Of a DNA stretch of 64,000 nt, positions 1 to 64,000 are shown piece after piece. This DNA is from Candidatus Omnitrophota bacterium (lineage in GTDB: Bacteria > Omnitrophota > Gorgyraeia > 2-02-FULL-51-18). Both the position numbers and the translations under genes were made by a program. A model generated the notes under the pieces. It worked only from the letters and a program-made list of their open reading frames with translations. It had not been told where the DNA came from and ran no database searches. Within the stretch, counting starts at the first letter, position 1, and the number at the start of each line of letters is the position of its first letter. The DNA lies in NCBI GenBank assembly GCA_945877765.1, contig CAMDWQ010000012.1:1-64000 (forward strand), in the 5' to 3' direction.

Positions 1-142
1 TCGTTGTTTTGCTGATGGATACAATCGTTGGGGAGCCGCAGAACGTGTCGGGAAAGGTGGCGGCGAGGATTCGCGGGAATGAGCCAACACCCGTGCGCCA
101 CGCTTTTAACACGGGCAACACGGGGTTCGAAACTCAAAGCTG

Positions 143-215
143 TGGACCTGAGCGGGATCGAACCGCTGACCTCCTCATTGCGAACGAGGCGCTCTACCAG
201 CTGAGCTACAGGCCC
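143..215 (-). tRNA. tRNA-Ala, anticodon CGC (73 nt, CCA not encoded)
   Basis: Read by eye as the reverse complement, it folds as a cloverleaf: 7-bp acceptor stem with the G3:U70 Ala identity pair, D-loop AGCTGGTAGAGC, anticodon stem CCTCG/TGAGG with loop TTCGCAA (anticodon CGC), T-arm GGTTCGATCC, discriminator A. Confidence 0.85.
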
Positions 216-222
216 AAAAATC

Positions 223-1314
223 TTATACGCTTGCTATTATTGGAGTTGCAATAGTAACGGAATCCATTTCCTCTGTCAACTTTGCCGACTGTGCTAAAAC
301 TGTGATAACGTTATCCAGAATCCTCACAGCCTTCGCCTGAAAGTCCGGCGACAAGTGCGAATAGCGCTGGGTCATTTCCGTCGTCCTATGCCCCAGAAGC
401 CCCTTCACAGCAAACAAAGTCACTCCCGACATCACAAGGTGAGAGGCGAAGGTGTGCCGCAGATCATGGAAATGAAAGTCCGTGATCTTGGCGTTTGTCA
501 GCGCCGTCTCAAAAGCCTTGCGAAAGTCGTAAGTTTTGCCTTCCTCGTTCGGAAAAACCAGTGAGCTGTTGGACTGTTTCGGCTGTGCCATCAATGCACC
601 CATGGCCGAATCGTTGAGCGGTATATGCCTTTTGAAGCCGCTTTTACTGATCGCGACTACAAGTTGCCGCTTTTGAAAATCAACGTCATTCCACTGCAAC
701 TGCTGGATTTCTCCCTTACGCATGCCTGTATGGAGAGCCAAGGTAACAACGTTTCTGAGCTTTAGGTCTCTGCAAAAACCGAGAAGACGCGCTATTTCGT
801 CTTTCTCAAGATACCTTACGCGCTCGTTATTAGCCTCGTCTCCCTTGTACCGCTCCACGTCTTTCATTGGGTTGTCGTGCAAGAGCTTCCACTTGATCGC
901 CTTGTTGAACATCGTACAAAGCGTGCAAAGCTCCCGCTTGACCGATGAGCGCTTGACTACCTTTTGCCGCTCAATCTTATAATCCTCGATCATCAAAGAC
1001 GTAATCTGATACAGGAATTTCTCCCCGAAGAAAGGAATGAGGCTCGCATGGTGACTTTTATCGGCGCGCTTCCAAGATTTCTTGTAAGGAATCGCGTGCC
1101 TCTGCATGTACGTCTCTGCAAAGTCCTTGAAAAGCACCTTCTCATTCTTCTTTATATCGAGGTACTTACCCTCGGCGATCTCGGTCATCCGCTTGTGATA
1201 GAACTTTTCCGCTGATCTTTTATTCGTGGTTTCAGCCGGAACGCGGACTTGCCTTCCCTCGAAGGTATAACCCATCCAGTACTGTTTACCTCTCCGATAA
1301 ACCCCCATCGCCAT
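223..1314 (-). CDS. int: Tyrosine-type site-specific recombinase (phage integrase family)
   Basis: 363 aa. C-terminal catalytic region has HDLRHTFAS (H-x-x-R) and LLGHRTTEMTQRYSHL (the conserved Tyr). The gene stops 8 bp before the tRNA-Ala 5' end. Confidence 0.9.
   Translation of the reverse strand: MAMGVYRRGKQYWMGYTFEGRQVRVPAETTNKRSAEKFYHKRMTEIAEGKYLDIKKNEKVLFKDFAETYMQRHAIPYKKSWKRADKSHHASLIPFFGEKFLYQITSLMIEDYKIERQKVVKRSSVKRELCTLCTMFNKAIKWKLLHDNPMKDVERYKGDEANNERVRYLEKDEIARLLGFCRDLKLRNVVTLALHTGMRKGEIQQLQWNDVDFQKRQLVVAISKSGFKRHIPLNDSAMGALMAQPKQSNSSLVFPNEEGKTYDFRKAFETALTNAKITDFHFHDLRHTFASHLVMSGVTLFAVKGLLGHRTTEMTQRYSHLSPDFQAKAVRILDNVITVLAQSAKLTEEMDSVTIATPIIASV
288..307. promoter_or_regulatory. 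Candidate integrase arm-type site: tandem tgtgNta half-sites (actgtgctaaaactgtgata). A near-identical copy lies at about 7624-7643.
   Basis: A 20-nt motif with 18/20 identity occurs in direct orientation about 73 bp inside the left junction and about 118 bp inside the right junction. Confidence 0.4.
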
Positions 1315-1385
1315 CCTCTACTTTCTAAGCAGAGCGTAGGTGCTGGCGTCAGGTGCATTTAGTTTAATACACCCCCCATAACGGG

Positions 1386-1568
1386 TCAATTTATCTTCTC
1401 GACTTTGCACGCATCGAGATATTTTTCGATATCGCTTTGACGAAACTTAACCAAGCGCCCGATCTTCACGAATGGAATCTTCTTTTCGCTTACCCACTTG
1501 TACAACGTGCTAACGCTTACGCCCAACATTTCCGAAATGTCCTTAATACCCATCAGCTTCTCTGCCAT
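1386..1568 (-). CDS. AlpA/excisionase-family HTH DNA-binding protein
   Basis: 60 aa. IKDISEMLGVSVSTLYKWVSEKKIPFVKIGRLVKFRQSDIEKYL is the typical AlpA / MerR-like HTH_17 pattern. It lies directly upstream of int on the same strand. Confidence 0.8.
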   Translation of the reverse strand: MAEKLMGIKDISEMLGVSVSTLYKWVSEKKIPFVKIGRLVKFRQSDIEKYLDACKVEKIN

Positions 1569-1720
1569 GTGACTTTGCTCCCATTACTTGGGCTTGACCC
1601 AAGTCGAGTGGTCGCTCCGTGCATGAGCAGAATCGCCTGCCCCCGGCATTGTCCGAATGCCAAAAAACTACAAACAGCCCCAAAGGAACACCAGATCCAC
1701 CAGTAACACCAGATGAGTCC

Positions 1721-3037
1721 TCACCCGGCAACTGGAGGTTCTGGTGTTTCTGAGGCATCTGGTTCTTTTCCAAGCCCAAACGATCGAGCAAGTTTGTTGA
1801 TTCTAGACAAATCCCACAGGATCGCCGATGAGCCGTTGGCGGTTTTTGCTTTCTGAAAGCCAAGAGCACCCAAGACTCGTCCGATTTTGGTAGGCGTGAG
1901 CGTGTATTCTCTAACCGTATTTACTAAAGCTGTAATTGCCATAACGGGTAAAGCGCCGTTGACGACGGCATAGTCCAGGCCGAGTATGGCTTCTATAATT
2001 TGCGCTTCCAAGCTTAGGGCTCTTTCGTTGCGTTTTTCCTGCATGACGCGGCTCACATATTCCACAAAAATCTCCTCACGTTCTGGCCGCGCTAAACGTA
2101 TGACTTGATGTAACGGCTTCAAAACATCACCCAAACGGCCTTTATCGGGTTTGCGAATGTCTGGCAACTGCTTTCCGAGATGCCGGGCCCGGAATGCTAC
2201 AAGGCGCTCACGCAAAGGTAAGCAAATATCCTCCGTAACTTCGTTCTCGAAGTTTTTCTCCGTTGGCAACATTGAAATAGTCAAGCCGCGAGTTTCTAAT
2301 GTGTCGTCGATCGGCTCATTTGTTGCAAGGACTGTCGGCCCAAAGACTGTATAGTACTTGGTGTCTTTGAAACTACCTTTGTCTGGATTGAGAACACGTG
2401 GAACTTTCATTCCCTTCATAAAGCGCCCCAGGAGCGCATCCTGGCTTTGATTCTGAAGTGCCGTTTGCCATACATCTTTAACATCTGCAAAAAGTGAACA
2501 GCCGAGATCATGCCCAATACGTAGCAGATACGCTTCACGGAGAGAAGTGGCGTGAAACCCTCGATAGGCAACGAATATCATCCCTTGCCCTGTACGTGTT
2601 TTTCCACGTTCTGCTACCGAATAAAAGCAAATGATCGGTGAAAATCGAACAGCCTCCAACATGTACGTGTGCATAACCCAAGCGGCAAGGAGGTCGTACT
2701 GCGCTTCGTCGGGCAATTCTGAAATTGCTCTGTGATGTTGTAAGAGTTCATCGTAGAGCGCGGCATCAACAACGTTTGGCGCTAAAGATACCTCGGCATT
2801 GTAAATTCGGAGGACTTCCTGAGCTCGTGGAAGTCGCCAGGGTACCTCGGGCGGGGGCAAGATAGTTTCTTGGTCAAATGAATAGCGCTCGTACACGGTG
2901 AGTTCATTACCTTCTTTAACGAGAAACGCGGGATGCCCTTTGAATTCTACAAGATCAACGAGTCCATCAAAGTAAGCAGTATAGGTGACTTGCGGAGAAC
3001 GGCTGTGATTGGTATTTAACATCTTATATCTCCTCAT
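1721..3037 (-). CDS. Hypothetical island protein, 438 aa; possible replication or regulation role judged from position only
   Basis: Long uninterrupted ORF co-oriented with alpA and int. No Walker A or other motif I can recognise. In P4-like and PICI-like islands this slot often holds a primase or replication protein (inference). Confidence 0.5.
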   Translation of the reverse strand: MRRYKMLNTNHSRSPQVTYTAYFDGLVDLVEFKGHPAFLVKEGNELTVYERYSFDQETILPPPEVPWRLPRAQEVLRIYNAEVSLAPNVVDAALYDELLQHHRAISELPDEAQYDLLAAWVMHTYMLEAVRFSPIICFYSVAERGKTRTGQGMIFVAYRGFHATSLREAYLLRIGHDLGCSLFADVKDVWQTALQNQSQDALLGRFMKGMKVPRVLNPDKGSFKDTKYYTVFGPTVLATNEPIDDTLETRGLTISMLPTEKNFENEVTEDICLPLRERLVAFRARHLGKQLPDIRKPDKGRLGDVLKPLHQVIRLARPEREEIFVEYVSRVMQEKRNERALSLEAQIIEAILGLDYAVVNGALPVMAITALVNTVREYTLTPTKIGRVLGALGFQKAKTANGSSAILWDLSRINKLARSFGLGKEPDASETPEPPVAG

Positions 3038-3054
3038 TTTTTTGAGAGCGTAAG

Positions 3055-3282
3055 TTAACGTTGAAAAACCATATCCTTTAGCGTTCTGTACGCATCGGAG
3101 TAAACCTTCGCCTTTACACTGCCCCCGTTGTAGTAATCAAGGGCATCTTTATGGACTTTGTCGCTGTCCTCAAAAAGTAGCGTGACTTTAGAGCCTGTGG
3201 TTTCTTTGCCAGCAATTGAGTGGCCTTTGGAAAGAAGATAACTTGCTTCGTAGAGGTTTTGCGTTTTATAGAAGTTCTTCAT
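3055..3282 (-). CDS. Small hypothetical protein (75 aa) resembling a conserved phage- or island-associated small family
   Basis: ATG start with an aaaggaaa ribosome-binding site upstream. The pattern F-K-T-x-N-L-Y-E-A-S-Y-L-L-S-K-G ... LLFED ... YYNG ... Y-R-T-L-K matches, from memory, a small DUF-type family seen in phages (DUF5659-like, unverified). Confidence 0.45.
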   Translation of the reverse strand: MKNFYKTQNLYEASYLLSKGHSIAGKETTGSKVTLLFEDSDKVHKDALDYYNGGSVKAKVYSDAYRTLKDMVFQR

Positions 3283-3565
3283 CTCTATTTCCTTTTGGAT
3301 CGCTCAGCCAGACAAAAAAGGCCAGGCGATCGCTGTTTGTTTCAGCTTCGCCCGGCCTATGTATATAAAATAAAAGCGCCGCAACGAAACAATATGATTC
3401 TTTGTTTTCGCTGCGGCTTGACTTGTTTGTCAGTCGCTTATTTTTTGGCTTACTTCTGCTCCTGCGAAATTATCGCATCACGCACGAGCACTCCAAAACC
3501 TAGTGTTATAATACCACGACACACAAAAATATCAAGCGTCTTTACCCGAAGAAACTTCTCATGGG

Positions 3566-3979
3566 TTATTTAGAGCTTTTTTCTCGCCGTACAGATTCAA
3601 GCTTATTTAACCATAAAGCAAACAACTCACGAAGGATTTGCAAGGCGGCGGTTAGAAAACCAACCAGAAGTATCAGGTACGCCCAGACAACCTGCGCAAA
3701 AAGCCACAGGAAGAACATCATAACCAATCCACTCATCAAGCCATCGAAAGAAAATATTTTTCTGCGGTACTTAACAATAGCGAAGAGCGCTGCAGTGAAC
3801 GCGCATAAGGCGAATACTAAATATCTATTCTGGGCTGTAAAAAAAGGCGCCCCGCAGATAAGCGCTCCAAATATGGTGAAACAAGTGGGAAGATTATCAG
3901 AATTCTCATCCTGAGAAAGAATAAAAAAGTGGGGGTATCGAATAACCTCCCAAACATTTTCAAGGATCTTCATACTCAC
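3566..3979 (-). CDS. Hypothetical integral membrane protein (about 135 aa, three or four predicted TM helices)
   Basis: Strongly hydrophobic segments (FTIFGALICGAPFF, LVFALCAFTAALFAIV, LVMMFFLWLFAQVVWAYLILLVGFLTAAL). An ATG two codons inside the ORF has a gaagggtgag Shine-Dalgarno-like sequence upstream. Confidence 0.5.
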   Translation of the reverse strand: MSMKILENVWEVIRYPHFFILSQDENSDNLPTCFTIFGALICGAPFFTAQNRYLVFALCAFTAALFAIVKYRRKIFSFDGLMSGLVMMFFLWLFAQVVWAYLILLVGFLTAALQILRELFALWLNKLESVRREKSSK

Positions 3980-4142
3980 CCTTCATAACGATTTGTTTCA
4001 TTTCCTTTCTGATACGACTCAAGTTCTCCGCTCGGAAAGTTTTTGCTCATACTTATAACTCATTTTATCCGGTAGCCCTCAAGGCAGGCAAGAAGTATTA
4101 CGAAGTATCACTTCGTGGTTAGTTTTCACTGATAGCCAGATA

Positions 4143-4370
4143 ATTAGAGGCATAACAACCCCGAAGATAAGGCTCCAATTAGCGGAGAAGTTAAAGCGAG
4201 AGCGCCGAAGGGCTAAACTTACTCAGGAAGAAATGGCAGAATTGGTCGGCGTCAGTACGAGGTTTTATCAGATGCTTGAATCGAAAAAACCGACCGCGAT
4301 CCCGGTCGACACCCTTGAAAAACTTGCCAAGGCGTTGAAGACTACGCCCTCCAAACTGCTCAACTTTTAA
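4143..4370 (+). pseudogene. XRE-family HTH regulator with a degraded start codon (ATA where ATG is expected); the only in-frame ATG would start inside the HTH
   Basis: The plus-strand frame is open from 4059 to the TAA at about 4368-4370. It encodes ...IRLQLAEKLKRERRRAKLTQEEMAELVGVSTRFYQMLESKKPTAIPVDTLEKLAKALKTTPSKLLNF, a textbook XRE HTH. There is no ATG, GTG or TTG in frame before M at about 4233. Confidence 0.5.
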
Positions 4371-4380
4371 GCCGCAATGG

Positions 4381-5568
4381 TCAATCTGTAGCCGCCGGGC
4401 TATCCTCAAACCAATTAGGGATTTTGCCGTACTGATCGGCGGCACGGTGTATAGCTTGTATTGATTCTGGGTGAGTGGGCCTAATTTTTGGATGAAGTGG
4501 AAATACTGACAACGTATCCTTACCAGGGTCCGGCTCAAGGTCTCGAGCATAATGCTGAGGATGGTTTGTAAAAACCGCCAAATTGAACTTATCCGGATTT
4601 TGCGTGCTCGGAAGCCCGGTCAGCACGCTAAAAGTGTCCATAATTTCTTTAGCCCACGGCTTCTCCAGCGATCCTCTACCTGTTACATGCGGGAGATTCA
4701 GATCAATAAATATAACTTTAGGATCAGTAGTAGGCTTATCTAGCGCACTCCGCAGCAGTGGCTCAATATCGGCCTTTTGTTCATGTGGTGCTTTAAAAAG
4801 CCCTCCCAGAAACCCCTTCACCCCGCGCCGATGTCTACTTTTTGCCTCGACCGCAACCCTTTGGCCGGTTACTTCATGAACGCCAATGAACTCATGATGC
4901 TTTCGCGTGTTGTCCGATTCGTCCTCATACTTTAGCTTATACCCAGCTCGTATACAGGCCGCCGCTACAAATAGCTCATATCTTGCACCCTGAAACTGCT
5001 TGGGGTCTTTAAGCCTCTTGACGACATCGGCCTGTAGTGACTGATGGTCATCCAGTCTGTAGAGGTCATGAGCGAGATGCAGATAGGCGGCGGCACTGCC
5101 ACTGGGAATGCCTCCGTAAAGACCATGTTCGTTCACCGGCTGTGCTTGCTGATAAAGACAGAGACCGTTATACCATTTGAGAATCTCATGCCGATCCTTC
5201 AAAGGCTTTAGTATTTCTTTCTTGCCCCAGTCGTCGCTTTTGTTCAATACGTGCGTAATATAATAGAATAGGAAATCCGGCACGGTTTTCCATTTTTTTG
5301 AGTAATGCATGGTGCTGTGCACCGCGACGAACCTGTAACCCTGATACATCGCACTAATAATAGGCCGCCCAAATCCGTATTCCGCGGCGTGGGCAGCCTC
5401 GCGGAGCTGCTGTTCGCGCATGATCTCTTTGTATTTTTCAAGAAGTTCTGGCGACATCTCGCTATAAGGCTGAGCCTTGTCAAGCTTGAATGGTTTATCG
5501 CGACAACATTTTTTATACTTCTTTCCGCTGCCGCACGTGCAAGGGTCATTCCGACCGATATCAGCCAT
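4381..5568 (-). CDS. SEC-C zinc-motif protein (395 aa) with a possible nuclease-like E-x-K motif; unknown function, candidate defence or toxin effector
   Basis: N-terminus MADIGRNDPCTCGSGKKYKKCC is the SecA C-terminal (SEC-C) metal-binding motif. A later segment HEFIGVHEVTGQRVAVEAKSR is weakly PD-(D/E)xK-like. ATG start with GGAA upstream. Confidence 0.7.
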   Translation of the reverse strand: MADIGRNDPCTCGSGKKYKKCCRDKPFKLDKAQPYSEMSPELLEKYKEIMREQQLREAAHAAEYGFGRPIISAMYQGYRFVAVHSTMHYSKKWKTVPDFLFYYITHVLNKSDDWGKKEILKPLKDRHEILKWYNGLCLYQQAQPVNEHGLYGGIPSGSAAAYLHLAHDLYRLDDHQSLQADVVKRLKDPKQFQGARYELFVAAACIRAGYKLKYEDESDNTRKHHEFIGVHEVTGQRVAVEAKSRHRRGVKGFLGGLFKAPHEQKADIEPLLRSALDKPTTDPKVIFIDLNLPHVTGRGSLEKPWAKEIMDTFSVLTGLPSTQNPDKFNLAVFTNHPQHYARDLEPDPGKDTLSVFPLHPKIRPTHPESIQAIHRAADQYGKIPNWFEDSPAATD

Positions 5569-5645
5569 CTAATTTTCCTATTGAACAAAAAGGGGGAGCG
5601 TTTTTTAGGCGCTCCCCGGATATCACATCAAATTATATAAACTAA

Positions 5646-6908
5646 TTACTTCGTACGGCCGCCTTTACTCGCCAAGCAATGGGTCATATACTCCGCCCAG
5701 ACATGCGCCGACATAGCCTCCCAAACAACCCCCGACTTTCCGACTTTATCAAGGTTGTAATTGGCATCAACTGTTTGAAGGCGCAGGGTTTGATAGAGCT
5801 TTGGCCCTACCTTATCTGCAATGGTATACCAGACAGACGGATTTTCGCGCTCGCTTAGTACCATTTTTGTGAATGAATATGCAAGCGGCAAAAGCCACGA
5901 CTTAAGCACCTTATATCTGATCGTTTTCTTCAGAAAAACTAGCGTAGTGCTACCAGTCATAATGCCAGCTACATTTCCGAAGCCCGACTTTTTCTTGGGT
6001 TTCTTTTCTTCAGTCGCCTCGTCATATAAGTTAGCTCTTCCCTCTGCTTCGTTATACCAGTCCTCGAACCTGGAATGGATATAATCCACGAACTTAAGAT
6101 ATTCGAAAGCAACATCTCGGATGCTCTTAAGACCAGCCATTAAGCCATCCGGCCTCTTATCCGTTTTGAGATCGCTTATCATCTTTCCTGGACCGTTATA
6201 ACAACGAATTTTCGATTCAAGCTTCGGGTTCAGTAAAGAAAGAGTGGCTATCACGTCTTGCCCGTTTACATCGCCTGAAAGATCGAACTGCCTCCAATTA
6301 ATTTGACCGTAAACTCCCTTATCTTTCAGGATGTCCGTGAACCAGTTCAGATCATCCGATAAGATCAGAAGGCTCAGGTCCTTAACAGACATATTGGTAT
6401 TTCTTGCGCCTACAAGGTCAGCTAGCTTTTGCGGATCGATACCTGTAAGAACCTCCAGGGTCACGTGCTGACGATCACCGGCGGCGGTTGGGTTGATCCA
6501 ATCGCCAGACTGGAGCATATCCATAATAACTTTGTTTGTGTGGCCGCCATCCAAATTACCAAACGTGCTTTCAATTGGAGAAACCTCGTTTTTTAGAAAC
6601 GATAAACGAAGCTCGTTCTTGACGTTATCGTATTCCGCTTCGTGCGCGTTCAAAACAATCCCACGATTGTAGTACATGAACCATCCAGGCTCCGTCTTCA
6701 AACCCTCACGTATCGCCTGCGCGACTTTGGTGTCCATACTTTGATTACGTGGGTTTGGACCAAATGTGATAGCGGCCTTGCTTATCTCGTCCACGGAAAC
6801 CTGGGCGATGATGCGCTTTCTGCCCCTGCCATTAGGGTCAGGAAACGTCTTGCAGTGATCGGGTTGAACTTTGATTGATACGGTAATAGGGGAGAGAACT
6901 GATGCCAT
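5646..6908 (-). CDS. Hypothetical protein (420 aa); unknown function, paired with the SEC-C protein downstream
   Basis: Long ORF with a strong AAGGAG ribosome-binding site before the ATG, ending 77 bp before the SEC-C gene on the same strand. No NTPase motif. Loosely reminiscent of Abi-like (AIPR-type) proteins, which I cannot verify by eye. Confidence 0.65.
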   Translation of the reverse strand: MASVLSPITVSIKVQPDHCKTFPDPNGRGRKRIIAQVSVDEISKAAITFGPNPRNQSMDTKVAQAIREGLKTEPGWFMYYNRGIVLNAHEAEYDNVKNELRLSFLKNEVSPIESTFGNLDGGHTNKVIMDMLQSGDWINPTAAGDRQHVTLEVLTGIDPQKLADLVGARNTNMSVKDLSLLILSDDLNWFTDILKDKGVYGQINWRQFDLSGDVNGQDVIATLSLLNPKLESKIRCYNGPGKMISDLKTDKRPDGLMAGLKSIRDVAFEYLKFVDYIHSRFEDWYNEAEGRANLYDEATEEKKPKKKSGFGNVAGIMTGSTTLVFLKKTIRYKVLKSWLLPLAYSFTKMVLSERENPSVWYTIADKVGPKLYQTLRLQTVDANYNLDKVGKSGVVWEAMSAHVWAEYMTHCLASKGGRTK

Positions 6909-7252
6909 GGTGAGACTCCTTTAATATCCCGGTAATTAGTTCAAGCACTAGCTGATGCCGAGTACGCCATCAACAGCACTGCTCGCTCTCATGAGCCAGC
7001 TGATACATAACGTACCACGCTAGCGATGATTTGTCGACCCATTTTTTTGATACATGATAATTTTGAGAATTCCAAAAATAGATGCTTTAAATACCAAATT
7101 GAGGCGGGATTAATTCACCGGGGAAGCGGCTCCGAGTTCGCCATCCTCGGTAGCGTCCTTCGGCGCTCTCTCGGCACAGCCAATATCCGATAATCGCGAT
7201 TATCCGACATTGTCCTTGGCTCACCCTCCGCACGTCCTCGCACTCGCTCGGA

Positions 7253-7275
7253 TTGACATAAGTATCTTATGTCAA
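7253..7275. promoter_or_regulatory. Perfect 10-bp inverted repeat with a 3-nt spacer (ttgacataag-tat-cttatgtcaa); candidate operator
   Basis: Seen directly in the island's non-coding arm, about 345 bp upstream of the 420-aa gene start. Confidence 0.35.
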
Positions 7276-7761
7276 CTTCCCGTGGCGACTTCAATCATTA
7301 GGTGGTAGCGCACAGGAGCGACCATTTTTGGTGCCGGGTATAGCAGCGGACTTATTATACATTGATGGTACCTTTGGGGGGATACCGGCGGCTCCTACCC
7401 CTACAAGAAATTAATTCTATTTGATCAGACCGTTAACGGGGGCAGAGATAGAAAAGGATAAAGAGGCTCGCTTCCTCGCTCCTCCCTCTAAGAGATCACA
7501 GCGCTCAGCACATAAAGTACACAAGTATGGCACAGCAAGTCACAGCACGGCACAGGAAGTACACATACTGCCCCCGTCAGCGAAAAGAACGCCCACCGCC
7601 AATACCTACGCTCTGCTCGGTTCATTGTGATAAAACTGTGATAGAACTAAGGAAAAACAAGGAATATCACGACAAAGACAGGTTAGATGAAAAACCGTAA
7701 GTGCTTGAAACTACAATGTAGCGGAGAATATAAGATAATCAGGGACAAAGCTCGGTTCACT

Positions 7762-7799
7762 TTGCGAACGAGGCGCTCTACCAGCTGAGCTACAGGCCC
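7762..7799 (-). repeat. Partial tRNA-Ala copy (nucleotides 1-38, to the end of the anticodon loop); distal att repeat of the island
   Basis: Exact 38-nt identity with 178-215. Identity stops precisely at the anticodon-loop / 3' anticodon-stem boundary. Confidence 0.75.
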
Positions 7800-7861
7800 G
7801 TCTCTGGCACAAACCAAGCAAAGAAAAAAATCTGAAAAAAATCTATTTCACCCCACAAATG

Positions 7862-8013
7862 AAGGTCCGCTCGCACTCGGCCGACGTAAGACTTTTAGTC
7901 TACGGCTCGGGTGCTGGCCCAGCACTCTACCATCTCACCCCTCACAGAAGGTCCGCTCGCACTCGGCCGACGTAAGATTTTTAGTCTACGGCTCGGGTGC
8001 CGGCCCAGCACGC
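7862..8013. repeat. Two tandem copies of a roughly 66-bp element (period about 86 bp, two mismatches)
   Basis: aaggtccgctcgcactcggccgacgtaagacttttagtctacggctcgggtgctggcccagcac is repeated with two substitutions. Each copy contains the small hairpin gtgctggcccagcac. It lies between cutA and the island junction. Confidence 0.6.
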
Positions 8014-8015
8014 TG

Positions 8016-8330
8016 CTATTTTAACGTGTCTTGAAGCCATGCCAGATACCCGGCATCCCCACCCTTCACCGTCAGCGCCAAAATCTCAGGAACTTTATAC
8101 GGATGAATCTCACGTAGCGTTTTTTGCAGAGTCTTCAATTTCGCCGAAGTCGTTTTGACTAAAATTAAAACTTCACCCGTTGCTTCAATCCTGTGTTTCC
8201 ACCGATAAACCGATTTCCATCCGCCCTGGTACGAAACACAAGCCGCCAATTTTTTCTCAACCAACACTCTGGCGATTTTACGCGCAGACCGAGCATCCTT
8301 TGTTGTCGAAAAGACAACAAAGGCACTCAT
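8016..8330 (-). CDS. cutA: Divalent-cation tolerance protein CutA
   Basis: 104 aa. VVFSTTKDARSARKIARVLVEKKLAACV ... HPYEVPE-like core typical of CutA1. Confidence 0.8.
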   Translation of the reverse strand: MSAFVVFSTTKDARSARKIARVLVEKKLAACVSYQGGWKSVYRWKHRIEATGEVLILVKTTSAKLKTLQKTLREIHPYKVPEILALTVKGGDAGYLAWLQDTLK

Positions 8331-8533
8331 TAAAAACGAAGTGTCACTTTGTAGTTATCGGCGCCCTCTTGATCCAGAATAATATGTCCTTCGCGCGCCA
8401 GCCAGCCAAGACTCATGAGCACGACGTTACGATCCCTCTCGGTCCCTTTGACCAAATCGTTCAAACTGCAAGATTTACGCGTATCTAAAAAATGCCAGAT
8501 ATCTCCGGCAACAATCCCAATTTCTGTAATCAT
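8330..8533 (-). CDS. Small hypothetical protein (67 aa), possibly winged-helix
   Basis: ORF abutting the cutA start. No confident family assignment. Confidence 0.35.
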   Translation of the reverse strand: MITEIGIVAGDIWHFLDTRKSCSLNDLVKGTERDRNVVLMSLGWLAREGHIILDQEGADNYKVTLRF

Positions 8534-8626
8534 GTGAACCTCCCTTTAAAAAAATAGTCTAAACCGGTAAAAGATAACTCCAAAGAAGCTCTATCATAAA
8601 CGCCGCCCCAAAGGAAATCAATGAGA

Positions 8627-8872
8627 TTAAAAAAGCCGCTCTTCGGGAGATTTTTTATTGTAGCTCTTGCATTGCGGGCACTGGGAAATCTCCTGATGAG
8701 TGGAGTCCACATACGTGTAGGTGCAGATTTTGCATTCCCAGACATCGGCTTCCTCCCGGACAAACTTAGGAAGCGCGGTCTTTTTCTCGAAAAAAATCCA
8801 CAATACAAAAATAGCCAAAAGGGATGTCATCACGTAAAAAAATATGGCCATTGAAATATCGACGGGAAACAT
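8627..8872 (-). CDS. Small membrane-anchored zinc-ribbon protein (about 81 aa)
   Basis: An ATG at about 8870-8872 follows 2 nt after the stop of the upstream gene. It has an N-terminal TM helix, then C-K-I-C ... C-P-Q-C (CxxC...CxxC). Confidence 0.4.
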   Translation of the reverse strand: MFPVDISMAIFFYVMTSLLAIFVLWIFFEKKTALPKFVREEADVWECKICTYTYVDSTHQEISQCPQCKSYNKKSPEERLF

Positions 8873-8874
8873 CC

Positions 8875-9369
8875 TTAAAGCCCCTGTTCTCTGGCCAAGC
8901 GAAGGCGTTTTTCCTTCTCTTCTTCGGTTTCCCCTGGCAATGACAACGCGGCTTCCTCGGCCCATTCGAAATCAGGCGCCGCTTTGACGCCGCCAACAAC
9001 TTCTCTGAGCGACGCGATCAGTTTTTTTCCAAAAGGAACGCTGACGACGTCGCCTTTCATTTGACGCGGTATCGCCTCAACAGGCAGTTCTGCTGCCGCT
9101 AAAAAATCAGAGGGACGGCGATAAAAGGACTGCGAAAGCTCAGGCCGGCTCTCCACGAGCGTTTTAAATATCGCATCGTCCATGACAGGCCCCAAAGATA
9201 CCAGATAGGGCCTTGGTTTTTCCGCTTTCTTGGGAGGGCTCACCACAATTTTGATAGAAAAAAACCAAAAAAAATGCCACAAAAGAGAAAAAGCAAGACC
9301 CACAAAAAAAGTCCGGTCCCAAAAAGACCAACTGCGATACTCCCTGAGATTGCGGCTTCTGCCGGCCAT
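8875..9369 (-). CDS. Hypothetical membrane-anchored protein (164 aa) at the TonB/TolA position of the ExbBD operon
   Basis: N-terminal TM helix, charged C-terminal region, sits immediately downstream of exbD. It lacks the Pro-rich TonB hallmark, so I give no family call. Confidence 0.4.
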   Translation of the reverse strand: MAGRSRNLREYRSWSFWDRTFFVGLAFSLLWHFFWFFSIKIVVSPPKKAEKPRPYLVSLGPVMDDAIFKTLVESRPELSQSFYRRPSDFLAAAELPVEAIPRQMKGDVVSVPFGKKLIASLREVVGGVKAAPDFEWAEEAALSLPGETEEEKEKRLRLAREQGL

Positions 9370-9374
9370 GGGCT

Positions 9375-9788
9375 TTATCCGCCCGCTTTCTGATTAGTCG
9401 CAATATTAATCTGAGACACACCGGCATCGCGGCAAAGATCCCAGATTTCAACGACACGCCCGAGAGAGGCGCCGGCATCCGCTTTTAAGAGCACGGTCTT
9501 GTTTTCATCGGCGGCAATCTTGATTTCACGAGTCAATTCAACGATAGTTGTGGGCATCTCATTCAAAAATAAAAGATCCTGCCCAGTCAGGGTCACTGTA
9601 AGATTACGACTGCTAAGGACTTCGCTGGTGATGGCTTTGGGCAAACTTACTTTGATGCCGGGCTGAATGACAAAGTTGGAAGTCAGCATGAAGAATATCA
9701 AAAGCAGAAACATCACGTCGATGAGCGGCGCGATATCCAACTGTCCTTTTTTAATTTCAGTTCTTCGTTTGAGCCTGGTGAATCTCAT
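9375..9788 (-). CDS. ExbD/TolR-family biopolymer transport protein
   Basis: MRFTRLKRR...LDIAPLIDVMFLLLIFFM is the typical ExbD/TolR N-terminus and TM segment. Confidence 0.8.
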   Translation of the reverse strand: MRFTRLKRRTEIKKGQLDIAPLIDVMFLLLIFFMLTSNFVIQPGIKVSLPKAITSEVLSSRNLTVTLTGQDLLFLNEMPTTIVELTREIKIAADENKTVLLKADAGASLGRVVEIWDLCRDAGVSQINIATNQKAGG

Positions 9789-9809
9789 GCGGCGGCTTCT
9801 CCCCGATCG

Positions 9810-10442
9810 TTAGGATTCATTTTCATTGCGGCGTTCACCAAGAATGTTTAAGAGATCCGTGGCGCTTCGTTCCATATCCAAAACAAAACCATCCACGCGG
9901 CTCACCAGATAATTATAGGCAACATACGTCGGAATCGCCACGCACAACCCAAATACGGTCGTCAGAAGGGCTTGCCATATGCCCCCGGCAAGATCCCCCG
10001 GATTGACGGGGTTGACAGCGCCCGCCTTGGTTTCGATGACTTGAAATGCCGCAACCAAACCGGTGACAGTACCCAAAAGGCCCAATAGCGGCGCCACGTG
10101 CGCGACTGTCGCCAGAACCGGCAGATTTCGTTCAAGACGCGGAACTTCGTGCACGCTGGCATCCTCAATAGCCTCGCGGACTTCGTGGCGAGGACGGTCA
10201 TGCTTTAAAATTCCCGCCTTTAGAAGGTTGGCAATTGGCCCGCCCGTCTTATCGCACAGGTCAAGAGCTTCCATAATTTTATTGCGCTTAATGGATTTTG
10301 AAATCTGCTCCATGAATGTTTTGGTATCGATTTCTTCCTGCCGCAGTCGTATAAGCCGCTCGATTACAATCGCAAACGCCACCACCGAACACAGCAGAAT
10401 AGGCCACATGATAGGCCCGCCTTTTTGCATAAATTCCCACAT
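9810..10442 (-). CDS. MotA/TolQ/ExbB-family proton channel
   Basis: 210 aa with three TM helices and the conserved C-terminal TM pair (LATVAHVAPLLGLLGTVTGL). Confidence 0.8.
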   Translation of the reverse strand: MWEFMQKGGPIMWPILLCSVVAFAIVIERLIRLRQEEIDTKTFMEQISKSIKRNKIMEALDLCDKTGGPIANLLKAGILKHDRPRHEVREAIEDASVHEVPRLERNLPVLATVAHVAPLLGLLGTVTGLVAAFQVIETKAGAVNPVNPGDLAGGIWQALLTTVFGLCVAIPTYVAYNYLVSRVDGFVLDMERSATDLLNILGERRNENES

Positions 10443-10456
10443 ACATTTCCCTCCCT

Positions 10457-12595
10457 TTATTTAATGATTTTTTCTTTCAAGTCCTGGCTTTCATACGTCC
10501 GTCCATCCGCCTTTAAAATTTCGGCGAGTTTTTCCCGTGCCTCTGAACGGTAAGGCTCTCGGGCTGGCGCGTTCATCACTTTTAAATACTCTAGCCGCGC
10601 CTGAGGCAGTTTTCCTTGAGAAACTAAAAAATCACCCACTTTTAAAAGACCTTTTGCGGCAAGCTCTGAGTCAGGAAACTTTTGCGCCAGCAGTTGCAGT
10701 TGCCCAACCGCACCCCAAATATCACCTTCGCGCTCATGAGTCATGGCGATAGCAAATAGCGCGTCATCCGCCTTGGCGCTATCGGGAAACTCAAGCCCTA
10801 TCCTCTGATAATAAACTCGCGCCTTCTCATACTGCCCCTTATTGTAGCTGTATTCGCCCAAACCGTACAACACATCCGGCGCGTTGTCACTGCGCGGATA
10901 CGCCGATAGATAATTTTCAAATTCGCGAACCGCCTCGTTTTCCCTTTTGGAATGGAAATAACACCACGCCTTTTGATAGCGGGAAAGCCTTCCGACTTCA
11001 GTCTGGGGGTATTGCGCGGATAACTGCTGATAAATCTCAAGCGCCTTATCATACTGCGCCAAACTAAAATAACCGTTGGCCATCTGAAATAAGCTCTTAC
11101 TTTTTAGAAGGCTGTCCGGATAAAGCGCCTCCAATTTCTCAAAATGCTTTATCGCTTCGGCGGATTGATTTTTCTGCAGAAGCGCCGAGCCAATCTGGTA
11201 CATCGCTTCGTCGCATAAATGACTGTTGGGAAAACGCAGCAACAGGCTTTGAAAACTTAAAATCGCTGAGTCGTGGCGTCCAAGACGGCCTAGGACAGCA
11301 CCCACTTGATACTGCGCATAATCCGAATAAACACTCTCCGGAAAATCTTTCAAAACACGGTCATAGGACTCGAGTGATTTTTCCAACTCATTTTTTTCAA
11401 GATATGTATCGCCGATGCGGCAGAGAGCATTGGTCTTTAGGACATCGTCTGGCGTACTATCGGCGGCTCTTTGAAAATGGGCAACCGCCTCGTCGGGGCG
11501 CAATAATCGCACACACACCCAACCGAGATTATATTCAATTTCGGCCGCCAAGGGACTGCCCGGAAATTTCATGAGCGCCTGCTCATAAAAATCTTCGGCT
11601 TCCTGGTAGCGCTCTAATTCATACAACGACTGGGCTTTCCAAAAAAGGAATTCATCCATCAGATCAGCCTTCGGAAACAGCTGGATGATCCGGTCTAGCG
11701 TCTGCGCGGCTTCCGCAAACTTTTTAAGCTGCATCAGCGTGCGTGCGTGCCCAAAAAGAAACGAATCCAGCTCCGGGTTATGGGCCTCTTGACTCTCGGA
11801 CAATGAAAAATAAACCAGCGCCTGCGGATAGAGTCCCAATCTAAAACTGCACCAGCCCGCCCGTTCAAGAGAGACCAAATAAAACTCACTGTCCTCTCCA
11901 AAATCCAGGCTCTTTTTAAAAAAATCGAGTGCCGCCGCGTACTGGCCGAGGCTGTAGAAACATTCACCCAGAAGATACTGGGCGGCAAGCGCTTTCGGGC
12001 TTAAAGGAAAATCCTGGATATAGGACTCGAGCTTGGCCGAAGCCTCTTCATATTTTTTAGCCTCGTAATCATACTGCCCAATTTTATAGCGGGCCTCCGT
12101 AGCCAATGGGTCCAGTGGAAACTCTTTTGCGATTTCCTCCATGATTTCAATCGCTTCAGCAAGGCCGCCGGTTTCTCCCAGACACCAGGCTGCAGAGAAT
12201 TTGGCATGAATATAAAATTTAGAGGCGGGGAATTGATTTAAAATTTTCTGATAAAACCTCAGTGCTGAAATATAGTCCTTGGCTCTAAAATAGGTTTCCG
12301 CGGTCCAATACGCCGCCTCTTCCTCCAAAGGGAGTCCGTCGGAGTCATTTAAGAGGGATTCCAGCGTCTTGGACGCCTCGCCCAATTCTCCTCTCTCAAA
12401 CTGCGCCCGGCCCAAAAGAAATCTCACCGAACCTGTTTTTTTGGACCCGGGATATTTTTCTAAATAGTCCAATGCCTTTTCCTTGACGACAGAATAAAAT
12501 TTATCTCTATAGGCTTGTCGGATGGAAGTGTAATCAACTTCTTCGGTTGTTTCGGCGAAAGCGTTTAAAGCGACAAAAAACAAAATAAATATCAA
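10457..12595 (-). CDS. Tetratricopeptide-repeat protein with a signal peptide (probable TTG start at about 12595)
   Basis: Many TPR-like repeats throughout. The track ORF runs to 12691, but its first 32 codons translate a palindromic intergenic element. A TTG followed by the LIFILFFVALNAFA signal peptide and preceded by a GGGGG stretch is the more likely start. Confidence 0.7.
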   Translation of the reverse strand: MIFILFFVALNAFAETTEEVDYTSIRQAYRDKFYSVVKEKALDYLEKYPGSKKTGSVRFLLGRAQFERGELGEASKTLESLLNDSDGLPLEEEAAYWTAETYFRAKDYISALRFYQKILNQFPASKFYIHAKFSAAWCLGETGGLAEAIEIMEEIAKEFPLDPLATEARYKIGQYDYEAKKYEEASAKLESYIQDFPLSPKALAAQYLLGECFYSLGQYAAALDFFKKSLDFGEDSEFYLVSLERAGWCSFRLGLYPQALVYFSLSESQEAHNPELDSFLFGHARTLMQLKKFAEAAQTLDRIIQLFPKADLMDEFLFWKAQSLYELERYQEAEDFYEQALMKFPGSPLAAEIEYNLGWVCVRLLRPDEAVAHFQRAADSTPDDVLKTNALCRIGDTYLEKNELEKSLESYDRVLKDFPESVYSDYAQYQVGAVLGRLGRHDSAILSFQSLLLRFPNSHLCDEAMYQIGSALLQKNQSAEAIKHFEKLEALYPDSLLKSKSLFQMANGYFSLAQYDKALEIYQQLSAQYPQTEVGRLSRYQKAWCYFHSKRENEAVREFENYLSAYPRSDNAPDVLYGLGEYSYNKGQYEKARVYYQRIGLEFPDSAKADDALFAIAMTHEREGDIWGAVGQLQLLAQKFPDSELAAKGLLKVGDFLVSQGKLPQARLEYLKVMNAPAREPYRSEAREKLAEILKADGRTYESQDLKEKIIK

Positions 12596-12687
12596 TCCAA
12601 CGCCCCCTAACCCCCTCTTTGTCAAAGAGGGGGAAAACGTACACGATCCGCCCTCTTTATTTAAAGAGGGGGTTAGGGGGCGTTCAA
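12596..12687. terminator. Compound palindrome (20-bp outer inverted repeat enclosing two cccctcttt / aaagagggg hairpins) between the uvrA stop and the TPR gene start
   Basis: cgccccctaaccccctcttt ... aaagagggggttagggggcg is seen directly. On the minus strand it is followed by a T-rich run. It overlaps the presumptive Shine-Dalgarno sequence of the TPR gene. Confidence 0.45.
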
Positions 12688-15555
12688 TCACTTCAAGACT
12701 TCCTTTAGAAATTTTCCGGTATAGGACTTTACGTTCCTCGCCACTTCTTCAGGGGTGCCTGTGGCCACCACCTCCCCGCCTTTGTCGCCTCCTTCGGGTC
12801 CCAAATCAATCACATAATCAGCTGTTTTGATCACATCCAGATTATGTTCGATGACCAGCACGCTGTTCCCCTGGTCTACCAACTGCCCAAGCACCTTGAG
12901 CAAGCGGTCGATGTCCGCAAAATGGAGTCCCGTTGTCGGTTCATCCAAAATATAAAACGTGCGCCCCGTCGCGCGCTTGGAAAGCTCCGTCGCCAACTTC
13001 ACCCGCTGGGCTTCGCCGCCCGAGAGAGTCGTGGACGCCTGTCCAAGTTCGATATAATCCAGTCCCACATCGTGAAGCGTCTGAAGCTTGGAGCGCACCA
13101 TCGGAACGTTGGCAAAAACATCCAGCGCTTCCTCCACGCTCATGGACAACACATCGGAAATGGACTTCCCCTTGTACTTGACCTCAAGCGTCTGTTCATT
13201 AAAACGTTTGCCCTTGCACACTTCACAAGTCACGTAAACATCCGGCAAGAAATGCATCTCAATCGTCTTCACGCCGTCGCCTTCGCAAGCCTCACAGCGG
13301 CCGCCTTTGACATTAAAACTAAATCGTCCCGGTTCATAACCGCGCATGCGTGCATCCGGCAGTTTGGAAAAAATATCGCGGATCGGTCCAAAAAGGCCGG
13401 TGTACGTCGCGGGATTAGAACGCGGCGTGCGGCCAATCGGCGATTGATCAATTTCGATAATTTTGTCGAGCTTCTCGGCGCCCGTGATTTTTTCATGTTT
13501 GCCAGGCACGGCTTTGGATCCATAAATCGATCGAGAGAGCCCCTTGAACAAAATCTCATCCACCAAGGTGCTCTTGCCTGATCCTGAGACGCCGGTCACG
13601 CAAGTCAGCACACCCAAAGGAATTTCGACATCGATATTTTTTAGATTATTTTCAGCGGCTTTCTTGATGATGATTTTCTCCGCTTTTTGGATAATTCTGC
13701 GTTTGGCGGGTATGGCGATCTTTAACTGGCCATTTAAATATTTTCCTGTGATCGATTTTGGGTTTTTCATGACTTGGGCCGGGGTGCCTTCTGCCACAAT
13801 GTGGCCGCCGTGCTTGCCGGCGCCAGGGCCTATGTCCACCAGATAATCCGCACGCTTCATTGTCACCTCGTCATGCTCCACGACGATCAGTGTATTCCCT
13901 AGATCCCGCAGAGCCATCAGCGACTCGAGCAATTTTTCATTATCGCGTTGATGAAGACCGATCGATGGCTCATCCAGCACGTACAACACGCCGATCAAAC
14001 CCGACCCAATCTGGGAGGCCAAGCGAATGCGCTGAGCTTCTCCGCCCGACAACGTGCCGCTCATGCGATCCAGCGAGAGATAACCCAAACCCACATTTTT
14101 CATGAAACCAAGGCGCGCGCGGACTTCTTTTAATATCTGGTGAGCAATTTTTTCATCCGGCTCGGAAAATCGCAGTTCCCTGAAAAATTTATCTGCATAC
14201 TCAATAGAAAAGGCGGTCATGTCCATGATGCTCTTATCATCCACTTTCACCGAAAGAGCCGAAGGCTTTAAACGCTTGCCATGACACTCTTGGCAGGGTT
14301 CTATGCTCATGAATTTATTAATTTCTTCCTTCATGAATTCGGATTCGGTCTCCTTGAAACGCCTTTGGAGATTGGGAATAGCGCCTTCCCAGCCATCGGC
14401 CCATCGACTGCGGCGTGAAGAGGGCGAATCGCTATCCTGATCCTCCTCGCCAAAAAGAACCAGATCCCTCTGTTGGCGATTTAGTTGATTCCAGGGAGCG
14501 TCCACATCAAAACCATGGCGATCAGCCAAATGCCGCAATTGCCGACGGTAATAAATCACTAGCGACTTACCGCCCCGGTTCCAGGCGGCAATCGCACTGC
14601 GAACCGGCTTTGTTTTGTCCGGAATCAAAAGCTCGGGGTCAATCTTTAGGCAATTTCCCAGTCCGTCACAGCCGGGACAGGCGCCGTAAGGACTATTGAA
14701 TGAAAAAAGCCGGGGTTCTGGCGGAGGAAAACTAATACCGCAATGAATGCACGCATAAAGCTCGGAAAACATCTCATCGGGCTTTGCCCCGCCCTTGCCC
14801 GCCGATGCATTGGTGGTGGGCTCATACGCAATTTTGATCGTTCCCTTGCCCGTCTTAAGCGCCGCCTCCACCGAATCTGTGAGTCTTTTTTTTCCGCCAG
14901 AGGCGGATCCGCCTTCGGCGGATAAAATCAAGCGGTCCACCACGATATCAATCGTATGTTTTTTCTTTTTATCAAGCGTAATACTTTCAGAGATTTCGCG
15001 CGTGACCCCATCGACGCGCACGCGCACAAAACCTTCTTTTTGGATATCCTTAAAAATTTTGTGGTACTCTCCCTTACGGCCTTCGATGGCAGGTGCGAGA
15101 ATTTGAATTTTGGTTCCGGCGGGATTTTGCAATATTTGTTCAACGATTTCTTGCGCGCTTTGCTTAGTGATTTTGCGCCGGCATTGATAGCAATGAGGCA
15201 CCCCGATTTTGGCAAACAGCAGCCTTAAATAGTCATATATTTCTGTGGTTGTCCCCACCGTCGAGCGCGGATTGGATCCGGCTATTCTCTGTTCAATGCT
15301 GATTGCCGGTGACAGGCCCTCGATGTATTCCACGTTGGGTTTCTGCATTTGATCCAAAAATTGGCGGGCGTAAGCCGAAAGGCTTTCCACATACCTCCTC
15401 TGGCCTTCAGCATAAATCGTGTCAAACGCAAGCGAGGACTTCCCGGAGCCGCTTAAGCCGGTGAATACCACCATGGCGTTTCGGGGGATTCTCAAATCTA
15501 TTCCCTTAAGATTGTGTTCGCGGGCATTCTTAACAAAAATCGTGTCTTTTTCCAT
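12688..15555 (-). CDS. uvrA: Excinuclease ABC subunit A
   Basis: 955 aa with two ABC ATPase modules (GLSGSGKSSL, GVSGSGKSTL), zinc-finger cysteine clusters, and LSGGEAQR signature motifs. Confidence 0.95.
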   Translation of the reverse strand: MEKDTIFVKNAREHNLKGIDLRIPRNAMVVFTGLSGSGKSSLAFDTIYAEGQRRYVESLSAYARQFLDQMQKPNVEYIEGLSPAISIEQRIAGSNPRSTVGTTTEIYDYLRLLFAKIGVPHCYQCRRKITKQSAQEIVEQILQNPAGTKIQILAPAIEGRKGEYHKIFKDIQKEGFVRVRVDGVTREISESITLDKKKKHTIDIVVDRLILSAEGGSASGGKKRLTDSVEAALKTGKGTIKIAYEPTTNASAGKGGAKPDEMFSELYACIHCGISFPPPEPRLFSFNSPYGACPGCDGLGNCLKIDPELLIPDKTKPVRSAIAAWNRGGKSLVIYYRRQLRHLADRHGFDVDAPWNQLNRQQRDLVLFGEEDQDSDSPSSRRSRWADGWEGAIPNLQRRFKETESEFMKEEINKFMSIEPCQECHGKRLKPSALSVKVDDKSIMDMTAFSIEYADKFFRELRFSEPDEKIAHQILKEVRARLGFMKNVGLGYLSLDRMSGTLSGGEAQRIRLASQIGSGLIGVLYVLDEPSIGLHQRDNEKLLESLMALRDLGNTLIVVEHDEVTMKRADYLVDIGPGAGKHGGHIVAEGTPAQVMKNPKSITGKYLNGQLKIAIPAKRRIIQKAEKIIIKKAAENNLKNIDVEIPLGVLTCVTGVSGSGKSTLVDEILFKGLSRSIYGSKAVPGKHEKITGAEKLDKIIEIDQSPIGRTPRSNPATYTGLFGPIRDIFSKLPDARMRGYEPGRFSFNVKGGRCEACEGDGVKTIEMHFLPDVYVTCEVCKGKRFNEQTLEVKYKGKSISDVLSMSVEEALDVFANVPMVRSKLQTLHDVGLDYIELGQASTTLSGGEAQRVKLATELSKRATGRTFYILDEPTTGLHFADIDRLLKVLGQLVDQGNSVLVIEHNLDVIKTADYVIDLGPEGGDKGGEVVATGTPEEVARNVKSYTGKFLKEVLK

Positions 15556-15566
15556 GAGGTGAGCCT

Positions 15567-16241
15567 TTAGGTTATTTTTTGGTCTTTCAAAATTTCAGGA
15601 ATTGGGCGGGCATCGATGCGTATTCCCCCGTCATGCTCAATCAGTAAGGTGTAAATAGTGCCTGGAATAAATACGGACCCAGGCGCCTCAATTTGCGCGT
15701 TTTTAATCCCGCGTCTTGACCGCTCGACAGGATCCAGCGCGTATTTCCAAAACCTCTGCCACACTTCTTTCTCAAAATAATTGGCCGTTTCGCCAACCCG
15801 GTAGCCTTGCGGGATTTCATTGGCGGGCGCGATCACCATTTCCTCGGTATTTTTACCGTCCAACACAAACGCTTTTAAAAAAAGATAAATACTTTTTCCT
15901 TTCATGCGGTTTCCTTGCTCCACATACTTATCATCAAAGCGCACCACCAGCGTCTGAAACTGAATCAGATTGCCTTTGAACGTAAAATATTTTGGTTTTA
16001 GGGGATGGCCTTTCACGTCGTATTCCAGAAATTTAATCGTGGTGGTGTATTTGCGGGTATATTCGTCGAGACTGGAATCGGTCACAAGCACTTCGGCGAT
16101 GCGAGATTCCGCTTTCAGGTTATGAATGATCTGACGCATCATTAGGAATTCAAAAACAAATTTGTAAGCGATGATGAACAAAAAGAAAAGGACCGCAAGG
16201 ATTAAAAAATTTCTTAATATTTTTTGAATTCCCCCGAACAT
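15567..16241 (-). CDS. Hypothetical membrane-anchored protein (224 aa)
   Basis: N-terminal TM helix followed by a soluble domain. No recognisable motif. Confidence 0.4.
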   Translation of the reverse strand: MFGGIQKILRNFLILAVLFFLFIIAYKFVFEFLMMRQIIHNLKAESRIAEVLVTDSSLDEYTRKYTTTIKFLEYDVKGHPLKPKYFTFKGNLIQFQTLVVRFDDKYVEQGNRMKGKSIYLFLKAFVLDGKNTEEMVIAPANEIPQGYRVGETANYFEKEVWQRFWKYALDPVERSRRGIKNAQIEAPGSVFIPGTIYTLLIEHDGGIRIDARPIPEILKDQKIT

Positions 16242-17425
16242 CAGTGTGTCCTGGGAAGTCTCGGGGAGGGTGTGGCCCCTTTCTTACGAAATAACCGCTC
16301 TTTTGCCAACTTTGCAAAAACATTAAACGCATTTCTTTCGCGGAATTTTACGGCAAGCTTAATGGTCTCAATCACTGCCCATACCGCATAGACCACTGTA
16401 ATTTCTTCGCGGATGCCAGGAAAAAAGAACTGCGCAATCCACAAAACAAAGAGCCCTACCGCTTCCCGCCAATTAAAATCCATGCTCGCCAGAAAAAGAA
16501 ACCCCAGATAGGACTGCACGATCGTCAAAAGAATCTCCAGTTGTTGATGAGAATCAAACACGATCGGATTAGAAGACTTTGTCGCATAAGCAAAAATAAA
16601 AGGAATAGTAGCCACCAGGATCGTCCATTGATTGATCGAGGAAGAAACAAAATTCGTCAGTGCCATAGGCGCTTTGGATACTTTGCGGGCCCAATGAAAA
16701 GCGGAAAGTTTTTCAGGAAACTCGCTTAAGAAAGGCGCCATCCATTGGACAAATACAAACTGTGAAATCCCAAAAGTGACCGCCAGCGCCAGCATGGAAT
16801 CAAGAAATGGATGCGCGCCAAACCAAAGAATCAGCGTCCCTGTTGCCAGCAAAGCAAATATCGCAAAATAGCTGCGCGGCTTGCCTAGCTTCATCACCCA
16901 GCGCGGAACACGGCCCAAGTCCTCAAGTCCTTCGGCATCCTGAGGAGGCATGAGCGATAGGAGGTAAAGGTAAAAGAAATAGATCGCGGCCAGCGCTACC
17001 CCATCCCACATCGAAAGCGTTGCTTTCAAATAAATCCACACAAAATAAGCCAGCGCCGGCAATAGCGCCAGCACCGTGATGGAATGCTCCTCTTCCATTT
17101 GAATCGCCATCAATTCTTTCTTGCCTGTCTTTTTTTGTCGAAAGTACCAAGCAACAAAGTACACCATCGGCCAGCCCAGGCCGACAAAAAGACGCAAAGA
17201 TCCCGTAAAATTGGCAGTAATCAAATGCATTTGCTCAGGATTAGTGGCCGCTTCCATCGTGATGGCGGCCTCCACGGCAAACTCAGGAAGAGTCTGCACC
17301 CACGCCAGCACCGCCAGCGCCAGCCCTTGCGAAATATAAAATTGACCGCACTCCGCCGCCCAGGCAATAAGAATTGCCGCGAATATGATTGCCGGAAATG
17401 TCCAAAGGGCGTGTAAGGATTCCAT
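16241..17425 (-). CDS. Polytopic membrane protein, possibly a CaCA-type cation antiporter
   Basis: About 10 TM helices. The internal repeat with ...TLPEFAVEAAI... resembles the GxSxPE alpha-repeat of Na+/Ca2+ exchangers (weak). Confidence 0.45.
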   Translation of the reverse strand: MESLHALWTFPAIIFAAILIAWAAECGQFYISQGLALAVLAWVQTLPEFAVEAAITMEAATNPEQMHLITANFTGSLRLFVGLGWPMVYFVAWYFRQKKTGKKELMAIQMEEEHSITVLALLPALAYFVWIYLKATLSMWDGVALAAIYFFYLYLLSLMPPQDAEGLEDLGRVPRWVMKLGKPRSYFAIFALLATGTLILWFGAHPFLDSMLALAVTFGISQFVFVQWMAPFLSEFPEKLSAFHWARKVSKAPMALTNFVSSSINQWTILVATIPFIFAYATKSSNPIVFDSHQQLEILLTIVQSYLGFLFLASMDFNWREAVGLFVLWIAQFFFPGIREEITVVYAVWAVIETIKLAVKFRERNAFNVFAKLAKERLFRKKGATPSPRLPRTH

Positions 17426-17514
17426 AGGGTTCTTATCATAGCATGAGGCCTGACAGCTGTCACTTTTTTGGGAGTTTAATGGCTGGCAGCGGCCTGGTTT
17501 TTAAGCGTACTGCT

Positions 17515-18345
17515 TTAAAATTGGTTGGTTAAATTCGCCCATTCCTGCAAAGTAAGCGTTTCCGGCCGGCGCATGGGGTCTACACCAATGGCGCGAAGCG
17601 TCGCATCTAGGTTTTTTTTTGAAAACACAGCGTCCTCATCAGAAGCCAGCGCATTTAAGAGCGTTTTTCGCCTTTTTTGGAAAGCTCGGCGGACAATCGA
17701 AAAGAAAAGAGCTGTATTCTTCACTTCATGCTCCGCTTTTTTAAGAAAAGTAAGACGTATCACCGCCGAATCCACTTTAGGCGCGGGAGAAAACGAAGCA
17801 GCTTTTATTCTTTTTAAAATCGAAACTTCCGCGTGATACCGCAAAAAAACAGATAGCGGCCCCCAGGCTTTAGTGCCGGGCTTTGCTTCCAACCGTTCGG
17901 CTACCTCCCACTGGACCGTCAGCACAGCCGCCAACACAAAATCCTTCTGGAGAATTAACCATTCGAGAATTGGGCTTGTGATGTTATAGGGAATATTGGC
18001 ACACACTTGAACCGGCAAGCCGCCAGATAAATCAGAAATCTTCGTTTCTAAGATATCCCCCTCCACGACCTGGAATTTTTTATTTTTAAAATAGTTTTTT
18101 AGAAAATCAACGTAAGCCGGATCCTTTTCCACCGCGATGACATCGGCCCCGTGACTTAGCAAGAAGCGTGTCAAAAAACCAAGTCCCGGCCCGATCTCTA
18201 TCACTTTTTCGTCTTTTTTAAAATTGGGCGTATTGGCAATAAACTCAAGCACGCCTTCATCTACCATAAAATTCTGCCCGAGTTTTTTCCGAGCGGCGGC
18301 TTCAAGATTGCGAAGCAGGTACTTGGCTTCTTCTTTAAGTTCGGG
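17515..18345 (-). CDS. rsmA: 16S rRNA (adenine1518/1519-N6) dimethyltransferase RsmA/KsgA
   Basis: GQNFMVDEG motif plus a SAM-binding region VIEIGPGLGFLT. The likely start is MPELKEE (about 18345), not the longer track ORF. Confidence 0.85.
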   Translation of the reverse strand, partial: PELKEEAKYLLRNLEAAARKKLGQNFMVDEGVLEFIANTPNFKKDEKVIEIGPGLGFLTRFLLSHGADVIAVEKDPAYVDFLKNYFKNKKFQVVEGDILETKISDLSGGLPVQVCANIPYNITSPILEWLILQKDFVLAAVLTVQWEVAERLEAKPGTKAWGPLSVFLRYHAEVSILKRIKAASFSPAPKVDSAVIRLTFLKKAEHEVKNTALFFSIVRRAFQKRRKTLLNALASDEDAVFSKKNLDATLRAIGVDPMRRPETLTLQEWANLTNQF

Positions 18346-19369
18346 CATGGCGTTTTCGGTGGGCAGAAATTTGAATGGCAAGGCGTATCGCTTCCAGCAT
18401 AGACCCGGGATCCGCTTTAAAGCTCGAAGCAATGTCATACGCGGTGCCATGATCAGGCGATGTCCGCACAAAAGGAAGGCCCAGCGTCACGTTCACTCCA
18501 TGACCGCGAGAAATCATCTTTAGCGGAATCAACCCCTGGTCGTGGTACATACAAATCTGGGCGTCATATTTCCCCTGATAAGCATCATAAAAAAGCGCAT
18601 CAGGCGATAAAGGGCCCGTGACAACTCCTTTGATCTTTTTTTTAGCTGAGATAACCGCGGGACGAATCTGTTCAATTTCTTCACGGCCAAAACTTCCCTT
18701 TTCGCCCGCGTGAGGATTTAACCCGCAAACCACCAGTCGAGGCCTTTGAATTCCAAACGATCGACGCAGCTCAAAATCAGCCATCAGGATGGTTTCCTCG
18801 ACTCTATTTTTTAAAATTTTTGAGGGCACATCTTTTATCGCCACGTGCCGCGTCACCAACACCGTTCGAAGTGGTCCGCCAACGAGCATCATTTCATATT
18901 TTTTTGTTCCCGAAAGCTCGGCTAAGTACTCCGTGTGACCCGGCATCATAAAACCAGCCTTCTTTAAGCCAGCCTTGTTAATGGGCGCCGTCACAATGGC
19001 TTCAACCTTCCCTTGCATGGCAAGACTAGCCGCCAGATCAATCGATGCTACCGCCAAACGTGTCTGCGCGTCGACCGATCGGCCCAACACCACTTTTTTG
19101 GAGTAAGCCCTATCAAAAAAATAAACTAAAGGGATTTTGACTGATAGCTTTCGCAGAAGCTGGGAATAAATCGTTTCAGGTCCCAATAAAACAATATTTT
19201 TTCTTTCAAAGGGAGTGAGCCGGGCAAGCGCTTTTAGAGTTACTTCGGGACCGATGCCGCCGGGGTCTCCCAACGTGATGGCAACTCGCCAGGCTGCGCC
19301 CTGAGCCTGTCGAAGGGCGGAGTGCTGAGCCTGCCGAAGCGCAAAGTCCTGAGCCTGTCGAAGGATCAC
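18335..19369 (-). CDS. pdxA: 4-hydroxythreonine-4-phosphate dehydrogenase PdxA (GTG start, N-terminal repeat extension)
   Basis: VAITLGDPGGIGPEV motif. The N-terminal roughly 28 aa are encoded by three tandem 24-bp repeats. Confidence 0.85.
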   Translation of the reverse strand: MILRQAQDFALRQAQHSALRQAQGAAWRVAITLGDPGGIGPEVTLKALARLTPFERKNIVLLGPETIYSQLLRKLSVKIPLVYFFDRAYSKKVVLGRSVDAQTRLAVASIDLAASLAMQGKVEAIVTAPINKAGLKKAGFMMPGHTEYLAELSGTKKYEMMLVGGPLRTVLVTRHVAIKDVPSKILKNRVEETILMADFELRRSFGIQRPRLVVCGLNPHAGEKGSFGREEIEQIRPAVISAKKKIKGVVTGPLSPDALFYDAYQGKYDAQICMYHDQGLIPLKMISRGHGVNVTLGLPFVRTSPDHGTAYDIASSFKADPGSMLEAIRLAIQISAHRKRHART

Positions 19370-20331
19370 GAGCGAATCGAGATATAGGCGTTTTTACGCA
19401 GGCCGGCTATCCAAGTGTCGATTCTTCTTTTTACTTTCTCTTTAAAAATTAAATCCTGAATCTGATCGCGCACCTCTGCTAGCGGTTTTGCGGAAGCAGC
19501 CTGCTTCTCAGTGACTTTAAAGAGATGGTAACCAAGAGCACTTTTGATGGGTGGTGTCGTTTCGCCTAGAGGAATTAAAAAAACTTTTTCATCAATTTCT
19601 CCCAGCAGCTGCCCTTTCTCTACCCAACCCATTTCACCGCCGGCCTTGGCTTCAGTGCCTTCCGAGTAGGTTTTCGCCAACTCTTCAAACGGCTTACCCT
19701 CTTTAATTTGCGCGGCAAGGCTATCGGCAAATACTTTTGCTTCCTCGGCTGAGCGCGAACCCTCTCGCACAAGGATTTGCTGGAGTTTGACACGCTCGTT
19801 TTGGGTAAAATCAGACTCATGCGCCTTGTAATGAGCGCTAATTTCTCCCGGAGACACAGACACTTTGGACCGCACCTCATAATTGACAAATTTTTGAGTC
19901 ATCGTCTGATCGTGAAACCGGTTCCATAACCGCTTTTCGGTCAACCCCTGATCGTCCAGCGCTTTCAAAAATTGTTCGCGGTCGGGAAATTTATTACGTA
20001 CTTCCGTCAGCATCTCATCCACTTCGATATCCTTGACGATCACCAATTTTCTTTTTGCTTCGCTTAAGATTAGTTTATCCTCAATCAGTTTATTTAAAAA
20101 TTCCTGCCTGGCGGATTTAAGCCTGGCATCGAGTTCCCCGCCAGTATAAAGCGTCCTGAATTGAGCCGACACCGGAGCCATCACTAAATCTAGATCATGG
20201 TCGGTAATAATCTCATCGTTAACGACGGCGACAATTCGCTCAATGACCTCGTTAGCCCTAGCGGGGACCGCTGCAAAGAAGCATCCCGCAAAAAGAAGGC
20301 CCAATAGAATAGAATGTGTATTTTTTTTCAT
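19366..20331 (-). CDS. SurA-like periplasmic chaperone / parvulin-type peptidyl-prolyl isomerase
   Basis: Signal peptide, SurA N-domain-like region, and a parvulin PPIase domain (GGEMGWV...GYHLFKV). It sits upstream of pdxA-rsmA as in the surA-pdxA-ksgA arrangement. Confidence 0.7.
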   Translation of the reverse strand: MKKNTHSILLGLLFAGCFFAAVPARANEVIERIVAVVNDEIITDHDLDLVMAPVSAQFRTLYTGGELDARLKSARQEFLNKLIEDKLILSEAKRKLVIVKDIEVDEMLTEVRNKFPDREQFLKALDDQGLTEKRLWNRFHDQTMTQKFVNYEVRSKVSVSPGEISAHYKAHESDFTQNERVKLQQILVREGSRSAEEAKVFADSLAAQIKEGKPFEELAKTYSEGTEAKAGGEMGWVEKGQLLGEIDEKVFLIPLGETTPPIKSALGYHLFKVTEKQAASAKPLAEVRDQIQDLIFKEKVKRRIDTWIAGLRKNAYISIRS

Positions 20332-21185
20332 GATTTTAGTTTCAGGGCTTCCAGTTTCTTCTCATCCACATCCACCCTGACGTTTCCTTTCAGTTTTTCC
20401 ACCAGCGCCCTAAAAGCCCTGGATCTTTTTTCGCTGACAAGCCGTTGCTCGACAAGACCTTTCACATCACGAAATTCTCTTAAAGTTGGCTCGAGACTAT
20501 CCGTCAATCGGATCACATGGTATCCAAACGGAGACTTAATCGGGCCGTTTAACTCCCCCTTCTTCATCTTAAAAACAACTTCCTCAAACTCGGGCACAAA
20601 ACGCCCTTTTTGAAAAAAACCAAGATCCCCTCCACGAATCGCCGTCGCGTCCAACGAATTCCGGCGGGCCATGTCCTCAAAATCAGCCCCTTGCAAAATA
20701 GCTTCTTTGATCAAAGCCGCTTCTTGCTCGGTTTTGACAAGGATATGCGACGCGCGCAGAGTCAGCGTCGTCATAAATTCCTCTTTGTGGGACTGATAGT
20801 ATTTCTGCGCTTCGTCAGCACCCAGCACTATTTTATCATCCACTTCCTTCTCTACCAAACGCGCAATTAGGATCTTGCGATGAGCCGATTCCAGAAGCGC
20901 TTGGACTTCGGGGTCCTTTTCAAGGTTGCGCTTTTTAGCTTCCTTGCTTAAAAAATGTTCCGCCACTAGGTCCTCCAGAAATTCTTTTTTCCGGCGAATG
21001 ACAAAATTCTGCACATCCTTGGGCATTCCTTCAATCCTTTGGATAAATTCCGTGTCCGTGAGGGTTACGCCGTCAAAACGAGCCAACACGGCGCCGCCCG
21101 AAGATTTGGACGAGCATCCGATTAGAAATAAAGCTAAAATGAAGAAGGAGATTTTTTTCATTGGCATGCTGATATTGGGTTCCAA
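20328..21185 (-). CDS. Parvulin-type peptidyl-prolyl isomerase (lipoprotein-like signal)
   Basis: FFILALFLIGCSS lipobox-like signal, then a PPIase domain (GGDLGFF...GYHVIRL). Confidence 0.65.
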   Translation of the reverse strand: MEPNISMPMKKISFFILALFLIGCSSKSSGGAVLARFDGVTLTDTEFIQRIEGMPKDVQNFVIRRKKEFLEDLVAEHFLSKEAKKRNLEKDPEVQALLESAHRKILIARLVEKEVDDKIVLGADEAQKYYQSHKEEFMTTLTLRASHILVKTEQEAALIKEAILQGADFEDMARRNSLDATAIRGGDLGFFQKGRFVPEFEEVVFKMKKGELNGPIKSPFGYHVIRLTDSLEPTLREFRDVKGLVEQRLVSEKRSRAFRALVEKLKGNVRVDVDEKKLEALKLKS

Positions 21186-21206
21186 TATACCACTTTCATT
21201 GTTTCC

Positions 21207-23120
21207 TTAGGAACTTTTCTTAAGCGCTTGCACGGTTTCTCTCAATATCCGACAATACAAATCAAAGCCAATGCTTGAAATATAGCCGTGCTGCTCGGTC
21301 CCAAGAATGTTCCCCGCGCCGCGAATCTCAAGGTCTTCCATCGCCACATTAAAACCGGAGCCTAAATAGCTAAATTTTTCAATGGCGGTAAGCTTCCGAC
21401 GGGACTCTTCGGTCAAAATGGTGCCCTTGGGCACCAACAGATAAGCATACGCGCTACGGTCAAACCTTCCCACTCTCCCCCTGAGCTGGTACAGCTCCGA
21501 TAGCCCAAAGTGGTCTGCTCGATTAATGATCAGCGTATTAGCATTGGGAATATCGATTCCCGATTCAACGATCGTCGTAGACACCAACACATCCACTTCT
21601 CCGTGAATAAATTTTTTCATGACGTCCTCCAGTATCCGCGAGGGCATCTGCCCATGCCCCATGGCGATCCTAGCCCCGGGAACCAACTGGGATATTTTTT
21701 TAACAATTCCCTCAATTCCTTTGACGCGATTATGAATAAAAAAAACCTGCCCCTTGCGCGAGAGCTCTTTAAGTATCGCCTGCCGAATGACCGCATCGCT
21801 GGCTTCCATCACCATGGTCTTTACGGGTTTGCGTCCGGCAGGCGGCGTGTTGATCGTCGACATATCCCGGGTCCCCACCAAGGACATGTAAAGCGTACGC
21901 GGAATCGGCGTCGCGGTAAGCGTCAAGACATCCACCACAAGCCTTAATTTTTTTAAATGCTCTTTGTGCCGCACCCCAAAACGTTGTTCCTCATCAATCA
22001 CGACCAGTCCCAAGTTTTTAAAGGACACATCCCGCGACAAAAGACGGTGAGTGCCAATCACGATGTCACATCCTCCGCTTTGGATCGCCGCCACGGATTC
22101 TTTAAGCTGGCTGGGCGTCTGGAAACGAGAAAGCATGCGAATCGACACGGGGAAATTTTTCATCCGTTGGCTGAATGTTTCATAGTGTTGCTCCGCCAAA
22201 AGTGTGGTCGGCACAAGAATGGCCACCTGCCGCCCGCCCATGACGACCTTAAACGCGGCGCGCAAAGCGACCTCCGTCTTCCCATAACCCACGTCCCCAC
22301 ACAACAACCGGTCCATGGGTGCCGCCGATTCCAGATCCGCCTTCACCGCTTCAAGCGCCTTTTCCTGATCCGGTGTTTCTTGGTAAGGAAATTCGTCTTC
22401 CAGTTTTTTTTGCCATTCGGTGTCGGGCGCAAAACGATGGCCCTGGAGCAAGCGCCGCTTCGCTTGCACGTCCAACAGTTCCGTGGCAAAAGAAAGCACC
22501 CCTTTTTGAGTTTTTTCCTTTAATTTTTCCCAAACTTTAGAACCAAGACGCGACAAATCGGGCCGTATCTTTCCAAAAGCAATGTAGCGCTGAATCAAAT
22601 GCAAATCTCGCAGAGGCACGTACAGAAAATTCTTCTGGGCAAATTCCAAAGCCAGATGATCGCCTTCCTCAAGATCCTGTTGATTCTTAATTTTTTTTAT
22701 GCCGCGAAATCGTGAAATACCGTGAAGCACATGAACCACCAAATCCCCCGGTTCAATATCAACAAAAGGGTCTAGCGGCGCTTCATAGCCTTGTACTGAA
22801 AGAAATTCCTTGGGTCGGACATGTTTGCCCTGGTGAGAGCCGCTTTTAATCGGCAAGATCATCAACATCTGATGAGGCTCAAGACGCTGCCCCGTCTGGG
22901 GGTCGTAGGTATAAATACTTTCAACAAGATCGTGATTGAGCTCCATGCGGACAGGCAGAGAAAAATGGGTAGGGAAAATATCGACGATACTGCCGCGAAT
23001 GCCAAAGTCGCCCTCGACAGCCGGCAATTCACAGCGGCGGTAACCAAATCCAATCAAAGTGCGGGCAATGGTTTCAAATTGAATCTGTTTGCCGGAATAA
23101 AACTCAAGAGTTTCAAACAT
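21207..23120 (-). CDS. mfd: Transcription-repair coupling factor (Mfd)-like helicase lacking the N-terminal UvrB-homology domains
   Basis: 637 aa. Tudor-like RNAP-interaction region, then SF2 helicase motifs ([24 protein letters not shown], and the TRG-like motif TATPIPRTL). Confidence 0.8.
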
Positions 23121-23126
23121 CGTAGA

Positions 23127-24830
23127 CTACATTTTTAGAGGAGCGGAAACCCCCAGAAGCCCGAGGCCCTGGCGCAATACCAACTGCGTGCAGTCAATCA
23201 ACACCAACCGCGCCGCCGTCAATTCATCATCTTCGGTCACCACACGGTTCTCCGCATAAAAGCGATGGAAGGCAGCTGCCAGCTCCATCAAGTAAGGCAC
23301 CAGGCGGTAGGGCTCAAGGGTATTGGCCGCGCCTAGCACGGCCTCCCCAAAACCGGACAATAGCTGCATCAGGCGTATCTCTTGAGCGCTAGAAAGCTTG
23401 TTTAAAATTGGGGGCGCCACTGCCTCTGAAAAAGCGCTGGGCAGAGCCCCTGTTTTTTCCTTAAAAGCATTTTTAATACTTTCAATTCTCGCGTGGGCAT
23501 ACTGAATGTAAAAAGCGGGGTTTTCCGGCGTCTGGCTCTTGGCAAGCGCCAGATCAAAATCAAGATGCGCATCAAATTTTCTCATTACAAAAAAGAACCG
23601 TCCCGCATCTTTTCCCACCTCGTCCAAAATCTGCCGAAGGGTCACAAACTCCCCCGCCCGCGTCGACATACGTACCTGCTTATCCCCTTCAAACAAGGTA
23701 ACCAATTGCGCAATCAGCACCCGGACTTGGTTCGGATCATGCCCCAGCGCCGCCTGGGAGGCCTTTAGACGCGCAATATACCCGTGATGGTCAGGCCCCA
23801 AAATATCGATAATCTCGTCGAACCCACGCTTAAACTTCTCGTGGTGGTAAGCAATGTCCGGAGTCAGATAGGTGTAGCTCTTATCGCTTTTAATCAACAC
23901 ACGATCTTTGTCATCGCCAAAATCAGTCGAGCGCAGCCACACCGCCCCTTCGCCTTCATAGACAACCCCTTTATCCTTAAGTTCCTGGAGAGTTTTTTCA
24001 ACTTTCCCAGAAGTGCCGAGCTCCTTCTGGCTGTAATAATGATCGAAGGTGACGCTAAAATCCGCCAAGTCCTTCTGAATCCCTAAAAAAATAGTGTCTT
24101 TGGAATAATCGGTACAAAGCGCCAGGCGTTCTGCGGTCGGCATTTGGCGTAGCTTATCGGCGCCCTGCTCGGCAATCAGCTTTTCGGCAATAGCCGCTAG
24201 GTAATCGCCTCGGTAATAATTTTCAGGAATTTCGTTCGAAGTTCCCGTCAATTTTTCTTCCACGCGGAAATCCAAAGACTTTCCCAATGTCTGAATTTGC
24301 ACGCCCTCGTCGTTGTTATAATATTCCTTGGTAACGCGGTGACCGCAAAATTGGAGAATCTTGGCCAGTGCATCCCCCAGCGCCGCTTGTCGTCCGTGGG
24401 CAACCGTCAAAGGTCCGGTGGGATTAGCGCTGACAAATTCCAGGAGAATGTTTCTTTTGGTTTCCGGCACCAAGCGTCCAAAATCAGCCCGTTCTTTTTT
24501 AATCCGGTTCAAAACGCCGGTAATCTGGTCTCTGGTATAGTAAAAATTAATAAAGCCGGGACCCTCCACCGCAATCTTCTCCAAACCACTGGCTAGCGTT
24601 GAGGCTTGTATCGCCTGCCAGAGTTCTTTTGAAAAAGTTTCCGCTAGGGCACGCGGCGGTCTTTTGGTCTCTTTGGCAATTTTTAAAATTAGGTGAGTCG
24701 AGAGATCCCCAAATTTTTCCTCCTTGGGAACTTGAAGCGATGCTTCCACTTCCGCTTCGGAGATAGAAACGGGGTAAGCTTTTAATGTTTCCAAAAAAAG
24801 ATGGGTAAGTTGTTTTCTGACGTCGTTCAT
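23127..24830 (-). CDS. argS: Arginine--tRNA ligase
   Basis: 567 aa. HIGH-region SANPTGPLTVAHGR and the C-terminal DALR anticodon-binding region. Confidence 0.9.
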   Translation of the reverse strand: MNDVRKQLTHLFLETLKAYPVSISEAEVEASLQVPKEEKFGDLSTHLILKIAKETKRPPRALAETFSKELWQAIQASTLASGLEKIAVEGPGFINFYYTRDQITGVLNRIKKERADFGRLVPETKRNILLEFVSANPTGPLTVAHGRQAALGDALAKILQFCGHRVTKEYYNNDEGVQIQTLGKSLDFRVEEKLTGTSNEIPENYYRGDYLAAIAEKLIAEQGADKLRQMPTAERLALCTDYSKDTIFLGIQKDLADFSVTFDHYYSQKELGTSGKVEKTLQELKDKGVVYEGEGAVWLRSTDFGDDKDRVLIKSDKSYTYLTPDIAYHHEKFKRGFDEIIDILGPDHHGYIARLKASQAALGHDPNQVRVLIAQLVTLFEGDKQVRMSTRAGEFVTLRQILDEVGKDAGRFFFVMRKFDAHLDFDLALAKSQTPENPAFYIQYAHARIESIKNAFKEKTGALPSAFSEAVAPPILNKLSSAQEIRLMQLLSGFGEAVLGAANTLEPYRLVPYLMELAAAFHRFYAENRVVTEDDELTAARLVLIDCTQLVLRQGLGLLGVSAPLKM

Positions 24831-24832
24831 GA

Positions 24833-25165
24833 TTATCCGGCGTTATTTAAATATTTCTTTTTAGGAGCGTCGCCCCAGAGGTTTTCAATGTCATAATATC
24901 TTCTCACATCATTATAAAATACGTGCACCACGACATCCCCATAATCCATCAAAATCCACTGCGCGTCACGATAGCCTTCTTTATGCCTGACACGCAAACC
25001 TTCTTCCTTTTCCATGGTATCTTCAATGTGGTCTGCAATTGTTTTCACGCGTACGGATGAAGGCGCTCCCATCAGGATGAAATATTCGCATATCGTGGAG
25101 CGTTGACCCATCTCCATCACGACAATATCCTCGGCCTTGCGGTCGTAGGCAGTTTTACAGATCAA
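24833..25165 (-). CDS. rsfS: Ribosomal silencing factor RsfS (Iojap family)
   Basis: 110 aa. DIVVMEM...CEYFILMGAPSSVRVKTIADHI is the RsfS pattern, and it sits next to nadD as is commonly conserved. Confidence 0.8.
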   Translation of the reverse strand: MICKTAYDRKAEDIVVMEMGQRSTICEYFILMGAPSSVRVKTIADHIEDTMEKEEGLRVRHKEGYRDAQWILMDYGDVVVHVFYNDVRRYYDIENLWGDAPKKKYLNNAG

Positions 25166-25209
25166 TTCAATCTTCTTCTTTGTGTCGATGTCAGACCTCC
25201 GCTATTTTA

Positions 25210-25776
25210 TTATTTTGAAAAATATTTTTTTAGATCCGCCGCAATAGCCTTTGGCACCAAATCTTGAACTGACTTTTTAGCACGCAGCCGCTTCCTGAGC
25301 CCCGAGGAAGAGACATCCAAAGCTTCAAATGGCAACTGCAGTACGGGGAAATGGGTATTCTCCCATTGAAACCCAGGACGCGAAGCCACGACGAAGTTGC
25401 AGAGCTTAAAAATTTTCTCCACCGACTTCCACTGCGATAAATTTTTCAAGGAATCCAGCCCGGCTAAAAAATATATCTTTGCATTTTTGCCAACCTTACG
25501 TCTAAAAAAATTTAAGGTGTCCACCGTATAAGATTTCCCGCCGCGGTCAATCTCACAGGTTGAAACTGAGAAATCGGGATAGGTTTTAAGCGATTTTTTT
25601 AAGAGTTGTACACGAAAAGACGCCGGCAGTAGGTCCTTGTCGGACTTAAGCGGCGGTTGGAATGACGGGACAAAATAAACATGGCTCAAGTTTAGCTGGG
25701 AAAATGCCGACTCAGCAAGCGCCAGATGACCGCAGTGCACGGGGTTAAAGCTTCCACCAAAAACGCCGATACGCAT
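25210..25776 (-). CDS. nadD: Nicotinate-nucleotide adenylyltransferase
   Basis: GVFGGSFNPVHCGHL nucleotidyltransferase (H/T)xGH motif. Confidence 0.85.
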   Translation of the reverse strand: MRIGVFGGSFNPVHCGHLALAESAFSQLNLSHVYFVPSFQPPLKSDKDLLPASFRVQLLKKSLKTYPDFSVSTCEIDRGGKSYTVDTLNFFRRKVGKNAKIYFLAGLDSLKNLSQWKSVEKIFKLCNFVVASRPGFQWENTHFPVLQLPFEALDVSSSGLRKRLRAKKSVQDLVPKAIAADLKKYFSK

Positions 25777-27029
25777 TACGAACGAACCTGCCCCGTTCCG
25801 GTGACCACGTATTTATAGGAAGTAAGCTCTTCTAGGCCCATAGGACCGCGCGCATGAAGCTTATCGGTTGAAATGCCCATCTCGGCTCCCATACCAAACT
25901 CTCCCCCATCATTAAAACGAGTGGAGGCGTTCACAAAGACACAGGCGCTATCAACGGATGAGGTAAAAAAATCGGCTGTTTTTTTATCTTGAGTCACAAT
26001 CGCATCCGAGTGACGCGATCCGTATTTCTGAATGTGTGCCACCGCGGCCTTGGCGTCCTTGACAACCCGCACTGCAAGAATCAAATCAAGATACTCCGCA
26101 TGCCAGTCTTCCTCGGATGCTTTTTTGGCATCGGGAATAAGTTTGAGCGTTTTTTGGTCGCCTCTGATTTCAACGTTTTTTTGGCGCAGCTCGAGTGCCA
26201 GTGTCGGCAAAAAAGAGACCGCCACCGCTTCGTCCACAAGCAAAGTTTCCATTGCGTTGCAAACCCCTGGATTTTGGGTTTTAGCGTTGATCACAATCGA
26301 GGCTGCTTTTTTTAAATCTGCTTTTTTGTCCACAAACACATGGCAGACGCCCTTGTAGTGCTTAATCACCGGAATTTTCGAAACTTTCGCCACTTGTCGG
26401 ATCAACCCTTCCCCGCCGCGTGGAATCACAAGGTCGATAGACTCGCTCAAAGTCAGAAGTTTTTTTACCGACTGACGGTCTCGGGTTGTCACAAGCCCAA
26501 AAGCGCCGGCTGGCACCCCTATTTTTAAAGCCGCTTTTTTGAGGACATTAAATAGAATACGGTTTGATTGCAGCGCTTCGCTGCCGCCTTTTAAAATCAC
26601 ACCATTCCCTGACTTAAGGCAGAGCGCCATACAATCAGCAGTGACATTAGGACGTGATTCATAAATAATTAAAATGACACCCAGCGGCACTCCGACCTTC
26701 TGAATAAGCAAACCATTAGGTCTCTTGCGTGACCAAATCACACGATTCACCGGGTCTTGGAGGCTGGCAATGAGATTAAGAGAATCGGACATCCCCTGGA
26801 TTTTTTTGTCGCTAAGCTCAAGACGGCTGACTAGACTCGCCGCTAGGCCTTTATTTTTAGCAGCCTCAACGTCTTTTTTATTTTCATTCAAAATCATATC
26901 TTGATTCTTCAGAACAGCGGCAGCCATGGCTTTCAGCGCGGCATTTTTTATTGCAGAGGGTAAAAGCGAAAGTGGGTACGACGCCTTTTTGGCTAGAGCG
27001 GCGATCGCGCTCATTGAGGAGACATCCAT
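25776..27029 (-). CDS. proA: Gamma-glutamyl phosphate reductase
   Basis: 417 aa of aldehyde-dehydrogenase-like fold, adjacent to proB. Confidence 0.9.
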   Translation of the reverse strand: MDVSSMSAIAALAKKASYPLSLLPSAIKNAALKAMAAAVLKNQDMILNENKKDVEAAKNKGLAASLVSRLELSDKKIQGMSDSLNLIASLQDPVNRVIWSRKRPNGLLIQKVGVPLGVILIIYESRPNVTADCMALCLKSGNGVILKGGSEALQSNRILFNVLKKAALKIGVPAGAFGLVTTRDRQSVKKLLTLSESIDLVIPRGGEGLIRQVAKVSKIPVIKHYKGVCHVFVDKKADLKKAASIVINAKTQNPGVCNAMETLLVDEAVAVSFLPTLALELRQKNVEIRGDQKTLKLIPDAKKASEEDWHAEYLDLILAVRVVKDAKAAVAHIQKYGSRHSDAIVTQDKKTADFFTSSVDSACVFVNASTRFNDGGEFGMGAEMGISTDKLHARGPMGLEELTSYKYVVTGTGQVRS

Positions 27030-27030
27030 C

Positions 27031-27879
27031 CTATTTCCCGTTTCGTATCTGTTTTGAAAAATGCAATGCCCAGTTTTTGCGGATTTGCCCTTTTTTTATT
27101 TGGGGCAAAAAAAACGTACCGATGTCTTCACCGGCAAACAGACGCAGAAGCACATCATGCTCACGCCCCCCCGCCAAGAAAACCGGCACCCCCGAATCCA
27201 CACTCATCCGCACCGCTTTTAGCTTAGAATGCATTCCGCCGACAGTAAAATCTTTTTTCTGATCGCGAACATGGGCAAAAATTTGCTCACCAATTTTTTC
27301 GACAAATTGGATACGCTGTCCATCCCCGGAAGCGGAGCGCGCGTAAAGCCCGTTAGTATCCGAAAGAATGGTCAGAGCATCAGCCTCCAACAGAATAGCG
27401 ATCAGTGCCGAGAGCCTGTCGTTATCACCGAAGCGAATCTCATCCGTAGCCACCGTATCATTTTCGTTGATGATCGGCACTAAACCCCGGCGCTGGATTT
27501 CCTTGAGCGTACGCTTGGCATTCGTAAAACGATTTTTGTGAGCTAAATCGTCCCACGTCAGGAGCACTTGCGCTGTTGAAAATCCGCGCCGCGAAAAAGC
27601 TTCCTCCCAGCATTGCATCAAGTATCTTTGGCCCACGGCTGCCGCCGCTTGCAAACCTTGCATGGTGCGAGGACGCTTTTTTTCCTTTAAAATGACCATC
27701 CCTGCCCCAATCGCGCCAGAGCTCACCACAGAGACACGAATCCCTTTTTTTAAAAATACAGAAATTTGCGACGCTAGAGCGTCCAAGCGATTTTTGTCAA
27801 ATTGCCCGTCTCGGGTCAGGATTGAAGTCCCTACTTTGACGACCATTGAGCGTATCGCCTTGGTAAAATTTTTTCTCAT
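27031..27879 (-). CDS. proB: Glutamate 5-kinase (short form, no PUA domain)
   Basis: Amino-acid kinase fold (VVKVGTSIL ... VVSSGAIGAG). Confidence 0.9.
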   Translation of the reverse strand: MRKNFTKAIRSMVVKVGTSILTRDGQFDKNRLDALASQISVFLKKGIRVSVVSSGAIGAGMVILKEKKRPRTMQGLQAAAAVGQRYLMQCWEEAFSRRGFSTAQVLLTWDDLAHKNRFTNAKRTLKEIQRRGLVPIINENDTVATDEIRFGDNDRLSALIAILLEADALTILSDTNGLYARSASGDGQRIQFVEKIGEQIFAHVRDQKKDFTVGGMHSKLKAVRMSVDSGVPVFLAGGREHDVLLRLFAGEDIGTFFLPQIKKGQIRKNWALHFSKQIRNGK

Positions 27880-28832
27880 ACCGAGGACCGTAGTTTATTC
27901 AAAAGAGCTGGCACTCCCTCACCCGTCACCGCGGAAATGGGGAAAATCTCTTTTTTTATCTTTTTTTTGAATTCTTTTAGGCGCTCTTTGGCTTCCGGTA
28001 CATCCATTTTATTAGCCACAATGATTTCGTGTTTCTCCGCCAGTTTTTCTGAGTAACCTGAAAGCTCGGCGCGTAAAGCACGGTAATCCGAAATCGGGTC
28101 CCGCCCATCCACCGCCGCAAAATCAATTACATGCAAAAGAATTCGTGTGCGTTCCACATGCTTTAAAAATTCAAGCCCAAGCCCGCGTCCTTCATGCGCC
28201 CCTTCGATGATACCTGGAATGTCCGCCAAAACCAGTGTTTGCCCATCGTCTTCAAATTTTACCACACCAAGAATCGGATTTTTAGTCGTAAAGGGATAGG
28301 GCGCTATTTTTGAACGAGCATTGGACACGCGCGAGATCAAAGTAGATTTTCCCGCATTGGGAAACCCCACCAGCCCCGCATCCGCAATCAGTTTTAAACG
28401 CAGCAAGATATCTTTTTGCTCGCCAGGCTCACCGGGAGTGGCCTCATTTTTTTTATCATTGCCTTTGCCGGCAGCTCCGCCCTTGCAAACGACCACACGC
28501 AAGCCAATATGATCCAAGTCTCGCAGGAGCTCTCCCGTTGCTCTGTCAAAAACTTCAGTACCTGGAGGCACGCCAATCACCCGGTCCGCCGCGCAATAGC
28601 CGGTCTTAAAACTACTGGAGCCGTTTCCGCCCTTATCAGCTTCAAACTGGCGGTTCATTTGAAAATCTAGGAGGGTTTGAATGTTGGGCTGGGCTTCCAA
28701 AATAATCGATCCACCGTCACCCCCGTCCCCTCCAGTAGGCTTGTAATGCCTCGGCCTAGAACGGTCAAGGCTATGACAGCCTTTTCCGCCAGCACCGGCA
28801 ATACACGTAATGACTGCTTCATCAACAAACAT
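27876..28832 (-). CDS. obg: GTPase Obg (short C-terminus)
   Basis: Glycine-rich Obg fold (GGDGGDGGSI) and G-domain GFPNAGKST. Confidence 0.85.
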   Translation of the reverse strand: MFVDEAVITCIAGAGGKGCHSLDRSRPRHYKPTGGDGGDGGSIILEAQPNIQTLLDFQMNRQFEADKGGNGSSSFKTGYCAADRVIGVPPGTEVFDRATGELLRDLDHIGLRVVVCKGGAAGKGNDKKNEATPGEPGEQKDILLRLKLIADAGLVGFPNAGKSTLISRVSNARSKIAPYPFTTKNPILGVVKFEDDGQTLVLADIPGIIEGAHEGRGLGLEFLKHVERTRILLHVIDFAAVDGRDPISDYRALRAELSGYSEKLAEKHEIIVANKMDVPEAKERLKEFKKKIKKEIFPISAVTGEGVPALLNKLRSSV

Positions 28833-28880
28833 AGTTAGCCCTTGGAAAGAAAATCAATGGGTAAGACTGGCGAGAGAAGC

Positions 28881-29132
28881 TTAAACAGCGTCTGAAGGGA
28901 TAATGTTCACTCGATAAGACGGTTTGAAGCTTACAATCCCGTCCTTCAGAGCAAAAATCGTAAAATCGCGGCCTTGTGCCACATACAATCCCGGGCGAAA
29001 ATTACTGCCCTTCTGGCGGACAATGATACTGCCGGCTGTCACAAATTCACCGCCATAGCGTTTGACGCCAAGGCGCTGGGACTGTGAATCGCGGCCGTTT
29101 TTTGAACTACCTAAACCTTTTTTATGTGCCAT
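28881..29132 (-). CDS. rpmA: 50S ribosomal protein L27
   Basis: [24 protein letters not shown] is the L27 N-terminus. Confidence 0.9.
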
Positions 29133-29162
29133 AAATCTTTAATCGCTTCTCTTTTGATACGC

Positions 29163-29474
29163 CTAAGCGTGAATAGATTTAATTTTTACTTTCAAATAAT
29201 TTTGGCGATGCCCGCGCTTGGTGGCCGATTTCTCACGACGGATATATTTAAACGAAATTGACTTAGGCCCGCGAAACTCTTTAATGAGTTCAGCTTCGCA
29301 GTAAGCGCCTTTAAGAAAAGGTCTTCCCACATCCACCTTTGAGTCGTTGGAGACCAATAACACTTGATCAAGCTTGAGGACCTTGGATTTACCCAATTCC
29401 AATAGCTCGATGGAGAGCTCTTCGCCCTCTCGGACCTTATATTGTTTCCCGCCTGTCTTAATGATAGCAAACAT
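29163..29474 (-). CDS. rplU: 50S ribosomal protein L21
   Basis: MFAIIKTGGKQYKV is the L21 N-terminus. Start placed at this ATG rather than the longer track ORF. Confidence 0.85.
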   Translation of the reverse strand: MFAIIKTGGKQYKVREGEELSIELLELGKSKVLKLDQVLLVSNDSKVDVGRPFLKGAYCEAELIKEFRGPKSISFKYIRREKSATKRGHRQNYLKVKIKSIHA

Positions 29475-29485
29475 AGTGTGAGAAA

Positions 29486-31069
29486 TTACCATAGCTTCTT
29501 TCTTTTGTCAAGCACCCGTTTAAGTTTCACGTCTTCCACATGCAAATGCAAATCACCCACGAGCGAAATCCGATTTTGCGTCTGCGCTTCAATTGCGTGA
29601 ATCATTTTACAATTATCTCGGCTTAGCACTTCAATGACATCCGGGCATGACGTTAGCTCCACATGTTCTTTGCGTATATTTTTTACAAATACCGACAACT
29701 TAAGAAGCGCGTCACTGGCCACCGTCTCCCTGGATTTGACAATACCCTTCCCCTGGCAATAAGGACACTCTTGGGTCGAGGCGCTTTCCAGACTCTTTCG
29801 CATCCGCTGACGAGTCATTTCTACCAGCCCCAGCTGCGAAAGATTAAGAAAACTTGTTTTCGCACGGTCGCGCCGTAAGGATTCCTCCAAGATTCTCAAA
29901 ACCTGGCGGCGATGATCCGCCATTTCCATGTCAATAAAATCAATAATAATAATTCCGCCTAAATCTCTTAGGCGAATTTGTTTGGCAATTTCGCGAGCCG
30001 CCTCACAGTTGGTTCGAAACGCAGTTTCCTCAAGATTTTTGGTACCGGTAAATTTTCCGGTGTTCACATCGATCGCTACCAGTGCCTCCGTCTGTTCAAT
30101 CACTAGATGCCCGCCGCTTTTTAGCGCCGCGCGGGGTTCATAAATCTTTTCAATCTCTCTTTGAATTCCATGAGCCGCAAACAAAGGCGCCTCGCCCCCA
30201 TAAAGCAGAAGCTTCGGCCGCAAATTCGGCACCGCCGCCCGCATAAAGCGGTCGACCTTACGAAATTCCTCACGGTCATTGATCATGATGCGGTCAAAAC
30301 TTTCGTTTAAGACGTCACGCACCATGCGTATAATGAGGCCATATTCCTCATGGACCGCTACCGGCGCTTTGTGGAGGGTGCAGCGGCGCTGAATCATTTT
30401 CCACTGATGGATTAAAAAACGGATATCACGCTCCAAGATTTTGGCATCACAACCCCAAGCAGCAGTCCGTACAATCAAACCGCTATCCTTAGGCAGATTG
30501 ATAGCTTTGATGATCTGGCGGATTCGGTCGCGCTCCTTACGGTCATCGATACGTTTCGAGATGCCCACATGCGGGTGATGCGGCATAAACACGACAAATC
30601 GCCCCGCTAGCGATATCTGGCAGGTCAAGCGCGCGCCCTTTGTGCCAAAAGGCTCCTTCACCACCTGCACCAGCACCTCCTGGTCTTTTTTAAGGACATC
30701 CTGAATTAGGGGTATATTCTCACGCTTGTCACGGCGTCCGTGCGAGTGATGGGCTGTCTTTGGCGGGCTCTGGACAACAGCCTCAGCGTCTGGCTTGTCA
30801 CCATTCTCCCCAAAATCCGCATCCTCTCCCTCAAGACCCCCTCCCAATACATCCGCGACATATAAAAAACCATTCTTTTCAAGCCCGATATCGATAAAAG
30901 CCGCGCCAATACCGGGCACAATCGAGCTGACTTTTCCTTTATAAATAGAGCCCACCAGCTGTTTGTCGCTTAGCCGCTCCACATAGTATTCTTCTAAGTG
31001 GCCATCTTCAACCACCGCCACTTTTTTTGTTTGAAATTCCAAACTAACCAAAATTTCCTTCTTCATCAA
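29486..31069 (-). CDS. Ribonuclease E/G family endoribonuclease
   Basis: 527 aa. S1 domain, then the RNase E/G catalytic core (DIGLEKNGFLYV ... IIIDFIDM). Confidence 0.85.
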   Translation of the reverse strand: MMKKEILVSLEFQTKKVAVVEDGHLEEYYVERLSDKQLVGSIYKGKVSSIVPGIGAAFIDIGLEKNGFLYVADVLGGGLEGEDADFGENGDKPDAEAVVQSPPKTAHHSHGRRDKRENIPLIQDVLKKDQEVLVQVVKEPFGTKGARLTCQISLAGRFVVFMPHHPHVGISKRIDDRKERDRIRQIIKAINLPKDSGLIVRTAAWGCDAKILERDIRFLIHQWKMIQRRCTLHKAPVAVHEEYGLIIRMVRDVLNESFDRIMINDREEFRKVDRFMRAAVPNLRPKLLLYGGEAPLFAAHGIQREIEKIYEPRAALKSGGHLVIEQTEALVAIDVNTGKFTGTKNLEETAFRTNCEAAREIAKQIRLRDLGGIIIIDFIDMEMADHRRQVLRILEESLRRDRAKTSFLNLSQLGLVEMTRQRMRKSLESASTQECPYCQGKGIVKSRETVASDALLKLSVFVKNIRKEHVELTSCPDVIEVLSRDNCKMIHAIEAQTQNRISLVGDLHLHVEDVKLKRVLDKRKKLW

Positions 31070-31100
31070 AAAATCTCCTTATCTAGGGTTCTCTTCCAGC

Positions 31101-31153
31101 AAAAAAAAGCGCACCGTAAAATCCGTTGATGGATTTCATCTGATGCGCTTTTT
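31101..31153 (-). terminator. Rho-independent terminator after pilQ (hairpin plus T8; bidirectional in appearance)
   Basis: aaaaagcgcaC...Gtgcgctttttttt on the minus strand, with an A-run / T-run on both sides. Confidence 0.5.
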
Positions 31154-31195
31154 AAGCAGTAATTTAAATTTTAAAAAACCAGTCGACGTGGAAGC

Positions 31196-32743
31196 TTAAA
31201 ACTTTTCCGTCTGCGGTGGATGTGCCATGGGCACAACTTGATCGTTGACCACTTCGACTGTCATAAAAAATAAAATATCTGTTTTAATTACTGCTGTTTC
31301 ATGGTGCTTAAAAAGCTTTCCAATTAAAGGCGCATCGCCCAAAAACGGTACTTTTGTCTTTGTCGTTGATTTTTCTTCTTTAATCAATCCTCCGATAGCA
31401 ATAGTTTGTCCTGACTTAATACGGACCTGAGTCACCGCTTCACGGGTGGTGAAGTGAGGTGCTTTGATATCCGCGGTAATCTCGTCGTACCCTAAAAGGG
31501 TTGTTATTTCTGGATGAACGCTGACAACGATCTCGTTTGCATCATTCACCGTGGGAGTCACCGCAAGGCGCACCCCCACATCCTTATTGGTATAACCTGT
31601 AATTTCCATCTTTCCCGTTGAACTGTTTCGTTCAAAAAGAGGTATCGAAATAACGTCTCCGACAAGAATCTTGGCTTCCTTATTATTGAGGGTCACAATG
31701 TGAGGCTCCGATAGAACCTTGGAGTCTTTACGGCTTTCTATCATCTGAAGAACCGCTTTGAACTGAGACATATCAATGGTTCCGAATTTAAAATCTGAGG
31801 GCAGTGCCACAGGAAAAGTGGGTTGCAAATTTGCAAACTGCGCGCCAAGATCATCGACGGCAAACCCAGGCCCTTCGGGAAAACTAGCGTTTCGAGTAGT
31901 GGTATAAGTGGTGATAGCCGGCGTAGTAACAATGCCCGTGTCGCCGTCCACGACCGGGGCGCTTGTAGATTTAGAGGTGTATGTCTCTTTGCCGCCCGGC
32001 AAAAATTGAGCTATGCCAGAACGTTGACGTGCATTAAAAGGAAATGTGGTAGGCCGCGTACTCCCCGAAAGAGAGGCGTCTATATTCCACTTAACTCCCA
32101 TTTTATCCGCATCGCCCAGCGTAAGCTCGATCACTTTGGCATGAATCAAAACCTGAGGCGTTTTGCGGTCAAGCCTCTCGACTACTTTTTGGACACCCTG
32201 TAAAATCGTCGGCATATCGGTAACAATCACTGTGTTGGAACGCACATCGGAACGAATTTTTCCTCGCTCGCTAAGCATGTCCTTCAGTGATTTTTCTACT
32301 TCCGCGGCTTGGGAATAATTGAGAGTGAATACCTCGGTTGAGAGCTCGCCTTTTTTAAGGTTATCTAGGGTGGTAACGCGCACAATCGTATCGTCGCGGT
32401 CATAAGCATAGCCATAGGTTTTCAAAACTACGTCCAGTGCTTTTTCCCAAGGCACATCCACCAGGCGTATCGTTACTGTACCAACCACATCCTTACCCGC
32501 AACAATGTTGACCCCGCTTTTAAAAGAAATAACGCGTAAAACATTTTGAATATCAGCATCCTTAAAATCGACCGTCACATTTCCTGAATTTGAAAGCGCC
32601 GCTGCGGGGGGTGGCTGCGGATTACTCGGCTCAGCTGCTGGTAAAGGAAGAACCTCTGCATGAACCGCAGCTTGAAATGAGACTATCGCTGCGAGCAGAC
32701 CAAACAAAACAACCAAACCAGCTCTCTTCAAGCTTAAATTCAT
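31196..32743 (-). CDS. pilQ: Type IV pilus secretin PilQ
   Basis: Signal peptide, AMIN/N-domains, and a C-terminal secretin domain (GGLIKEEKSTTKTKVPFLGDAPLIGKLF). Confidence 0.85.
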   Translation of the reverse strand: MNLSLKRAGLVVLFGLLAAIVSFQAAVHAEVLPLPAAEPSNPQPPPAAALSNSGNVTVDFKDADIQNVLRVISFKSGVNIVAGKDVVGTVTIRLVDVPWEKALDVVLKTYGYAYDRDDTIVRVTTLDNLKKGELSTEVFTLNYSQAAEVEKSLKDMLSERGKIRSDVRSNTVIVTDMPTILQGVQKVVERLDRKTPQVLIHAKVIELTLGDADKMGVKWNIDASLSGSTRPTTFPFNARQRSGIAQFLPGGKETYTSKSTSAPVVDGDTGIVTTPAITTYTTTRNASFPEGPGFAVDDLGAQFANLQPTFPVALPSDFKFGTIDMSQFKAVLQMIESRKDSKVLSEPHIVTLNNKEAKILVGDVISIPLFERNSSTGKMEITGYTNKDVGVRLAVTPTVNDANEIVVSVHPEITTLLGYDEITADIKAPHFTTREAVTQVRIKSGQTIAIGGLIKEEKSTTKTKVPFLGDAPLIGKLFKHHETAVIKTDILFFMTVEVVNDQVVPMAHPPQTEKF

Positions 32744-33189
32744 GTCAATTCTTTCTTGGGTTGGTCAGACTCGTGCTGCGTTTTAAATCCTTCAACATCG
32801 TTCACCGAAAGCAAAGCTCCGTTGGGCTCGATTTTTAATACTTTGACGGCTCCATACTCTTCGCCTTCTTTCAAAACAGCATCATTGGCGATAATCATCG
32901 ACCCATGCTGAGGATCATAGATCACCCCCTGAATCGTAATCTCATCAATACTCTCAACACCGATAAGCGTCGAGGCGGCTTGGCGCGTTGTCTTGGTCAC
33001 CAGCGGCGCAAAAGGGTCTCGCCGGCCCTGCCCGTCATAAAGCTCTGCAGCAGCTACCTGTGTGTTTACCGACAAAAAAATGATACCAAATGCCGTCAAA
33101 ACATTCCACAAAAAGAAACAGGCTGAACGCTTAGGCACAGAAAGATTATTTATTTTTTGCATAGGCTTCAATGGACAACTCCACGACAT
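32740..33189 (-). CDS. PilP-like pilus assembly lipoprotein
   Basis: Small periplasmic protein between pilO and pilQ, overlapping both. Assignment is by position. Confidence 0.5.
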   Translation of the reverse strand: MSWSCPLKPMQKINNLSVPKRSACFFLWNVLTAFGIIFLSVNTQVAAAELYDGQGRRDPFAPLVTKTTRQAASTLIGVESIDEITIQGVIYDPQHGSMIIANDAVLKEGEEYGAVKVLKIEPNGALLSVNDVEGFKTQHESDQPKKELT

Positions 33190-33745
33190 GTCTGCGTTCG
33201 TCTGACGAATTAGTGGTAATGCGAAGATCGATCACCTTAAAAAAAACTGGCCCCGACTCGAGCGAAGAAATAAACTTGCCAAGATCGTGCGTTGCGGCTA
33301 CGGCATTGATATGGATCGGAATTTTGGTGAGCTCTGCACCCTCAGCCGATGTTTCTAGGGGTTTGAGTGAAATAATTTTTACTTGAGAAGCCTGCGCTAG
33401 CTTCGAAAGGCTCTCTAAAAGAGACGAAATTTCTTCCTGCGGTATAAATTGCTTGTCCGCTTCCGCTAGTTTTTCGCGGGTCGTGGCCCATAGTTTATCA
33501 ATGTTGGCATGATTCCCCTTATCCTCGCGCAACGCTCTAAGCTTTTCATTCTCGGTTACCAGCTCCGGCGCTGCCTGCGTAAACACATAGATCACCGGCC
33601 GGACCAGCACCAAATAGTCAACCAGCAAAACTAAAGCAAACAAAGCTCCCACGATCAGACTTTTTTGTGATTGATCTCTATTCTCAAGAAACTGGTTAAA
33701 CTTTTCGACTGTCCCCGAAAGAAAAGCAAAGGGTGAAGATTTCAT
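33146..33745 (-). CDS. pilO: Type IV pilus assembly protein PilO
   Basis: Single N-terminal TM helix plus a periplasmic domain, third gene of the pilMNOPQ operon. Confidence 0.6.
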   Translation of the reverse strand: MKSSPFAFLSGTVEKFNQFLENRDQSQKSLIVGALFALVLLVDYLVLVRPVIYVFTQAAPELVTENEKLRALREDKGNHANIDKLWATTREKLAEADKQFIPQEEISSLLESLSKLAQASQVKIISLKPLETSAEGAELTKIPIHINAVAATHDLGKFISSLESGPVFFKVIDLRITTNSSDERRHVVELSIEAYAKNK

Positions 33746-34407
33746 GAGGACGGCGCCTTGTTTGGTTTAAACGTGCAATAGATAGAAAAGTCATAGACAT
33801 CAAAGTCGCGAATCTTCTTTTGCGTAAGATTAGACAGCTCAATGTCTGAAAAAAGCTCGCGAAATACAGGATTGGATTGAAGCCCTTTAATAAATTTCCC
33901 CGTAAAAGCTGTCTCTTCCCCCTGACCTACCGTACTGCCGTCCAATTTTAGTATTTTAACATTCATCTCTGTTTTTTTGGTATCCGTCGATTTGGAGCCG
34001 GCGGACTTGGGGGTAGGTTTGGAAATTTCAACCTTGGATTCGATCACTGAAAACCCTGTCAACCAGACACCCTTGGTCGTGGAATGGGTTAAAGCGTTTA
34101 AAAGAGATGCCCAGGAATATTTTCTTTCCACGCTTGCTTGTATTTTTTTAAGGCGGTTCTGAAGCACTAAGATATCGGCTTTTTTTTGAATGATAGCACT
34201 GCTTTCGACAGTGAGGCTAGCCAACTGAGCCTTCACCTGCCTAAGACTGATCACTTTGTACACGGCAAACGAACTCAGCGCTAGCTGTAGCACAAAAACA
34301 AATCCAGCAAGCGCAACAAAGGTCTTTATGATTGGTATCTGCGGGACTACAAATTTGGGTGCCGCCTTGGGCCGCCGGTCCGCCGGAAGAAGATTAATTT
34401 CAATCAT
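33742..34407 (-). CDS. pilN: Type IV pilus assembly protein PilN
   Basis: MIEINLLP is the PilN hallmark N-terminus, followed by a TM helix. Confidence 0.7.
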   Translation of the reverse strand: MIEINLLPADRRPKAAPKFVVPQIPIIKTFVALAGFVFVLQLALSSFAVYKVISLRQVKAQLASLTVESSAIIQKKADILVLQNRLKKIQASVERKYSWASLLNALTHSTTKGVWLTGFSVIESKVEISKPTPKSAGSKSTDTKKTEMNVKILKLDGSTVGQGEETAFTGKFIKGLQSNPVFRELFSDIELSNLTQKKIRDFDVYDFSIYCTFKPNKAPSS

Positions 34408-35414
34408 TTTCGAAATCCTCCCAATCCCCGAAGCGTCATCCCAAGCGCTACGACCAGCTCGGAACCATGCTCTTTCAAAAATTGCGGCTGTATCGCGCCT
34501 AGTGGGCGCAAGTTTTTAGTGGGGTCCCAGAGCTCAAAGGGCTTCCCAGTCTCCTCGGCTAACAACTCCAGCGCATTGGCTGCCAAAGCCCCGCCGCCGC
34601 TTAGGTATATTTTTTTTAGACCCTCTTTCATTTCGTTTTCAACATAATCAATGGAGTGGCGAATTTCTTCGCAAAGAGGCTCGAAACCTTTCTCCGTGGC
34701 AGCCTTAAGAAAAGTCTCTTCGGTCGCCGGTTTTTGTATTTTCAAGACCCCTGCCTCCGCCTCTGAGATCGCTTTTGTTTCTGCCAAAGCATTGGTCACG
34801 CTGCTTCCGCCCGTGGTAATCTCGCGCACAAAGAGAGGCAAACCATCATCCACAATCGCTAAAGCGCTCATTTTATGGCCTATATTTAAAAGCCCATAAG
34901 ACTTTTCTTCGCAGGCGGGATTTAAAGTCGAGAAAGCGTTGACCAGACAAAAAATATCCAAATCCATGACCTCTGGATAAATCCCCGCTTCCGCTAAAAG
35001 TTTACAACGGGCATCTACAAGATCCTTTTTGGCTGCCACCAGCAAAATGCTCATTTCCTTCTTAGCTGAATCTTGTTTTAAAATCTGATAGTCCAGCAGA
35101 CAGTCTTCAATAGAAAATGGGATGTGGCTTTCGGCCTCAAATCGTATCGCCCCCTCCAGTTCGCGGGGGGTCAAAAGCGGCATGGAAATACGGCGAATGA
35201 TAACCGAGGAGCCTGAAATGGCTACGCGAACATGGCGCGCTGAAGACAGGTTCAATTGCCCAAGAGCCTTGGGAATATCCAGCCCTCCGGTCAGCGGTAG
35301 AATCTCAGCGCGTTGAAGCTCGATGGACGCACCCGATTGAAGCACTTCAACACACTTGACCGAATGACTTCCGATATCAAGCCCGACGATCGTTTCGGTT
35401 TTTTTGGATTTCAA
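34404..35414 (-). CDS. pilM: Type IV pilus assembly protein PilM (actin-like ATPase fold)
   Basis: IVGLDIGSHSVKCVEV start, FtsA/actin-like fold. Confidence 0.8.
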   Translation of the reverse strand: MKSKKTETIVGLDIGSHSVKCVEVLQSGASIELQRAEILPLTGGLDIPKALGQLNLSSARHVRVAISGSSVIIRRISMPLLTPRELEGAIRFEAESHIPFSIEDCLLDYQILKQDSAKKEMSILLVAAKKDLVDARCKLLAEAGIYPEVMDLDIFCLVNAFSTLNPACEEKSYGLLNIGHKMSALAIVDDGLPLFVREITTGGSSVTNALAETKAISEAEAGVLKIQKPATEETFLKAATEKGFEPLCEEIRHSIDYVENEMKEGLKKIYLSGGGALAANALELLAEETGKPFELWDPTKNLRPLGAIQPQFLKEHGSELVVALGMTLRGLGGFRK

Positions 35415-35491
35415 ACAACTTCTCCATTGGCTCTAAAAACAACTTCTATAGAACTATATAATTATTAATAAAACTCATTAAGCTACTGCGA

Positions 35492-35521
35492 ATTATAGTA
35501 TAAATTACTACTGTATGTCAA
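35492..35521 (-). promoter_or_regulatory. Sigma70-like promoter for pilMNOPQ (TTGACA-N18-TATAAT)
   Basis: Consensus hexamers read on the minus strand about 70 nt upstream of the pilM ATG. Confidence 0.45.
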
Positions 35522-35554
35522 AAAAAATCACGTCAATAAATAATCAATAAAAAA

Positions 35555-35584
35555 CCCTCACCCAAACTGGGTGAGGGTTTTTTA
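35555..35584. terminator. Bidirectional rho-independent terminator (ccctcaccc-aaact-gggtgaggg flanked by an A-run and a T-run)
   Basis: GC-rich hairpin with U-tracts on both strands, located between the pilin stop and the pilM promoter. Confidence 0.6.
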
Positions 35585-35602
35585 TTTCAGCAACCCGATC
35601 GG

Positions 35603-35953
35603 TTACGGTAGCGTGTGAAGTAATGTAACTGCATTGGGACATGTAGGAACAGCGCTGATTGCGGCGATACCGTAAGCCCCTCCATTAGGACACACAGGAA
35701 ACGTGCCTTTGACGTACGTGCCTAACTGTACAGCTGTAGGCACAGTAGCTTCTGCAACACCAGCCGTATCCAACGCATACTGATCCTTCGCCGACGAAAT
35801 CATTCGGAGGTTGTTAATGCAAGCGTTCTTCTTCGCGTTGGTTCTAGCGGTGACGAAATTTGGGACCGCAATAGCCGCCAAAAGACCGATAATGGCTACG
35901 ACGATCATGATTTCTACCAACGTAAAACCTTTGGTGTTTTTCATGAGCTTCAT
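35603..35953 (-). CDS. Type IV pilin (prepilin with an N-terminal methylation motif)
   Basis: MKLMKNTKGFTLVEIMIVVAIIGLLAAIAVPNF carries the class III leader G/FTLVE and a hydrophobic alpha-1 helix. AGGAG ribosome-binding site. Confidence 0.85.
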   Translation of the reverse strand: MKLMKNTKGFTLVEIMIVVAIIGLLAAIAVPNFVTARTNAKKNACINNLRMISSAKDQYALDTAGVAEATVPTAVQLGTYVKGTFPVCPNGGAYGIAAISAVPTCPNAVTLLHTLP

Positions 35954-36109
35954 TTTAAGTCTCCTAAGTTTTATCTCTTAAAAACCTTTGTACCTAAAAG
36001 AAGAAAGGATCCGTATTACTTTGGATTATGATGACGATTTACTGCCACCCCACCCTCTTCGTAAGAAACATTTGGTTTTGTCAGAGATCGATTAACTTCT
36101 ACAATCAAA

Positions 36110-36138
36110 AGCATACCATACGATACAAATCATGTCAA
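36110..36138 (-). promoter_or_regulatory. Sigma70-like promoter upstream of the pilin gene (TTGACA-N17-TATGCT)
   Basis: Read on the minus strand about 150 nt upstream of the pilin ATG. Confidence 0.4.
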
Positions 36139-36196
36139 TAGACTAATGCAACAAAATATTGTTATCAAAAATTAGTTTTTTTATCATAAACGTGCC

Positions 36197-37417
36197 TTAT
36201 CCCGACACGACCGATGACAGTTTGAATATAGGCAAAAACATGCAGATGACAATACCGCCGATCACGATGCCCAGAAAAGCGATAATTAAGGGCTCAATAA
36301 GACTTGTCAGGCCGGCTACCGCCGAATTCACCTGTTCGTCATAAAAATCGGCAATCTTATTAAGCATTTTCTCAAGCTCCCCGGTCTGCTCTCCCACAGA
36401 GATCATGCGCACCACAAGCATTGGGAACACCTTGGTTCGTATGAGGGGGTCTGAGATATTTTCGCCTTCACGAATACTGGTGCGCACGGACTCTACAGCT
36501 CTCTCAATCACGGCGTTATCGGATGATTTACCGACAATATCCAATGCCTGCAAGATGGGGACACCGCTTTTAAGCAGCGTCGCCAGCGTCCGTGTAAACT
36601 TGGCCACGGCAACCTTTTGCACAATCGTGCCAAAAATCGGCGCCCGTAGCAAAAAAGAATGGAAGGCAAACCGCCCCTTTTCAGTCTTAATGTATCGCTT
36701 GATAAGAAAAATAGCCCCGATCACGCCGGCAATCCAATAGACAATGGTGTGAATCAGAAATTCGCTGACGTTGACCAAAATCTGTGTCGGTAGTGGCAGC
36801 TTGGCTCCAAAGTCTTCAAACATACCCTTAAAAACAGGCACTACTTTCACCAGCATGAGCACCGTGATACCGACCGCCATGCACGTCACAATGATCGGGT
36901 AGTTCATGGCCGACTTGACTTTATGTGCCAACGCGTCTGATTTTTCAAGATACATCGCCAGCCGGTCCATGATATCGTCTAGCGCCCCGGAAGCCTCGCC
37001 AGCTTTTGCCATGTTGACAAACAAAGGAGAAAAAATACTTTTGTGCTTGGCTAGTGCCTCGTGAAACGCAAGACCTGTCGTCAGATCCTTACGAATCTCC
37101 TCCGTGACTTTCTTAAAAACAGGTGATTCAATCTGGTCTCCCAAAATTTCGATCGACTGCACCAGGGGGATCCCGCTATCGAGCATCGTTGCCAATTGGC
37201 GCGAAAAGATCACCAGCTCCACAGATTTGACCTTCGGCTGTCCAAAACTAAATGGCTTGCCTCCAAGAGAGTCTTTTTTCTTGTCTGCTTTTATCGAAAC
37301 AGGGATCATCCCCTGCTTTCTTAAGTTGGCGCTAAGCGTTTTTTCATCCACGGCTTCACCGACTCCGTTAATGCTCTTTCCTGATCTATCTTTGGCAGAA
37401 TAGCGAAATTGTGGCAT
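36197..37417 (-). CDS. pilC: Type IV pilus platform protein PilC (GspF family)
   Basis: 406 aa with two T2SSF repeats. Confidence 0.85.
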   Translation of the reverse strand: MPQFRYSAKDRSGKSINGVGEAVDEKTLSANLRKQGMIPVSIKADKKKDSLGGKPFSFGQPKVKSVELVIFSRQLATMLDSGIPLVQSIEILGDQIESPVFKKVTEEIRKDLTTGLAFHEALAKHKSIFSPLFVNMAKAGEASGALDDIMDRLAMYLEKSDALAHKVKSAMNYPIIVTCMAVGITVLMLVKVVPVFKGMFEDFGAKLPLPTQILVNVSEFLIHTIVYWIAGVIGAIFLIKRYIKTEKGRFAFHSFLLRAPIFGTIVQKVAVAKFTRTLATLLKSGVPILQALDIVGKSSDNAVIERAVESVRTSIREGENISDPLIRTKVFPMLVVRMISVGEQTGELEKMLNKIADFYDEQVNSAVAGLTSLIEPLIIAFLGIVIGGIVICMFLPIFKLSSVVSG

Positions 37418-37420
37418 AGT

Positions 37421-39145
37421 CTAGTCATCCTCCGAGGTGGCTTGAATTACTTCATCCAGTGTGGTAACGCCCAAACAAAATTTCTTTAGTGCATCCGTCC
37501 GCAGCGTCGACATCCCTTGAGCGACAGCGTAATTCTTAATTTCGGCCGAAGAAGCTCCGCCTACGATCTTATCGCGAAGATTATCATCAATCGTCAAGGT
37601 TTCCACCAAACTCATACGTCCCTTATATCCCGTTTTGGCGCATTTATCGCAGCCTTTTCCACGCAAAAATAAACGCTTACTCTTGTCGGGTTGGATAAGG
37701 TCAATATCGACCTTAAGCTGAATAAATACTTCATCCGGAATTTCAATTTTTGTTTTACAGGCACTGCAAATGCGCCGGCACAACCTCTGCGCTGCCACCA
37801 GCACAAGACTTGAGGAAATCAAAAACGGCTCAACTCCCATATCCACCAAGCGAGTGATAGCTCCCGCGGCGTCATTGGTGTGAAGAGTGCTCAAGACAAG
37901 CTGCCCGGTCAAAGAAGCCTTGATGGCGATATCCGCTGTTTCGCCGTCGCGAATTTCACCAACCATCACCACATCGGGACTTTGGCGCAAAATCGCACGC
38001 AAACCGCTGGCAAAATCCATTCCTATTTCCGCACGCGACTGAATCTGGGTAATCCCTTTGACTTGATACTCAATGGGGTCTTCAATCGTAATGACATTTT
38101 TATCCGGCGTGTTGAGCTTGCTCAATATCGAATAAAGCGTTGTTGATTTTCCGCTGCCGGTAGGGCCCGTGATAAGAATCATGCCAAAAGGTTTGGCGAC
38201 AGCCTGAGCAAACGCATCGAGCGATTCGGGCAATAAACCCAAGTTTTCCAACCCGACACTCAGCGCACTTTTATCCAAAATACGCATGACAATCTTACTG
38301 CCAAAATACGTCGGAAGAATCGAGACACGAAAATCGACCTCTTTTTCCGGGAATTTGATTTTAAAGCGGCCGTCCTGCGGGATACGATTTTCCGTGATAT
38401 CTAGCTTGGACATGATTTTTAGACGCGTCAGAAGAGCACTTTGATTTTTTTTGGGGATCGTAAAGGCTTCAAAAAGCCCGCCGTCAATGCGGTAACGTAC
38501 GCGGATACGATTTTCATAGGGTTCGATGTGAATATCACTGGCCCTTTTTTTCAAGGCTTCCCGCAAGAACAAATCCACCATTTTTACAATCGGAACCTGT
38601 GATTCTTTGGAGCTCGACATCGTCCCGGTTTCATCATCGTCTTTCTTGAGGACTTCAAAATCTTCACTCGATTCCATTCCCTCGGCAATCTTGTTGACGC
38701 TGTCGGCTTCATTGATATAAAGCTTATCGAGGGCATCCTGAATATCTTTTTCGGCGGCAATGACGCAGTCCACCTTGCTTTTGGTTAAAATGGAAATGTC
38801 GTCCACGGCAAACACATTGAGAGGGTCCGCCATGGCCACCGTAATCTGACTGCCTATTCTAGATACCGGCACGATCTGGTGTTTGCGCGCAAATTTTTCT
38901 GGGATAAGTTTTGCCATATCCATATTAATTTTATAGCGGGCGAGATTTAAAAAAGGAATTTGAAGCTCTACGCTTAATAGGGAGGCGAGTTCTTTTTCCC
39001 CAATAAGGCCGTTAAGAACCAGCTCATTCCACAGCTTTAATTTTGGGTCGCTGGCGCACTTATCGAGGACCTTCTTTAGGTCAGCCTCTGGGACGCGCTT
39101 ATTTTTCTGTAAAGCTTCTAGGATGATCTGGCTTAAAATTTTCAT
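37421..39145 (-). CDS. PilB/GspE-type secretion ATPase, paralogue 1
   Basis: 574 aa. N-terminal GspE-N domain, Walker A GPTGSGKSTTLYS, Asp/His boxes, C-terminal tetracysteine. Confidence 0.85.
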   Translation of the reverse strand: MKILSQIILEALQKNKRVPEADLKKVLDKCASDPKLKLWNELVLNGLIGEKELASLLSVELQIPFLNLARYKINMDMAKLIPEKFARKHQIVPVSRIGSQITVAMADPLNVFAVDDISILTKSKVDCVIAAEKDIQDALDKLYINEADSVNKIAEGMESSEDFEVLKKDDDETGTMSSSKESQVPIVKMVDLFLREALKKRASDIHIEPYENRIRVRYRIDGGLFEAFTIPKKNQSALLTRLKIMSKLDITENRIPQDGRFKIKFPEKEVDFRVSILPTYFGSKIVMRILDKSALSVGLENLGLLPESLDAFAQAVAKPFGMILITGPTGSGKSTTLYSILSKLNTPDKNVITIEDPIEYQVKGITQIQSRAEIGMDFASGLRAILRQSPDVVMVGEIRDGETADIAIKASLTGQLVLSTLHTNDAAGAITRLVDMGVEPFLISSSLVLVAAQRLCRRICSACKTKIEIPDEVFIQLKVDIDLIQPDKSKRLFLRGKGCDKCAKTGYKGRMSLVETLTIDDNLRDKIVGGASSAEIKNYAVAQGMSTLRTDALKKFCLGVTTLDEVIQATSEDD

Positions 39146-40899
39146 GGTGCCTCCACGGCCTCGTCGGGGGCCGTCACGCGCATCACTTCTTCGGGAGTTG
39201 TCACGCCCTGCAAAATCTTAGCGATACCGTTCTCACGGAGTGTTTTCATCCCCTCTTTACGGCCAGCTCGTTTTAGTTCATACTCCTGCGCGTTTTTTAA
39301 TATCATGTTTTTTATGGTGGGTGTCATGGTTAATACTTCCAGCAGGACCGCACGCCCCGTGTATCCTTTTTTCCCACACGCTTCGCAGCCAACGCCGCGG
39401 GCAAACATCAACTTTCCGTTGAATCCAGCAAGCTCCTTCTCGGTGATCCCCAACTGCTTGATGGCTGCAGGCGGCGGCTCATACATTTTTTTGCACTTAA
39501 GACATACTTTTCGCACCAAGCGCTGGGACGCTGTCATCAGAATGCTGGAGGTAATTAAAAAAGGTTCAATTCCCATGTTAATAAAACGTGTGACCGCCCC
39601 CACCGCCGTCGTCGCATGCAGCGTACTCAATACCAAATGACCCGTCAGAGCGGCTTTCACGGCTATATCGGCTGTCTCCGAATCGCGAATTTCTCCCACC
39701 ATGATAATGTCAGGGTCTTGGCGGAGAATCGAGCGAAGCGCTGCGGCAAATGTCATTTTGACTTCCGCGCGGATTGCCACCTGATTAATCCCGTCCATCT
39801 GAAACTCAATCGGGTCCTCAACCGTCACAATATTTTTTTCCGGGCGGTCCAAAAGCTTGAGCGTCGAGTAAAGCGTGGTGGTCTTACCGGAACCAGTGGG
39901 CCCACACACGGCAATCATCCCATGTGGATGGGTAGTAGCCGCTTTCAAGGACGCTAAAGGCTCAGGCTCAAAACCTGACTTATCCAGATCCAGGACAGCA
40001 CCTGATTTATCAAGAACGCGCAGCACAACCTTCTCGCCGTAATACGTAGGCAGCACCGATACGCGAAAATCCACAAATTTTTGCCCGGATCGTAATTTAA
40101 ACCGTCCATCCTGCGGAATGCGGTGCTCAGCAATATCAAGACATGACATCACCTTAATTCTGGAAACAACACCCGAGTGCATTGATTTCGGCGCGACTAG
40201 GCACTCCTGGAGCAAACCGTCGATGCGTAACCGCACCCGCATCGTTGTCTCTTCAGGTTCAATAAAAATATCGCTGGAACGTCTCTTGACGCCATCCAAC
40301 ATAATCGAATTCGTCAGCTTGACAATCGGTTCGTCATCCACCATCTTAAGCAATTCTTGCGTTGATCCAACCGCATGTCCCGATGAAGCGCCGCCCTCCT
40401 CCACTTGAAGACTTCCCTCCTCATCGAAATCTTTCATTACGTCTTTAAGCGCCTGGCTAACGTTCTCACCGTAGTACTGATCGACAGCATCTTTCAAATC
40501 CTTTTCGGAAGCCAACACGCGGCGTATCTCCAGGTGCGTGACGCGCCGAAGATCATCGAGCGCGTTAAGGTCTCGCGGATCTATCATGGCGACTGTCAGC
40601 GTGTCCATCAGCCTTGAAACAGGAATTACCGAATAAAGCTGGGCTATTTTTTTGGGTACCAAAGCAATTACTTCAGGCTGGATTTTGTAGCGCATCAACT
40701 GAATGACCGGGACATCGAGCTCAGCACTGACAACCAAAATCATATTTTCTTTATTGATATAGCCTAGGCGAAGGAGAATCTCGGAAAGTTTTTCTTTTTT
40801 TTCTTTTTGAACGGCAAGAGCCTCGTCGAGTTTTTTTTGCGTCAGGATTTTTGTCTCAACCAAAAGCTCCGTCAACCTCTCTCGGGATTCAGTGACCAT
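39142..40899 (-). CDS. PilB/GspE-type secretion ATPase, paralogue 2, with an MshEN-like N-terminal motif
   Basis: 585 aa. Walker A GPTGSGKTTTLYS. N-terminus RLTELLVETKILTQKKLDEALAVQ fits the 24-residue MshEN c-di-GMP-binding pattern. Confidence 0.85.
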   Translation of the reverse strand: MVTESRERLTELLVETKILTQKKLDEALAVQKEKKEKLSEILLRLGYINKENMILVVSAELDVPVIQLMRYKIQPEVIALVPKKIAQLYSVIPVSRLMDTLTVAMIDPRDLNALDDLRRVTHLEIRRVLASEKDLKDAVDQYYGENVSQALKDVMKDFDEEGSLQVEEGGASSGHAVGSTQELLKMVDDEPIVKLTNSIMLDGVKRRSSDIFIEPEETTMRVRLRIDGLLQECLVAPKSMHSGVVSRIKVMSCLDIAEHRIPQDGRFKLRSGQKFVDFRVSVLPTYYGEKVVLRVLDKSGAVLDLDKSGFEPEPLASLKAATTHPHGMIAVCGPTGSGKTTTLYSTLKLLDRPEKNIVTVEDPIEFQMDGINQVAIRAEVKMTFAAALRSILRQDPDIIMVGEIRDSETADIAVKAALTGHLVLSTLHATTAVGAVTRFINMGIEPFLITSSILMTASQRLVRKVCLKCKKMYEPPPAAIKQLGITEKELAGFNGKLMFARGVGCEACGKKGYTGRAVLLEVLTMTPTIKNMILKNAQEYELKRAGRKEGMKTLRENGIAKILQGVTTPEEVMRVTAPDEAVEAP

Positions 40900-40901
40900 G
40901 A

Positions 40902-41345
40902 CTATTCCTGCGCTTTATAGGACCTTGCAATGGCATCATACACATCCGTGGATGTGCTGACGTAGACTTGTACCTTAAGGCCTGTGGAGGTCTCGACTTC
41001 ATTGAGCGCTTTCATGTTCAAAGGATCAGACATGGCGATGGTAAGAATGGACGCTACTTTATCAACCGCAATCATGCCGTACTGGCGCGCCATTTTTTCT
41101 GAAATACTATTTGCCACCTCGGAGTCAATTTCATAGCCGGCCAGCGGCAAATACGGAAAACCGTACTGAGCGGTAAGTGTCTGCGCTATCATTTCTTCGG
41201 TGGCATAACCAAGAGAAACTAAAACCTGTCCAATGAGGCCACCCTTGACCTGCTGGATTTTAAGCGCCTCGTCCAACTGCTCGCTAGTAATCATCTTCCC
41301 TTCGATGAGCAGCTGACCCAGTTGCTTTTCAATAATTTTCTTCAT
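40902..41345 (-). CDS. Standalone GspE-N / MshEN-like domain protein (147 aa)
   Basis: LGQLLIEGKMITSEQLDEALKIQQ matches the MshEN motif. There is no ATPase domain. Confidence 0.6.
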   Translation of the reverse strand: MKKIIEKQLGQLLIEGKMITSEQLDEALKIQQVKGGLIGQVLVSLGYATEEMIAQTLTAQYGFPYLPLAGYEIDSEVANSISEKMARQYGMIAVDKVASILTIAMSDPLNMKALNEVETSTGLKVQVYVSTSTDVYDAIARSYKAQE

Positions 41346-41531
41346 GAGGCCCCAGAAATAGTTTGTTTTACTTCAAATCATCAAAGTGTCGTATTTGTTA
41401 AGAATTATATACCATAAATTAAATATAATCAATAGTGCTTAATATAAATTAGAATTGAATTTTTTAAAAAATGACACAACCCATTTAATTTAAATTAGTT
41501 ACACTCTTTATTTGAAATGATTGGTGTGGGA

Positions 41532-42629
41532 CTAAAACAGAGGCCGATGAATCTTAATATTGATTAAGGTGGCAATGCAAATCATCGTCACAATCACCGA
41601 GGTCCCGCCGTAGCTGACTAGCGGCAACGGAACGCCAACCACAGGAAGCAGCCCCATGGTCATACCCAAATTAATGACGGTTTGAAAAGCAATCATCGTC
41701 GTCATTCCGCAAGCCAGAGAGCTCCCAAATCGCTCAGGCGTCTGGCCGGCTATCTGATAACCTCGCCGGATGATGAGCCAAAATAAAAAAAGGACGGTAC
41801 ATGAGGCGACAAACCCTCCCTCTTCCCCAATGACACCAAAAATAAAATCCGTGTGTTTTTCAGGCAAAAATTGAAGGCGGTTTTGCGTGCCGCTAAAAAG
41901 GCCTTTTCCAAAGAAACCCCCCGAGCCAATGGCAATCTTGGACTGGATGATCGTGTATCCAGCGCCCAAGGGGTCCATGCTGGGGTTCAAGAAAACAAGA
42001 ATGCGGGAGCGCTGATAATCTTTTAAAAATAGAATCAATAGAGGCGCTGCCAGGATTCCCAAACCTATCATCAAAAGAATTTTTTTGGCGCTGTACCCCC
42101 AAAGATAAAGCATCGATAAAAAAATGGGGATAAGAATCAGACCTGTTCCCAAATCAGGCTCTTTAAGAATCAATAGAAACGGCACCGCCACAATCAGGAA
42201 CGCCTGGGCAAGACGCGCTTTAGAAATAAATTCGGGGCGGTTGTTGGAGAAAAAACGCGCCAGCATCAATATCACCGCAAGCTTGGCGATTTCCGACGGC
42301 TGAATATTAAAAACTCCCCCAATACTGATCCAGCGGTGCGCCCCCAAACGTGCGGGCACAAAAAATACCGCTAGCAAGAGAAGCAAGCTAAAGAGGTACA
42401 CCGGCCACGCCCAATCCACGAGACGAAAATAATCGGTTCGGGCAATCAGAAACACAAGCAGAATTCCGATTCCCATCCACAGCATCTGCTTCACCGCTAA
42501 AGTCTGCTGAATCATTTCATGCGCTTTAAAAGAAGCGCTGTAAATACTTAAGATTCCGATGATGAAAATCAACACCGGGGTCAAAAATAGAACCTTGTCA
42601 AAATTTTTAAAATAGACTCTTTTTCGCAT
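41532..42629 (-). CDS. rodA: Rod shape-determining protein RodA (FtsW/RodA/SpoVE family)
   Basis: 365 aa, 10 TM helices, downstream of the PBP2 gene. Confidence 0.85.
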   Translation of the reverse strand: MRKRVYFKNFDKVLFLTPVLIFIIGILSIYSASFKAHEMIQQTLAVKQMLWMGIGILLVFLIARTDYFRLVDWAWPVYLFSLLLLLAVFFVPARLGAHRWISIGGVFNIQPSEIAKLAVILMLARFFSNNRPEFISKARLAQAFLIVAVPFLLILKEPDLGTGLILIPIFLSMLYLWGYSAKKILLMIGLGILAAPLLILFLKDYQRSRILVFLNPSMDPLGAGYTIIQSKIAIGSGGFFGKGLFSGTQNRLQFLPEKHTDFIFGVIGEEGGFVASCTVLFLFWLIIRRGYQIAGQTPERFGSSLACGMTTMIAFQTVINLGMTMGLLPVVGVPLPLVSYGGTSVIVTMICIATLINIKIHRPLF

Positions 42630-42650
42630 CGCACCCGCCTGTTGCTTTTT

Positions 42651-44393
42651 TTATAAATAATTCTCTTTTTTCAAAAAACCAAAAATTTCATGCGCCACTG
42701 AAGCGGCCGCAACGCCTCCATGGCCCCCGTGTTCAATCAATACCACCATCGCCACTTTGGGTTTTTCTGCAGGAGCATACCCTACAAACCACGCATGGTC
42801 CTCTGGTTGTCCTGATTGAGATGTCCCGGTTTTCCCCGCTACCCTCACCCCCGGATACCTTGCCAGACGACCCGTGCCAGTCTCCGTATTCACCGCCGCG
42901 TCCAGGCCCTTTTTGACCGCCTCTAAATAGGCGGGTGTCATTGGTACGCGGACACCATGACGCTCAGAAACTTTGACGCCGTCGATCTTATGCAAAACAT
43001 GAGGCGCTAGCCGGTCGCCATTGGTCGCCAACGCCGCCGTCATTACCAGCGCCTGCAGCGGCGTCACTTGGAGGAAGCCTTGCCCAATCGCTAAATTGGC
43101 CGTGTCACCGTCATACCAGGCCTGATTTTTTTTCTTTTTCTTCCATTCACGATTAGGAACAAAACCGATCCCCTCGCCGGGCAAATCAATCCCAGATTTT
43201 TGTGAAAATCCAAACTCTACCGCCTTAGAATAAATGGACTCCGATCCGGCCGAAATACCGGTAAGATAAAAATAGACATCGCAAGAATGCGCCAAAGCCT
43301 CGGTCAGCCGTTGGGCTCCATGGCCGGAATGATCCCAGCAATTAAAACGTTTTCCCCCAACCAAAAGAAAGCCCGGGCAATGAAAGGAGGCTGTGCTTTT
43401 AAGCTTTCCATTTTCAAGCCCCGCTAAAGCCGTGATCATTTTAAAAATAGACCCTGGCGGAAACTGGCCTCGTATCCCGCGGTTCATCATGGGGGAATGG
43501 ACAGCCTGCAAATAACGGCCTACCTCTTTTCGGCCGCGCGTGGATGCAAATAAATTAGAGTCAAAAGAAGGCGCGCTATTCATCGCAAGAATCCCGCCTT
43601 CCCCAAGCTCCATGACGATCACCGATCCCTTCTTATTCCTGAGAAGGTCTTGAGTAAATTTCTGAAGTTCCGCGTCTACGGTCAGTTCCACATTGCGGCC
43701 GTCGCGCGGCTCCCGCACTCCCAAAGACCTCATGAAGCGGCCACGGCTGTTGACTTCCATTTGAATTCCGCCGGCCCTGCCATGCAAATAATTTTCGTAA
43801 AATTTTTCAACACCGTCGCGCCCCACCCAATCCGTGGGCCGGTACTCCAACGGGTCAATAGCCTCTTTCTCCTGGTCCGTCATCGGACCCGTATAACCCA
43901 AAAGATGCGCCGCCGAGTCACGGTAAGGATATTCTCTTTGTGGCCTCGTCTCAATCAGAACGCCGGGCATCGAATCGAGCATTTCTTCAATCGTAATGGC
44001 TTCGGCCAGAGAAATATCCTCCGCCAAAATTACCGACTGAAAAGCACCTGCCTTGCTCTTTTTAAAAGACTCTTCCAGGCGAAGCTCGTCAACCTTCAAC
44101 ACGGGGCTGATCACGCGAATCGTCTCATGAATTGTACTCTTAGCTTCCCGGGGAATGACCGTGCAATTAAACGAAAGCCGGCTGGCTGCTATCGTGCGTC
44201 CTTTGCGGTCTAAAATCTTTCCCCGCGGCGGCTCAAGGTAAAGCACTCGGAGGCGATTTTTTTCGGATAGTTCGTAATAGTACGAGCCTTTCAACACCTG
44301 AAGACGGAACAAGCTGATAAAAATAATAAAAATAAGGATAAAAATAAAAAGAGAGAGCCGCCCTGCTCTAATTTCACCCTTTTGATAAACCAT
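42651..44393 (-). CDS. mrdA: Penicillin-binding protein 2 (MrdA)
   Basis: N-terminal TM helix, dimerisation domain, and a transpeptidase domain with SIFK (SxxK) and KTGT motifs. Confidence 0.85.
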   Translation of the reverse strand: MVYQKGEIRAGRLSLFIFILIFIIFISLFRLQVLKGSYYYELSEKNRLRVLYLEPPRGKILDRKGRTIAASRLSFNCTVIPREAKSTIHETIRVISPVLKVDELRLEESFKKSKAGAFQSVILAEDISLAEAITIEEMLDSMPGVLIETRPQREYPYRDSAAHLLGYTGPMTDQEKEAIDPLEYRPTDWVGRDGVEKFYENYLHGRAGGIQMEVNSRGRFMRSLGVREPRDGRNVELTVDAELQKFTQDLLRNKKGSVIVMELGEGGILAMNSAPSFDSNLFASTRGRKEVGRYLQAVHSPMMNRGIRGQFPPGSIFKMITALAGLENGKLKSTASFHCPGFLLVGGKRFNCWDHSGHGAQRLTEALAHSCDVYFYLTGISAGSESIYSKAVEFGFSQKSGIDLPGEGIGFVPNREWKKKKKNQAWYDGDTANLAIGQGFLQVTPLQALVMTAALATNGDRLAPHVLHKIDGVKVSERHGVRVPMTPAYLEAVKKGLDAAVNTETGTGRLARYPGVRVAGKTGTSQSGQPEDHAWFVGYAPAEKPKVAMVVLIEHGGHGGVAAASVAHEIFGFLKKENYL

Positions 44394-44865
44394 GACTGAC
44401 CTTTTTTAGAAAAAAGAAAATAACCGGACAAGCTGCCAGCATACTGAGGATGTCCCATGGCAGCAAACTCTCCCGATAGATACCAAAATCCCGCCCGTCG
44501 CCTTGAGAAAAATAAAAAATTAGAAATCTAAAAAAAACAAAAAAATAAAAGGCTAAAAGCGGCATCAAAAAAGTAATAAAAAAACTTTCCCTGAAAAAAG
44601 TCTTTGTGCCCCGCCCAAAAATAAAACCCGTCGCGGCAAAAACAACCATCTCGGACCCCATCCGCCCCACACCAAAAACCTCAAGCAAAAGACCGGCATA
44701 CAAGCCCAGCAGCGCCCCAAACAAGGGGCCTTCGGAAAAAGCAAAAAAAAGAACGCCGCAAATCAAAAGAATGGGCGTTTTCTGAGGAAAAAATGAACCG
44801 ACGGCATTTTGCGCCATGAATAAAACAAGCACCCAAAAAAAAGGAAATATTTTTTTAGGATTCAT
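44374..44865 (-). CDS. mreD: Rod shape-determining protein MreD
   Basis: Small polytopic membrane protein sitting between mreC and mrdA. Confidence 0.6.
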   Translation of the reverse strand: MNPKKIFPFFWVLVLFMAQNAVGSFFPQKTPILLICGVLFFAFSEGPLFGALLGLYAGLLLEVFGVGRMGSEMVVFAATGFIFGRGTKTFFRESFFITFLMPLLAFYFFVFFRFLIFYFSQGDGRDFGIYRESLLPWDILSMLAACPVIFFFLKKVSHGLSKG

Positions 44866-45656
44866 CGCACATCCGGAATTGCGACTTCTTCGAGTTTTCC
44901 TAAATCAGTCAGAAGTTTCACCTGGGCTGTCTGATAGATCTGGCCAGGCTCCTTCCATACACCCGTCACCACCCCCACCGGAATCCCTTTGGGAAAATAG
45001 AGGCCCAGCCCCGCCGTCTGGACACGATCACCCGCCTTGATATCTGCCCCCATTGAAATATATTTCATGCGGCACTCGCCTGAAAGGGTGCCAAAAAGAA
45101 TTCCCTGCTGTTTTGTCCGCTCTATTAGCACACCGATTTTACAATTGGGATCCGTTAAAAGAATCGCTTTGGACGCACCCTCTCTGACTTCTATGATTTT
45201 ACCTGCCAGCGCTTCTTGTGAAAAAACGGGCAGATTTTCGCGCATTCCATCTTCATAGCCCTTATCCACCCAAAACGTTCGGTTCCACGCCAACGGTGAC
45301 CGAGCAATCACCCGCGCAAAAAAAACATGATCAGCGCCGTGAGCCAAAGAGGGTTTGAGTTCCAATAATTGGGTCAGACGCTCGTTTTCGACACGGATTT
45401 CTTTGGATTGAAGACTCTCCAGCCGATCCCGGGCAATGCTCTGTCGGTAGGTCCTATTTTCTTGGGCATTTCTACGAAAATAAAATAGATCGCCAAGCCA
45501 ACTGGCAGCATCGTTTGAAATACTCAAAGGTCCTTTGAGAAACATAAAAAGACTCCCACGAATTTCCGGGGAAATAGCGGTCGGAAGGAGGGCTAAAACA
45601 GCTAAAAAAATTCCCGCGATAAAAATAAAACGCGTGGGCTTAGCCTGGGAGCCCAT
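44862..45656 (-). CDS. mreC: Rod shape-determining protein MreC
   Basis: N-terminal TM helix, coiled coil, beta-rich periplasmic domain, in operon context. Confidence 0.8.
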   Translation of the reverse strand: MGSQAKPTRFIFIAGIFLAVLALLPTAISPEIRGSLFMFLKGPLSISNDAASWLGDLFYFRRNAQENRTYRQSIARDRLESLQSKEIRVENERLTQLLELKPSLAHGADHVFFARVIARSPLAWNRTFWVDKGYEDGMRENLPVFSQEALAGKIIEVREGASKAILLTDPNCKIGVLIERTKQQGILFGTLSGECRMKYISMGADIKAGDRVQTAGLGLYFPKGIPVGVVTGVWKEPGQIYQTAQVKLLTDLGKLEEVAIPDVR

Positions 45657-45665
45657 GAAGGGGAC

Positions 45666-46739
45666 CTAGTTTTCGATAGTGCGGTTGGCCGAAACGGTTA
45701 CGCGCTTAAGATACTTAATTTCACTTAAAATTTTGCCCGTTCCTAAAGCCACGGCAGTCAGTGGGTTTTCAGCCAAATGGACTGGCAAACCTGTTTCTTC
45801 GGAAATAAGTTTATCGAGCCCGCGAATCAGAGAGCTGCCGCCGGCCATGACAATTCCGCGGTCAATTAAATCTGCGCAAAGCTCGGGCGGAGTACGCTCA
45901 AGTGTCACACGCACCGCTTCGATAATGTACTGAATAGGTTCGGCCAAGGCCTCACGCACTTCTTCGGAAGTGATCTTTACCATTTTAGGAAGGCCTGAGA
46001 CGAGGTCACGTCCGCGAATTTCCATCGAAAGCTCTTCGTCAAGAGGATAAGCGGAGCCAATTTTTATTTTGATTTCTTCAGAGGTTCTTTCACCAATCAT
46101 CAAATTGTAGGTTTTTTTCACATGCTCGACAATCGCCTGGTCCATTTCGTCGCCGCCGATGCGGATACTCCGTGAAAATACAACACCCGCCAGCGAGATC
46201 ACCGCCATCTCTGCCGTACCGCCGCCGATGTCAATAATCATGCTTCCGGCTGGCTCTTGAATCGGCAGGCCCACGCCAATCGCTGCGGCCATCGGCTCCT
46301 CCACCAAATAAACTTCACGTGCGCCGGCATGCAGCGCAGAATCACGCACGGCTCTTTTTTCAACTTCTGTAATTCCTGAGGGAATTGCGATCACCATGCG
46401 AGGGCGAACAAACCGCTTGCGATTATGAACTTTGTTGATGAAATAGCGGAGCATGCTTTCGGTGATCTCAAAATCGGCGATGACACCGTCTTTCATGGGC
46501 CGGATCGCGACGATAGAACCAGGAGTGCGGCCCAGCATTCGTTTGGCTTCATCGCCAACAGCAAGAACTTCACTGGTCCCCTTGCGGATGGCGACTACGG
46601 AAGGTTCGCAGAGAACAATCCCCTGGCCCTTGACGTTGACCAGCGTGTTAGCTGTCCCCAAATCAATTCCCATGTCATTGGAAAAAAATCCGAGTACCCA
46701 ATCGCTGATTGCCTGAAAAAAATTAACTGATTTTTTCAA
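45666..46739 (-). CDS. mreB: Rod shape-determining protein MreB
   Basis: Actin-like fold: [10 protein letters not shown], and [11 protein letters not shown]. Confidence 0.9.
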
Positions 46740-46825
46740 AAAATTCTTCTTTTTTTTATGAATAAAATTGTGAGATTACTCGCCAGACCAGGCTTCCTCG
46801 ATCGGACTGCTGATTATAGCAATGG

Positions 46826-48172
46826 TTATTTGATAGTGTCAACCTTGTAAACAATTCCCAACCGGCTCAAAAGATCAAAGAATGTTGGAAAAGAAGTGTT
46901 GATGCAGTGGGTGTCTTTGACGCCACTCTCACCCTTGGCGATCATGCCGGCAACGACCAGCGACATCGCCACGCGGTGATCTTTGAACGAATCCACCTCG
47001 GTGCCGCGCAAGAGTGTTTTTTTGCCGTTGGGATTGATATAAATGGTATTTTTTTCCACGCGGATATCGGCTCCCATTTTTCTCAAGCCGGTGGTCATTG
47101 TTTCGATGCGATCGCTTTCTTTGACGCGAAGCTCATCCGCGTCATGAATTACGCTGACTCCCTCCGCTTGAGTCGCGAGCACCATCAAAATGGGGACTTC
47201 ATCGATTAGCGACGGCAACTCTTCTTTTTTAATTTCAAACGCTTTCAATTTTTGAGCATTCAAAGAAAAATCAACTACCTTTTCCGGCCCCGCCATCTTG
47301 CCGTCATTCCAATTTCCAAAAACCACGCCCATTCTTTTCAAAACTTCAAAAATTCCTGTGCGTGAGGGATTGTTGAGTACAGACTTAAATTCAATGGACG
47401 CCCCCGGAAGCAAGACAGCCATCGCCATAAAAAAAGCCGCGCTCGACACGTCGCCGGCAATAGGAAAACTACGCGCCTCCAGCTTTTGCCCTCCCTCGAC
47501 CGACACCCGAAGCCCTTCCCTTTTAATTTTGACACCAAAGTATTCCATAAAATTTTCTGTGTGGTCCCGCGATAATACCGGCTCTGTCACGCTCGTACAG
47601 CCTTTCGCATAAAGACCCGCCAGAAGAATAGCCGACTTCACCTGTGCGCTTGATACCGTTAGTTTTGCATCGATAGGTGATAAGCGTTGGCCCTTAATTT
47701 TAAGCGGGGCATAATTCGCGTTGTCGCGGCCTTCGATCACAGCGCCCATTTGTTTTAAATAATCCGTGACACGCCTCATCGGACGGGAGGAAAGCGAAGG
47801 ATCGCCGGTCAGCGTAGATTCAAAAGATTGGCCCGCCAGAATACCCGACAGAAGACGCATCGAGGTCCCTGAATTACCGCAGTCCAAAGCAGTGGCGGAA
47901 GCTCTCAGACCACCAAGTCCCTTGCCCCACACCGTGAGGGTTTCGGGGGATTCGGCTTCGATGGTCACTCCCATCGCCTCGAAAGCCTTGCGCGTACAAA
48001 CACAATCTTCTCCGGAAAGAACGTTGGTAAATGAGGACTTCCCTTCGGCAAGCGCGCCAAACATGATCGCTCGGTGGGACAAGGATTTGTCGCCAGAGAA
48101 AGAAAGTGCTCCTGAAACCGGCGTTGAAACTTTATGAACGCTGACGCTTTGAATCATGGGGGCCTTTTTCAT
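46826..48172 (-). CDS. aroA: 3-phosphoshikimate 1-carboxyvinyltransferase (EPSP synthase)
   Basis: LDCGNSGTSMRLLSG motif; 448 aa. Confidence 0.9.
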   Translation of the reverse strand: MKKAPMIQSVSVHKVSTPVSGALSFSGDKSLSHRAIMFGALAEGKSSFTNVLSGEDCVCTRKAFEAMGVTIEAESPETLTVWGKGLGGLRASATALDCGNSGTSMRLLSGILAGQSFESTLTGDPSLSSRPMRRVTDYLKQMGAVIEGRDNANYAPLKIKGQRLSPIDAKLTVSSAQVKSAILLAGLYAKGCTSVTEPVLSRDHTENFMEYFGVKIKREGLRVSVEGGQKLEARSFPIAGDVSSAAFFMAMAVLLPGASIEFKSVLNNPSRTGIFEVLKRMGVVFGNWNDGKMAGPEKVVDFSLNAQKLKAFEIKKEELPSLIDEVPILMVLATQAEGVSVIHDADELRVKESDRIETMTTGLRKMGADIRVEKNTIYINPNGKKTLLRGTEVDSFKDHRVAMSLVVAGMIAKGESGVKDTHCINTSFPTFFDLLSRLGIVYKVDTIK

Positions 48173-49079
48173 GTTCAGCCTGGCGGATGACTTCCATCAT
48201 ATCTTCTGGTATTGCGCTTTCAAATTGCATCAGCTTCCCTGATTTTGGATGCGAAAACTCAATTTTTGAGGCGTGTAAACACAGCCGGTCTCCCGGTTTG
48301 CCCGAACCATAAATCACATCCCCCACCACCGGATATCCCAAGCGCGTCATATGGACGCGAATCTGGTGAGTTCTTCCTGTGACAATGCGCACCGCCAAGA
48401 GCGTGGTATAAGGAAAACGCTTTAAAACTTTATAATACGATTCAGCTTCGCGTGCTTTTTCATTGTGAGAAACCGCCATTTTCCCGCGTATCTTTGGGTC
48501 ATGAAAAATGGGCTCCAGGATACGCCCTTCCTCAAACTCAACGCGCCCCTTGACCAGGGTGGTGTAGGTTTTGGACAGGCTGCGGGACATAAACTGCGCT
48601 TGAAGCTGCCGATGAGCAAGATTATTTTTAGCAACCAGCAAAATCCCTGAAGTGTCCTTATCCAGCCGATGAACAATCCCCGGCCTCTCTTTTCCGCCGA
48701 CGGAGGAAAGATTGGCGCTGTGGCCCACCAGCGCGTGAACGAGCGTGCCCTTTTTATTGCCAGCGCCCGGATGGACGACCATTCCCGCGGGCTTTTCCAC
48801 CACCAGCATGGACGCATCCTCAAAAAGAATTTTAAGAGGGATGCTTTCCCCTTTTATTTCAAAAGGAGCTTTCGGGATAAGATTGGCTTCGATGCGATCC
48901 CCTTGATTGACGGCATCGCGTGGGCGAGCCGTTTTTCCATTGAGCAATATCTTGTTTTCACCCATCGCAATTTTAATTTCTTCGCGCGAAAATTGGCCAT
49001 CCAGGACCTGCGCTAAATAGGCGTCAATTCTTTTGGGGACGTAAATCAAAGGGACTTCATGCTTAAACAAAAAGCTCAT
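48132..49079 (-). CDS. RluA-family 23S rRNA pseudouridine synthase (RluD-like)
   Basis: S4 domain plus catalytic HRLDKDTSGILLVAK. The likely start is MSFLFK. Confidence 0.8.
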   Translation of the reverse strand: MSFLFKHEVPLIYVPKRIDAYLAQVLDGQFSREEIKIAMGENKILLNGKTARPRDAVNQGDRIEANLIPKAPFEIKGESIPLKILFEDASMLVVEKPAGMVVHPGAGNKKGTLVHALVGHSANLSSVGGKERPGIVHRLDKDTSGILLVAKNNLAHRQLQAQFMSRSLSKTYTTLVKGRVEFEEGRILEPIFHDPKIRGKMAVSHNEKAREAESYYKVLKRFPYTTLLAVRIVTGRTHQIRVHMTRLGYPVVGDVIYGSGKPGDRLCLHASKIEFSHPKSGKLMQFESAIPEDMMEVIRQAEHEKGPHDSKRQRS

Positions 49080-49807
49080 TTTTGGGTTCTCTGTGAAATC
49101 AAAATTAGTAAAACAGGGACAAAAAATGCCAGGCTCATCCATTGCGGCAATGTCAGAAAAAAATAGTGGCTGTTATCGCCTCTTAAGAATTCCAATACAA
49201 AGCGAAGCATAGAATACAAAAGCAAGTAGACCCAAAAAACTTGCCCCAAACGCCGTGAGGGCGACGCAAAGCGGAAAAGAAATGCCGAAATAATAAATAA
49301 ACCAAGTGCCTCAAAAAGCTGGCTTGGAAAAACAGCGTAAGGCTGATCCGGAAACCGCACCCCCAACACAGAGTTTGTCCTAAGTCCATAACAGCACCCG
49401 TTAAAAAAACAACCGATTCTACCAATTCCATGCGCCAGCGCGGCAATCGGTGAAAAAAAATCGCATAATTTTAAAATAGGCCAACCACGCCAACGTAGAT
49501 ACAAAGCCGTTATCAAAATACCTCCAAAAAGGCCGCCGTACCACACAAGGCCGCCTTCTTGAATTCGCAACACAGCCCACCAATCTCCGGCATAATCGTC
49601 AAAATTTTGGACTACATAAAGCGCCCGAGCGCCCATAATGCCCGAAATAAAAAGAACAAACAGTGCATCCGCCGCCATCGTCCGGTCGACACTGAAACGA
49701 GCCGCTCTCTTTTCTGCTAAGACAAGAGAGACCGCCATCGCCATCGCGACAAAAAAGCCATACGAGTAGATCGTGAGTTGCTTAAGCTGAAAAAGAATCG
49801 GATGCAT
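49076..49807 (-). CDS. lgt: Prolipoprotein diacylglyceryl transferase
   Basis: Lgt signature GRIGCFFNGCCYG. Confidence 0.85.
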   Translation of the reverse strand: MHPILFQLKQLTIYSYGFFVAMAMAVSLVLAEKRAARFSVDRTMAADALFVLFISGIMGARALYVVQNFDDYAGDWWAVLRIQEGGLVWYGGLFGGILITALYLRWRGWPILKLCDFFSPIAALAHGIGRIGCFFNGCCYGLRTNSVLGVRFPDQPYAVFPSQLFEALGLFIISAFLFRFASPSRRLGQVFWVYLLLYSMLRFVLEFLRGDNSHYFFLTLPQWMSLAFFVPVLLILISQRTQK

Positions 49808-50257
49808 CTATCGTTGCTTTCTGAAAGTGCCTAAAACCACCAAAAATACCCCCACACAGACAAAGGAATCAGCTAAATTAAAAACAGGCCAGACTCGAAA
49901 ATCAAGAAAGTCGATGACGTAACGATAAAGCACGCGGTCGTGAAGATTTCCTAAAGCTCCCCCGACAACCAAAATCCATCCCCAGCGCTGAAGCGGGCGT
50001 AGAGTTTCGTGATAGCGTAGAATACAAAAAAGAATCACCCAAATGGAAATCAGGGTGACCGCCACCAGAATATTTGCGGCTCCAGGGAAGAGCCCAAAAG
50101 CAGCTCCTGTATTATTCACACGAGTCAGATAAAATACACCAGGTATTACAGGATGGGCTTGATGTTCAGGCAAAACCGCAACGACCAACTGCTTTGATAT
50201 TTGATCAGCCAGGTATAAAAAAAAGACAGGTAATAAAAGAAAGTATTTTTTAAACAA
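49808..50257 (-). CDS. lspA: Lipoprotein signal peptidase II
   Basis: VNNTGAAFG and FNLADSFV motifs. Confidence 0.8.
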   Translation of the reverse strand: MFKKYFLLLPVFFLYLADQISKQLVVAVLPEHQAHPVIPGVFYLTRVNNTGAAFGLFPGAANILVAVTLISIWVILFCILRYHETLRPLQRWGWILVVGGALGNLHDRVLYRYVIDFLDFRVWPVFNLADSFVCVGVFLVVLGTFRKQR

Positions 50258-50266
50258 GCGAAACCA

Positions 50267-50392
50267 AAGCAGTTTGCTGAATAAGCCTTATATGCAAGGC
50301 GCGAAGAAGTGAGCGCGGAGACGCTATGGGAATAGCGTCGCACAAGCGAACGACTGAGCAACGCAGCAGATGAGGCTTATTCAGCAAACTGC
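50267..50392. repeat. MITE-like element: perfect 21-bp terminal inverted repeats (agcagtttgctgaataagcct / aggcttattcagcaaactgct) around an approximately 84-bp core
   Basis: Seen directly in the lspA / dksA-like intergenic region. The overlapping track ORFs are spurious. Confidence 0.5.
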
Positions 50393-50799
50393 TAGCGTTT
50401 CTTTTTTTCTTGAGATTCCTGGCATGGAACGCAAAGCTCAGCATAAGGAACCGCTTTCAAGCGCGCGACGGCTATTTTTTTATCACAGAGCTCGCACTTG
50501 CCGTAGGAACCATCATCGATTCTTTCCATCGCCGCGTTGATGCGATGAACAACCGCCTGCTCTTTGTCAGCAAGCCCTAGAGAAAACTCGCGGTCGTAGT
50601 TGTCGGTGGCAACATCGGCCATGTGAAGGCTATAAGCGGAAAGGTCTCCGGCGGCGTCACGTTGAGAGGTTTTGAGGGCGTCATCGGCAATGTGCTGGAT
50701 TCCTTTTTGGAGCTCGGCTTTCTTTTTCAAAAGTAACTCTTTGAATGAACTTAGATTCTTTTTTTCCACGCCTAGACTCCTTTTAACGCATCCATACAA
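50392..50799 (-). CDS. DksA/TraR-family C4 zinc-finger protein
   Basis: C-terminal CxxC-N17-CxxC (CELCDKKI...CVPCQ) with a coiled-coil N-terminus. Confidence 0.7.
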   Translation of the reverse strand: MYGCVKRSLGVEKKNLSSFKELLLKKKAELQKGIQHIADDALKTSQRDAAGDLSAYSLHMADVATDNYDREFSLGLADKEQAVVHRINAAMERIDDGSYGKCELCDKKIAVARLKAVPYAELCVPCQESQEKKKR

Positions 50800-53564
50800 C
50801 GGTGACAGAGCGTCGGATGATCCACATTAATCCCGACGGACTCGCGATGATTCCAGCAACGCTCACATTTTTTTCCGGCGGCCTTTAAAACATTGGTCCC
50901 AATACCCTCGCCAGCCGCGGCGTCTAGCCGAATCTTTACTCCCGAAACAAGAAACAACCCGGGTAAATCTTCACCAAAATATTGCAAAAATTGATGCTCT
51001 TCGGATTTAGAAACAGTTAATTCTACCTCAGCCTCCAACGAATTACCAATTTCTTTTTTCTCACGTTTTTCTTCCAGAGCCTTGAGCACTTTTTCGCGGT
51101 AAATCATCAACTTTTCCCAGGTCCCCTCGATTTCAACCTTCCGCCGAGCGGGTGCCGCTTTGGGCATTGGCTCTAGATGAATGCTACCTGAAAAACCAAC
51201 GGATTTCCAGACCTCCTCAGAAGTAAAACTTAAAATCGGTGCCAAAATCTTTGCCAGACTCGTCAATATCTCATAGAGCACTGTGCGCGAGGAGCGTCCC
51301 GAGGCGGATGAACGCGGGTCGGTATAAAGCCGATCTTTCAACACATCCAAATAAAAAGAAGACATCTCCTTGACGCAGAAATTGTAAACCGCATGATAAA
51401 TCCGGTGGATCTCCCCATTTTCATAGGCGTGGTGAGCCTCCTCTTTCAAAAGCTCCAGCTTTGAAAGTGCCCAGCGGTCCACTTCCAGAAGCTCCTCATA
51501 TTTAAGGGTATCCTGTAGCGGCTGGAAACCGTGAAGGTTGCCCAAAAGATATTTGAATGTGTTTCGGATTTTGCGGTAACCTTCCGCCAGCTGTTTTAGG
51601 CTTTCGCGTGACAGACGGATGTCGTCAGAAGTGTCCGTGGAGGCCACCCACAACCTTAGGATGTCCGCGCCATATTCTTTCATGACTTCCAAAGGTGAAA
51701 GAACATTTCCTTGAGATTTGGACATCTTGCGTCCGTCGCCGTCCACAATAAAGCCGTGAGTCAGCACCGATTCATAAGGCGCCTTCCCAAAGATTCCGCA
51801 AGAGACCAGAAGGGAGCTCTGAAACCAGCCGCGATGCTGATCACTGCCCTCCAGATAGAGGTCCGCCGGATAAGAAAGCGGCTCATTATCAATCAACACG
51901 GAAAGAAAACTAGCGCCCGATTCAAACCACACATCAAGGATATCTTCGCCTTTTTTGAAATCCTTGCCATTGCATTTGGGGCACGAAAATTTTCCACCGG
52001 TCAACTCAGCCGCTGATTTCTTAAACCACACATCAGAGCCTTCTTTTCGAAAGAGTTCGCGGATATGCCGAATCAAGGCCACGTCCAACACCGTTTCATC
52101 GCAAGCGACGCACGTGAATGCGGGAACAGGAATCCCCCAATAGCGTTGTCTGGACAAACACCAATCCGGGCGGGATTCCAACATCCCTGAGATACGGTTA
52201 CGCCCCGACTCGGGAATCCATTTGACTTTTTTAACCGCTTCCAAAAGCTTGCCGCGAAAACCAAATTTATCGACACCCAAAAACCACTGCCGCGTCGCGC
52301 GCGTAATTACAGCGCTCTTGCAGCGCCAACAGCCGGGATACGAATGCTTGATTTCAGACCAGAAAATGAGGTTGTTCTGCGCGATCAGTAGCTCTTGAAT
52401 CCTGGGATTGGCCTTTAGTAAATGAGTCCCCTTAAATTCACCCGCCTCTTCCTTAAATCTTCCCTTGTCATCCACCGGCATCAAAATTGGCAGCCCATAC
52501 TTAAGCCCCGCACGATAATCATCCATGCCATGGCCCGGCGCGATATGCACACAACCCGTTCCATCCTCGCGCGAAACATAATCCGCTGTGATAACACTAG
52601 CGGCACGATCAATAAACGGATGCTGTGCTATCAGCCCCTCTAACTCAGCGCCTGTTTTTTTCAAGACAATCTCATAATCCTCTGGCGATTGAGGCGAAAT
52701 CATCTGCATCAGACCCGCCAGACGCTGTTCAACTACAATCACGATCCCATGGGATTTTGTTTGGACGAAATCATATTCAAAAATAGGATTTAACGCCACG
52801 CCGACATTGGCCAAAAGCGTCCAGGGGGTGGTTGTCCACACCGCAAACGATACCCGGCTATCGGAGATACCCTTAATGCCTTTTTTCGCCAGCTCTTCTT
52901 TGCTGACTGGGAACAAAACATGGATGGAGGGCGAAACATGATTTTCATCGTATTCCAACTCGGCCTCCGCTAGAGCCGTCTCACAAGAAATACACCAGTG
53001 CACCGGCTTCAGGCTCTGGAAAATAAACCCCTTTTCTGTCAAGCGGGCAAACGCGTCAATGACACCCGCCTCAAAATCAGGATTCAGCGTCAAATAAGGC
53101 TTTTCCCAATCCGCCAAAATTCCCAACCGCTTGAACTGCCCCTTCTGCTTTTCGACAAACCCCATGGCGTAATCCCGCGCCTTTTGGCGAAAAATAACCG
53201 GGTCCATTTCGGCCTTGTTGATTTTAAGTTCTTTTAGCAGTTGATGTTCAACGGGAAGCCCGTGGCAATCCCATCCTGGCACAAAAGGCGCGTCCAAACC
53301 TTTCATGTTTTGATATTTGACAAGGATGTCCTTTAAAATTTTATTCAATGCGTGGCCCATATGAATATCACCATTGGCATAGGGGGGACCATCATGAAGG
53401 ATATATTTCTTGCGGCCGAGGGCGCGCTCGCGCAACGCCCCATAAAGATTCTCTTTTTCCCACCGCTCAAGCACCAACGGCTCTCGCTGAGGCAGGTCCG
53501 CCTTCATCGGAAAATCAGTCACCGGAAGATTTAAGCTATCTTTGTAGTTTATTTTTTCAGTCAA
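50772..53564 (-). CDS. ileS: Isoleucine--tRNA ligase
   Basis: 930 aa. HIGH (PYANGDIHMGH), KMSKS, and a C-terminal zinc-binding cysteine cluster. Confidence 0.95.
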   Translation of the reverse strand: MTEKINYKDSLNLPVTDFPMKADLPQREPLVLERWEKENLYGALRERALGRKKYILHDGPPYANGDIHMGHALNKILKDILVKYQNMKGLDAPFVPGWDCHGLPVEHQLLKELKINKAEMDPVIFRQKARDYAMGFVEKQKGQFKRLGILADWEKPYLTLNPDFEAGVIDAFARLTEKGFIFQSLKPVHWCISCETALAEAELEYDENHVSPSIHVLFPVSKEELAKKGIKGISDSRVSFAVWTTTPWTLLANVGVALNPIFEYDFVQTKSHGIVIVVEQRLAGLMQMISPQSPEDYEIVLKKTGAELEGLIAQHPFIDRAASVITADYVSREDGTGCVHIAPGHGMDDYRAGLKYGLPILMPVDDKGRFKEEAGEFKGTHLLKANPRIQELLIAQNNLIFWSEIKHSYPGCWRCKSAVITRATRQWFLGVDKFGFRGKLLEAVKKVKWIPESGRNRISGMLESRPDWCLSRQRYWGIPVPAFTCVACDETVLDVALIRHIRELFRKEGSDVWFKKSAAELTGGKFSCPKCNGKDFKKGEDILDVWFESGASFLSVLIDNEPLSYPADLYLEGSDQHRGWFQSSLLVSCGIFGKAPYESVLTHGFIVDGDGRKMSKSQGNVLSPLEVMKEYGADILRLWVASTDTSDDIRLSRESLKQLAEGYRKIRNTFKYLLGNLHGFQPLQDTLKYEELLEVDRWALSKLELLKEEAHHAYENGEIHRIYHAVYNFCVKEMSSFYLDVLKDRLYTDPRSSASGRSSRTVLYEILTSLAKILAPILSFTSEEVWKSVGFSGSIHLEPMPKAAPARRKVEIEGTWEKLMIYREKVLKALEEKREKKEIGNSLEAEVELTVSKSEEHQFLQYFGEDLPGLFLVSGVKIRLDAAAGEGIGTNVLKAAGKKCERCWNHRESVGINVDHPTLCHRCMDALKGV

Positions 53565-53620
53565 TTTCTAAGTCCTCATGTCATCCCCGCGAAAGCGGGG
53601 ATCCGCTTCAATACCAACTT

Positions 53621-53920
53621 CTACTGCAGACGCGCGGCAAATCCCATGAGCGTCTGTACCAGAAATATTTTTAGAAAAAAGATAAAAAGTGCTGCAATCA
53701 TCGGCGAAAGATCAATCCCGATCGAATGAGCCGGCAAAAGCTTGCGAAACGGCGCCAGCACAGGCTCGGTTGCCCGTTCGATAAACTGCACGATAGGATT
53801 GTAAGGATCGGGGTTTACCCAGCTAAGCAGCGCGCGAATGAGAATCATCCACCAATAAATATCAAGCAGATAACCCAGCACTACCGCCGTTGCATGAAAA
53901 AAATTACCCAGCACAAACAT
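53621..53920 (-). CDS. YggT-family membrane protein
   Basis: 99 aa. ...WMILIRALLSWVNPDPYNPIVQFI... is the typical YggT pattern. Confidence 0.7.
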   Translation of the reverse strand: MFVLGNFFHATAVVLGYLLDIYWWMILIRALLSWVNPDPYNPIVQFIERATEPVLAPFRKLLPAHSIGIDLSPMIAALFIFFLKIFLVQTLMGFAARLQ

Positions 53921-53922
53921 GG

Positions 53923-54783
53923 CTATTTCCCCTCTCTGAGTTCGATGGACCGCCGATGGGCCGCCTTGACGGCATCCTGAATGATCTTCCCAAAACCTTT
54001 TCTCTGAAAAACTTTAAGCGCCGCCTCGGTCGTACCGCCCTTGGAAGCCACTCTAGCAATCAGCGTCTCGGGATCTTCATCGCTCTGCGCAAGAATTTTC
54101 CCGCTGCCAAAAGCCGTTTGATACACCAGCTTCTTGGCCACATCCACCTTCATCCCCATTTCATAGGCCGCTTCAATCATTTTTTCCGTCAGCAAAAAGA
54201 AGTACGCGGGCCCGGAGCCTGATATCGCGGTCACCAGATCAATCATTTTCTCGGGAACCTGCACATATTCCCCCAAGGCCGCCAGTATCGCTTCGGCAAT
54301 TTTGCGGTCTTTTGCCGAGGCATGCTTGCCCAGGCTGTAGGCCGACATCCCCGCGCCAACCAACGCCGGCATGTTGGGCATCACACGGATAATCGCCATC
54401 GGTTTTTTTCCGCCAACACCGGCTCCGCCTCTGACGGACAAATATTCCTCAATTTTTGAAATGGGCACCCCCGCCGCGATCGAAAGAATGAGCGTCTCTT
54501 TGCCCAGGCTGCTGGCCACTTCTGCGATGGCTTCGGGAAGTATCTGGGGTTTGACCGCTAAGATGACGATATCGGCAAGCGAGACACAGTGACGGCTGGT
54601 TTTGGCAATTTTTACCGAGAGCTCTTTTTTGAGCTGCGCCATTTTTTTAGAATCAATGTCATAGATCGAAATATTTTGCGGATAGACGGATTTTTCGACC
54701 AGCCCGCGCGTCAGCGCCTGGCCCATATTTCCCGCACCGAGGATGCTGATCTTAAGCCCCGATAAAATAGATTTTGAGCTCAT
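53923..54783 (-). CDS. proC: Pyrroline-5-carboxylate reductase
   Basis: Rossmann ISILGAGNMGQAL plus the P5CR C-terminal dimerisation domain. Confidence 0.85.
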   Translation of the reverse strand: MSSKSILSGLKISILGAGNMGQALTRGLVEKSVYPQNISIYDIDSKKMAQLKKELSVKIAKTSRHCVSLADIVILAVKPQILPEAIAEVASSLGKETLILSIAAGVPISKIEEYLSVRGGAGVGGKKPMAIIRVMPNMPALVGAGMSAYSLGKHASAKDRKIAEAILAALGEYVQVPEKMIDLVTAISGSGPAYFFLLTEKMIEAAYEMGMKVDVAKKLVYQTAFGSGKILAQSDEDPETLIARVASKGGTTEAALKVFQRKGFGKIIQDAVKAAHRRSIELREGK

Positions 54784-55508
54784 GCTTTTGGTTCTCCAAA
54801 AATGACATGTCCCAAACGCACCATATTGGACCCCTCTTCAATCGCCGCCTCAAAATCACCGCTCATCCCCATCGAAAGATATTTCATTTCAAAATTTTCC
54901 GCTTTTAGCGTCTTACACACGTTAAAAATACTTTTTAATTTTTTAAAGGACGCTCTCCGCACTTCCATGTCAGGACTGTTCGGCGCGATGCCCATGAGGC
55001 CCAAAACACGCAAATTTGGGAGCGCTATCACAGCGTCCGCAGCGCTATAGATTTCTTCGGGGGCAAATCCATACTTCTGCTCCTCGCCGGAGATGTTGAT
55101 TTCCAAAAGGACGGAGACAATTTGCCCCAGCGCTGCTGCCGCTTCCTGAATTTTCTTGGCCAGTCTCACCGAATCGACCGACTGAATCAATTTAAAAAAT
55201 CCCAGAGCGTCTTTAATTTTATTCGTCTGAAGATGGCCGACCATGTGCCACTCGGCCGGAATTTGCGGTACCTTGATTGCGGCTTCCTGCAACCGATTCT
55301 CAGCAAACACGCCAATCCCCGCTTCCTGAGCCTGCCGAACGGCTTCCAGCGGCGCTCCCTTGGTCACGGCCACGACAGTAATATCTTTAAGCGTGCGGCC
55401 TGACTTGACCGCCGCGGTCTCGATGCGGCCACGCACGCGGCTGATGTTCTCTGCGATGCTCATTTTTACAGGCCCTGTTTCTCTAATTTTTTGGCCCGCT
55501 GCGCCCAA
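54780..55508 (-). CDS. yggS: PLP-binding protein YggS (alanine-racemase N-domain family)
   Basis: TIM-barrel PLP fold (AVTKG...VFAENR...HMVGHLQTNK). Confidence 0.85.
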   Translation of the reverse strand: MGAAGQKIRETGPVKMSIAENISRVRGRIETAAVKSGRTLKDITVVAVTKGAPLEAVRQAQEAGIGVFAENRLQEAAIKVPQIPAEWHMVGHLQTNKIKDALGFFKLIQSVDSVRLAKKIQEAAAALGQIVSVLLEINISGEEQKYGFAPEEIYSAADAVIALPNLRVLGLMGIAPNSPDMEVRRASFKKLKSIFNVCKTLKAENFEMKYLSMGMSGDFEAAIEEGSNMVRLGHVIFGEPKA

Positions 55509-55654
55509 GTGACTGCAGTCATCGCTACCGCGCCCAACACAAAAACAATGACGCCCAGCAGCAAGCAGACGCCAAAAAAAAGGCCTCTACTTTGAAGGGA
55601 CTTCGGGTCTCCAAAGCAGACAGAGCAGCTATAAAAAAGGGAAGATAGATTCAT
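55466..55654 (-). CDS. Small hypothetical membrane protein (62 aa)
   Basis: Two hydrophobic segments. It overlaps the yggS start, so it may not be real. Confidence 0.3.
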   Translation of the reverse strand: MNLSSLFYSCSVCFGDPKSLQSRGLFFGVCLLLGVIVFVLGAVAMTAVTWAQRAKKLEKQGL

Positions 55655-55663
55655 GCAAGCACC

Positions 55664-55840
55664 TTACTTTTTAATTTTTGAAATAAACCAGACGAGATAA
55701 CCCGCCAAAAGAATTCCCGTGACACAGGAAAGGACGGAAAGCGAAGCGCTGTTGTTTACCGTGTACTGCCAATAGCCGAAGCCAAATAAAAGTCCCACGC
55801 ATAGAAAAATGAAAGCGATATGAAACGCGCGGAGCGACAT
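55664..55840 (-). CDS. Small hypothetical two-TM membrane protein (58 aa) upstream of the cytochrome oxidase operon
   Basis: ATG-initiated ORF found by hand (MSLRAFHIAFIFLCVGLLFGFGYWQYTVNN...). It is not in the track because it is under 60 aa. Confidence 0.35.
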   Translation of the reverse strand: MSLRAFHIAFIFLCVGLLFGFGYWQYTVNNSASLSVLSCVTGILLAGYLVWFISKIKK

Positions 55841-55855
55841 CGTCTTTAGCTCCTC

Positions 55856-56143
55856 TTAAGTATGGTGCAAAGAAGGGGTCGCCAGGAGAAAAGCGAAGAA
55901 AAATACCGTTAGAATCAAAATGAAAATAATGATCTTTTTTTCCGTTGAAAGGTGCATGAAAAATGCCGCCACCAAAGACGCTTTAATGCAGGCAATAAAA
56001 AGCGCCACAGCCACCCCCAATAAAATTGGCATGTGCACATAGGAAATAGCCACGGTCACGACCGTCAGCGCCATGAGTGCAAAAAAAACACGCAGGTACA
56101 GAGTGACTTGTTTTTTGACTTCCACTTCAGAATGTCCGCTCAT
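55856..56143 (-). CDS. Cytochrome c oxidase subunit IV (small prokaryotic subunit)
   Basis: The internal ATG (MSGHSEVEVKK...) has an AAGGAAG ribosome-binding site. It has 2-3 TM helices and is the last gene of the cox operon. The longer track ORF overlaps coxC and is unlikely. Confidence 0.6.
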   Translation of the reverse strand: MSGHSEVEVKKQVTLYLRVFFALMALTVVTVAISYVHMPILLGVAVALFIACIKASLVAAFFMHLSTEKKIIIFILILTVFFFAFLLATPSLHHT

Positions 56144-56156
56144 GATCTGGCTTCCT

Positions 56157-56753
56157 TTATAAGAGATACAGTGCCGGAAAAAGAAAAATCCAGACCAGAT
56201 CCACGAAATGCCAGTACAGACCCGCTGCCTCAACCCGCCCAGTGAATTGTTCAGGGTTAGTCTTCCACATTTTGCTGCCTGGCAGCAAAAGATACGCATT
56301 GACGATAATTCCGCCAATCACATGAAGCCCGTGAAGGCCAGTGATCACAAAATAGATCGCGTAAAAATTGCTGGTGCTGGGAAAGTGATGATGATCAAAC
56401 TTATGCGCGTACTCAAAACCCTTCACCACCAAAAACGCGATCGCCAAAAGAATCGTGATCGTCATGTACAAGCGGAACTTCGAAAACTTTTTAAGCTCCA
56501 GAGACGCCCAAGACATCACCATGGTCACACTCGAGGTGATCAGAATGACCGTGTTCAGCGTCGCTAAAGGCACGTTCAAAACTTCATGGCCGCGAGGCCA
56601 ATCCGTCACGCCGGTGCGAAGAAGGATGTAGGCCGAAAAAAGGCCGCCAAACAACATCACTTCGGAAGCCAAGAATAGCCAGACACCCAACTTCGAATTG
56701 GTAACGCCGCTGACCGGATGCGGTTCAGAAATATAGTGAATTTCAGCAGACAT
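56157..56753 (-). CDS. coxC: Cytochrome c oxidase subunit III
   Basis: 198 aa, polytopic, with conserved His-rich helices (ITGLHGLHVIGG). Its ATG overlaps the coxA stop. Confidence 0.85.
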   Translation of the reverse strand: MSAEIHYISEPHPVSGVTNSKLGVWLFLASEVMLFGGLFSAYILLRTGVTDWPRGHEVLNVPLATLNTVILITSSVTMVMSWASLELKKFSKFRLYMTITILLAIAFLVVKGFEYAHKFDHHHFPSTSNFYAIYFVITGLHGLHVIGGIIVNAYLLLPGSKMWKTNPEQFTGRVEAAGLYWHFVDLVWIFLFPALYLL

Positions 56754-58516
56754 TAATTATTCTCCTTCATCGACTGAGGCCAAAAATCATGCTTCTGCCC
56801 CGGTGTGCTGTACTCGTAAGGACCGCGGTAAACCACGGGCTCTTTCAAAAAATTGCCGTGAGGCGGCGGAGTTGGAGTGCTCCATTCCAGCGTCGTTGCC
56901 TGCCAGGGGTTGTCATCCACTTTTTTCCCCTTAAAAATACTCCCAAAGAAATTAATAATAAAAGGAATCTGCGCCAGCCCTAGGCACCACGCGCTGATGG
57001 AAATAAATACGTTCAAAGGCTGAGTGGGCAGTGCATGCGCATACTGCGTCGGGTCATACAAGCGGCGTGACACTCCCGCAAGCCCCATGATGAGCATCGG
57101 CAGGAAAACACCATTCATAAAAATGAGTGAGAAATAAAAATGAATTTTACCGAGCGCCTCATTCATCTTGCGGCCGGTCACTTTGGGAAACCAATGATAA
57201 ATGCCCGCAAAGAGCGCAAATATCGTCCCCGGCGCCACCACGTAATGAAAATGCCCGATCACGTAATAAGTGTCGTGAAGATGAATATCAGCGGCATTGA
57301 GTCCCAGAGGCAAGCCCGTCAAACCTCCGATACCAAACATCGGCAAAAACGCCAGTGCAAACATCATCGGTACTGTGAAGCGAATCGATGCTCCCCACAG
57401 ACTCAAGATGAGCGTCGTCAAAATAACCACCGACGGAATGGAGATGATCATCGTCGTGATTTGAAAAAAGGTGCTCATCGTCGTCCCCATGCCCGTCAAG
57501 TACATGTGGTGAGCCCAGACAATGAAGGACATAAAACCAAGAAATATCGAAGAATAAACCAGCGCTTTGTACCCATAAAGCGGTTTACGCGTATTGCAAG
57601 CCATGACTTCCGAAACGATACCCATCGCTGGAAGAATCAAGACGTAGACTTCAGGATGCGCCAAAAACCAGAACAAGTGCTGCCAGAGAACAGCGTTTCC
57701 CCCGCCAGCCACCGCCGATACAGCGCCGTTGACGACAAGACCTGACGGCATAAAAAAACTAGATCCCAACAGACGGTCCGACAATTGCAGCACACCGGCC
57801 GCCATGAGCGGAGGAAACGCCAAAAGCAGAAGAAAGGAAGTGACAAACTGCGCCCACACAAAAAAAGGAAGGCGGAAAAAAGACATTCCCTTCGTCCGAA
57901 GCTGTACGACCGTGGTGATAAAATTGACCGAACCAAGAAGCGACGAATTAATCAAAAACACCATTCCGATGAGCCACCACGTCTGCCCGCCTGAAGCAAT
58001 GACGGAGAGAGGTGGGTAAGACGTCCACCCCGACTGCGCAGCACCGCCCGGCACAAAAAAGCTCGCCAGCATCAATATACCGCCGATGAAATAAAGCCAA
58101 TAGCTCATCATGTTAAGTTTCGGAAACGCCATATCCGGCGCCCCAATCTGAAGCGGCAGCACATAATTTCCAAAGGCGCCGACAGACAGAGGCACCACCC
58201 CCAAGAAAATCATGATCGTGCCATGCATGGCACCCAACTGATTATAAAATTCTGGCAGCATAATCCCGCCAATCATGGCCGTATCACTAAACCAGCCGCC
58301 GATAAGAGGTAGCGGCTGCCCAGGATACGCCAACTGCCAGCGCATCAAAGAAACCAGCCCAAAACCAAAAAATAAAAAAATCAGAGACGTAACGGCGTAC
58401 TGCACGCCAATCGTCTTGTGATCAACAGAAAAAATATATTTTTTCCAAAAAGGCATCTTATGCCCGTGCCCTGAATCGTGCGTCTGAGCGACGTGCGAGT
58501 GATCGTGATTTGTCAT
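56753..58516 (-). CDS. coxA: Cytochrome c oxidase subunit I (haem-copper oxidase catalytic subunit)
   Basis: 587 aa, 12 or more TM helices, with conserved His ligands (WAHHMY, HDTYYVIGHFHYV). Confidence 0.95.
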   Translation of the reverse strand: MTNHDHSHVAQTHDSGHGHKMPFWKKYIFSVDHKTIGVQYAVTSLIFLFFGFGLVSLMRWQLAYPGQPLPLIGGWFSDTAMIGGIMLPEFYNQLGAMHGTIMIFLGVVPLSVGAFGNYVLPLQIGAPDMAFPKLNMMSYWLYFIGGILMLASFFVPGGAAQSGWTSYPPLSVIASGGQTWWLIGMVFLINSSLLGSVNFITTVVQLRTKGMSFFRLPFFVWAQFVTSFLLLLAFPPLMAAGVLQLSDRLLGSSFFMPSGLVVNGAVSAVAGGGNAVLWQHLFWFLAHPEVYVLILPAMGIVSEVMACNTRKPLYGYKALVYSSIFLGFMSFIVWAHHMYLTGMGTTMSTFFQITTMIISIPSVVILTTLILSLWGASIRFTVPMMFALAFLPMFGIGGLTGLPLGLNAADIHLHDTYYVIGHFHYVVAPGTIFALFAGIYHWFPKVTGRKMNEALGKIHFYFSLIFMNGVFLPMLIMGLAGVSRRLYDPTQYAHALPTQPLNVFISISAWCLGLAQIPFIINFFGSIFKGKKVDDNPWQATTLEWSTPTPPPHGNFLKEPVVYRGPYEYSTPGQKHDFWPQSMKENN

Positions 58517-59262
58517 GAAGCCGCTTTCTCTTTTTCTTGCTCCGCGTACCAGGAGTCAAATTTTTCTTTAGTTTCCACGGTCAAATACCCCTTCATACGG
58601 TAATGGCCCAAGCCGCACAGTTGAGCGCATGTAATTTCAGAATCACATACCCCTGTGGCTTCAAACCAGACTTTAATCGACTGCCCCGGAATCACATCCT
58701 GTTTGACTCGCATGATCGGCAAAGAAAAACTATGAATCACATCCTTAGAGCTTAAATCAACAATCACCGGCGTATGGACGGGCACATGCAGTTGATTGAT
58801 GGTCGTGATATCGTCTTTAGCCAACGGGTCGTCCTTATCAAGGCCGATGGGATTCTCAGGCGTAACCAACTTCGGATCTCTTCTGCCAAATTGACGATCC
58901 CGTCCCGGATACTGGACATTCCAAGCAAACTGCTCGGCGATGACACGCACATGCATGGCCTTGGACTCATCCAGAGGTTGCTGGCGATAAAGATTCCAAA
59001 TAGGGAATGAAAATGCAACAAGCAAAATAACTTCAAATACCAGCACCCCCACCTCAAGATACGTCGGCAGTTTAAAATGATGCACATGATGCTGGGCGGT
59101 CTGTCCCGGCCGCTGGCGAAAGCGAAACAAAAGATAGACAAAAAAAGTAAACCACCCAATAAACAGCACCGCCATAAAGATATGGATCACCACAATCAGC
59201 CGGTCAATCGCCGCGCCGTGTGTTGAAAAATTAGCCGGTAACCACCATCCGTAATAAGGCAT
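58513..59262 (-). CDS. coxB: Cytochrome c oxidase subunit II (CuA)
   Basis: Two N-terminal TM helices and the CuA site H...CAQLCGLGHYRM. Confidence 0.85.
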   Translation of the reverse strand: MPYYGWWLPANFSTHGAAIDRLIVVIHIFMAVLFIGWFTFFVYLLFRFRQRPGQTAQHHVHHFKLPTYLEVGVLVFEVILLVAFSFPIWNLYRQQPLDESKAMHVRVIAEQFAWNVQYPGRDRQFGRRDPKLVTPENPIGLDKDDPLAKDDITTINQLHVPVHTPVIVDLSSKDVIHSFSLPIMRVKQDVIPGQSIKVWFEATGVCDSEITCAQLCGLGHYRMKGYLTVETKEKFDSWYAEQEKEKAAS

Positions 59263-59362
59263 AAGCTAGCAGATCTCTCCTTTAATAGGCACGCAGTTCA
59301 GCAACAAGGCACAATTATCACTATTTTATGGCCCCAAGTCAATAAAACGTCACGAGGGCAGG

Positions 59363-59419
59363 GGCGCATATCTTCATGCGTATGCGGCCAAAGAAGCGGG
59401 TTTAGAATGGGCAGAAGTA
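59363..59419. repeat. Non-coding, decayed 57-bp duplicate (about 86% identity) of the 5' end (codons about 13-30) of the 564-aa membrane-protein gene at 62846-62902
   Basis: Direct-orientation repeat seen by alignment. In the gene's frame, copy 1 has a stop just upstream and no start codon. Confidence 0.5.
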
Positions 59420-59435
59420 CGTAAAACTCTACGTA

Positions 59436-59723
59436 CTAACGGTTCCAAGTCACATGCCGGTTGTATTTGTGAAGGATGCTTGCGATGAGTGTCTGATACG
59501 GCATTCCTTCCCGAACAGCGGCAAGTTTTAAGCCTTCCAGATCTCTCTGGGAGAGACGAATGTTGATGCGTTGATTCTTGCCTAAGGTATTCTTAGCCGC
59601 TTGAATCAGGCGGCTCTTCTCCCCTTGAGTGAGCTTGACAGGATGCCACTGACCGGCCTCCATCGAACTAAGAAGCTCTTTTTCTTCCTTGTCTAGTTTA
59701 TAAGACTTCATTTTAATCTCCAC
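59436..59723 (-). CDS. brnA: BrnA-family antitoxin (RHH/CopG-like)
   Basis: 95 aa. INIRLSQRDLEGLKLAAVREGMPYQTLIASIL matches the BrnA C-terminal ribbon-helix-helix region. It overlaps the upstream brnT by 11 nt. Confidence 0.75.
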   Translation of the reverse strand: MEIKMKSYKLDKEEKELLSSMEAGQWHPVKLTQGEKSRLIQAAKNTLGKNQRINIRLSQRDLEGLKLAAVREGMPYQTLIASILHKYNRHVTWNR

Positions 59724-59994
59724 CCTCTAAATACTTTTTAGTCCATTTGCGGCTAGGAATAATCGTTTTAAGAATAAACTCATTCCCCTTGTCAATAAAA
59801 GGGACGAGATAAACATAATCCCTTATTTTCACCACCAACATCTTCTGATGAGCGTAATTATCTTTGTTGGGATGATCGAAGACTTCTAACACCTTGTCTT
59901 CCTCTATACAAAGCACCACTTCCTCAAAGGATACTCCCCTTTCGCTAACAAGCTTCGCGTTTTTTGCCTCGTCCCATCGGTAAAGGAGCTCCAT
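59713..59994 (-). CDS. brnT: BrnT-family ribonuclease toxin (DUF497)
   Basis: 93 aa. YRWDEAKNAKLVSERGVSFEEV matches the BrnT N-terminus. The toxin gene precedes the antitoxin, as in brnTA. Confidence 0.75.
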   Translation of the reverse strand: MELLYRWDEAKNAKLVSERGVSFEEVVLCIEEDKVLEVFDHPNKDNYAHQKMLVVKIRDYVYLVPFIDKGNEFILKTIIPSRKWTKKYLEGGD

Positions 59995-60037
59995 AGCTAA
60001 AAGATACCTTGTTGTGTGCCTTTTGTCAACCTAAAGG

Positions 60038-61297
60038 TCACGGGAGTAGGGGGACAAACCTCAAGCTTTCTCGGGATAAAACAAGAAGACCTGCTAACCG
60101 CAGTGACCAGGCGGAAACCAGAAATAGGCTTATATAGATCACCCATCGAGGGATCCGATCAGAAAAATCAACCACTGTTTTCGCGGCCAATACCGCCAAG
60201 GCGGGATAACAAGGCAAAAGATAGCGGTCTTCCAAACCTAGCGGTTTTTTAGTGTAAAGCAAGATCGAAAGCGGGACGATGGTACAAAAAGGCCACCAAA
60301 AAAGTACTCGCGTTTTCTTTTGGATGGCAAATATAGTTAGCAAAAAGCCAGGCGACAAATAGATCAGATCCGCTATATAAAAAAACCACGGACGAGTGAT
60401 TGATCGTAGCCACGCCAAAGATTCTTTAGCGCCAACGACTTCTGGAAAATAAAAAAAAGTGCCATAGTTTTGAAAGACCGCACAAAACCAAGCGCCTGTC
60501 ACCAAAAAAACTGACACTATCCACAAGAGCAGCGATTTCCATTCTCTTGTGAAGAAAATAAAAATTGCGAAGATCGCGCTGGTGCGGGTCAAAATAGCCA
60601 ACCCAAACAGCACCCCCGAAAGCACAACCCTAATCAATGAACGATTCTTCCCTTTCCAACATAAAAAACTATAAAGAATAAGCGTCGCACACATAAGATC
60701 AGACCATACCTTAAAAGTAGTAACCAAAAGCACGGGACTAATCAGACAAAAAAGTACCGCCAAAAGACCTGTCATTTTGTCAAAATACATCTTCCCCAAG
60801 AAGAAGACACCTACCAAGAATAAAACCAAAAAAAGCGCATTGGGGAATGCCGCGTAAAACTGCTCGAAGTGAAACTCGGGCGCTTGGTTTCGCCTGAGGA
60901 GTAGAAAATTTAAAGGTCCATTAAATATCTCATGCGATAAAGCAAGAATCGCTGGAAAAAGGGGCGGATTAAAATAAAACTGGGTATCATAATAGGTGGC
61001 ACCGCTTTTAACCAGAAGCGGCAAAAAGCTCCCATCCTTCATATAACTAATTTTCCAGAAATCTCCGACAGAATCAATAGACAAGTCATGAAGATTATAA
61101 GCTGACGCTCCGGTTGCTTGGATTTTTACCGCCAGAGCTGTATAAATAGTCTCATCATCACTGTCTTTAGATAAAAAAGTGCTTCCCAAAGCGATGCCCA
61201 CTGTTATTACAGCCGCACCCAAAACAAATAACACCCAATTTTTATATTTCATGAGAAAGCTTTCGTATTTTAAAATTGAAAAAATAGAAAAGCGCAA
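60038..61297 (-). CDS. Polytopic membrane protein (419 aa), possibly a GT-C-fold glycosyltransferase
   Basis: About 10 TM helices with one periplasmic loop domain. No definitive motif. Confidence 0.45.
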   Translation of the reverse strand: MRFSIFSILKYESFLMKYKNWVLFVLGAAVITVGIALGSTFLSKDSDDETIYTALAVKIQATGASAYNLHDLSIDSVGDFWKISYMKDGSFLPLLVKSGATYYDTQFYFNPPLFPAILALSHEIFNGPLNFLLLRRNQAPEFHFEQFYAAFPNALFLVLFLVGVFFLGKMYFDKMTGLLAVLFCLISPVLLVTTFKVWSDLMCATLILYSFLCWKGKNRSLIRVVLSGVLFGLAILTRTSAIFAIFIFFTREWKSLLLWIVSVFLVTGAWFCAVFQNYGTFFYFPEVVGAKESLAWLRSITRPWFFYIADLIYLSPGFLLTIFAIQKKTRVLFWWPFCTIVPLSILLYTKKPLGLEDRYLLPCYPALAVLAAKTVVDFSDRIPRWVIYISLFLVSAWSLRLAGLLVLSRESLRFVPLLP

Positions 61298-62936
61298 CGA
61301 GCGCGAAAATGCCTAGCCCTACAAAAATATAATAAAGTTGCCAACCATCCGGCTTGTCATAATAAGCTTCGAGAGTATGCTTCCCTGATGAGAGCGGAAT
61401 CCTCATACATCCCGCAGTGGTAAGATTTTGTCGCAATTCATCCCCGGACAACTCTTTCGAGTCTACTTTCACGACCCACCCCTTCAAATAGAATTGGTTG
61501 ATTAGGGCCGTTGAGGGCGCACTGCATTCCGCGTCAAATTTTATATGGTAACTATTGCTGTCAACTGCTTCAGTCAAGTCCACACCCTGCTCCGCCTCCA
61601 CAAGCGATTTGCTTCCGCGAGGGTAGAATTCAAGAGTCTTTACCGTAACGGGAATATATTCGTTGCTCTGAGTTAAAGTATAAAATTTTTGAAGAGTGCG
61701 CTCCTTGTAAATCTGAAACTCCGCTGGCGCATCTAGTCGCTTAGAATCAATTTTAAATTGATTGGAATGCCATAGCCCGGAAAGAACTACCAAGATAAAA
61801 ATGGCGAGCACTCTATGGACCGTCTTTGAGGGCCATTTTGCATAGGAAATCCCAGTAGCGCAGATAATCTGTAAAATCGCTGTCACAGATAAAATTCTCC
61901 AGGGAAACTGAACAAATCGCAGGATCTGGGCATTTTCCCAGACATAAGAAAACAGCGGTGTCATGAAAACAATGAGAGCGATGTATAGAACATAGCTTGT
62001 AATAATCAGCTTGTTCTTCCTCCCGAGAATAGCCCCAGCGGTTGCGAAAATAAAATGTGGCAAGCCCAGTTGAAACGACATAAGGTCATTCGAATCACCT
62101 CGAGTTGATATGCCAAATCCCCAATCCCGCTTAAAAAATTGAAGAAAATCTACCGTGTGAAGCTCGGCGGAGTAGGGACCTGTTACCGCCAACGAGAAGT
62201 TGACATATTGTTTCATCAAAATTAGAGGGCGCCAATAGGGAGAAGCCAAGAGAAAGCCCGTGAGCACAAAACAAAAAATACCTAGATAGAATTGCCATTT
62301 CAATGGCTTTGAGACTGGGGCTATGAACAAAGCTAAAATACCAAAAATAGGCACGTAAAAAAGAGTCGTGGCCGGATGAGATAAAATAAGCAAACAAATT
62401 GATAACGCTATTCCCAAACCATAGAGCCATGAAGCTTTGGAAGATTCTATGCTTTTCTTGAATTTGAGTAGAAAAAAAATAGGCCATGGGGTAAGAAGCA
62501 TCGCCGTCAACTCGCTCAGCGCTCCCCTCACATACAAATTCACGTATAAATAAGGCGTGAGCAGAAATAAAGCTGCCAAGAATAAACCCGTGATTTTATC
62601 GGATATTTCCCGACCTAACTGATAGACACCGGCCGCACCAATAAATAAAAGAGCCAACAAAGCCCAATGCATCGTCCCTACGGGATAACCAGGCAATAAA
62701 GAAAATGGCAACGCAAAATAGAAAAAAGCTGGCGGATAAAAAACAAACGTCGGATACCCATACCCCCCGCAAAGATCCGGCAACCAGCGGGGATAAAAGT
62801 GTCCCTGCATGGCAGCTTCCTTAAATTGATCCATAAGAAAAATAAAGCGCATATCTTCATGCGTGTGCGGCCAGAGAAGTGGGTTTAAGATAGGTAAAAG
62901 TACTGCGACGGCGAGGAGAAATATTAATATAAACAT
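61242..62936 (-). CDS. Polytopic membrane protein (564 aa), possibly a GT-C-fold glycosyltransferase (ArnT/PMT/YfhO-like)
   Basis: About 12 TM helices plus a C-terminal periplasmic domain and a final TM helix. It overlaps the downstream gene by 56 nt in another frame. Confidence 0.5.
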   Translation of the reverse strand: MFILIFLLAVAVLLPILNPLLWPHTHEDMRFIFLMDQFKEAAMQGHFYPRWLPDLCGGYGYPTFVFYPPAFFYFALPFSLLPGYPVGTMHWALLALLFIGAAGVYQLGREISDKITGLFLAALFLLTPYLYVNLYVRGALSELTAMLLTPWPIFFLLKFKKSIESSKASWLYGLGIALSICLLILSHPATTLFYVPIFGILALFIAPVSKPLKWQFYLGIFCFVLTGFLLASPYWRPLILMKQYVNFSLAVTGPYSAELHTVDFLQFFKRDWGFGISTRGDSNDLMSFQLGLPHFIFATAGAILGRKNKLIITSYVLYIALIVFMTPLFSYVWENAQILRFVQFPWRILSVTAILQIICATGISYAKWPSKTVHRVLAIFILVVLSGLWHSNQFKIDSKRLDAPAEFQIYKERTLQKFYTLTQSNEYIPVTVKTLEFYPRGSKSLVEAEQGVDLTEAVDSNSYHIKFDAECSAPSTALINQFYLKGWVVKVDSKELSGDELRQNLTTAGCMRIPLSSGKHTLEAYYDKPDGWQLYYIFVGLGIFALVALFYFFNFKIRKLSHEI

Positions 62937-63240
62937 ACAATCATTCTACAGGACTTATTTAGGAAAATCTAAAAAAAATATCCTTTGCAGTCTTTTTTAG
63001 ACGTCCTCTAAATCGGGTAAAGTCCAATTTGACCCCTTTCACCCCTTTCCTTTTTTGGCTGTGTTTATAGCTTTCTTGGTTTTTGTTTTTTGAAGAAGCT
63101 GACGATGACGAGAATAAAGGCGATGATGACACAAAAGCGCGTCAGGTCATGAAAGATGTTATTGATTTGGTATTTCATGAGGACGGTGTTGAGCAGAATG
63201 GAGAAAATGAGGAAGATGATGGCGGGTTTACGCATTAATA

Positions 63241-63543
63241 TTATGAGATGCGCGGCGGTTCAAAAAAGATTCCATAAGGATTCTCGATTTGCTTATCTTC
63301 TTTTGTGTATTCGGCCCAATACACAATGTCTCTGTAGTCTTGTTTAGCCTTACAAGTATATTCGAGCAATGTTTTGAGGTTTCCTTCACTTAATTTCAAA
63401 ATCGCCAATTGAACCCTTTCCCGCTCTCCTTCGTGAGATTCTGTACCGTATGTATTTAAAATTTCTGTGACCTTAAAAAAATCTTCTTTTTGAAAAATAT
63501 TTTTAACAGCGGTTAAAACCTGTTCCCTCTTATAAGCACTCAT
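63241..63543 (-). CDS. Hypothetical protein (100 aa)
   Basis: ORF only. Forms a two-gene cassette with the following gene. Confidence 0.35.
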   Translation of the reverse strand: MSAYKREQVLTAVKNIFQKEDFFKVTEILNTYGTESHEGERERVQLAILKLSEGNLKTLLEYTCKAKQDYRDIVYWAEYTKEDKQIENPYGIFFEPPRIS

Positions 63544-63558
63544 GAATATATTCCTTTG

Positions 63559-63885
63559 TCAATTGGCCGGGACCATATAATCTCCAACTTGTTTATAACC
63601 TGCTTTTTTAAGCTGTTCGAGCTCTCTTGCAAAAACAGTTGGTCTGTTAAGTTTTACATCCAACAAATTGGCAGAGCGTTGAGGCGATCCTATATAAAAA
63701 GTCGCGCGTCTATCAATACCCCCCTTAACCCAGACATCGTTCACTTCTATGCTCCATTTAGGATCTTTAAGAATTTGATGATTTTGCCAATATTGAGCAA
63801 TGGCAGTGTCCTCATTACGACCTATTACCATTATATCGTCTGTTAGATTTGCCTGCTTATAAATTTGCCAAGCAAGTAGTGTCAA
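63559..63885 (-). CDS. Hypothetical protein (108 aa)
   Basis: ORF only. Confidence 0.35.
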   Translation of the reverse strand: MTLLAWQIYKQANLTDDIMVIGRNEDTAIAQYWQNHQILKDPKWSIEVNDVWVKGGIDRRATFYIGSPQRSANLLDVKLNRPTVFARELEQLKKAGYKQVGDYMVPAN

Positions 63886-64000
63886 GTTCTATGGACACTT
63901 TCAAGAGTGTCTGTAAATAAAATCTTTCTTGGTTTAGCCTTTTTTGGTGGTTGTTCCTGCCTTTGTTTAGAAAGCTCTTGTATGATACCAAAGACCCAGA

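Follow-up and report, generated by a model that had tools for sequence, protein, structure and literature searches.

Integrative islands are found at tRNA genes mostly together with a 3' fragment of the gene, and those with a 5' fragment form a minority (159 of 3919 islands in Islander, versus 3760 of the 3' type; Hudson, Lau and Williams 2015, PMC4383910). In the 5'-fragment class, an intact tDNA and a co-oriented end fragment are located at the two ends of an island of 2–200 kb with an internal tyrosine integrase; the crossover occurs at an anticodon-centred subsite, and the regenerated gene has the 5' fragment on its upstream side. The pTN3-like integrases of Thermococcales (Cossu et al. 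2017, reviewed in PMC8371274) also use the tRNA 5' half as attB, the gene being restored and expressed from the element; expression of the recombinant tRNA from the integrase promoter is described as 'seldomly encountered in bacteria' (PMC8371274). P4-like satellites and PICIs are small integrative elements; besides an integrase and a replication protein, they encode a small HTH protein for excision or regulation and a variable set of anti-phage genes, and the anti-phage hot spots of P4-like satellites include AIPR genes (Rousset et al. 2022, PMC9122126).

Within a stretch of 64,000 nt from an uncultured Candidatus Omnitrophota (the window), we found a 7.58-kb integrative island that was very probably inserted site-specifically into tRNA-Ala(CGC), in the region of the anticodon loop, by a tyrosine integrase of the heterobivalent type. 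The 7.6-kb element matches islands of the ordinary kind, except that the front half of the tRNA is replaced instead of the usual back half. Because 5'-fragment islands are a documented minority (Islander; archaeal pTN3), the island is assigned to an already known kind. It shares the above features of the Islander class, but none is documented here from Omnitrophota, and in the present clade the integrase gene lies 7–10 nt upstream of the regenerated tRNA. The likeness to pTN3 is a functional analogy only, since the latter elements are archaeal plasmids or viruses with archaeal integrases, whereas here the host is a bacterium, with a separate promoter-like site located inside the integrase gene. 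In contrast to P4-like satellites and PICIs, the island lacks genes for packaging or capsid redirection and has no known helper, its helicase is primase-less, and it occupies the tRNA 5' half, not the 3' end.

Boundaries and integration module of the island

The tRNA-Ala(CGC) gene at 142–215 on the minus strand is intact but recombinant, and is the sole tRNA found by ARAGORN in the window (Rfam RF00005, 143–215, 66 bits), in agreement with the preliminary description. Its 5' half, nt 1–38, which runs through the last anticodon-loop base, constitutes the integrase-proximal att core repeat (178–215), and its 3' half (142–177) is derived from the host. The 38-mer, TTGCGAACGAGGCGCTCTACCAGCTGAGCTACAGGCCC, has exactly two copies in the window, with none expected from 100 shuffles; the second copy, recognized earlier as well, is a displaced tRNA-Ala 5' fragment at 7762–7799 (minus strand), at the native position of the gene adjoining cutA. 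The spacing from repeat to repeat is 7584 bp. No tRNA 3' half was found in the sequence past the 7762–7799 copy. As the repeat is the tRNA's 5' half, a point that had gone unremarked although the nt 1–38 repeat itself had been noted, the usual geometry is reversed and the native upstream region is lost from the intact tRNA. The full-length gene and its exact cognate fragment are thus co-oriented on one replicon; the fragment is terminal, beginning with tRNA nt 1, and is found upstream of the intact gene, i.e., at the higher coordinate on the minus strand. The interval contains a tyrosine integrase, its length is within the 2–200 kb range used by Islander, and the site is empty in related genomes (~20 related species; 80 loci without island genes). 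The right flank is composed of cutA, DUF2582, exbD, exbB, a TPR protein gene, and uvrA, in line with the cutA, exbBD, and uvrA noted earlier. All seven island genes are uninterrupted and run in one direction, as do the adjacent cutA operon and the tRNA.

The tyrosine integrase of 363 aa is encoded at 223–1314 on the minus strand (PF00589, 3e-37; phrog_1, 2.5e-70; 361 aa with the start at 1308 according to gene callers). Its stop codon (223–225) is separated by 7 nt from the tRNA 5' end, confirming that a recombinase gene ends beside the tRNA. Arg197, Lys222, His281, Arg284, His307, and Tyr316 are invariant in an alignment of 30 sequences including the window protein, and with the catalytic set R-K-H-R-H/W-Y intact, the protein is predicted to be a recombinase. 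It is preceded by a gene for a 60-aa HTH protein of the excisionase family (HTH_17/MerR-like; 1386–1568, minus strand; PF12728, 2e-16; TIGR01764, 2e-14; phrog_66), and an HTH_17 gene is located upstream of the integrase gene in most related loci. The protein scores 60 bits with HTH_17 and 53.5 bits with the TIGR01764 'excise' model (cutoff, 28.8). Of the earlier designation as an AlpA-type excisionase-like gene, the excisionase family (HTH_17/TIGR01764) is retained, but the strict AlpA identity (PF05930) is rejected, the Phage_AlpA score of 17.0 bits falling short of the cutoff (21).

Arm-like motifs are present in both arms of the island. The integrase-proximal arm contains a candidate arm-type integrase site, TGTGCTAAAACT, at 290–301 on the plus strand, 75 bp from the core. 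Its motif, TGTGMTARAACT, has five matches in the 64 kb versus 0.7 expected, four of which are in the island and three near its ends. The distal arm is an ORF-poor stretch of 853 bp (6909–7761) that adjoins the distal att copy and carries two adjacent copies of the arm motif (7626–7648), GCTCGGTTCA repeats at 7615 and 7750, a palindrome at 7253–7275, and one half of a 21-nt inverted repeat (7597–7617) pairing with 1328–1348 in the spacer between the integrase and excisionase genes.

The GC content of the island (0.470) is not distinctive from that of the rest of the window (0.476). The AT-rich interior described previously is real as a patch at ~3000–4250 (windowed GC, 0.41–0.43) but is only local. 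What sets the island apart is its tetranucleotide usage, which speaks for an insertion, the L1 distance of the island being 0.225 versus 0.106 ± 0.011 (maximum, 0.142) for same-sized windows in the rest of the stretch, ~11 SD off the host background. ORF-poor stretches add up to ~1.5 kb of the island and may be a sign of decay.

Predicted helicase and defence-like cargo

The 438-aa protein encoded at 1721–3037 (minus strand) has no sequence match in Pfam, PHROG, NCBIfam, or PDB, and its assignment is based on an AlphaFold2 model (pLDDT, 91) searched with Foldseek. Matches were obtained with the helicase region of NrS-1, SCCmec Cch, ASFV PrimPol, poxvirus D5/E5, PriRep1, and MCM (E-values, 5e-8 to 1e-4), with a Foldseek probability of 1.0 but TM-scores of only 0.3–0.44, indicating similarity at the domain level. 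The protein is thus predicted to be an MCM/SF3-like AAA+ replicative helicase without a primase domain. In its P-loop, E143-R-G145-K146-T-R148 is conserved, with Gly145 and Lys146 being invariant. Its predicted fold matches those of the C-terminal region of NrS-1, SCCmec Cch, poxvirus D5/E5, ASFV PrimPol, and PriRep1, with the P-loop and a C-terminal helical or winged-helix-like part as further common features, but it differs from these element helicases in its low sequence identity (9–14%), the lack of a Pfam or PHROG family, and its standalone occurrence in the island, its function remaining a predicted one. Many homologues are longer by ~200–300 aa and have precomputed Toprim/DnaG, Prim-Pol, DUF3854, or RepB-primase domains. 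In an IMG/VR contig, the genes for portal and major head proteins adjoin that of a relative, in line with the helicase assignment, as are the primase domains of the homologues; no relative was found among 50,697 cultured phage genomes.

Two small proteins are encoded further upstream on the minus strand. The first, a 75-aa DUF5659 protein (3055–3282; PF18903, 3e-8), occupies the same place in related islands (L166 and L170), just upstream of an ORF of 432–514 aa. The second, a small hydrophobic protein of 137 aa (3566–3979; a 135-aa gene in the source record), was recognized from the ORF and its sequence in the low-GC patch; it has no family match in profile searches and is probably located in the membrane, as judged from its sequence.

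The accessory cargo claimed in the preliminary description is present and can be specified further, looking like defence genes plus a replication helicase. A SEC-C zinc-motif protein of 395 aa (4381–5568, minus strand), for which the predicted fold suggests a PD-(D/E)xK nuclease-like domain, is a candidate defence effector. The adjacent 420-aa protein (5646–6908, minus strand) belongs to the AIPR (AbiU1/AIPR abortive-infection) family (PF10592, 2e-14; 54.4 bits versus a gathering score of 25, over profile positions 2–123), which has been handled as an abortive-infection family (PMC3506569). Its homologues (30–32% identity) span nearly the whole AIPR profile, some being fused to Mrr_N or DpnI_C, and the protein is considered a candidate defence gene. 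It matched no PADLOC model. The Mza anti-phage system (MzaABCDE) was rejected, as the MzaE score of 17.7 bits is far below the cutoff (1050) and the partners mzaA–D are absent.

The insertion site in relatives and rival explanations

The comparison with relatives proposed earlier was made through the flanking genes; ExbB of the window is 81–95% identical to its best 27 matches, all from Omnitrophota MAGs. In ~20 related Omnitrophota species, an intact tRNA-Ala(CGC) comes after cutA at a distance of 7–580 bp (usually <200 bp), nearly always on the same strand, and the integrase, helicase, DUF5659, SEC-C, and AIPR genes occur in none of 80 related loci. Because of the intact tRNA beside cutA and the lack of island genes, the element can be taken as inserted DNA with att repeats at its ends, as had been proposed. 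Two related loci together provide both contiguous halves of the empty site: the native upstream flank is continuous with the whole tRNA in L010, and the whole tRNA is continuous with a homologue of window positions 1–141 in L008. A second, decayed tRNA-Ala at 7762–7799 is ruled out, since the fragment sits at the only tRNA-Ala(CGC) position of the relatives with no 3' half following. A search of the JGI metagenomes with the exact attB pattern gave no match, the strain is present in one sample only, and neither a same-species empty site nor a circular attP junction was found. The Logan assembly splits at the 38-bp repeat, as expected for k = 31, and is uninformative on excision; its island contig consists of the interior plus 30 nt of the repeat at each end.

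Related islands of 5.7–13 kb with a similar module order are inserted at different tRNAs in several species. The layout of the present island recurs in related Omnitrophota islands: in L180/L182, a tRNA-Arg(CCT) begins 9 nt past the integrase stop codon, with a direct repeat of nt 1–40 and an island of 10.4 kb, and in L173 the direct repeat comprises nt 1–39 of tRNA-Arg(ACG). In L166–L169, the integrase gene is followed by a promoter-like site and nt 1–38 of tRNA-Met(CAT), and then by non-tRNA sequence, an arrangement that would be the expected appearance of attP. The tRNA beside the integrase gene is co-directional and downstream in all 12 such members of the clade in a rough NJ tree of integrase tblastn fragments. 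In the classical relatives L103 and L112, the direct repeats are nt 33–77, so that what they have in common with the 5'-half repeats is the anticodon loop.

On its perfect repeats and intact integrase and excisionase genes, we infer that the island is intact or recently active, as suggested in the preliminary description. It is unlikely that the segment is instead left over from a temperate phage or a larger element that once integrated via this att site and is now fixed, immobile, and decaying, with its genes domesticated or eroding. Such a remnant would be consistent with the absence of structural, packaging, relaxase, and primase genes, the lack of the primase domain seen in many helicase homologues, the ORF-poor stretches of 853, 401, and 283 bp, the related helicase encoded together with portal and major head proteins on one contig, and the failure to detect an excised or empty form. 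However, the 38-bp repeats are perfect, all catalytic residues of the integrase are kept, the excisionase gene is intact, all seven ORFs are uninterrupted, and the similar islands at different tRNAs point to an actively spreading family.

We regard as quite improbable a phage satellite (PICI-, P4-, or PICMI-like) that is excised upon helper induction, replicated by its own helicase, and packaged in helper capsids, with the defence genes as hot-spot cargo. The resemblance to P4-like satellites lies in the integrase–excisionase–replication order, a small size, and cargo of a defence-like kind, and the helicase family also occurs in the contig with the order integrase–helicase–portal–major head; against these, no terminase small subunit, capsid size-redirecting or remodelling, head-related, or other packaging gene was found by PHROG or Pfam in the island ORFs, PHROG matches being limited to the integrase and excisionase, no helper phage is known for the host, and the helicase relatives are absent from the cultured phage genomes. 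A prophage was likewise rejected, as none of the seven ORFs encodes virion structural, terminase, or lysis proteins and the island is only 7.6 kb, and no relaxase or type IV secretion match that would indicate an integrative conjugative or mobilizable element was obtained with Pfam and NCBIfam in the island ORFs.

Finally, a local tRNA-Ala duplication with one decayed copy, or a metagenome mis-assembly at the shared 38-mer, for which the occurrence of the strain in one sample and the split of the second assembly at the repeat might speak, is largely refuted and scarcely tenable, since the fragment has no 3' half and lies exactly at the position of the intact gene in relatives, the contig name indicates k = 141, which would need words across the 38-bp repeat at both junctions, the Logan contig ends as expected for a k = 31 break, and independent assemblies show the integrase-then-tRNA geometry and its 5'-half repeats again.

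Proposed integration route and expression of the rebuilt tRNA

For the site-specifically inserted island, a crossover in the anticodon-loop region of tRNA-Ala(CGC) would strand the host's own 5' half at its native position by cutA (7762–7799) and rebuild an intact tRNA at the far end (142–215) by combining the 5' half brought by the island with the 3' half of the host. The HTH_17 protein may direct excision, the MCM/SF3-like helicase may support replication of the excised circle, and the AIPR and SEC-C/PD-(D/E)xK-like proteins would be cargo, most likely directed against phage or foreign DNA.

The rebuilt tRNA is probably expressed from the island, and two routes are conceivable. Read-through is possible because the island genes, the cutA operon, and the tRNA share one direction. 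Alternatively, transcription could start at a sigma-70-like promoter candidate, TTGACA-17-TACTAT (251–279, minus strand; 10/12 consensus positions), identified by a consensus scan and upstream comparison. The site is located within the 3' end of the integrase gene, with its −10 hexamer ending 35 nt upstream of the tRNA +1; the scan overall was unenriched (10 sites versus 9.9 expected), and the site stands as a consensus match only. Of the comparable promoter-like sites in related loci, only some are strong, with 9–11 of the 12 positions matched in L096, L098, and L167, against 7–8 in most others.

Boundaries of the island and its empty site

A single tRNA was found in the 64-kb window by ARAGORN, tRNA-Ala(CGC) at 142–215 on the minus strand; Rfam concurs, and an Rfam search of positions 1–9000 returned nothing but this tRNA. 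The 38-mer TTGCGAACGAGGCGCTCTACCAGCTGAGCTACAGGCCC is present in exactly two copies, at 178–215 and 7762–7799 (none expected by chance), and on the tRNA strand corresponds to tRNA nucleotides 1–38, which begin at the acceptor 5′ end and stop with the final anticodon-loop base (stem 27–31, CCTCG; loop 32–38, TTCGCAA). The island in tRNA-Ala with exact 38-bp repeats, as proposed in the preliminary description, is real, and its reading there as an integrative island is supported. The sequence past the distal copy (AGTGAACCGAGC...) has no likeness to a tRNA 3′ half, which argues against the alternative raised there, namely that this copy belongs to a second, decayed tRNA-Ala gene. The element shows every feature by which the tDNA-island survey Islander defines such islands, and is a small integrative island of an already known sort.

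The window originates from the ENA metagenome contig ERZ27280294 k141_3114406, and its ExbB is 81–95% identical to its best 27 genome matches, all of them Candidatus Omnitrophota MAG proteins, with some of these MAGs deposited under "uncultured Planctomycetia". In ~20 related species, an intact tRNA-Ala(CGC) is located 7–580 bp (usually <200 bp) after cutA, nearly always on the same strand, exactly where the window has the 38-nt fragment, and no homologues of the integrase, the 438-aa protein, and the DUF5659, SEC-C, and AIPR proteins of the island were detected in 80 related loci. The alignment with one of these relatives (L010) is uninterrupted from the native upstream region through the complete tRNA (86%), and that with another (L008) spans the whole tRNA into a homologue of window 1–141, so that the two jointly reproduce the empty site expected among close relatives. 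From the intact tRNA-Ala of the relatives, their lack of the island genes, and the contiguity in L010 and L008, these sequence comparisons indicate that the element is an insertion. An empty site from the same species was not detected; the CutA of the window strain is present in this sample only (exact-protein look-up), and the exact attB pattern gave 0 matches in JGI metagenomes. The Logan assembly of ERR5863105, which is independent of the ENA contig, breaks at the repeat, with the island forming a 7606-bp contig made of the interior plus 30 nt of the repeat at each end. This contig was rejected as evidence for a circle, because a k=31 graph splits at a 38-bp repeat anyway; the break is the behavior of the graph and speaks neither for nor against a circle.

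On the other side of the tRNA, window 1–140 (plus strand) encodes the last ~44 aa of a large serine recombinase converging on the tRNA-Ala 3′ end, and positions 1–141 were therefore rejected as plain native flank. This end shares 55% identity (E 9e-11) with a 471-aa ORF with Resolvase, Recombinase, and Zn_ribbon_recom domains in L008 (12496–13911). There, too, the ORF immediately follows tRNA-Ala(CGC), and a ~120-nt inverted repeat surrounds it. A second mobile element may be present on the 3′ side of tRNA-Ala. The region from the cutA stop codon to the stranded tRNA fragment contains two tandem copies of a 73–84-nt element with a hairpin inside it (7861–7933 and 7947–8019; 93% identity, 86-bp spacing). 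This element has no Rfam match and is found as one copy both in the same-sample Logan assembly and in L010, in the latter with 80–87% identity, CutA being less conserved (55% at the protein level).

The AT-rich patches noted by eye in the interior correspond to a local dip in GC to 0.41–0.43, but this does not extend to the island as a whole (0.470 versus 0.476 for the rest of the window), and GC content was rejected as a signal of foreignness. The tetranucleotide usage of the island is ~11 SD away from the host background.

Geometry of the insertion and expression of the rebuilt tRNA

Since cutA is followed by a co-directional tRNA-Ala in the relatives, the copy at 7762–7799 is the original 5′ half of the host gene, with its native upstream sequence retained. 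The intact gene at 142–215, which starts 7 nt downstream of the integrase stop codon on the same strand, is composed of the att repeat and the host 3′ half, so that the tRNA 5′ half has to be part of the attP of the island. In the usual layout, the 3′ part is what attP contributes, and the tRNA gene keeps its promoter; the island in the window is the mirror image.

The rebuilt tRNA lacks the native upstream DNA, and its sequence context suggests two possible sources of expression, a candidate promoter inside the integrase gene or read-through. The former is a sigma-70-like site (TTGACA-17-TACTAT, 10/12) on the minus strand at 279–251, in the end of the integrase gene and 35 nt upstream of tRNA +1, identified by its consensus match in a scan that as a whole showed no enrichment. 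Read-through is possible because the tRNA has the same orientation as all island genes and the cutA operon. Candidate arm-type sites (TGTGMTARAACT) were found at 290, 1194, 7626, and 7637, with 5 matches in the window versus 0.7 expected; in a reconstructed attP they would be ~75 bp and ~115–135 bp from the core. A 21-nt stretch of the integrase–excisionase spacer (1328–1348) pairs with 7597–7617 as an inverted repeat.

Gene content of the island

Seven ORFs, all on the minus strand, are found between the repeats: a tyrosine integrase (223–1314; PF00589 at 3e-37), an excisionase-family protein (1386–1568; HTH_17 and TIGR01764, E 2e-16 and 2e-14), a 438-aa protein (1721–3037; no family match), a DUF5659 protein (3055–3282; PF18903 at 3e-8), a hydrophobic 137-aa protein (3566–3979; no family match), a SEC-C-motif protein (4381–5568; PF02810 at 5e-9), and an AIPR protein (5646–6908; PF10592 at 2e-14). 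The label "AlpA-type" given previously to the second gene holds as far as excisionase-like, but AlpA proper does not (Phage_AlpA, 17 bits versus a threshold of 21). The island has no structural genes, relaxase gene, or packaging genes, and was accordingly rejected as a prophage, as a conjugative or mobilizable element, and as a demonstrable satellite. No convincing ORF was found in the 853-bp stretch at 6909–7761, and the small ORFs of the ORF-poor stretches gave no Pfam match. The 853-bp stretch contains a 23-nt palindrome (TTGACATAAGATACTTATGTCAA, 7253–7275), has an RNA folding energy somewhat lower than that of shuffled sequences (z = -2.9), and may accommodate regulatory elements, a small RNA, or the remains of genes.

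For the 438-aa protein, ~280 relatives were detected, and searches of cultured phages and plasmids gave none. Many of the relatives are longer, with Toprim/DnaG, Prim-Pol/PriCT, DUF3854, or RepB-primase domains; an ERGK(S/T)R P-loop is conserved. A PDB sequence search gave no match. The AlphaFold2 model (pLDDT 91) matched in Foldseek the helicase region of NrS-1, SCCmec Cch, ASFV PrimPol, poxvirus D5/E5, PriRep1, and MCM (E 5e-8 to 1e-4), and the protein is read as the predicted helicase for replication of the element, with no primase in this case. A viral contig, L185 (IMG/VR UViG_3300032156_002408, 1–10482), encodes an integrase, a 620-aa ORF with a match to the helicase family, a portal protein, and a major head protein together, which shows that elements encoding capsids also make use of this otherwise unannotated helicase family.

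The SEC-C protein is a member of a widespread group of ~380-aa proteins, encoded by solo genes in variable contexts, in which Asp219, Glu241, and Lys243 are invariant; its assignment as a nuclease is tentative because the Foldseek search was not significant. PDB sequence searches with the SEC-C and AIPR proteins matched the SEC-C zinc motif solely. In a related contig (L176, 9736–11787), the closest SEC-C homologue adjoins a gene for a 683-aa AAA_15 ATPase (OLD/Gabija-like), which hints at defense-type neighborhoods for the family. The AIPR protein falls in a rare subgroup (454 representatives among 1.84 billion proteins), whose members span the whole AIPR profile and are in some cases fused to Mrr_N or DpnI_C. 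AIPR/AbiU1 has been treated as an abortive-infection family tied to restriction-modification systems (PMC3506569), and AIPR genes are included in the defense hot spots of P4 satellites (PMC9122126). The SEC-C and AIPR genes were not seen together elsewhere, and hence do not form a demonstrable two-gene system; PADLOC reported only an HTH (mad1-like) protein and the SEC-C motif, with no defense-system call. Because related islands carry other defense-like cargo (Shedu SduA_C, HNH, PLD, and HEPN_AbiU2), it is reasonable to infer that the cargo serves defense.

Related integrases and the 5′-half mode of integration

Relatives of the integrase number in the thousands, and many of them come from Omnitrophota; a search of IMG/VR gave nothing beyond one distant match. 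Of 80 metagenome loci collected by integrase profile, 42 have a tRNA at most a few hundred bp past the end of the integrase gene. The tRNA is co-directional as in the window in 13 loci, mostly of closer relatives, and convergent (classical) in 29. In the clade of the window integrase, the tRNA is co-directional in all 12 members having one beside the gene (rough NJ tree). The L180/L182 island (integrase 45% identical to that of the window) has tRNA-Arg(CCT) 9 nt after the integrase stop codon and an exact repeat of nucleotides 1–40 located 10.4 kb upstream. In L173 (45%), at tRNA-Arg(ACG), a repeat of nucleotides 1–39 delimits a 13.4-kb stretch, and a degenerate att remnant follows the integrase gene of this apparently composite island. 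The L166–L169 contigs (50%) have only nucleotides 1–38 of tRNA-Met(CAT), in the attP-like order of integrase gene, TTGCTG-17-TATAAT, 5′ half, and non-tRNA sequence, two of them stopping exactly at nucleotide 38. In L170 (46%), tRNA-Thr(TGT) is 10 nt after the stop codon and the far end was not found, and in L183 (45%) tRNA-Arg(CCT) overlaps the integrase end. For nine co-directional metagenome loci, the available flanks showed no repeat at the far end. The more distant L103 and L112 (35%), at tRNA-Arg(ACG) and tRNA-Met(CAT), are classical, with repeats of nucleotides 33–77. The segment common to the two modes is the anticodon loop, the expected crossover region of anticodon-type integrases (PMC8371274). 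Only the integrase and excisionase genes are common to the whole island family; the 432–514-aa ORFs beside DUF5659 in L166 and L170 have no detectable homology to the helicase of the window.

Islands with a 5′ fragment number 159 in Islander, versus 3760 with a 3′ fragment (PMC4383910); the configuration of the window element is thus on record there, but rare. According to a review of archaeal tyrosine recombinases, recombinant tRNA genes in bacteria retain their own promoter "with very few exceptions", whereas pTN3-like integrases act on the 5′ half and the tRNA is expressed from the integrase promoter, a situation "seldomly encountered in bacteria" (PMC8371274). Several clean bacterial cases are added here to this mode, in which the signals for tRNA expression must come from the element, and the rare mode appears to be a trait of the clade, seen so far mainly in Omnitrophota and neighboring uncultured lineages. 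The geometry is supported by three complete 5′-half islands, one attP-like configuration, and the uniform co-direction within the clade. It is conceivable, at slightly short of an even chance, that this bacterial clade targets tRNA 5′ halves systematically, each integration placing a host tRNA under the transcriptional control of the island. An attP carrying a promoter and tRNA nucleotides 1 to ~38–40 directly downstream of the integrase gene would then impose control through read-through from that gene or a promoter inside it, and excision would return the tRNA to the host. If so, the clade would be a bacterial counterpart of the archaeal pTN3, and tRNA supply could be coupled to the element's state. 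The evidence listed above supports the geometry, but no regulatory or addictive consequence.

The ends of this mobile element are precisely defined, and its host phylum is known almost wholly from metagenomes; a limited search of the literature turned up no article centered on integrative islands of Omnitrophota. Its exact att sites and integrase–excisionase pair, with the related islands at other tRNAs, could seed genetic tools and help track gene flow in these bacteria, and three uncharacterized families are flagged on such elements (an MCM/SF3-like helicase without a Pfam model, the SEC-C/nuclease-like proteins, and the rare AIPR subgroup). The current understanding of genomic islands is unchanged, and the interest is modest, lying in the host phylum, the 5′-half mode, and the uncharacterized helicase and cargo families.

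Further insertions were observed in the compared contigs. The L183/L184 island (integrase 8824–9945) at tRNA-Arg(CCT), whose 5′ end (9907) is within the end of the integrase ORF, carries Shedu (SduA_C), HNH, PLDc_2, and kinase and FHA genes, and occupies the same host locus as L180 (5-FTHF cyclo-ligase, xseA, and xseB) in a different species. In L179 (16044–20526), two copies of tRNA-Arg(ACG) are followed by several 3′-half fragments (nucleotides 31–78, 38–75, and 58–76), forming a classical, repeatedly used integration hot spot; a gene for an integrase of this family is ~5 kb away. The L170 contig contains, in addition to its 5′-type island at tRNA-Thr, a separate small insertion of the classical 3′ type at tRNA-Tyr(GTA) (15812–18516), with a 38-nt repeat of nucleotides 47–84.

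Follow-up and report, generated by a model that had tools for sequence, protein, structure and literature searches.

PD-(D/E)xK nucleases known from defence include HamA (Hachiman), NucC (CBASS and type III CRISPR), SduA (Shedu), Cap4-type effectors, and type IV restriction enzymes. The AIPR family has been reported to be linked to restriction-modification genes, members of the ParB/DUF262-type superfamily bind and hydrolyse NTPs, and the SEC-C of SecA, YecA, and YchJ is a ribosome/SecB-binding zinc finger. The founder of the AIPR family is the phage-resistance gene AbiU1 (PMC3506569, PMC3632139), and AbiU1/AIPR was placed in the ParB superfamily by Makarova 2013 (PMC3632139). Rugutis, a 359-aa lactococcal plasmid protein that has SEC-C at its N-terminus, is a validated single-gene, Abi-like antiphage protein (Grafakou et al., 2024; Mosterd et al., 2025; PMC11381338, PMC12184496); its toxicity is set off by the large terminase of the phage, through the ATPase domain (PMC12184496), and outside Lactococcus the Rugutis paper counts about 6,000 homologues. 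The locus described here places a short AIPR-family protein (gene A) next to a protein that combines a SEC-C motif with a predicted PD-(D/E)xK core (gene B).

Both genes lie in the window, by which we mean the whole 64,000-nt stretch of DNA that was analysed, at the end nearest attR of a tRNA-Ala integrative island of 7.6 kb whose limits are a perfect 38-nt direct repeat (178-215 and 7762-7799), with the integrase and an HTH_17/AlpA-like gene adjoining the tRNA. A prior sequence-only reading had described them as distal cargo of a tRNA-inserted island of the integrase/AlpA type; the repeat bounds fix that position, and the repeat, the integrase, and the HTH_17/AlpA-like gene bear out the type of island. 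Its parts, apart from the two genes, are:

142-215, minus strand: tRNA-Ala, anticodon CGC, the integration target (ARAGORN; Rfam tRNA, 66 bits)
178-215, minus strand: attL, the 5' 38 nt of tRNA-Ala (direct repeat)
223-1314, minus strand: tyrosine integrase (PF00589, E = 3e-37; phrog_1 integrase, E = 2.5e-70)
1386-1568, minus strand: HTH_17/AlpA-like small DNA-binding protein, a candidate excisionase or regulator (PF12728, E = 2e-16; weak Phage_AlpA match)
1721-3037, minus strand: 438-aa island protein (ORF call), with no match in Pfam, NCBIfam, PADLOC, or PHROGs
3055-3282, minus strand: DUF5659 small protein (PF18903, E = 3e-8)
4191-4370, plus strand: XRE-type HTH coding remnant (HTH_3 positions 1-55 of 55, E = 1e-12)
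7762-7799, minus strand: attR, a second, displaced copy of the 5' 38 nt of tRNA-Ala that marks the distal limit of the island (100% identical direct repeat)

The XRE remnant had been taken for a degraded gene and possible former regulator of the pair. Its HTH_3 domain is complete (about 4191-4358, plus strand), its frame holds no ATG, GTG, or TTG upstream of helix 1, and its first canonical start, the ATG at 4233, falls within the domain; the degraded gene is there as proposed. The regulatory part of the proposal is not supported: the remnant and gene B are convergent, tail-to-tail, with stop codons 10 nt apart, and the remnant is neither placed as a regulator of the A/B pair nor a conserved partner of B.

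Both open reading frames, 420 and 395 aa, are present as had been described, co-oriented and separated by a 77-nt gap (5569-5645), and they are real genes because homologues span the full length of each:

5646-6908, minus strand: gene A, a stand-alone AIPR-family protein of 420 aa with an ATG start (PF10592; 51 homologues)
6366-6761, minus strand: ParB/DUF262-like N-terminal domain of A, residues ~50-181
6916-6921, minus strand: Shine-Dalgarno AAGGAG, 7 nt upstream of the ATG of A (sequence)
4381-5568, minus strand: gene B, 395 aa with an ATG start, SEC-C motif and PD-(D/E)xK nuclease-like core
5500-5553, minus strand: SEC-C zinc motif of B, residues 6-23, with C10, C12, C21, and C22 (PF02810, E = 4.7e-9)
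4504-4995, minus strand: PD-(D/E)xK core of B, residues 192-355

Good ribosome-binding sites had been claimed for both genes; the description fits A, while the AGGAAA preceding the ATG of B is weaker.

Gene A, previously called only vaguely AIPR-like, can now be assigned to the family because it passes Pfam's gathering score, with 54.4 bits (E = 2e-14) against PF10592 (AIPR) and a cut-off of 25 bits. The direct match takes in only positions 2-123 of the AIPR domain of about 308 positions; a full-domain match follows by transitivity, since two distant relatives (P0050 and P0051) align with 88-90% of the length of A and themselves match AIPR positions 3-283 of 308. PF10592 is present in all 51 relatives, which are all 400-420 aa long and make up a subfamily of 51 clusters at 90% identity, and A consists of little beyond the AIPR domain. 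By these profile matches A is a bona fide AIPR-family protein. Its N-terminal domain has the ParB-superfamily fold with the conserved DG-x-[HQ] pocket, and its invariant residues are N52-x-R54, G117-N-x-D120-G-G-H123, E152, and A168-R-N170; its best structural matches are the partition and repressor proteins PadC, ParB, and KorB. The sequence-only reading had seen no NTPase motif in either protein, which is correct for P-loop and Pfam NTPase domains but overlooks that the fold of A belongs to the ParB/DUF262-type superfamily, with its NTP-binding members. A had no match in the PDB sequence-profile search or in the IMG/VR scan. A tblastn search with A found genes on Firmicutes plasmids that are annotated as 'AIPR family protein' and encode about 400 aa; A aligns to their products over 82-95% of its length. 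One of them lies on the 5.6-kb Enterococcus faecalis plasmid pML21, which otherwise carries only repB, one hypothetical gene, and genes for an epsilon antitoxin and an HTH regulator.

Gene B begins, as had been recognized, with a SEC-C motif (PF02810, 36.4 bits against a gathering cut-off of 20.4) of the form C-x-C-x(8)-C-[CH], in which C10, C12, and C22 are invariant and C21 is found in more than 90% of sequences. A PDB profile search with B returned SEC-C matches only, to the zinc motifs of SecA and YchJ, and a profile scan of genome contigs with the B alignment kept 80 loci, every one of which matched through SEC-C only and most of which were C-terminal parts of SecA and YecA-type proteins. 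The AF2 model of B (pLDDT 90.7, pTM 0.86) has the order alpha-beta-beta-beta-alpha-beta: helix 192-207 bears E198, strand 227-231 is preceded by P-E226, strand 237-244 bears E241-A-K243, and strand 284-289 bears D289. E198, E226 (consensus H-P-E-F), E241, and K243 are invariant in 102 homologues, and an ExK-like strand occurs in 140 of 148 family representatives. The E-A-K segment earlier guessed to belong to a PD-(D/E)xK core is thus the catalytic strand of the model, with E241 and K243 in the stretch VAVEAKSR. Since the core fold and the catalytic signature are both present, B is a predicted PD-(D/E)xK nuclease. Its homologues form 970 clusters at 90% identity, and the core family, at 1,574 clusters at 50% identity, is much larger than the subfamily of A; lengths are mostly 350-400 aa, and about half of the roughly 1,500 clusters (50% identity) are tipped with the SEC-C zinc knuckle. 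B had no match in the IMG/VR scan, and none of 50,697 phage genomes contains its core.

The gap between the genes and the region past B each contain a terminator-like element:

5584-5617, minus strand: intrinsic-terminator-like hairpin in the A-B gap (sequence; MFE -16 kcal/mol, z = -2.9)
4289-4310, minus strand: terminator-like stem-loop and T-run, about 70 nt past the stop codon of B

The gap hairpin is laid out as GGGGAGCG, a 9-nt loop, CGCTCCCC, then CUUUUUGUU, with a U-run after the hairpin; it starts 29 nt past the stop codon of A and ends 16 nt before the ATG of B. The terminator scanner, which takes loops of 3-8 nt, missed this hairpin with its 9-nt loop. The hairpin is also absent from the sequence-only reading. 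The terminator may be leaky. The stretch from the hairpin to the ATG of B yielded no sigma-70-like promoter, and expression of B may therefore still depend on read-through from A.

Such read-through would suit a genuine two-component defence system, lineage-specific or newly assembled on this island, in which A would sense or regulate and B would act as the nuclease effector, as would the co-orientation of the genes 77 nt apart on the same island and the frequent coupling of ParB-like domains to nucleases, for example DUF262 with DUF1524 in GmrSD (PMC3632139). We nevertheless regard this arrangement as very improbable, in view of how relatives of the two genes are distributed. By tblastn and profile HMMs, relatives of B were encoded in 0 of 14 A-relative loci (counted when distinct and with at least 850 nt downstream) and an AIPR protein in 0 of 10 B-relative contexts, in a small sample of relatives 41-63% identical. 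ORF clustering of the neighbourhoods of A and B gave no shared or conserved neighbour, in agreement with the annotated contexts, and both A and B have relatives that stand alone on plasmids and on chromosomes. One relative of B (L121) has a 412-aa gene 51 nt upstream, a layout like that of A and B, but this gene is unrelated to the profile of A. ORFs of 78-120 aa downstream of B relatives, considered as immunity or antitoxin genes, have no similarity to one another. Recurrence of the pair elsewhere had been set beforehand as a test of the compact two-component system proposed in the sequence-only reading, with its absence to count as refutation, and in the sample examined the pair never recurs. 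A and B are not a conserved pair in this sample, and the two-component reading fails on it, a pairing confined to this lineage keeping a small probability. They appear independent of each other because their relatives do not co-occur or share a neighbour, and because they belong to families of very unequal size, and are separated by a hairpin of -16 kcal/mol with a U-run. Their shared location on the island is no evidence of a system, and they should not enter catalogues as a two-gene module.

The neighbourhoods of B relatives agree with the defence-linked setting that had been suggested. One relative adjoins a type III CRISPR-Cas locus with an XRE/M78 pair and another an AAA_15 ATPase; others lie near an MmeI-like methyltransferase, a PLD-SNF2 helicase, DUF87, AbiEii, and Fic, near SMEK_N/CTD12, MC6/MC8, DUF2326, a serine recombinase, and SNF2/DUF4391, in a context with a HEPN/Polbeta (HEPN/MNT) pair, and on a Caballeronia plasmid together with a type I R-M system and an integrase. 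Some relatives, of A as well as of B, have housekeeping neighbours, which, together with the resemblance of A to PadC, ParB, and KorB, could mean that one or both genes are non-defensive: B might be a nuclease for repair or recombination, or else a selfish gene that maintains mobile elements, and A might be a ParB-like DNA-binding factor of the island. We judge this improbable: both families are patchy in their spread and linked to mobile elements and defence, the AIPR family was founded on a phage-resistance gene, and no partition partner (ParA or parS-like repeats) was found within the island.

The segment is therefore best explained, and we think probably so, as two independent single-gene cargo modules lying side by side, both of which are probably defensive. 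A would be a minimal AIPR protein of the AbiU1/AIPR lineage of the ParB superfamily, in which a ParB/DUF262-like domain is joined to a helical C-terminal half and, by analogy with DUF262 in GmrSD, BrxU, and SspE and with DndB, may bind nucleotide or nucleic acid through its invariant D-G-G-H pocket; its likely role would be that of a stand-alone abortive-infection or restriction-type factor. B would be a latent PD-(D/E)xK nuclease whose catalytic set is E198, P-E226, and E241-x-K243; before the core lie a domain of helices and beta-sheet and, at the N-terminus, SEC-C as an accessory zinc knuckle. B has no cognate methylase or antitoxin, and therefore it would have to either stay inactive until set free by a phage-derived cue, as in Abi systems, or recognise some feature of foreign DNA, in a type IV-like manner. 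The second option, a modification- or structure-dependent restriction endonuclease acting on foreign DNA rather than an Abi toxin, seems to us rather unlikely. For these proteins the nuclease activity, the anti-phage role, the trigger, and the function of SEC-C are inferred.

If either gene works as a single-gene defence, it would be one more entry in a long list, useful and unsurprising. The more valuable outcome concerns B. Its model is confident, its catalytic residues are invariant, and its family counts 1,574 representatives, which together yield a nuclease-effector hypothesis that can be tested, for a widespread gene of defence islands outside PADLOC-DB 2.0. That the B family, as solitary predicted PD-(D/E)xK nucleases in some 1,500 clusters that are absent from the defence catalogues, constitutes a new single-gene anti-phage system or a wider Rugutis family is a tentative proposal that we hold to be possible but short of probable. 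The SEC-C motif might tether or gate the nuclease, which would be a new role for it.

The nuclease-effector hypothesis may extend to Rugutis itself. In published architecture, B and Rugutis are alike: each is a single gene whose product starts with a SEC-C of about 20 residues (residues 6-23 in B) and continues for some 340 residues in which Pfam has no domain (PMC11381338, PMC12184496), and each is carried on mobile elements. The B family includes members of 350-365 aa, similar in length to Rugutis, and Firmicutes relatives such as P0122, and the number of Rugutis homologues reported outside Lactococcus also speaks for the link. That B is a Rugutis homologue working the same way, triggered by the large terminase, nonetheless strikes us as somewhat unlikely; were it so, the effector of Rugutis would be a PD-(D/E)xK nuclease, filling a missing assignment. 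A tblastn search of PLSDB with B, P0122, and P0424 returned no Lactococcus record. Two candidate links to Rugutis were set aside: 'SEC-C' plasmid proteins of Enterococcus and Clostridium carry the motif at the C-terminus, and 331-aa N-terminal SEC-C proteins of Bacillaceae are unrelated to the core of B and belong to a conserved YecA-type family that is chromosomal and lacks members in Lactococcus.

Among other described systems, PADLOC-DB 2.0 has no named one for either protein, as the sequence-only reading had anticipated, and gives only a weak MzaE match and SEC-C matches. The MzaE match of A (NCBIfam NF041935) scores 17.7 bits against a cut-off of 1050 across only 41 residues, and the mzaABCD partners of the MZA system were not found within the island. 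At the sequence level B is not a member of the HamA, NucC, SduA, Cap4, or type IV families (PADLOC and Pfam negative). Hachiman pairs its nuclease with the helicase HamB, whereas B has no helicase partner, and B has no cyclic-nucleotide sensor domain and no DUF4263 signature but does have an N-terminal domain of its own and a SEC-C motif. A differs from GmrSD, BrxU, SspE, and DndB (DUF262/DGQHR) in having no DUF1524/HNH nuclease domain and no Pfam DUF262 match, and the arginine of the DGQHR motif is replaced in A (H123-T124). The closest likeness of A is to the short AIPR proteins of plasmids such as E. faecalis pML21, which share its ParB-like N-terminal fold and D-G-x-H/Q motif, resemble it in length, and are, like A, single-gene and linked to mobile elements.

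Gene A, which the sequence-only reading had called vaguely AIPR-like, belongs to the known AIPR family as a new, divergent, and short representative; its Pfam AIPR (PF10592) score is 54.4 bits, where the gathering score is 25. The alignment covers only residues 50-181 of A and model positions 2-123 of 308. Clustered at 90%, the relatives recovered by a database search number only 51; each is 400-420 aa long and carries PF10592, and identity to A is 41-63% except for two distant proteins (P0050 and P0051) at 24-25%. These two align to A across about 90% of its length and match positions 3-283 of the 308 in the AIPR model, so that by transitivity the whole of A is a stand-alone AIPR domain. By tblastn against plasmids, A also aligns across 82-95% of its length, at 24-27% identity, with Firmicutes plasmid genes that bear the annotation 'AIPR family protein'. 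One such gene is on E. faecalis pML21, a plasmid of 5.6 kb that otherwise carries only repB, an epsilon antitoxin gene, a divergent HTH regulator gene, and one hypothetical gene. The ParB/DUF262-like reading of A's N-terminal domain, in which N52-x-R54, G117-N-x-D120-G-G-H123, E152, and A168-R-N170 are invariant, agrees with the published assignment of AbiU1/AIPR to the ParB superfamily (PMC3632139). Identity with the MZA-system protein MzaE was rejected, since A reaches 17.7 bits where 1050 are required and the Mza partners are absent; MzaE also has an N-terminal extension of ~250 residues, whereas A has none.

Both open reading frames lie where they had been called from sequence, on the minus strand and 77 nt apart, with the reported AAGGAG 7 nt ahead of A's ATG and an AGGAAA upstream of that of gene B. 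The features of the integrative island that carries both, whose GC content is unremarkable (0.41-0.50), are as follows.

178-215 and 7762-7799: att direct repeat, perfect, 38-nt, bounding the island
223-1314: tyrosine integrase
1386-1568: HTH_17/AlpA-like gene
1721-3037, minus strand: 438-aa protein, between the AlpA-like gene and the DUF5659 gene
DUF5659 protein: island gene
4381-5568, minus strand: gene B, 395 aa, ATG start
5646-6908, minus strand: gene A, 420 aa, ATG start

The att repeat duplicates the opening 38 nt of the tRNA-Ala(CGC) gene (142-215); it is thus the 5' portion, extending through the anticodon loop, and not the usual 3' end. Because the integrase stop codon lies 8 nt from the 5' end of this tRNA, the 5' half of the functional tRNA is supplied by the island, and the original promoter region has been left behind at 7800-7860, adjoining the displaced tRNA fragment. 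Just beyond attR, between this remnant and a 104-aa open reading frame (8016-8330), a 73-nt GC-rich element stands in two tandem copies (7861-7933 and 7947-8019; 93% identical, 86-nt spacing), which match nothing in Rfam at E <= 0.1 and have unexceptional predicted folds (z from -0.6 to -1.8). The 438-aa protein, without a match in Pfam, NCBIfam, PADLOC, or PHROGs, stands where satellites and islands usually carry their replication or primase genes. Some 350 nt upstream of A, within the 850 nt up to attR that are otherwise non-coding, a palindrome with perfect 10-bp arms (7253-7275; TTGACATAAG-ATA-CTTATGTCAA) includes a consensus -35 hexamer and may be an operator or promoter.

Gene B begins, as first described, with a canonical SEC-C zinc motif (residues 6-23; PF02810, E = 4.7e-9), and a PDB profile search with B matched only SecA and YchJ zinc peptides. 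The remaining ~370 residues have no family match in Pfam, NCBIfam, PADLOC, or PHROGs, and they belong to a large family: 970 clusters at 90% identity in a word-indexed search and, when an exhaustive phmmer search was run on B stripped of SEC-C, 1,574 representatives at 50% identity (E <= 1e-3; 1,225 at E <= 1e-10). SEC-C is an accessory module of this family, since it is present in only 66 of 123 full-length representatives. In the AF2 model (pLDDT 90.7, pTM 0.86), a long helix (40-64) and a small beta-sheet plus helical domain (71-187) precede a core of one helix (192-207), three strands (210-214, 227-231, and 237-244), a second helix (269-276), and a fourth strand (284-289). The invariant residues, namely E198 of Q-G-A-R-Y-E in the first core helix, E226 (consensus H-P-E-F) where the second strand starts, and E241-A-K243 in the third strand, sit exactly at the positions required of a PD-(D/E)xK site, the type of core that the E-x-K segments had initially suggested. 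Among the contig-scan loci L001-L080, SEC-C is highly promiscuous: besides the usual C-termini of SecA-sized proteins, it caps the N-termini of TPR proteins, a Met-aminopeptidase-like protein, several 600-750-aa proteins, and a conserved Bacillaceae 331-aa 'YecA family' protein.

Whether A and B belong together was judged from 21 metagenome loci with A relatives, plus annotated contexts, together supplying 14 distinct loci that extend 850 nt or more downstream of A, and from 10 B contexts (the window's own, L106, L109, L110, L113, L114, L118, L120, L121, and the Caballeronia plasmid L117). None of the 14 A loci has a B relative by tblastn or a profile HMM of B, and all-against-all clustering of their neighboring open reading frames found nothing shared beyond A and its antisense shadow frames; no PF10592 protein accompanies a B relative in the 10 B contexts, across which B has no conserved neighbor. 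The pair is therefore never found elsewhere within the available sample (0/14 and 0/10), an outcome that the sequence-only reading had itself named as a refutation, and the proposed undescribed two-component system is not supported. Small open reading frames downstream of B relatives are mutually unrelated, and a 412-aa gene at L121, 51 nt upstream of the B relative in a window-like layout, is unrelated to A. This unannotated gene (4711-5949) has a D...Q-V-K motif (GDAVVLYDNVLLMVQVKSQ), which hints at a further nuclease, PD-(D/E)xK or NERD-like. Within the 77-nt gap, a hairpin (GGGGAGCG, a 9-nt loop, CGCTCCCC, then CUUUUUGUU; -16 kcal/mol, z = -2.9) begins 29 nt past A's stop and ends 16 nt short of B's ATG; the terminator scanner missed it because its loops are limited to 3-8 nt. 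Downstream of B, another terminator-like site (4310-4289) falls inside a frame (4113-4370, plus strand) that converges on B and encodes a full XRE-type HTH_3 domain (E = 1e-12). No ATG, GTG, or TTG precedes helix 1 of this frame, whose first canonical start (ATG 4233) is within the domain, and it is either a decayed gene or a user of a non-canonical start.

Relatives of B occupy variable regions rich in defense genes and mobile elements. One adjoins a Card1-containing type III CRISPR-Cas locus as well as an XRE/M78 peptidase pair, and another (L121) lies within a dense defense cluster of PLD-SNF2 helicase, MmeI-like methyltransferase, DUF87 ATPase, AbiEii, and Fic genes. Further neighbors are SMEK_N/CTD12, MC6/MC8, DUF2326, a serine recombinase, and SNF2/DUF4391 in one context, a HEPN/Polbeta pair in another, a facing AAA_15 ATPase in one, and, on the 20-kb Caballeronia plasmid, an integrase on one side and a type I R-M system on the other; two contexts are essentially housekeeping. 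Relatives of A likewise stand alone: a DUF433/DUF5615 toxin-antitoxin pair comes after one of them, another is flanked by a Bro-N gene and a PLD-SNF2-Eco57I fusion, and a third sits amid housekeeping genes. IMG/VR contigs hold no close relatives of A or B, 50,697 phage genomes hold no B core, and A has only three phage matches, all weak.

The domain guesses made from sequence were good; A is an ordinary short AIPR gene, and B is a member of a large, uncharacterized family of predicted nucleases linked to defense islands, a reasonable candidate for experimental study as a single gene. The ParB/DUF262-like pocket of A is most likely a binding site for a nucleotide or nucleic acid, and the C-terminal half, which is helical, may serve an effector or oligomerization role; phenotype data for the AIPR family come from AbiU1 only, which lowers EOP modestly and delays phage transcription (PMC13064643). 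For B, the most likely reading is a latent, metal-dependent nuclease. With neither a cognate methylase nor an antitoxin, B would either be auto-inhibited until freed by a phage cue, in the Abi-type manner of HamA, NucC, Cap4, or Avs effectors, or target a feature peculiar to foreign DNA, as a type IV-like enzyme; gating or tethering might fall to the N-terminal domain and the optional SEC-C knuckle. In architecture, the closest described analogue of B is Rugutis, a validated single-gene defense protein from a lactococcal plasmid, which is 359 aa long, carries SEC-C at its N-terminus, and has no fold assigned to the rest (PMC11381338). Homology between the two is rather unlikely, the architectural argument being weakened because N-terminal SEC-C caps at least five unrelated cores among the sampled proteins. 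[quoted passage not shown]
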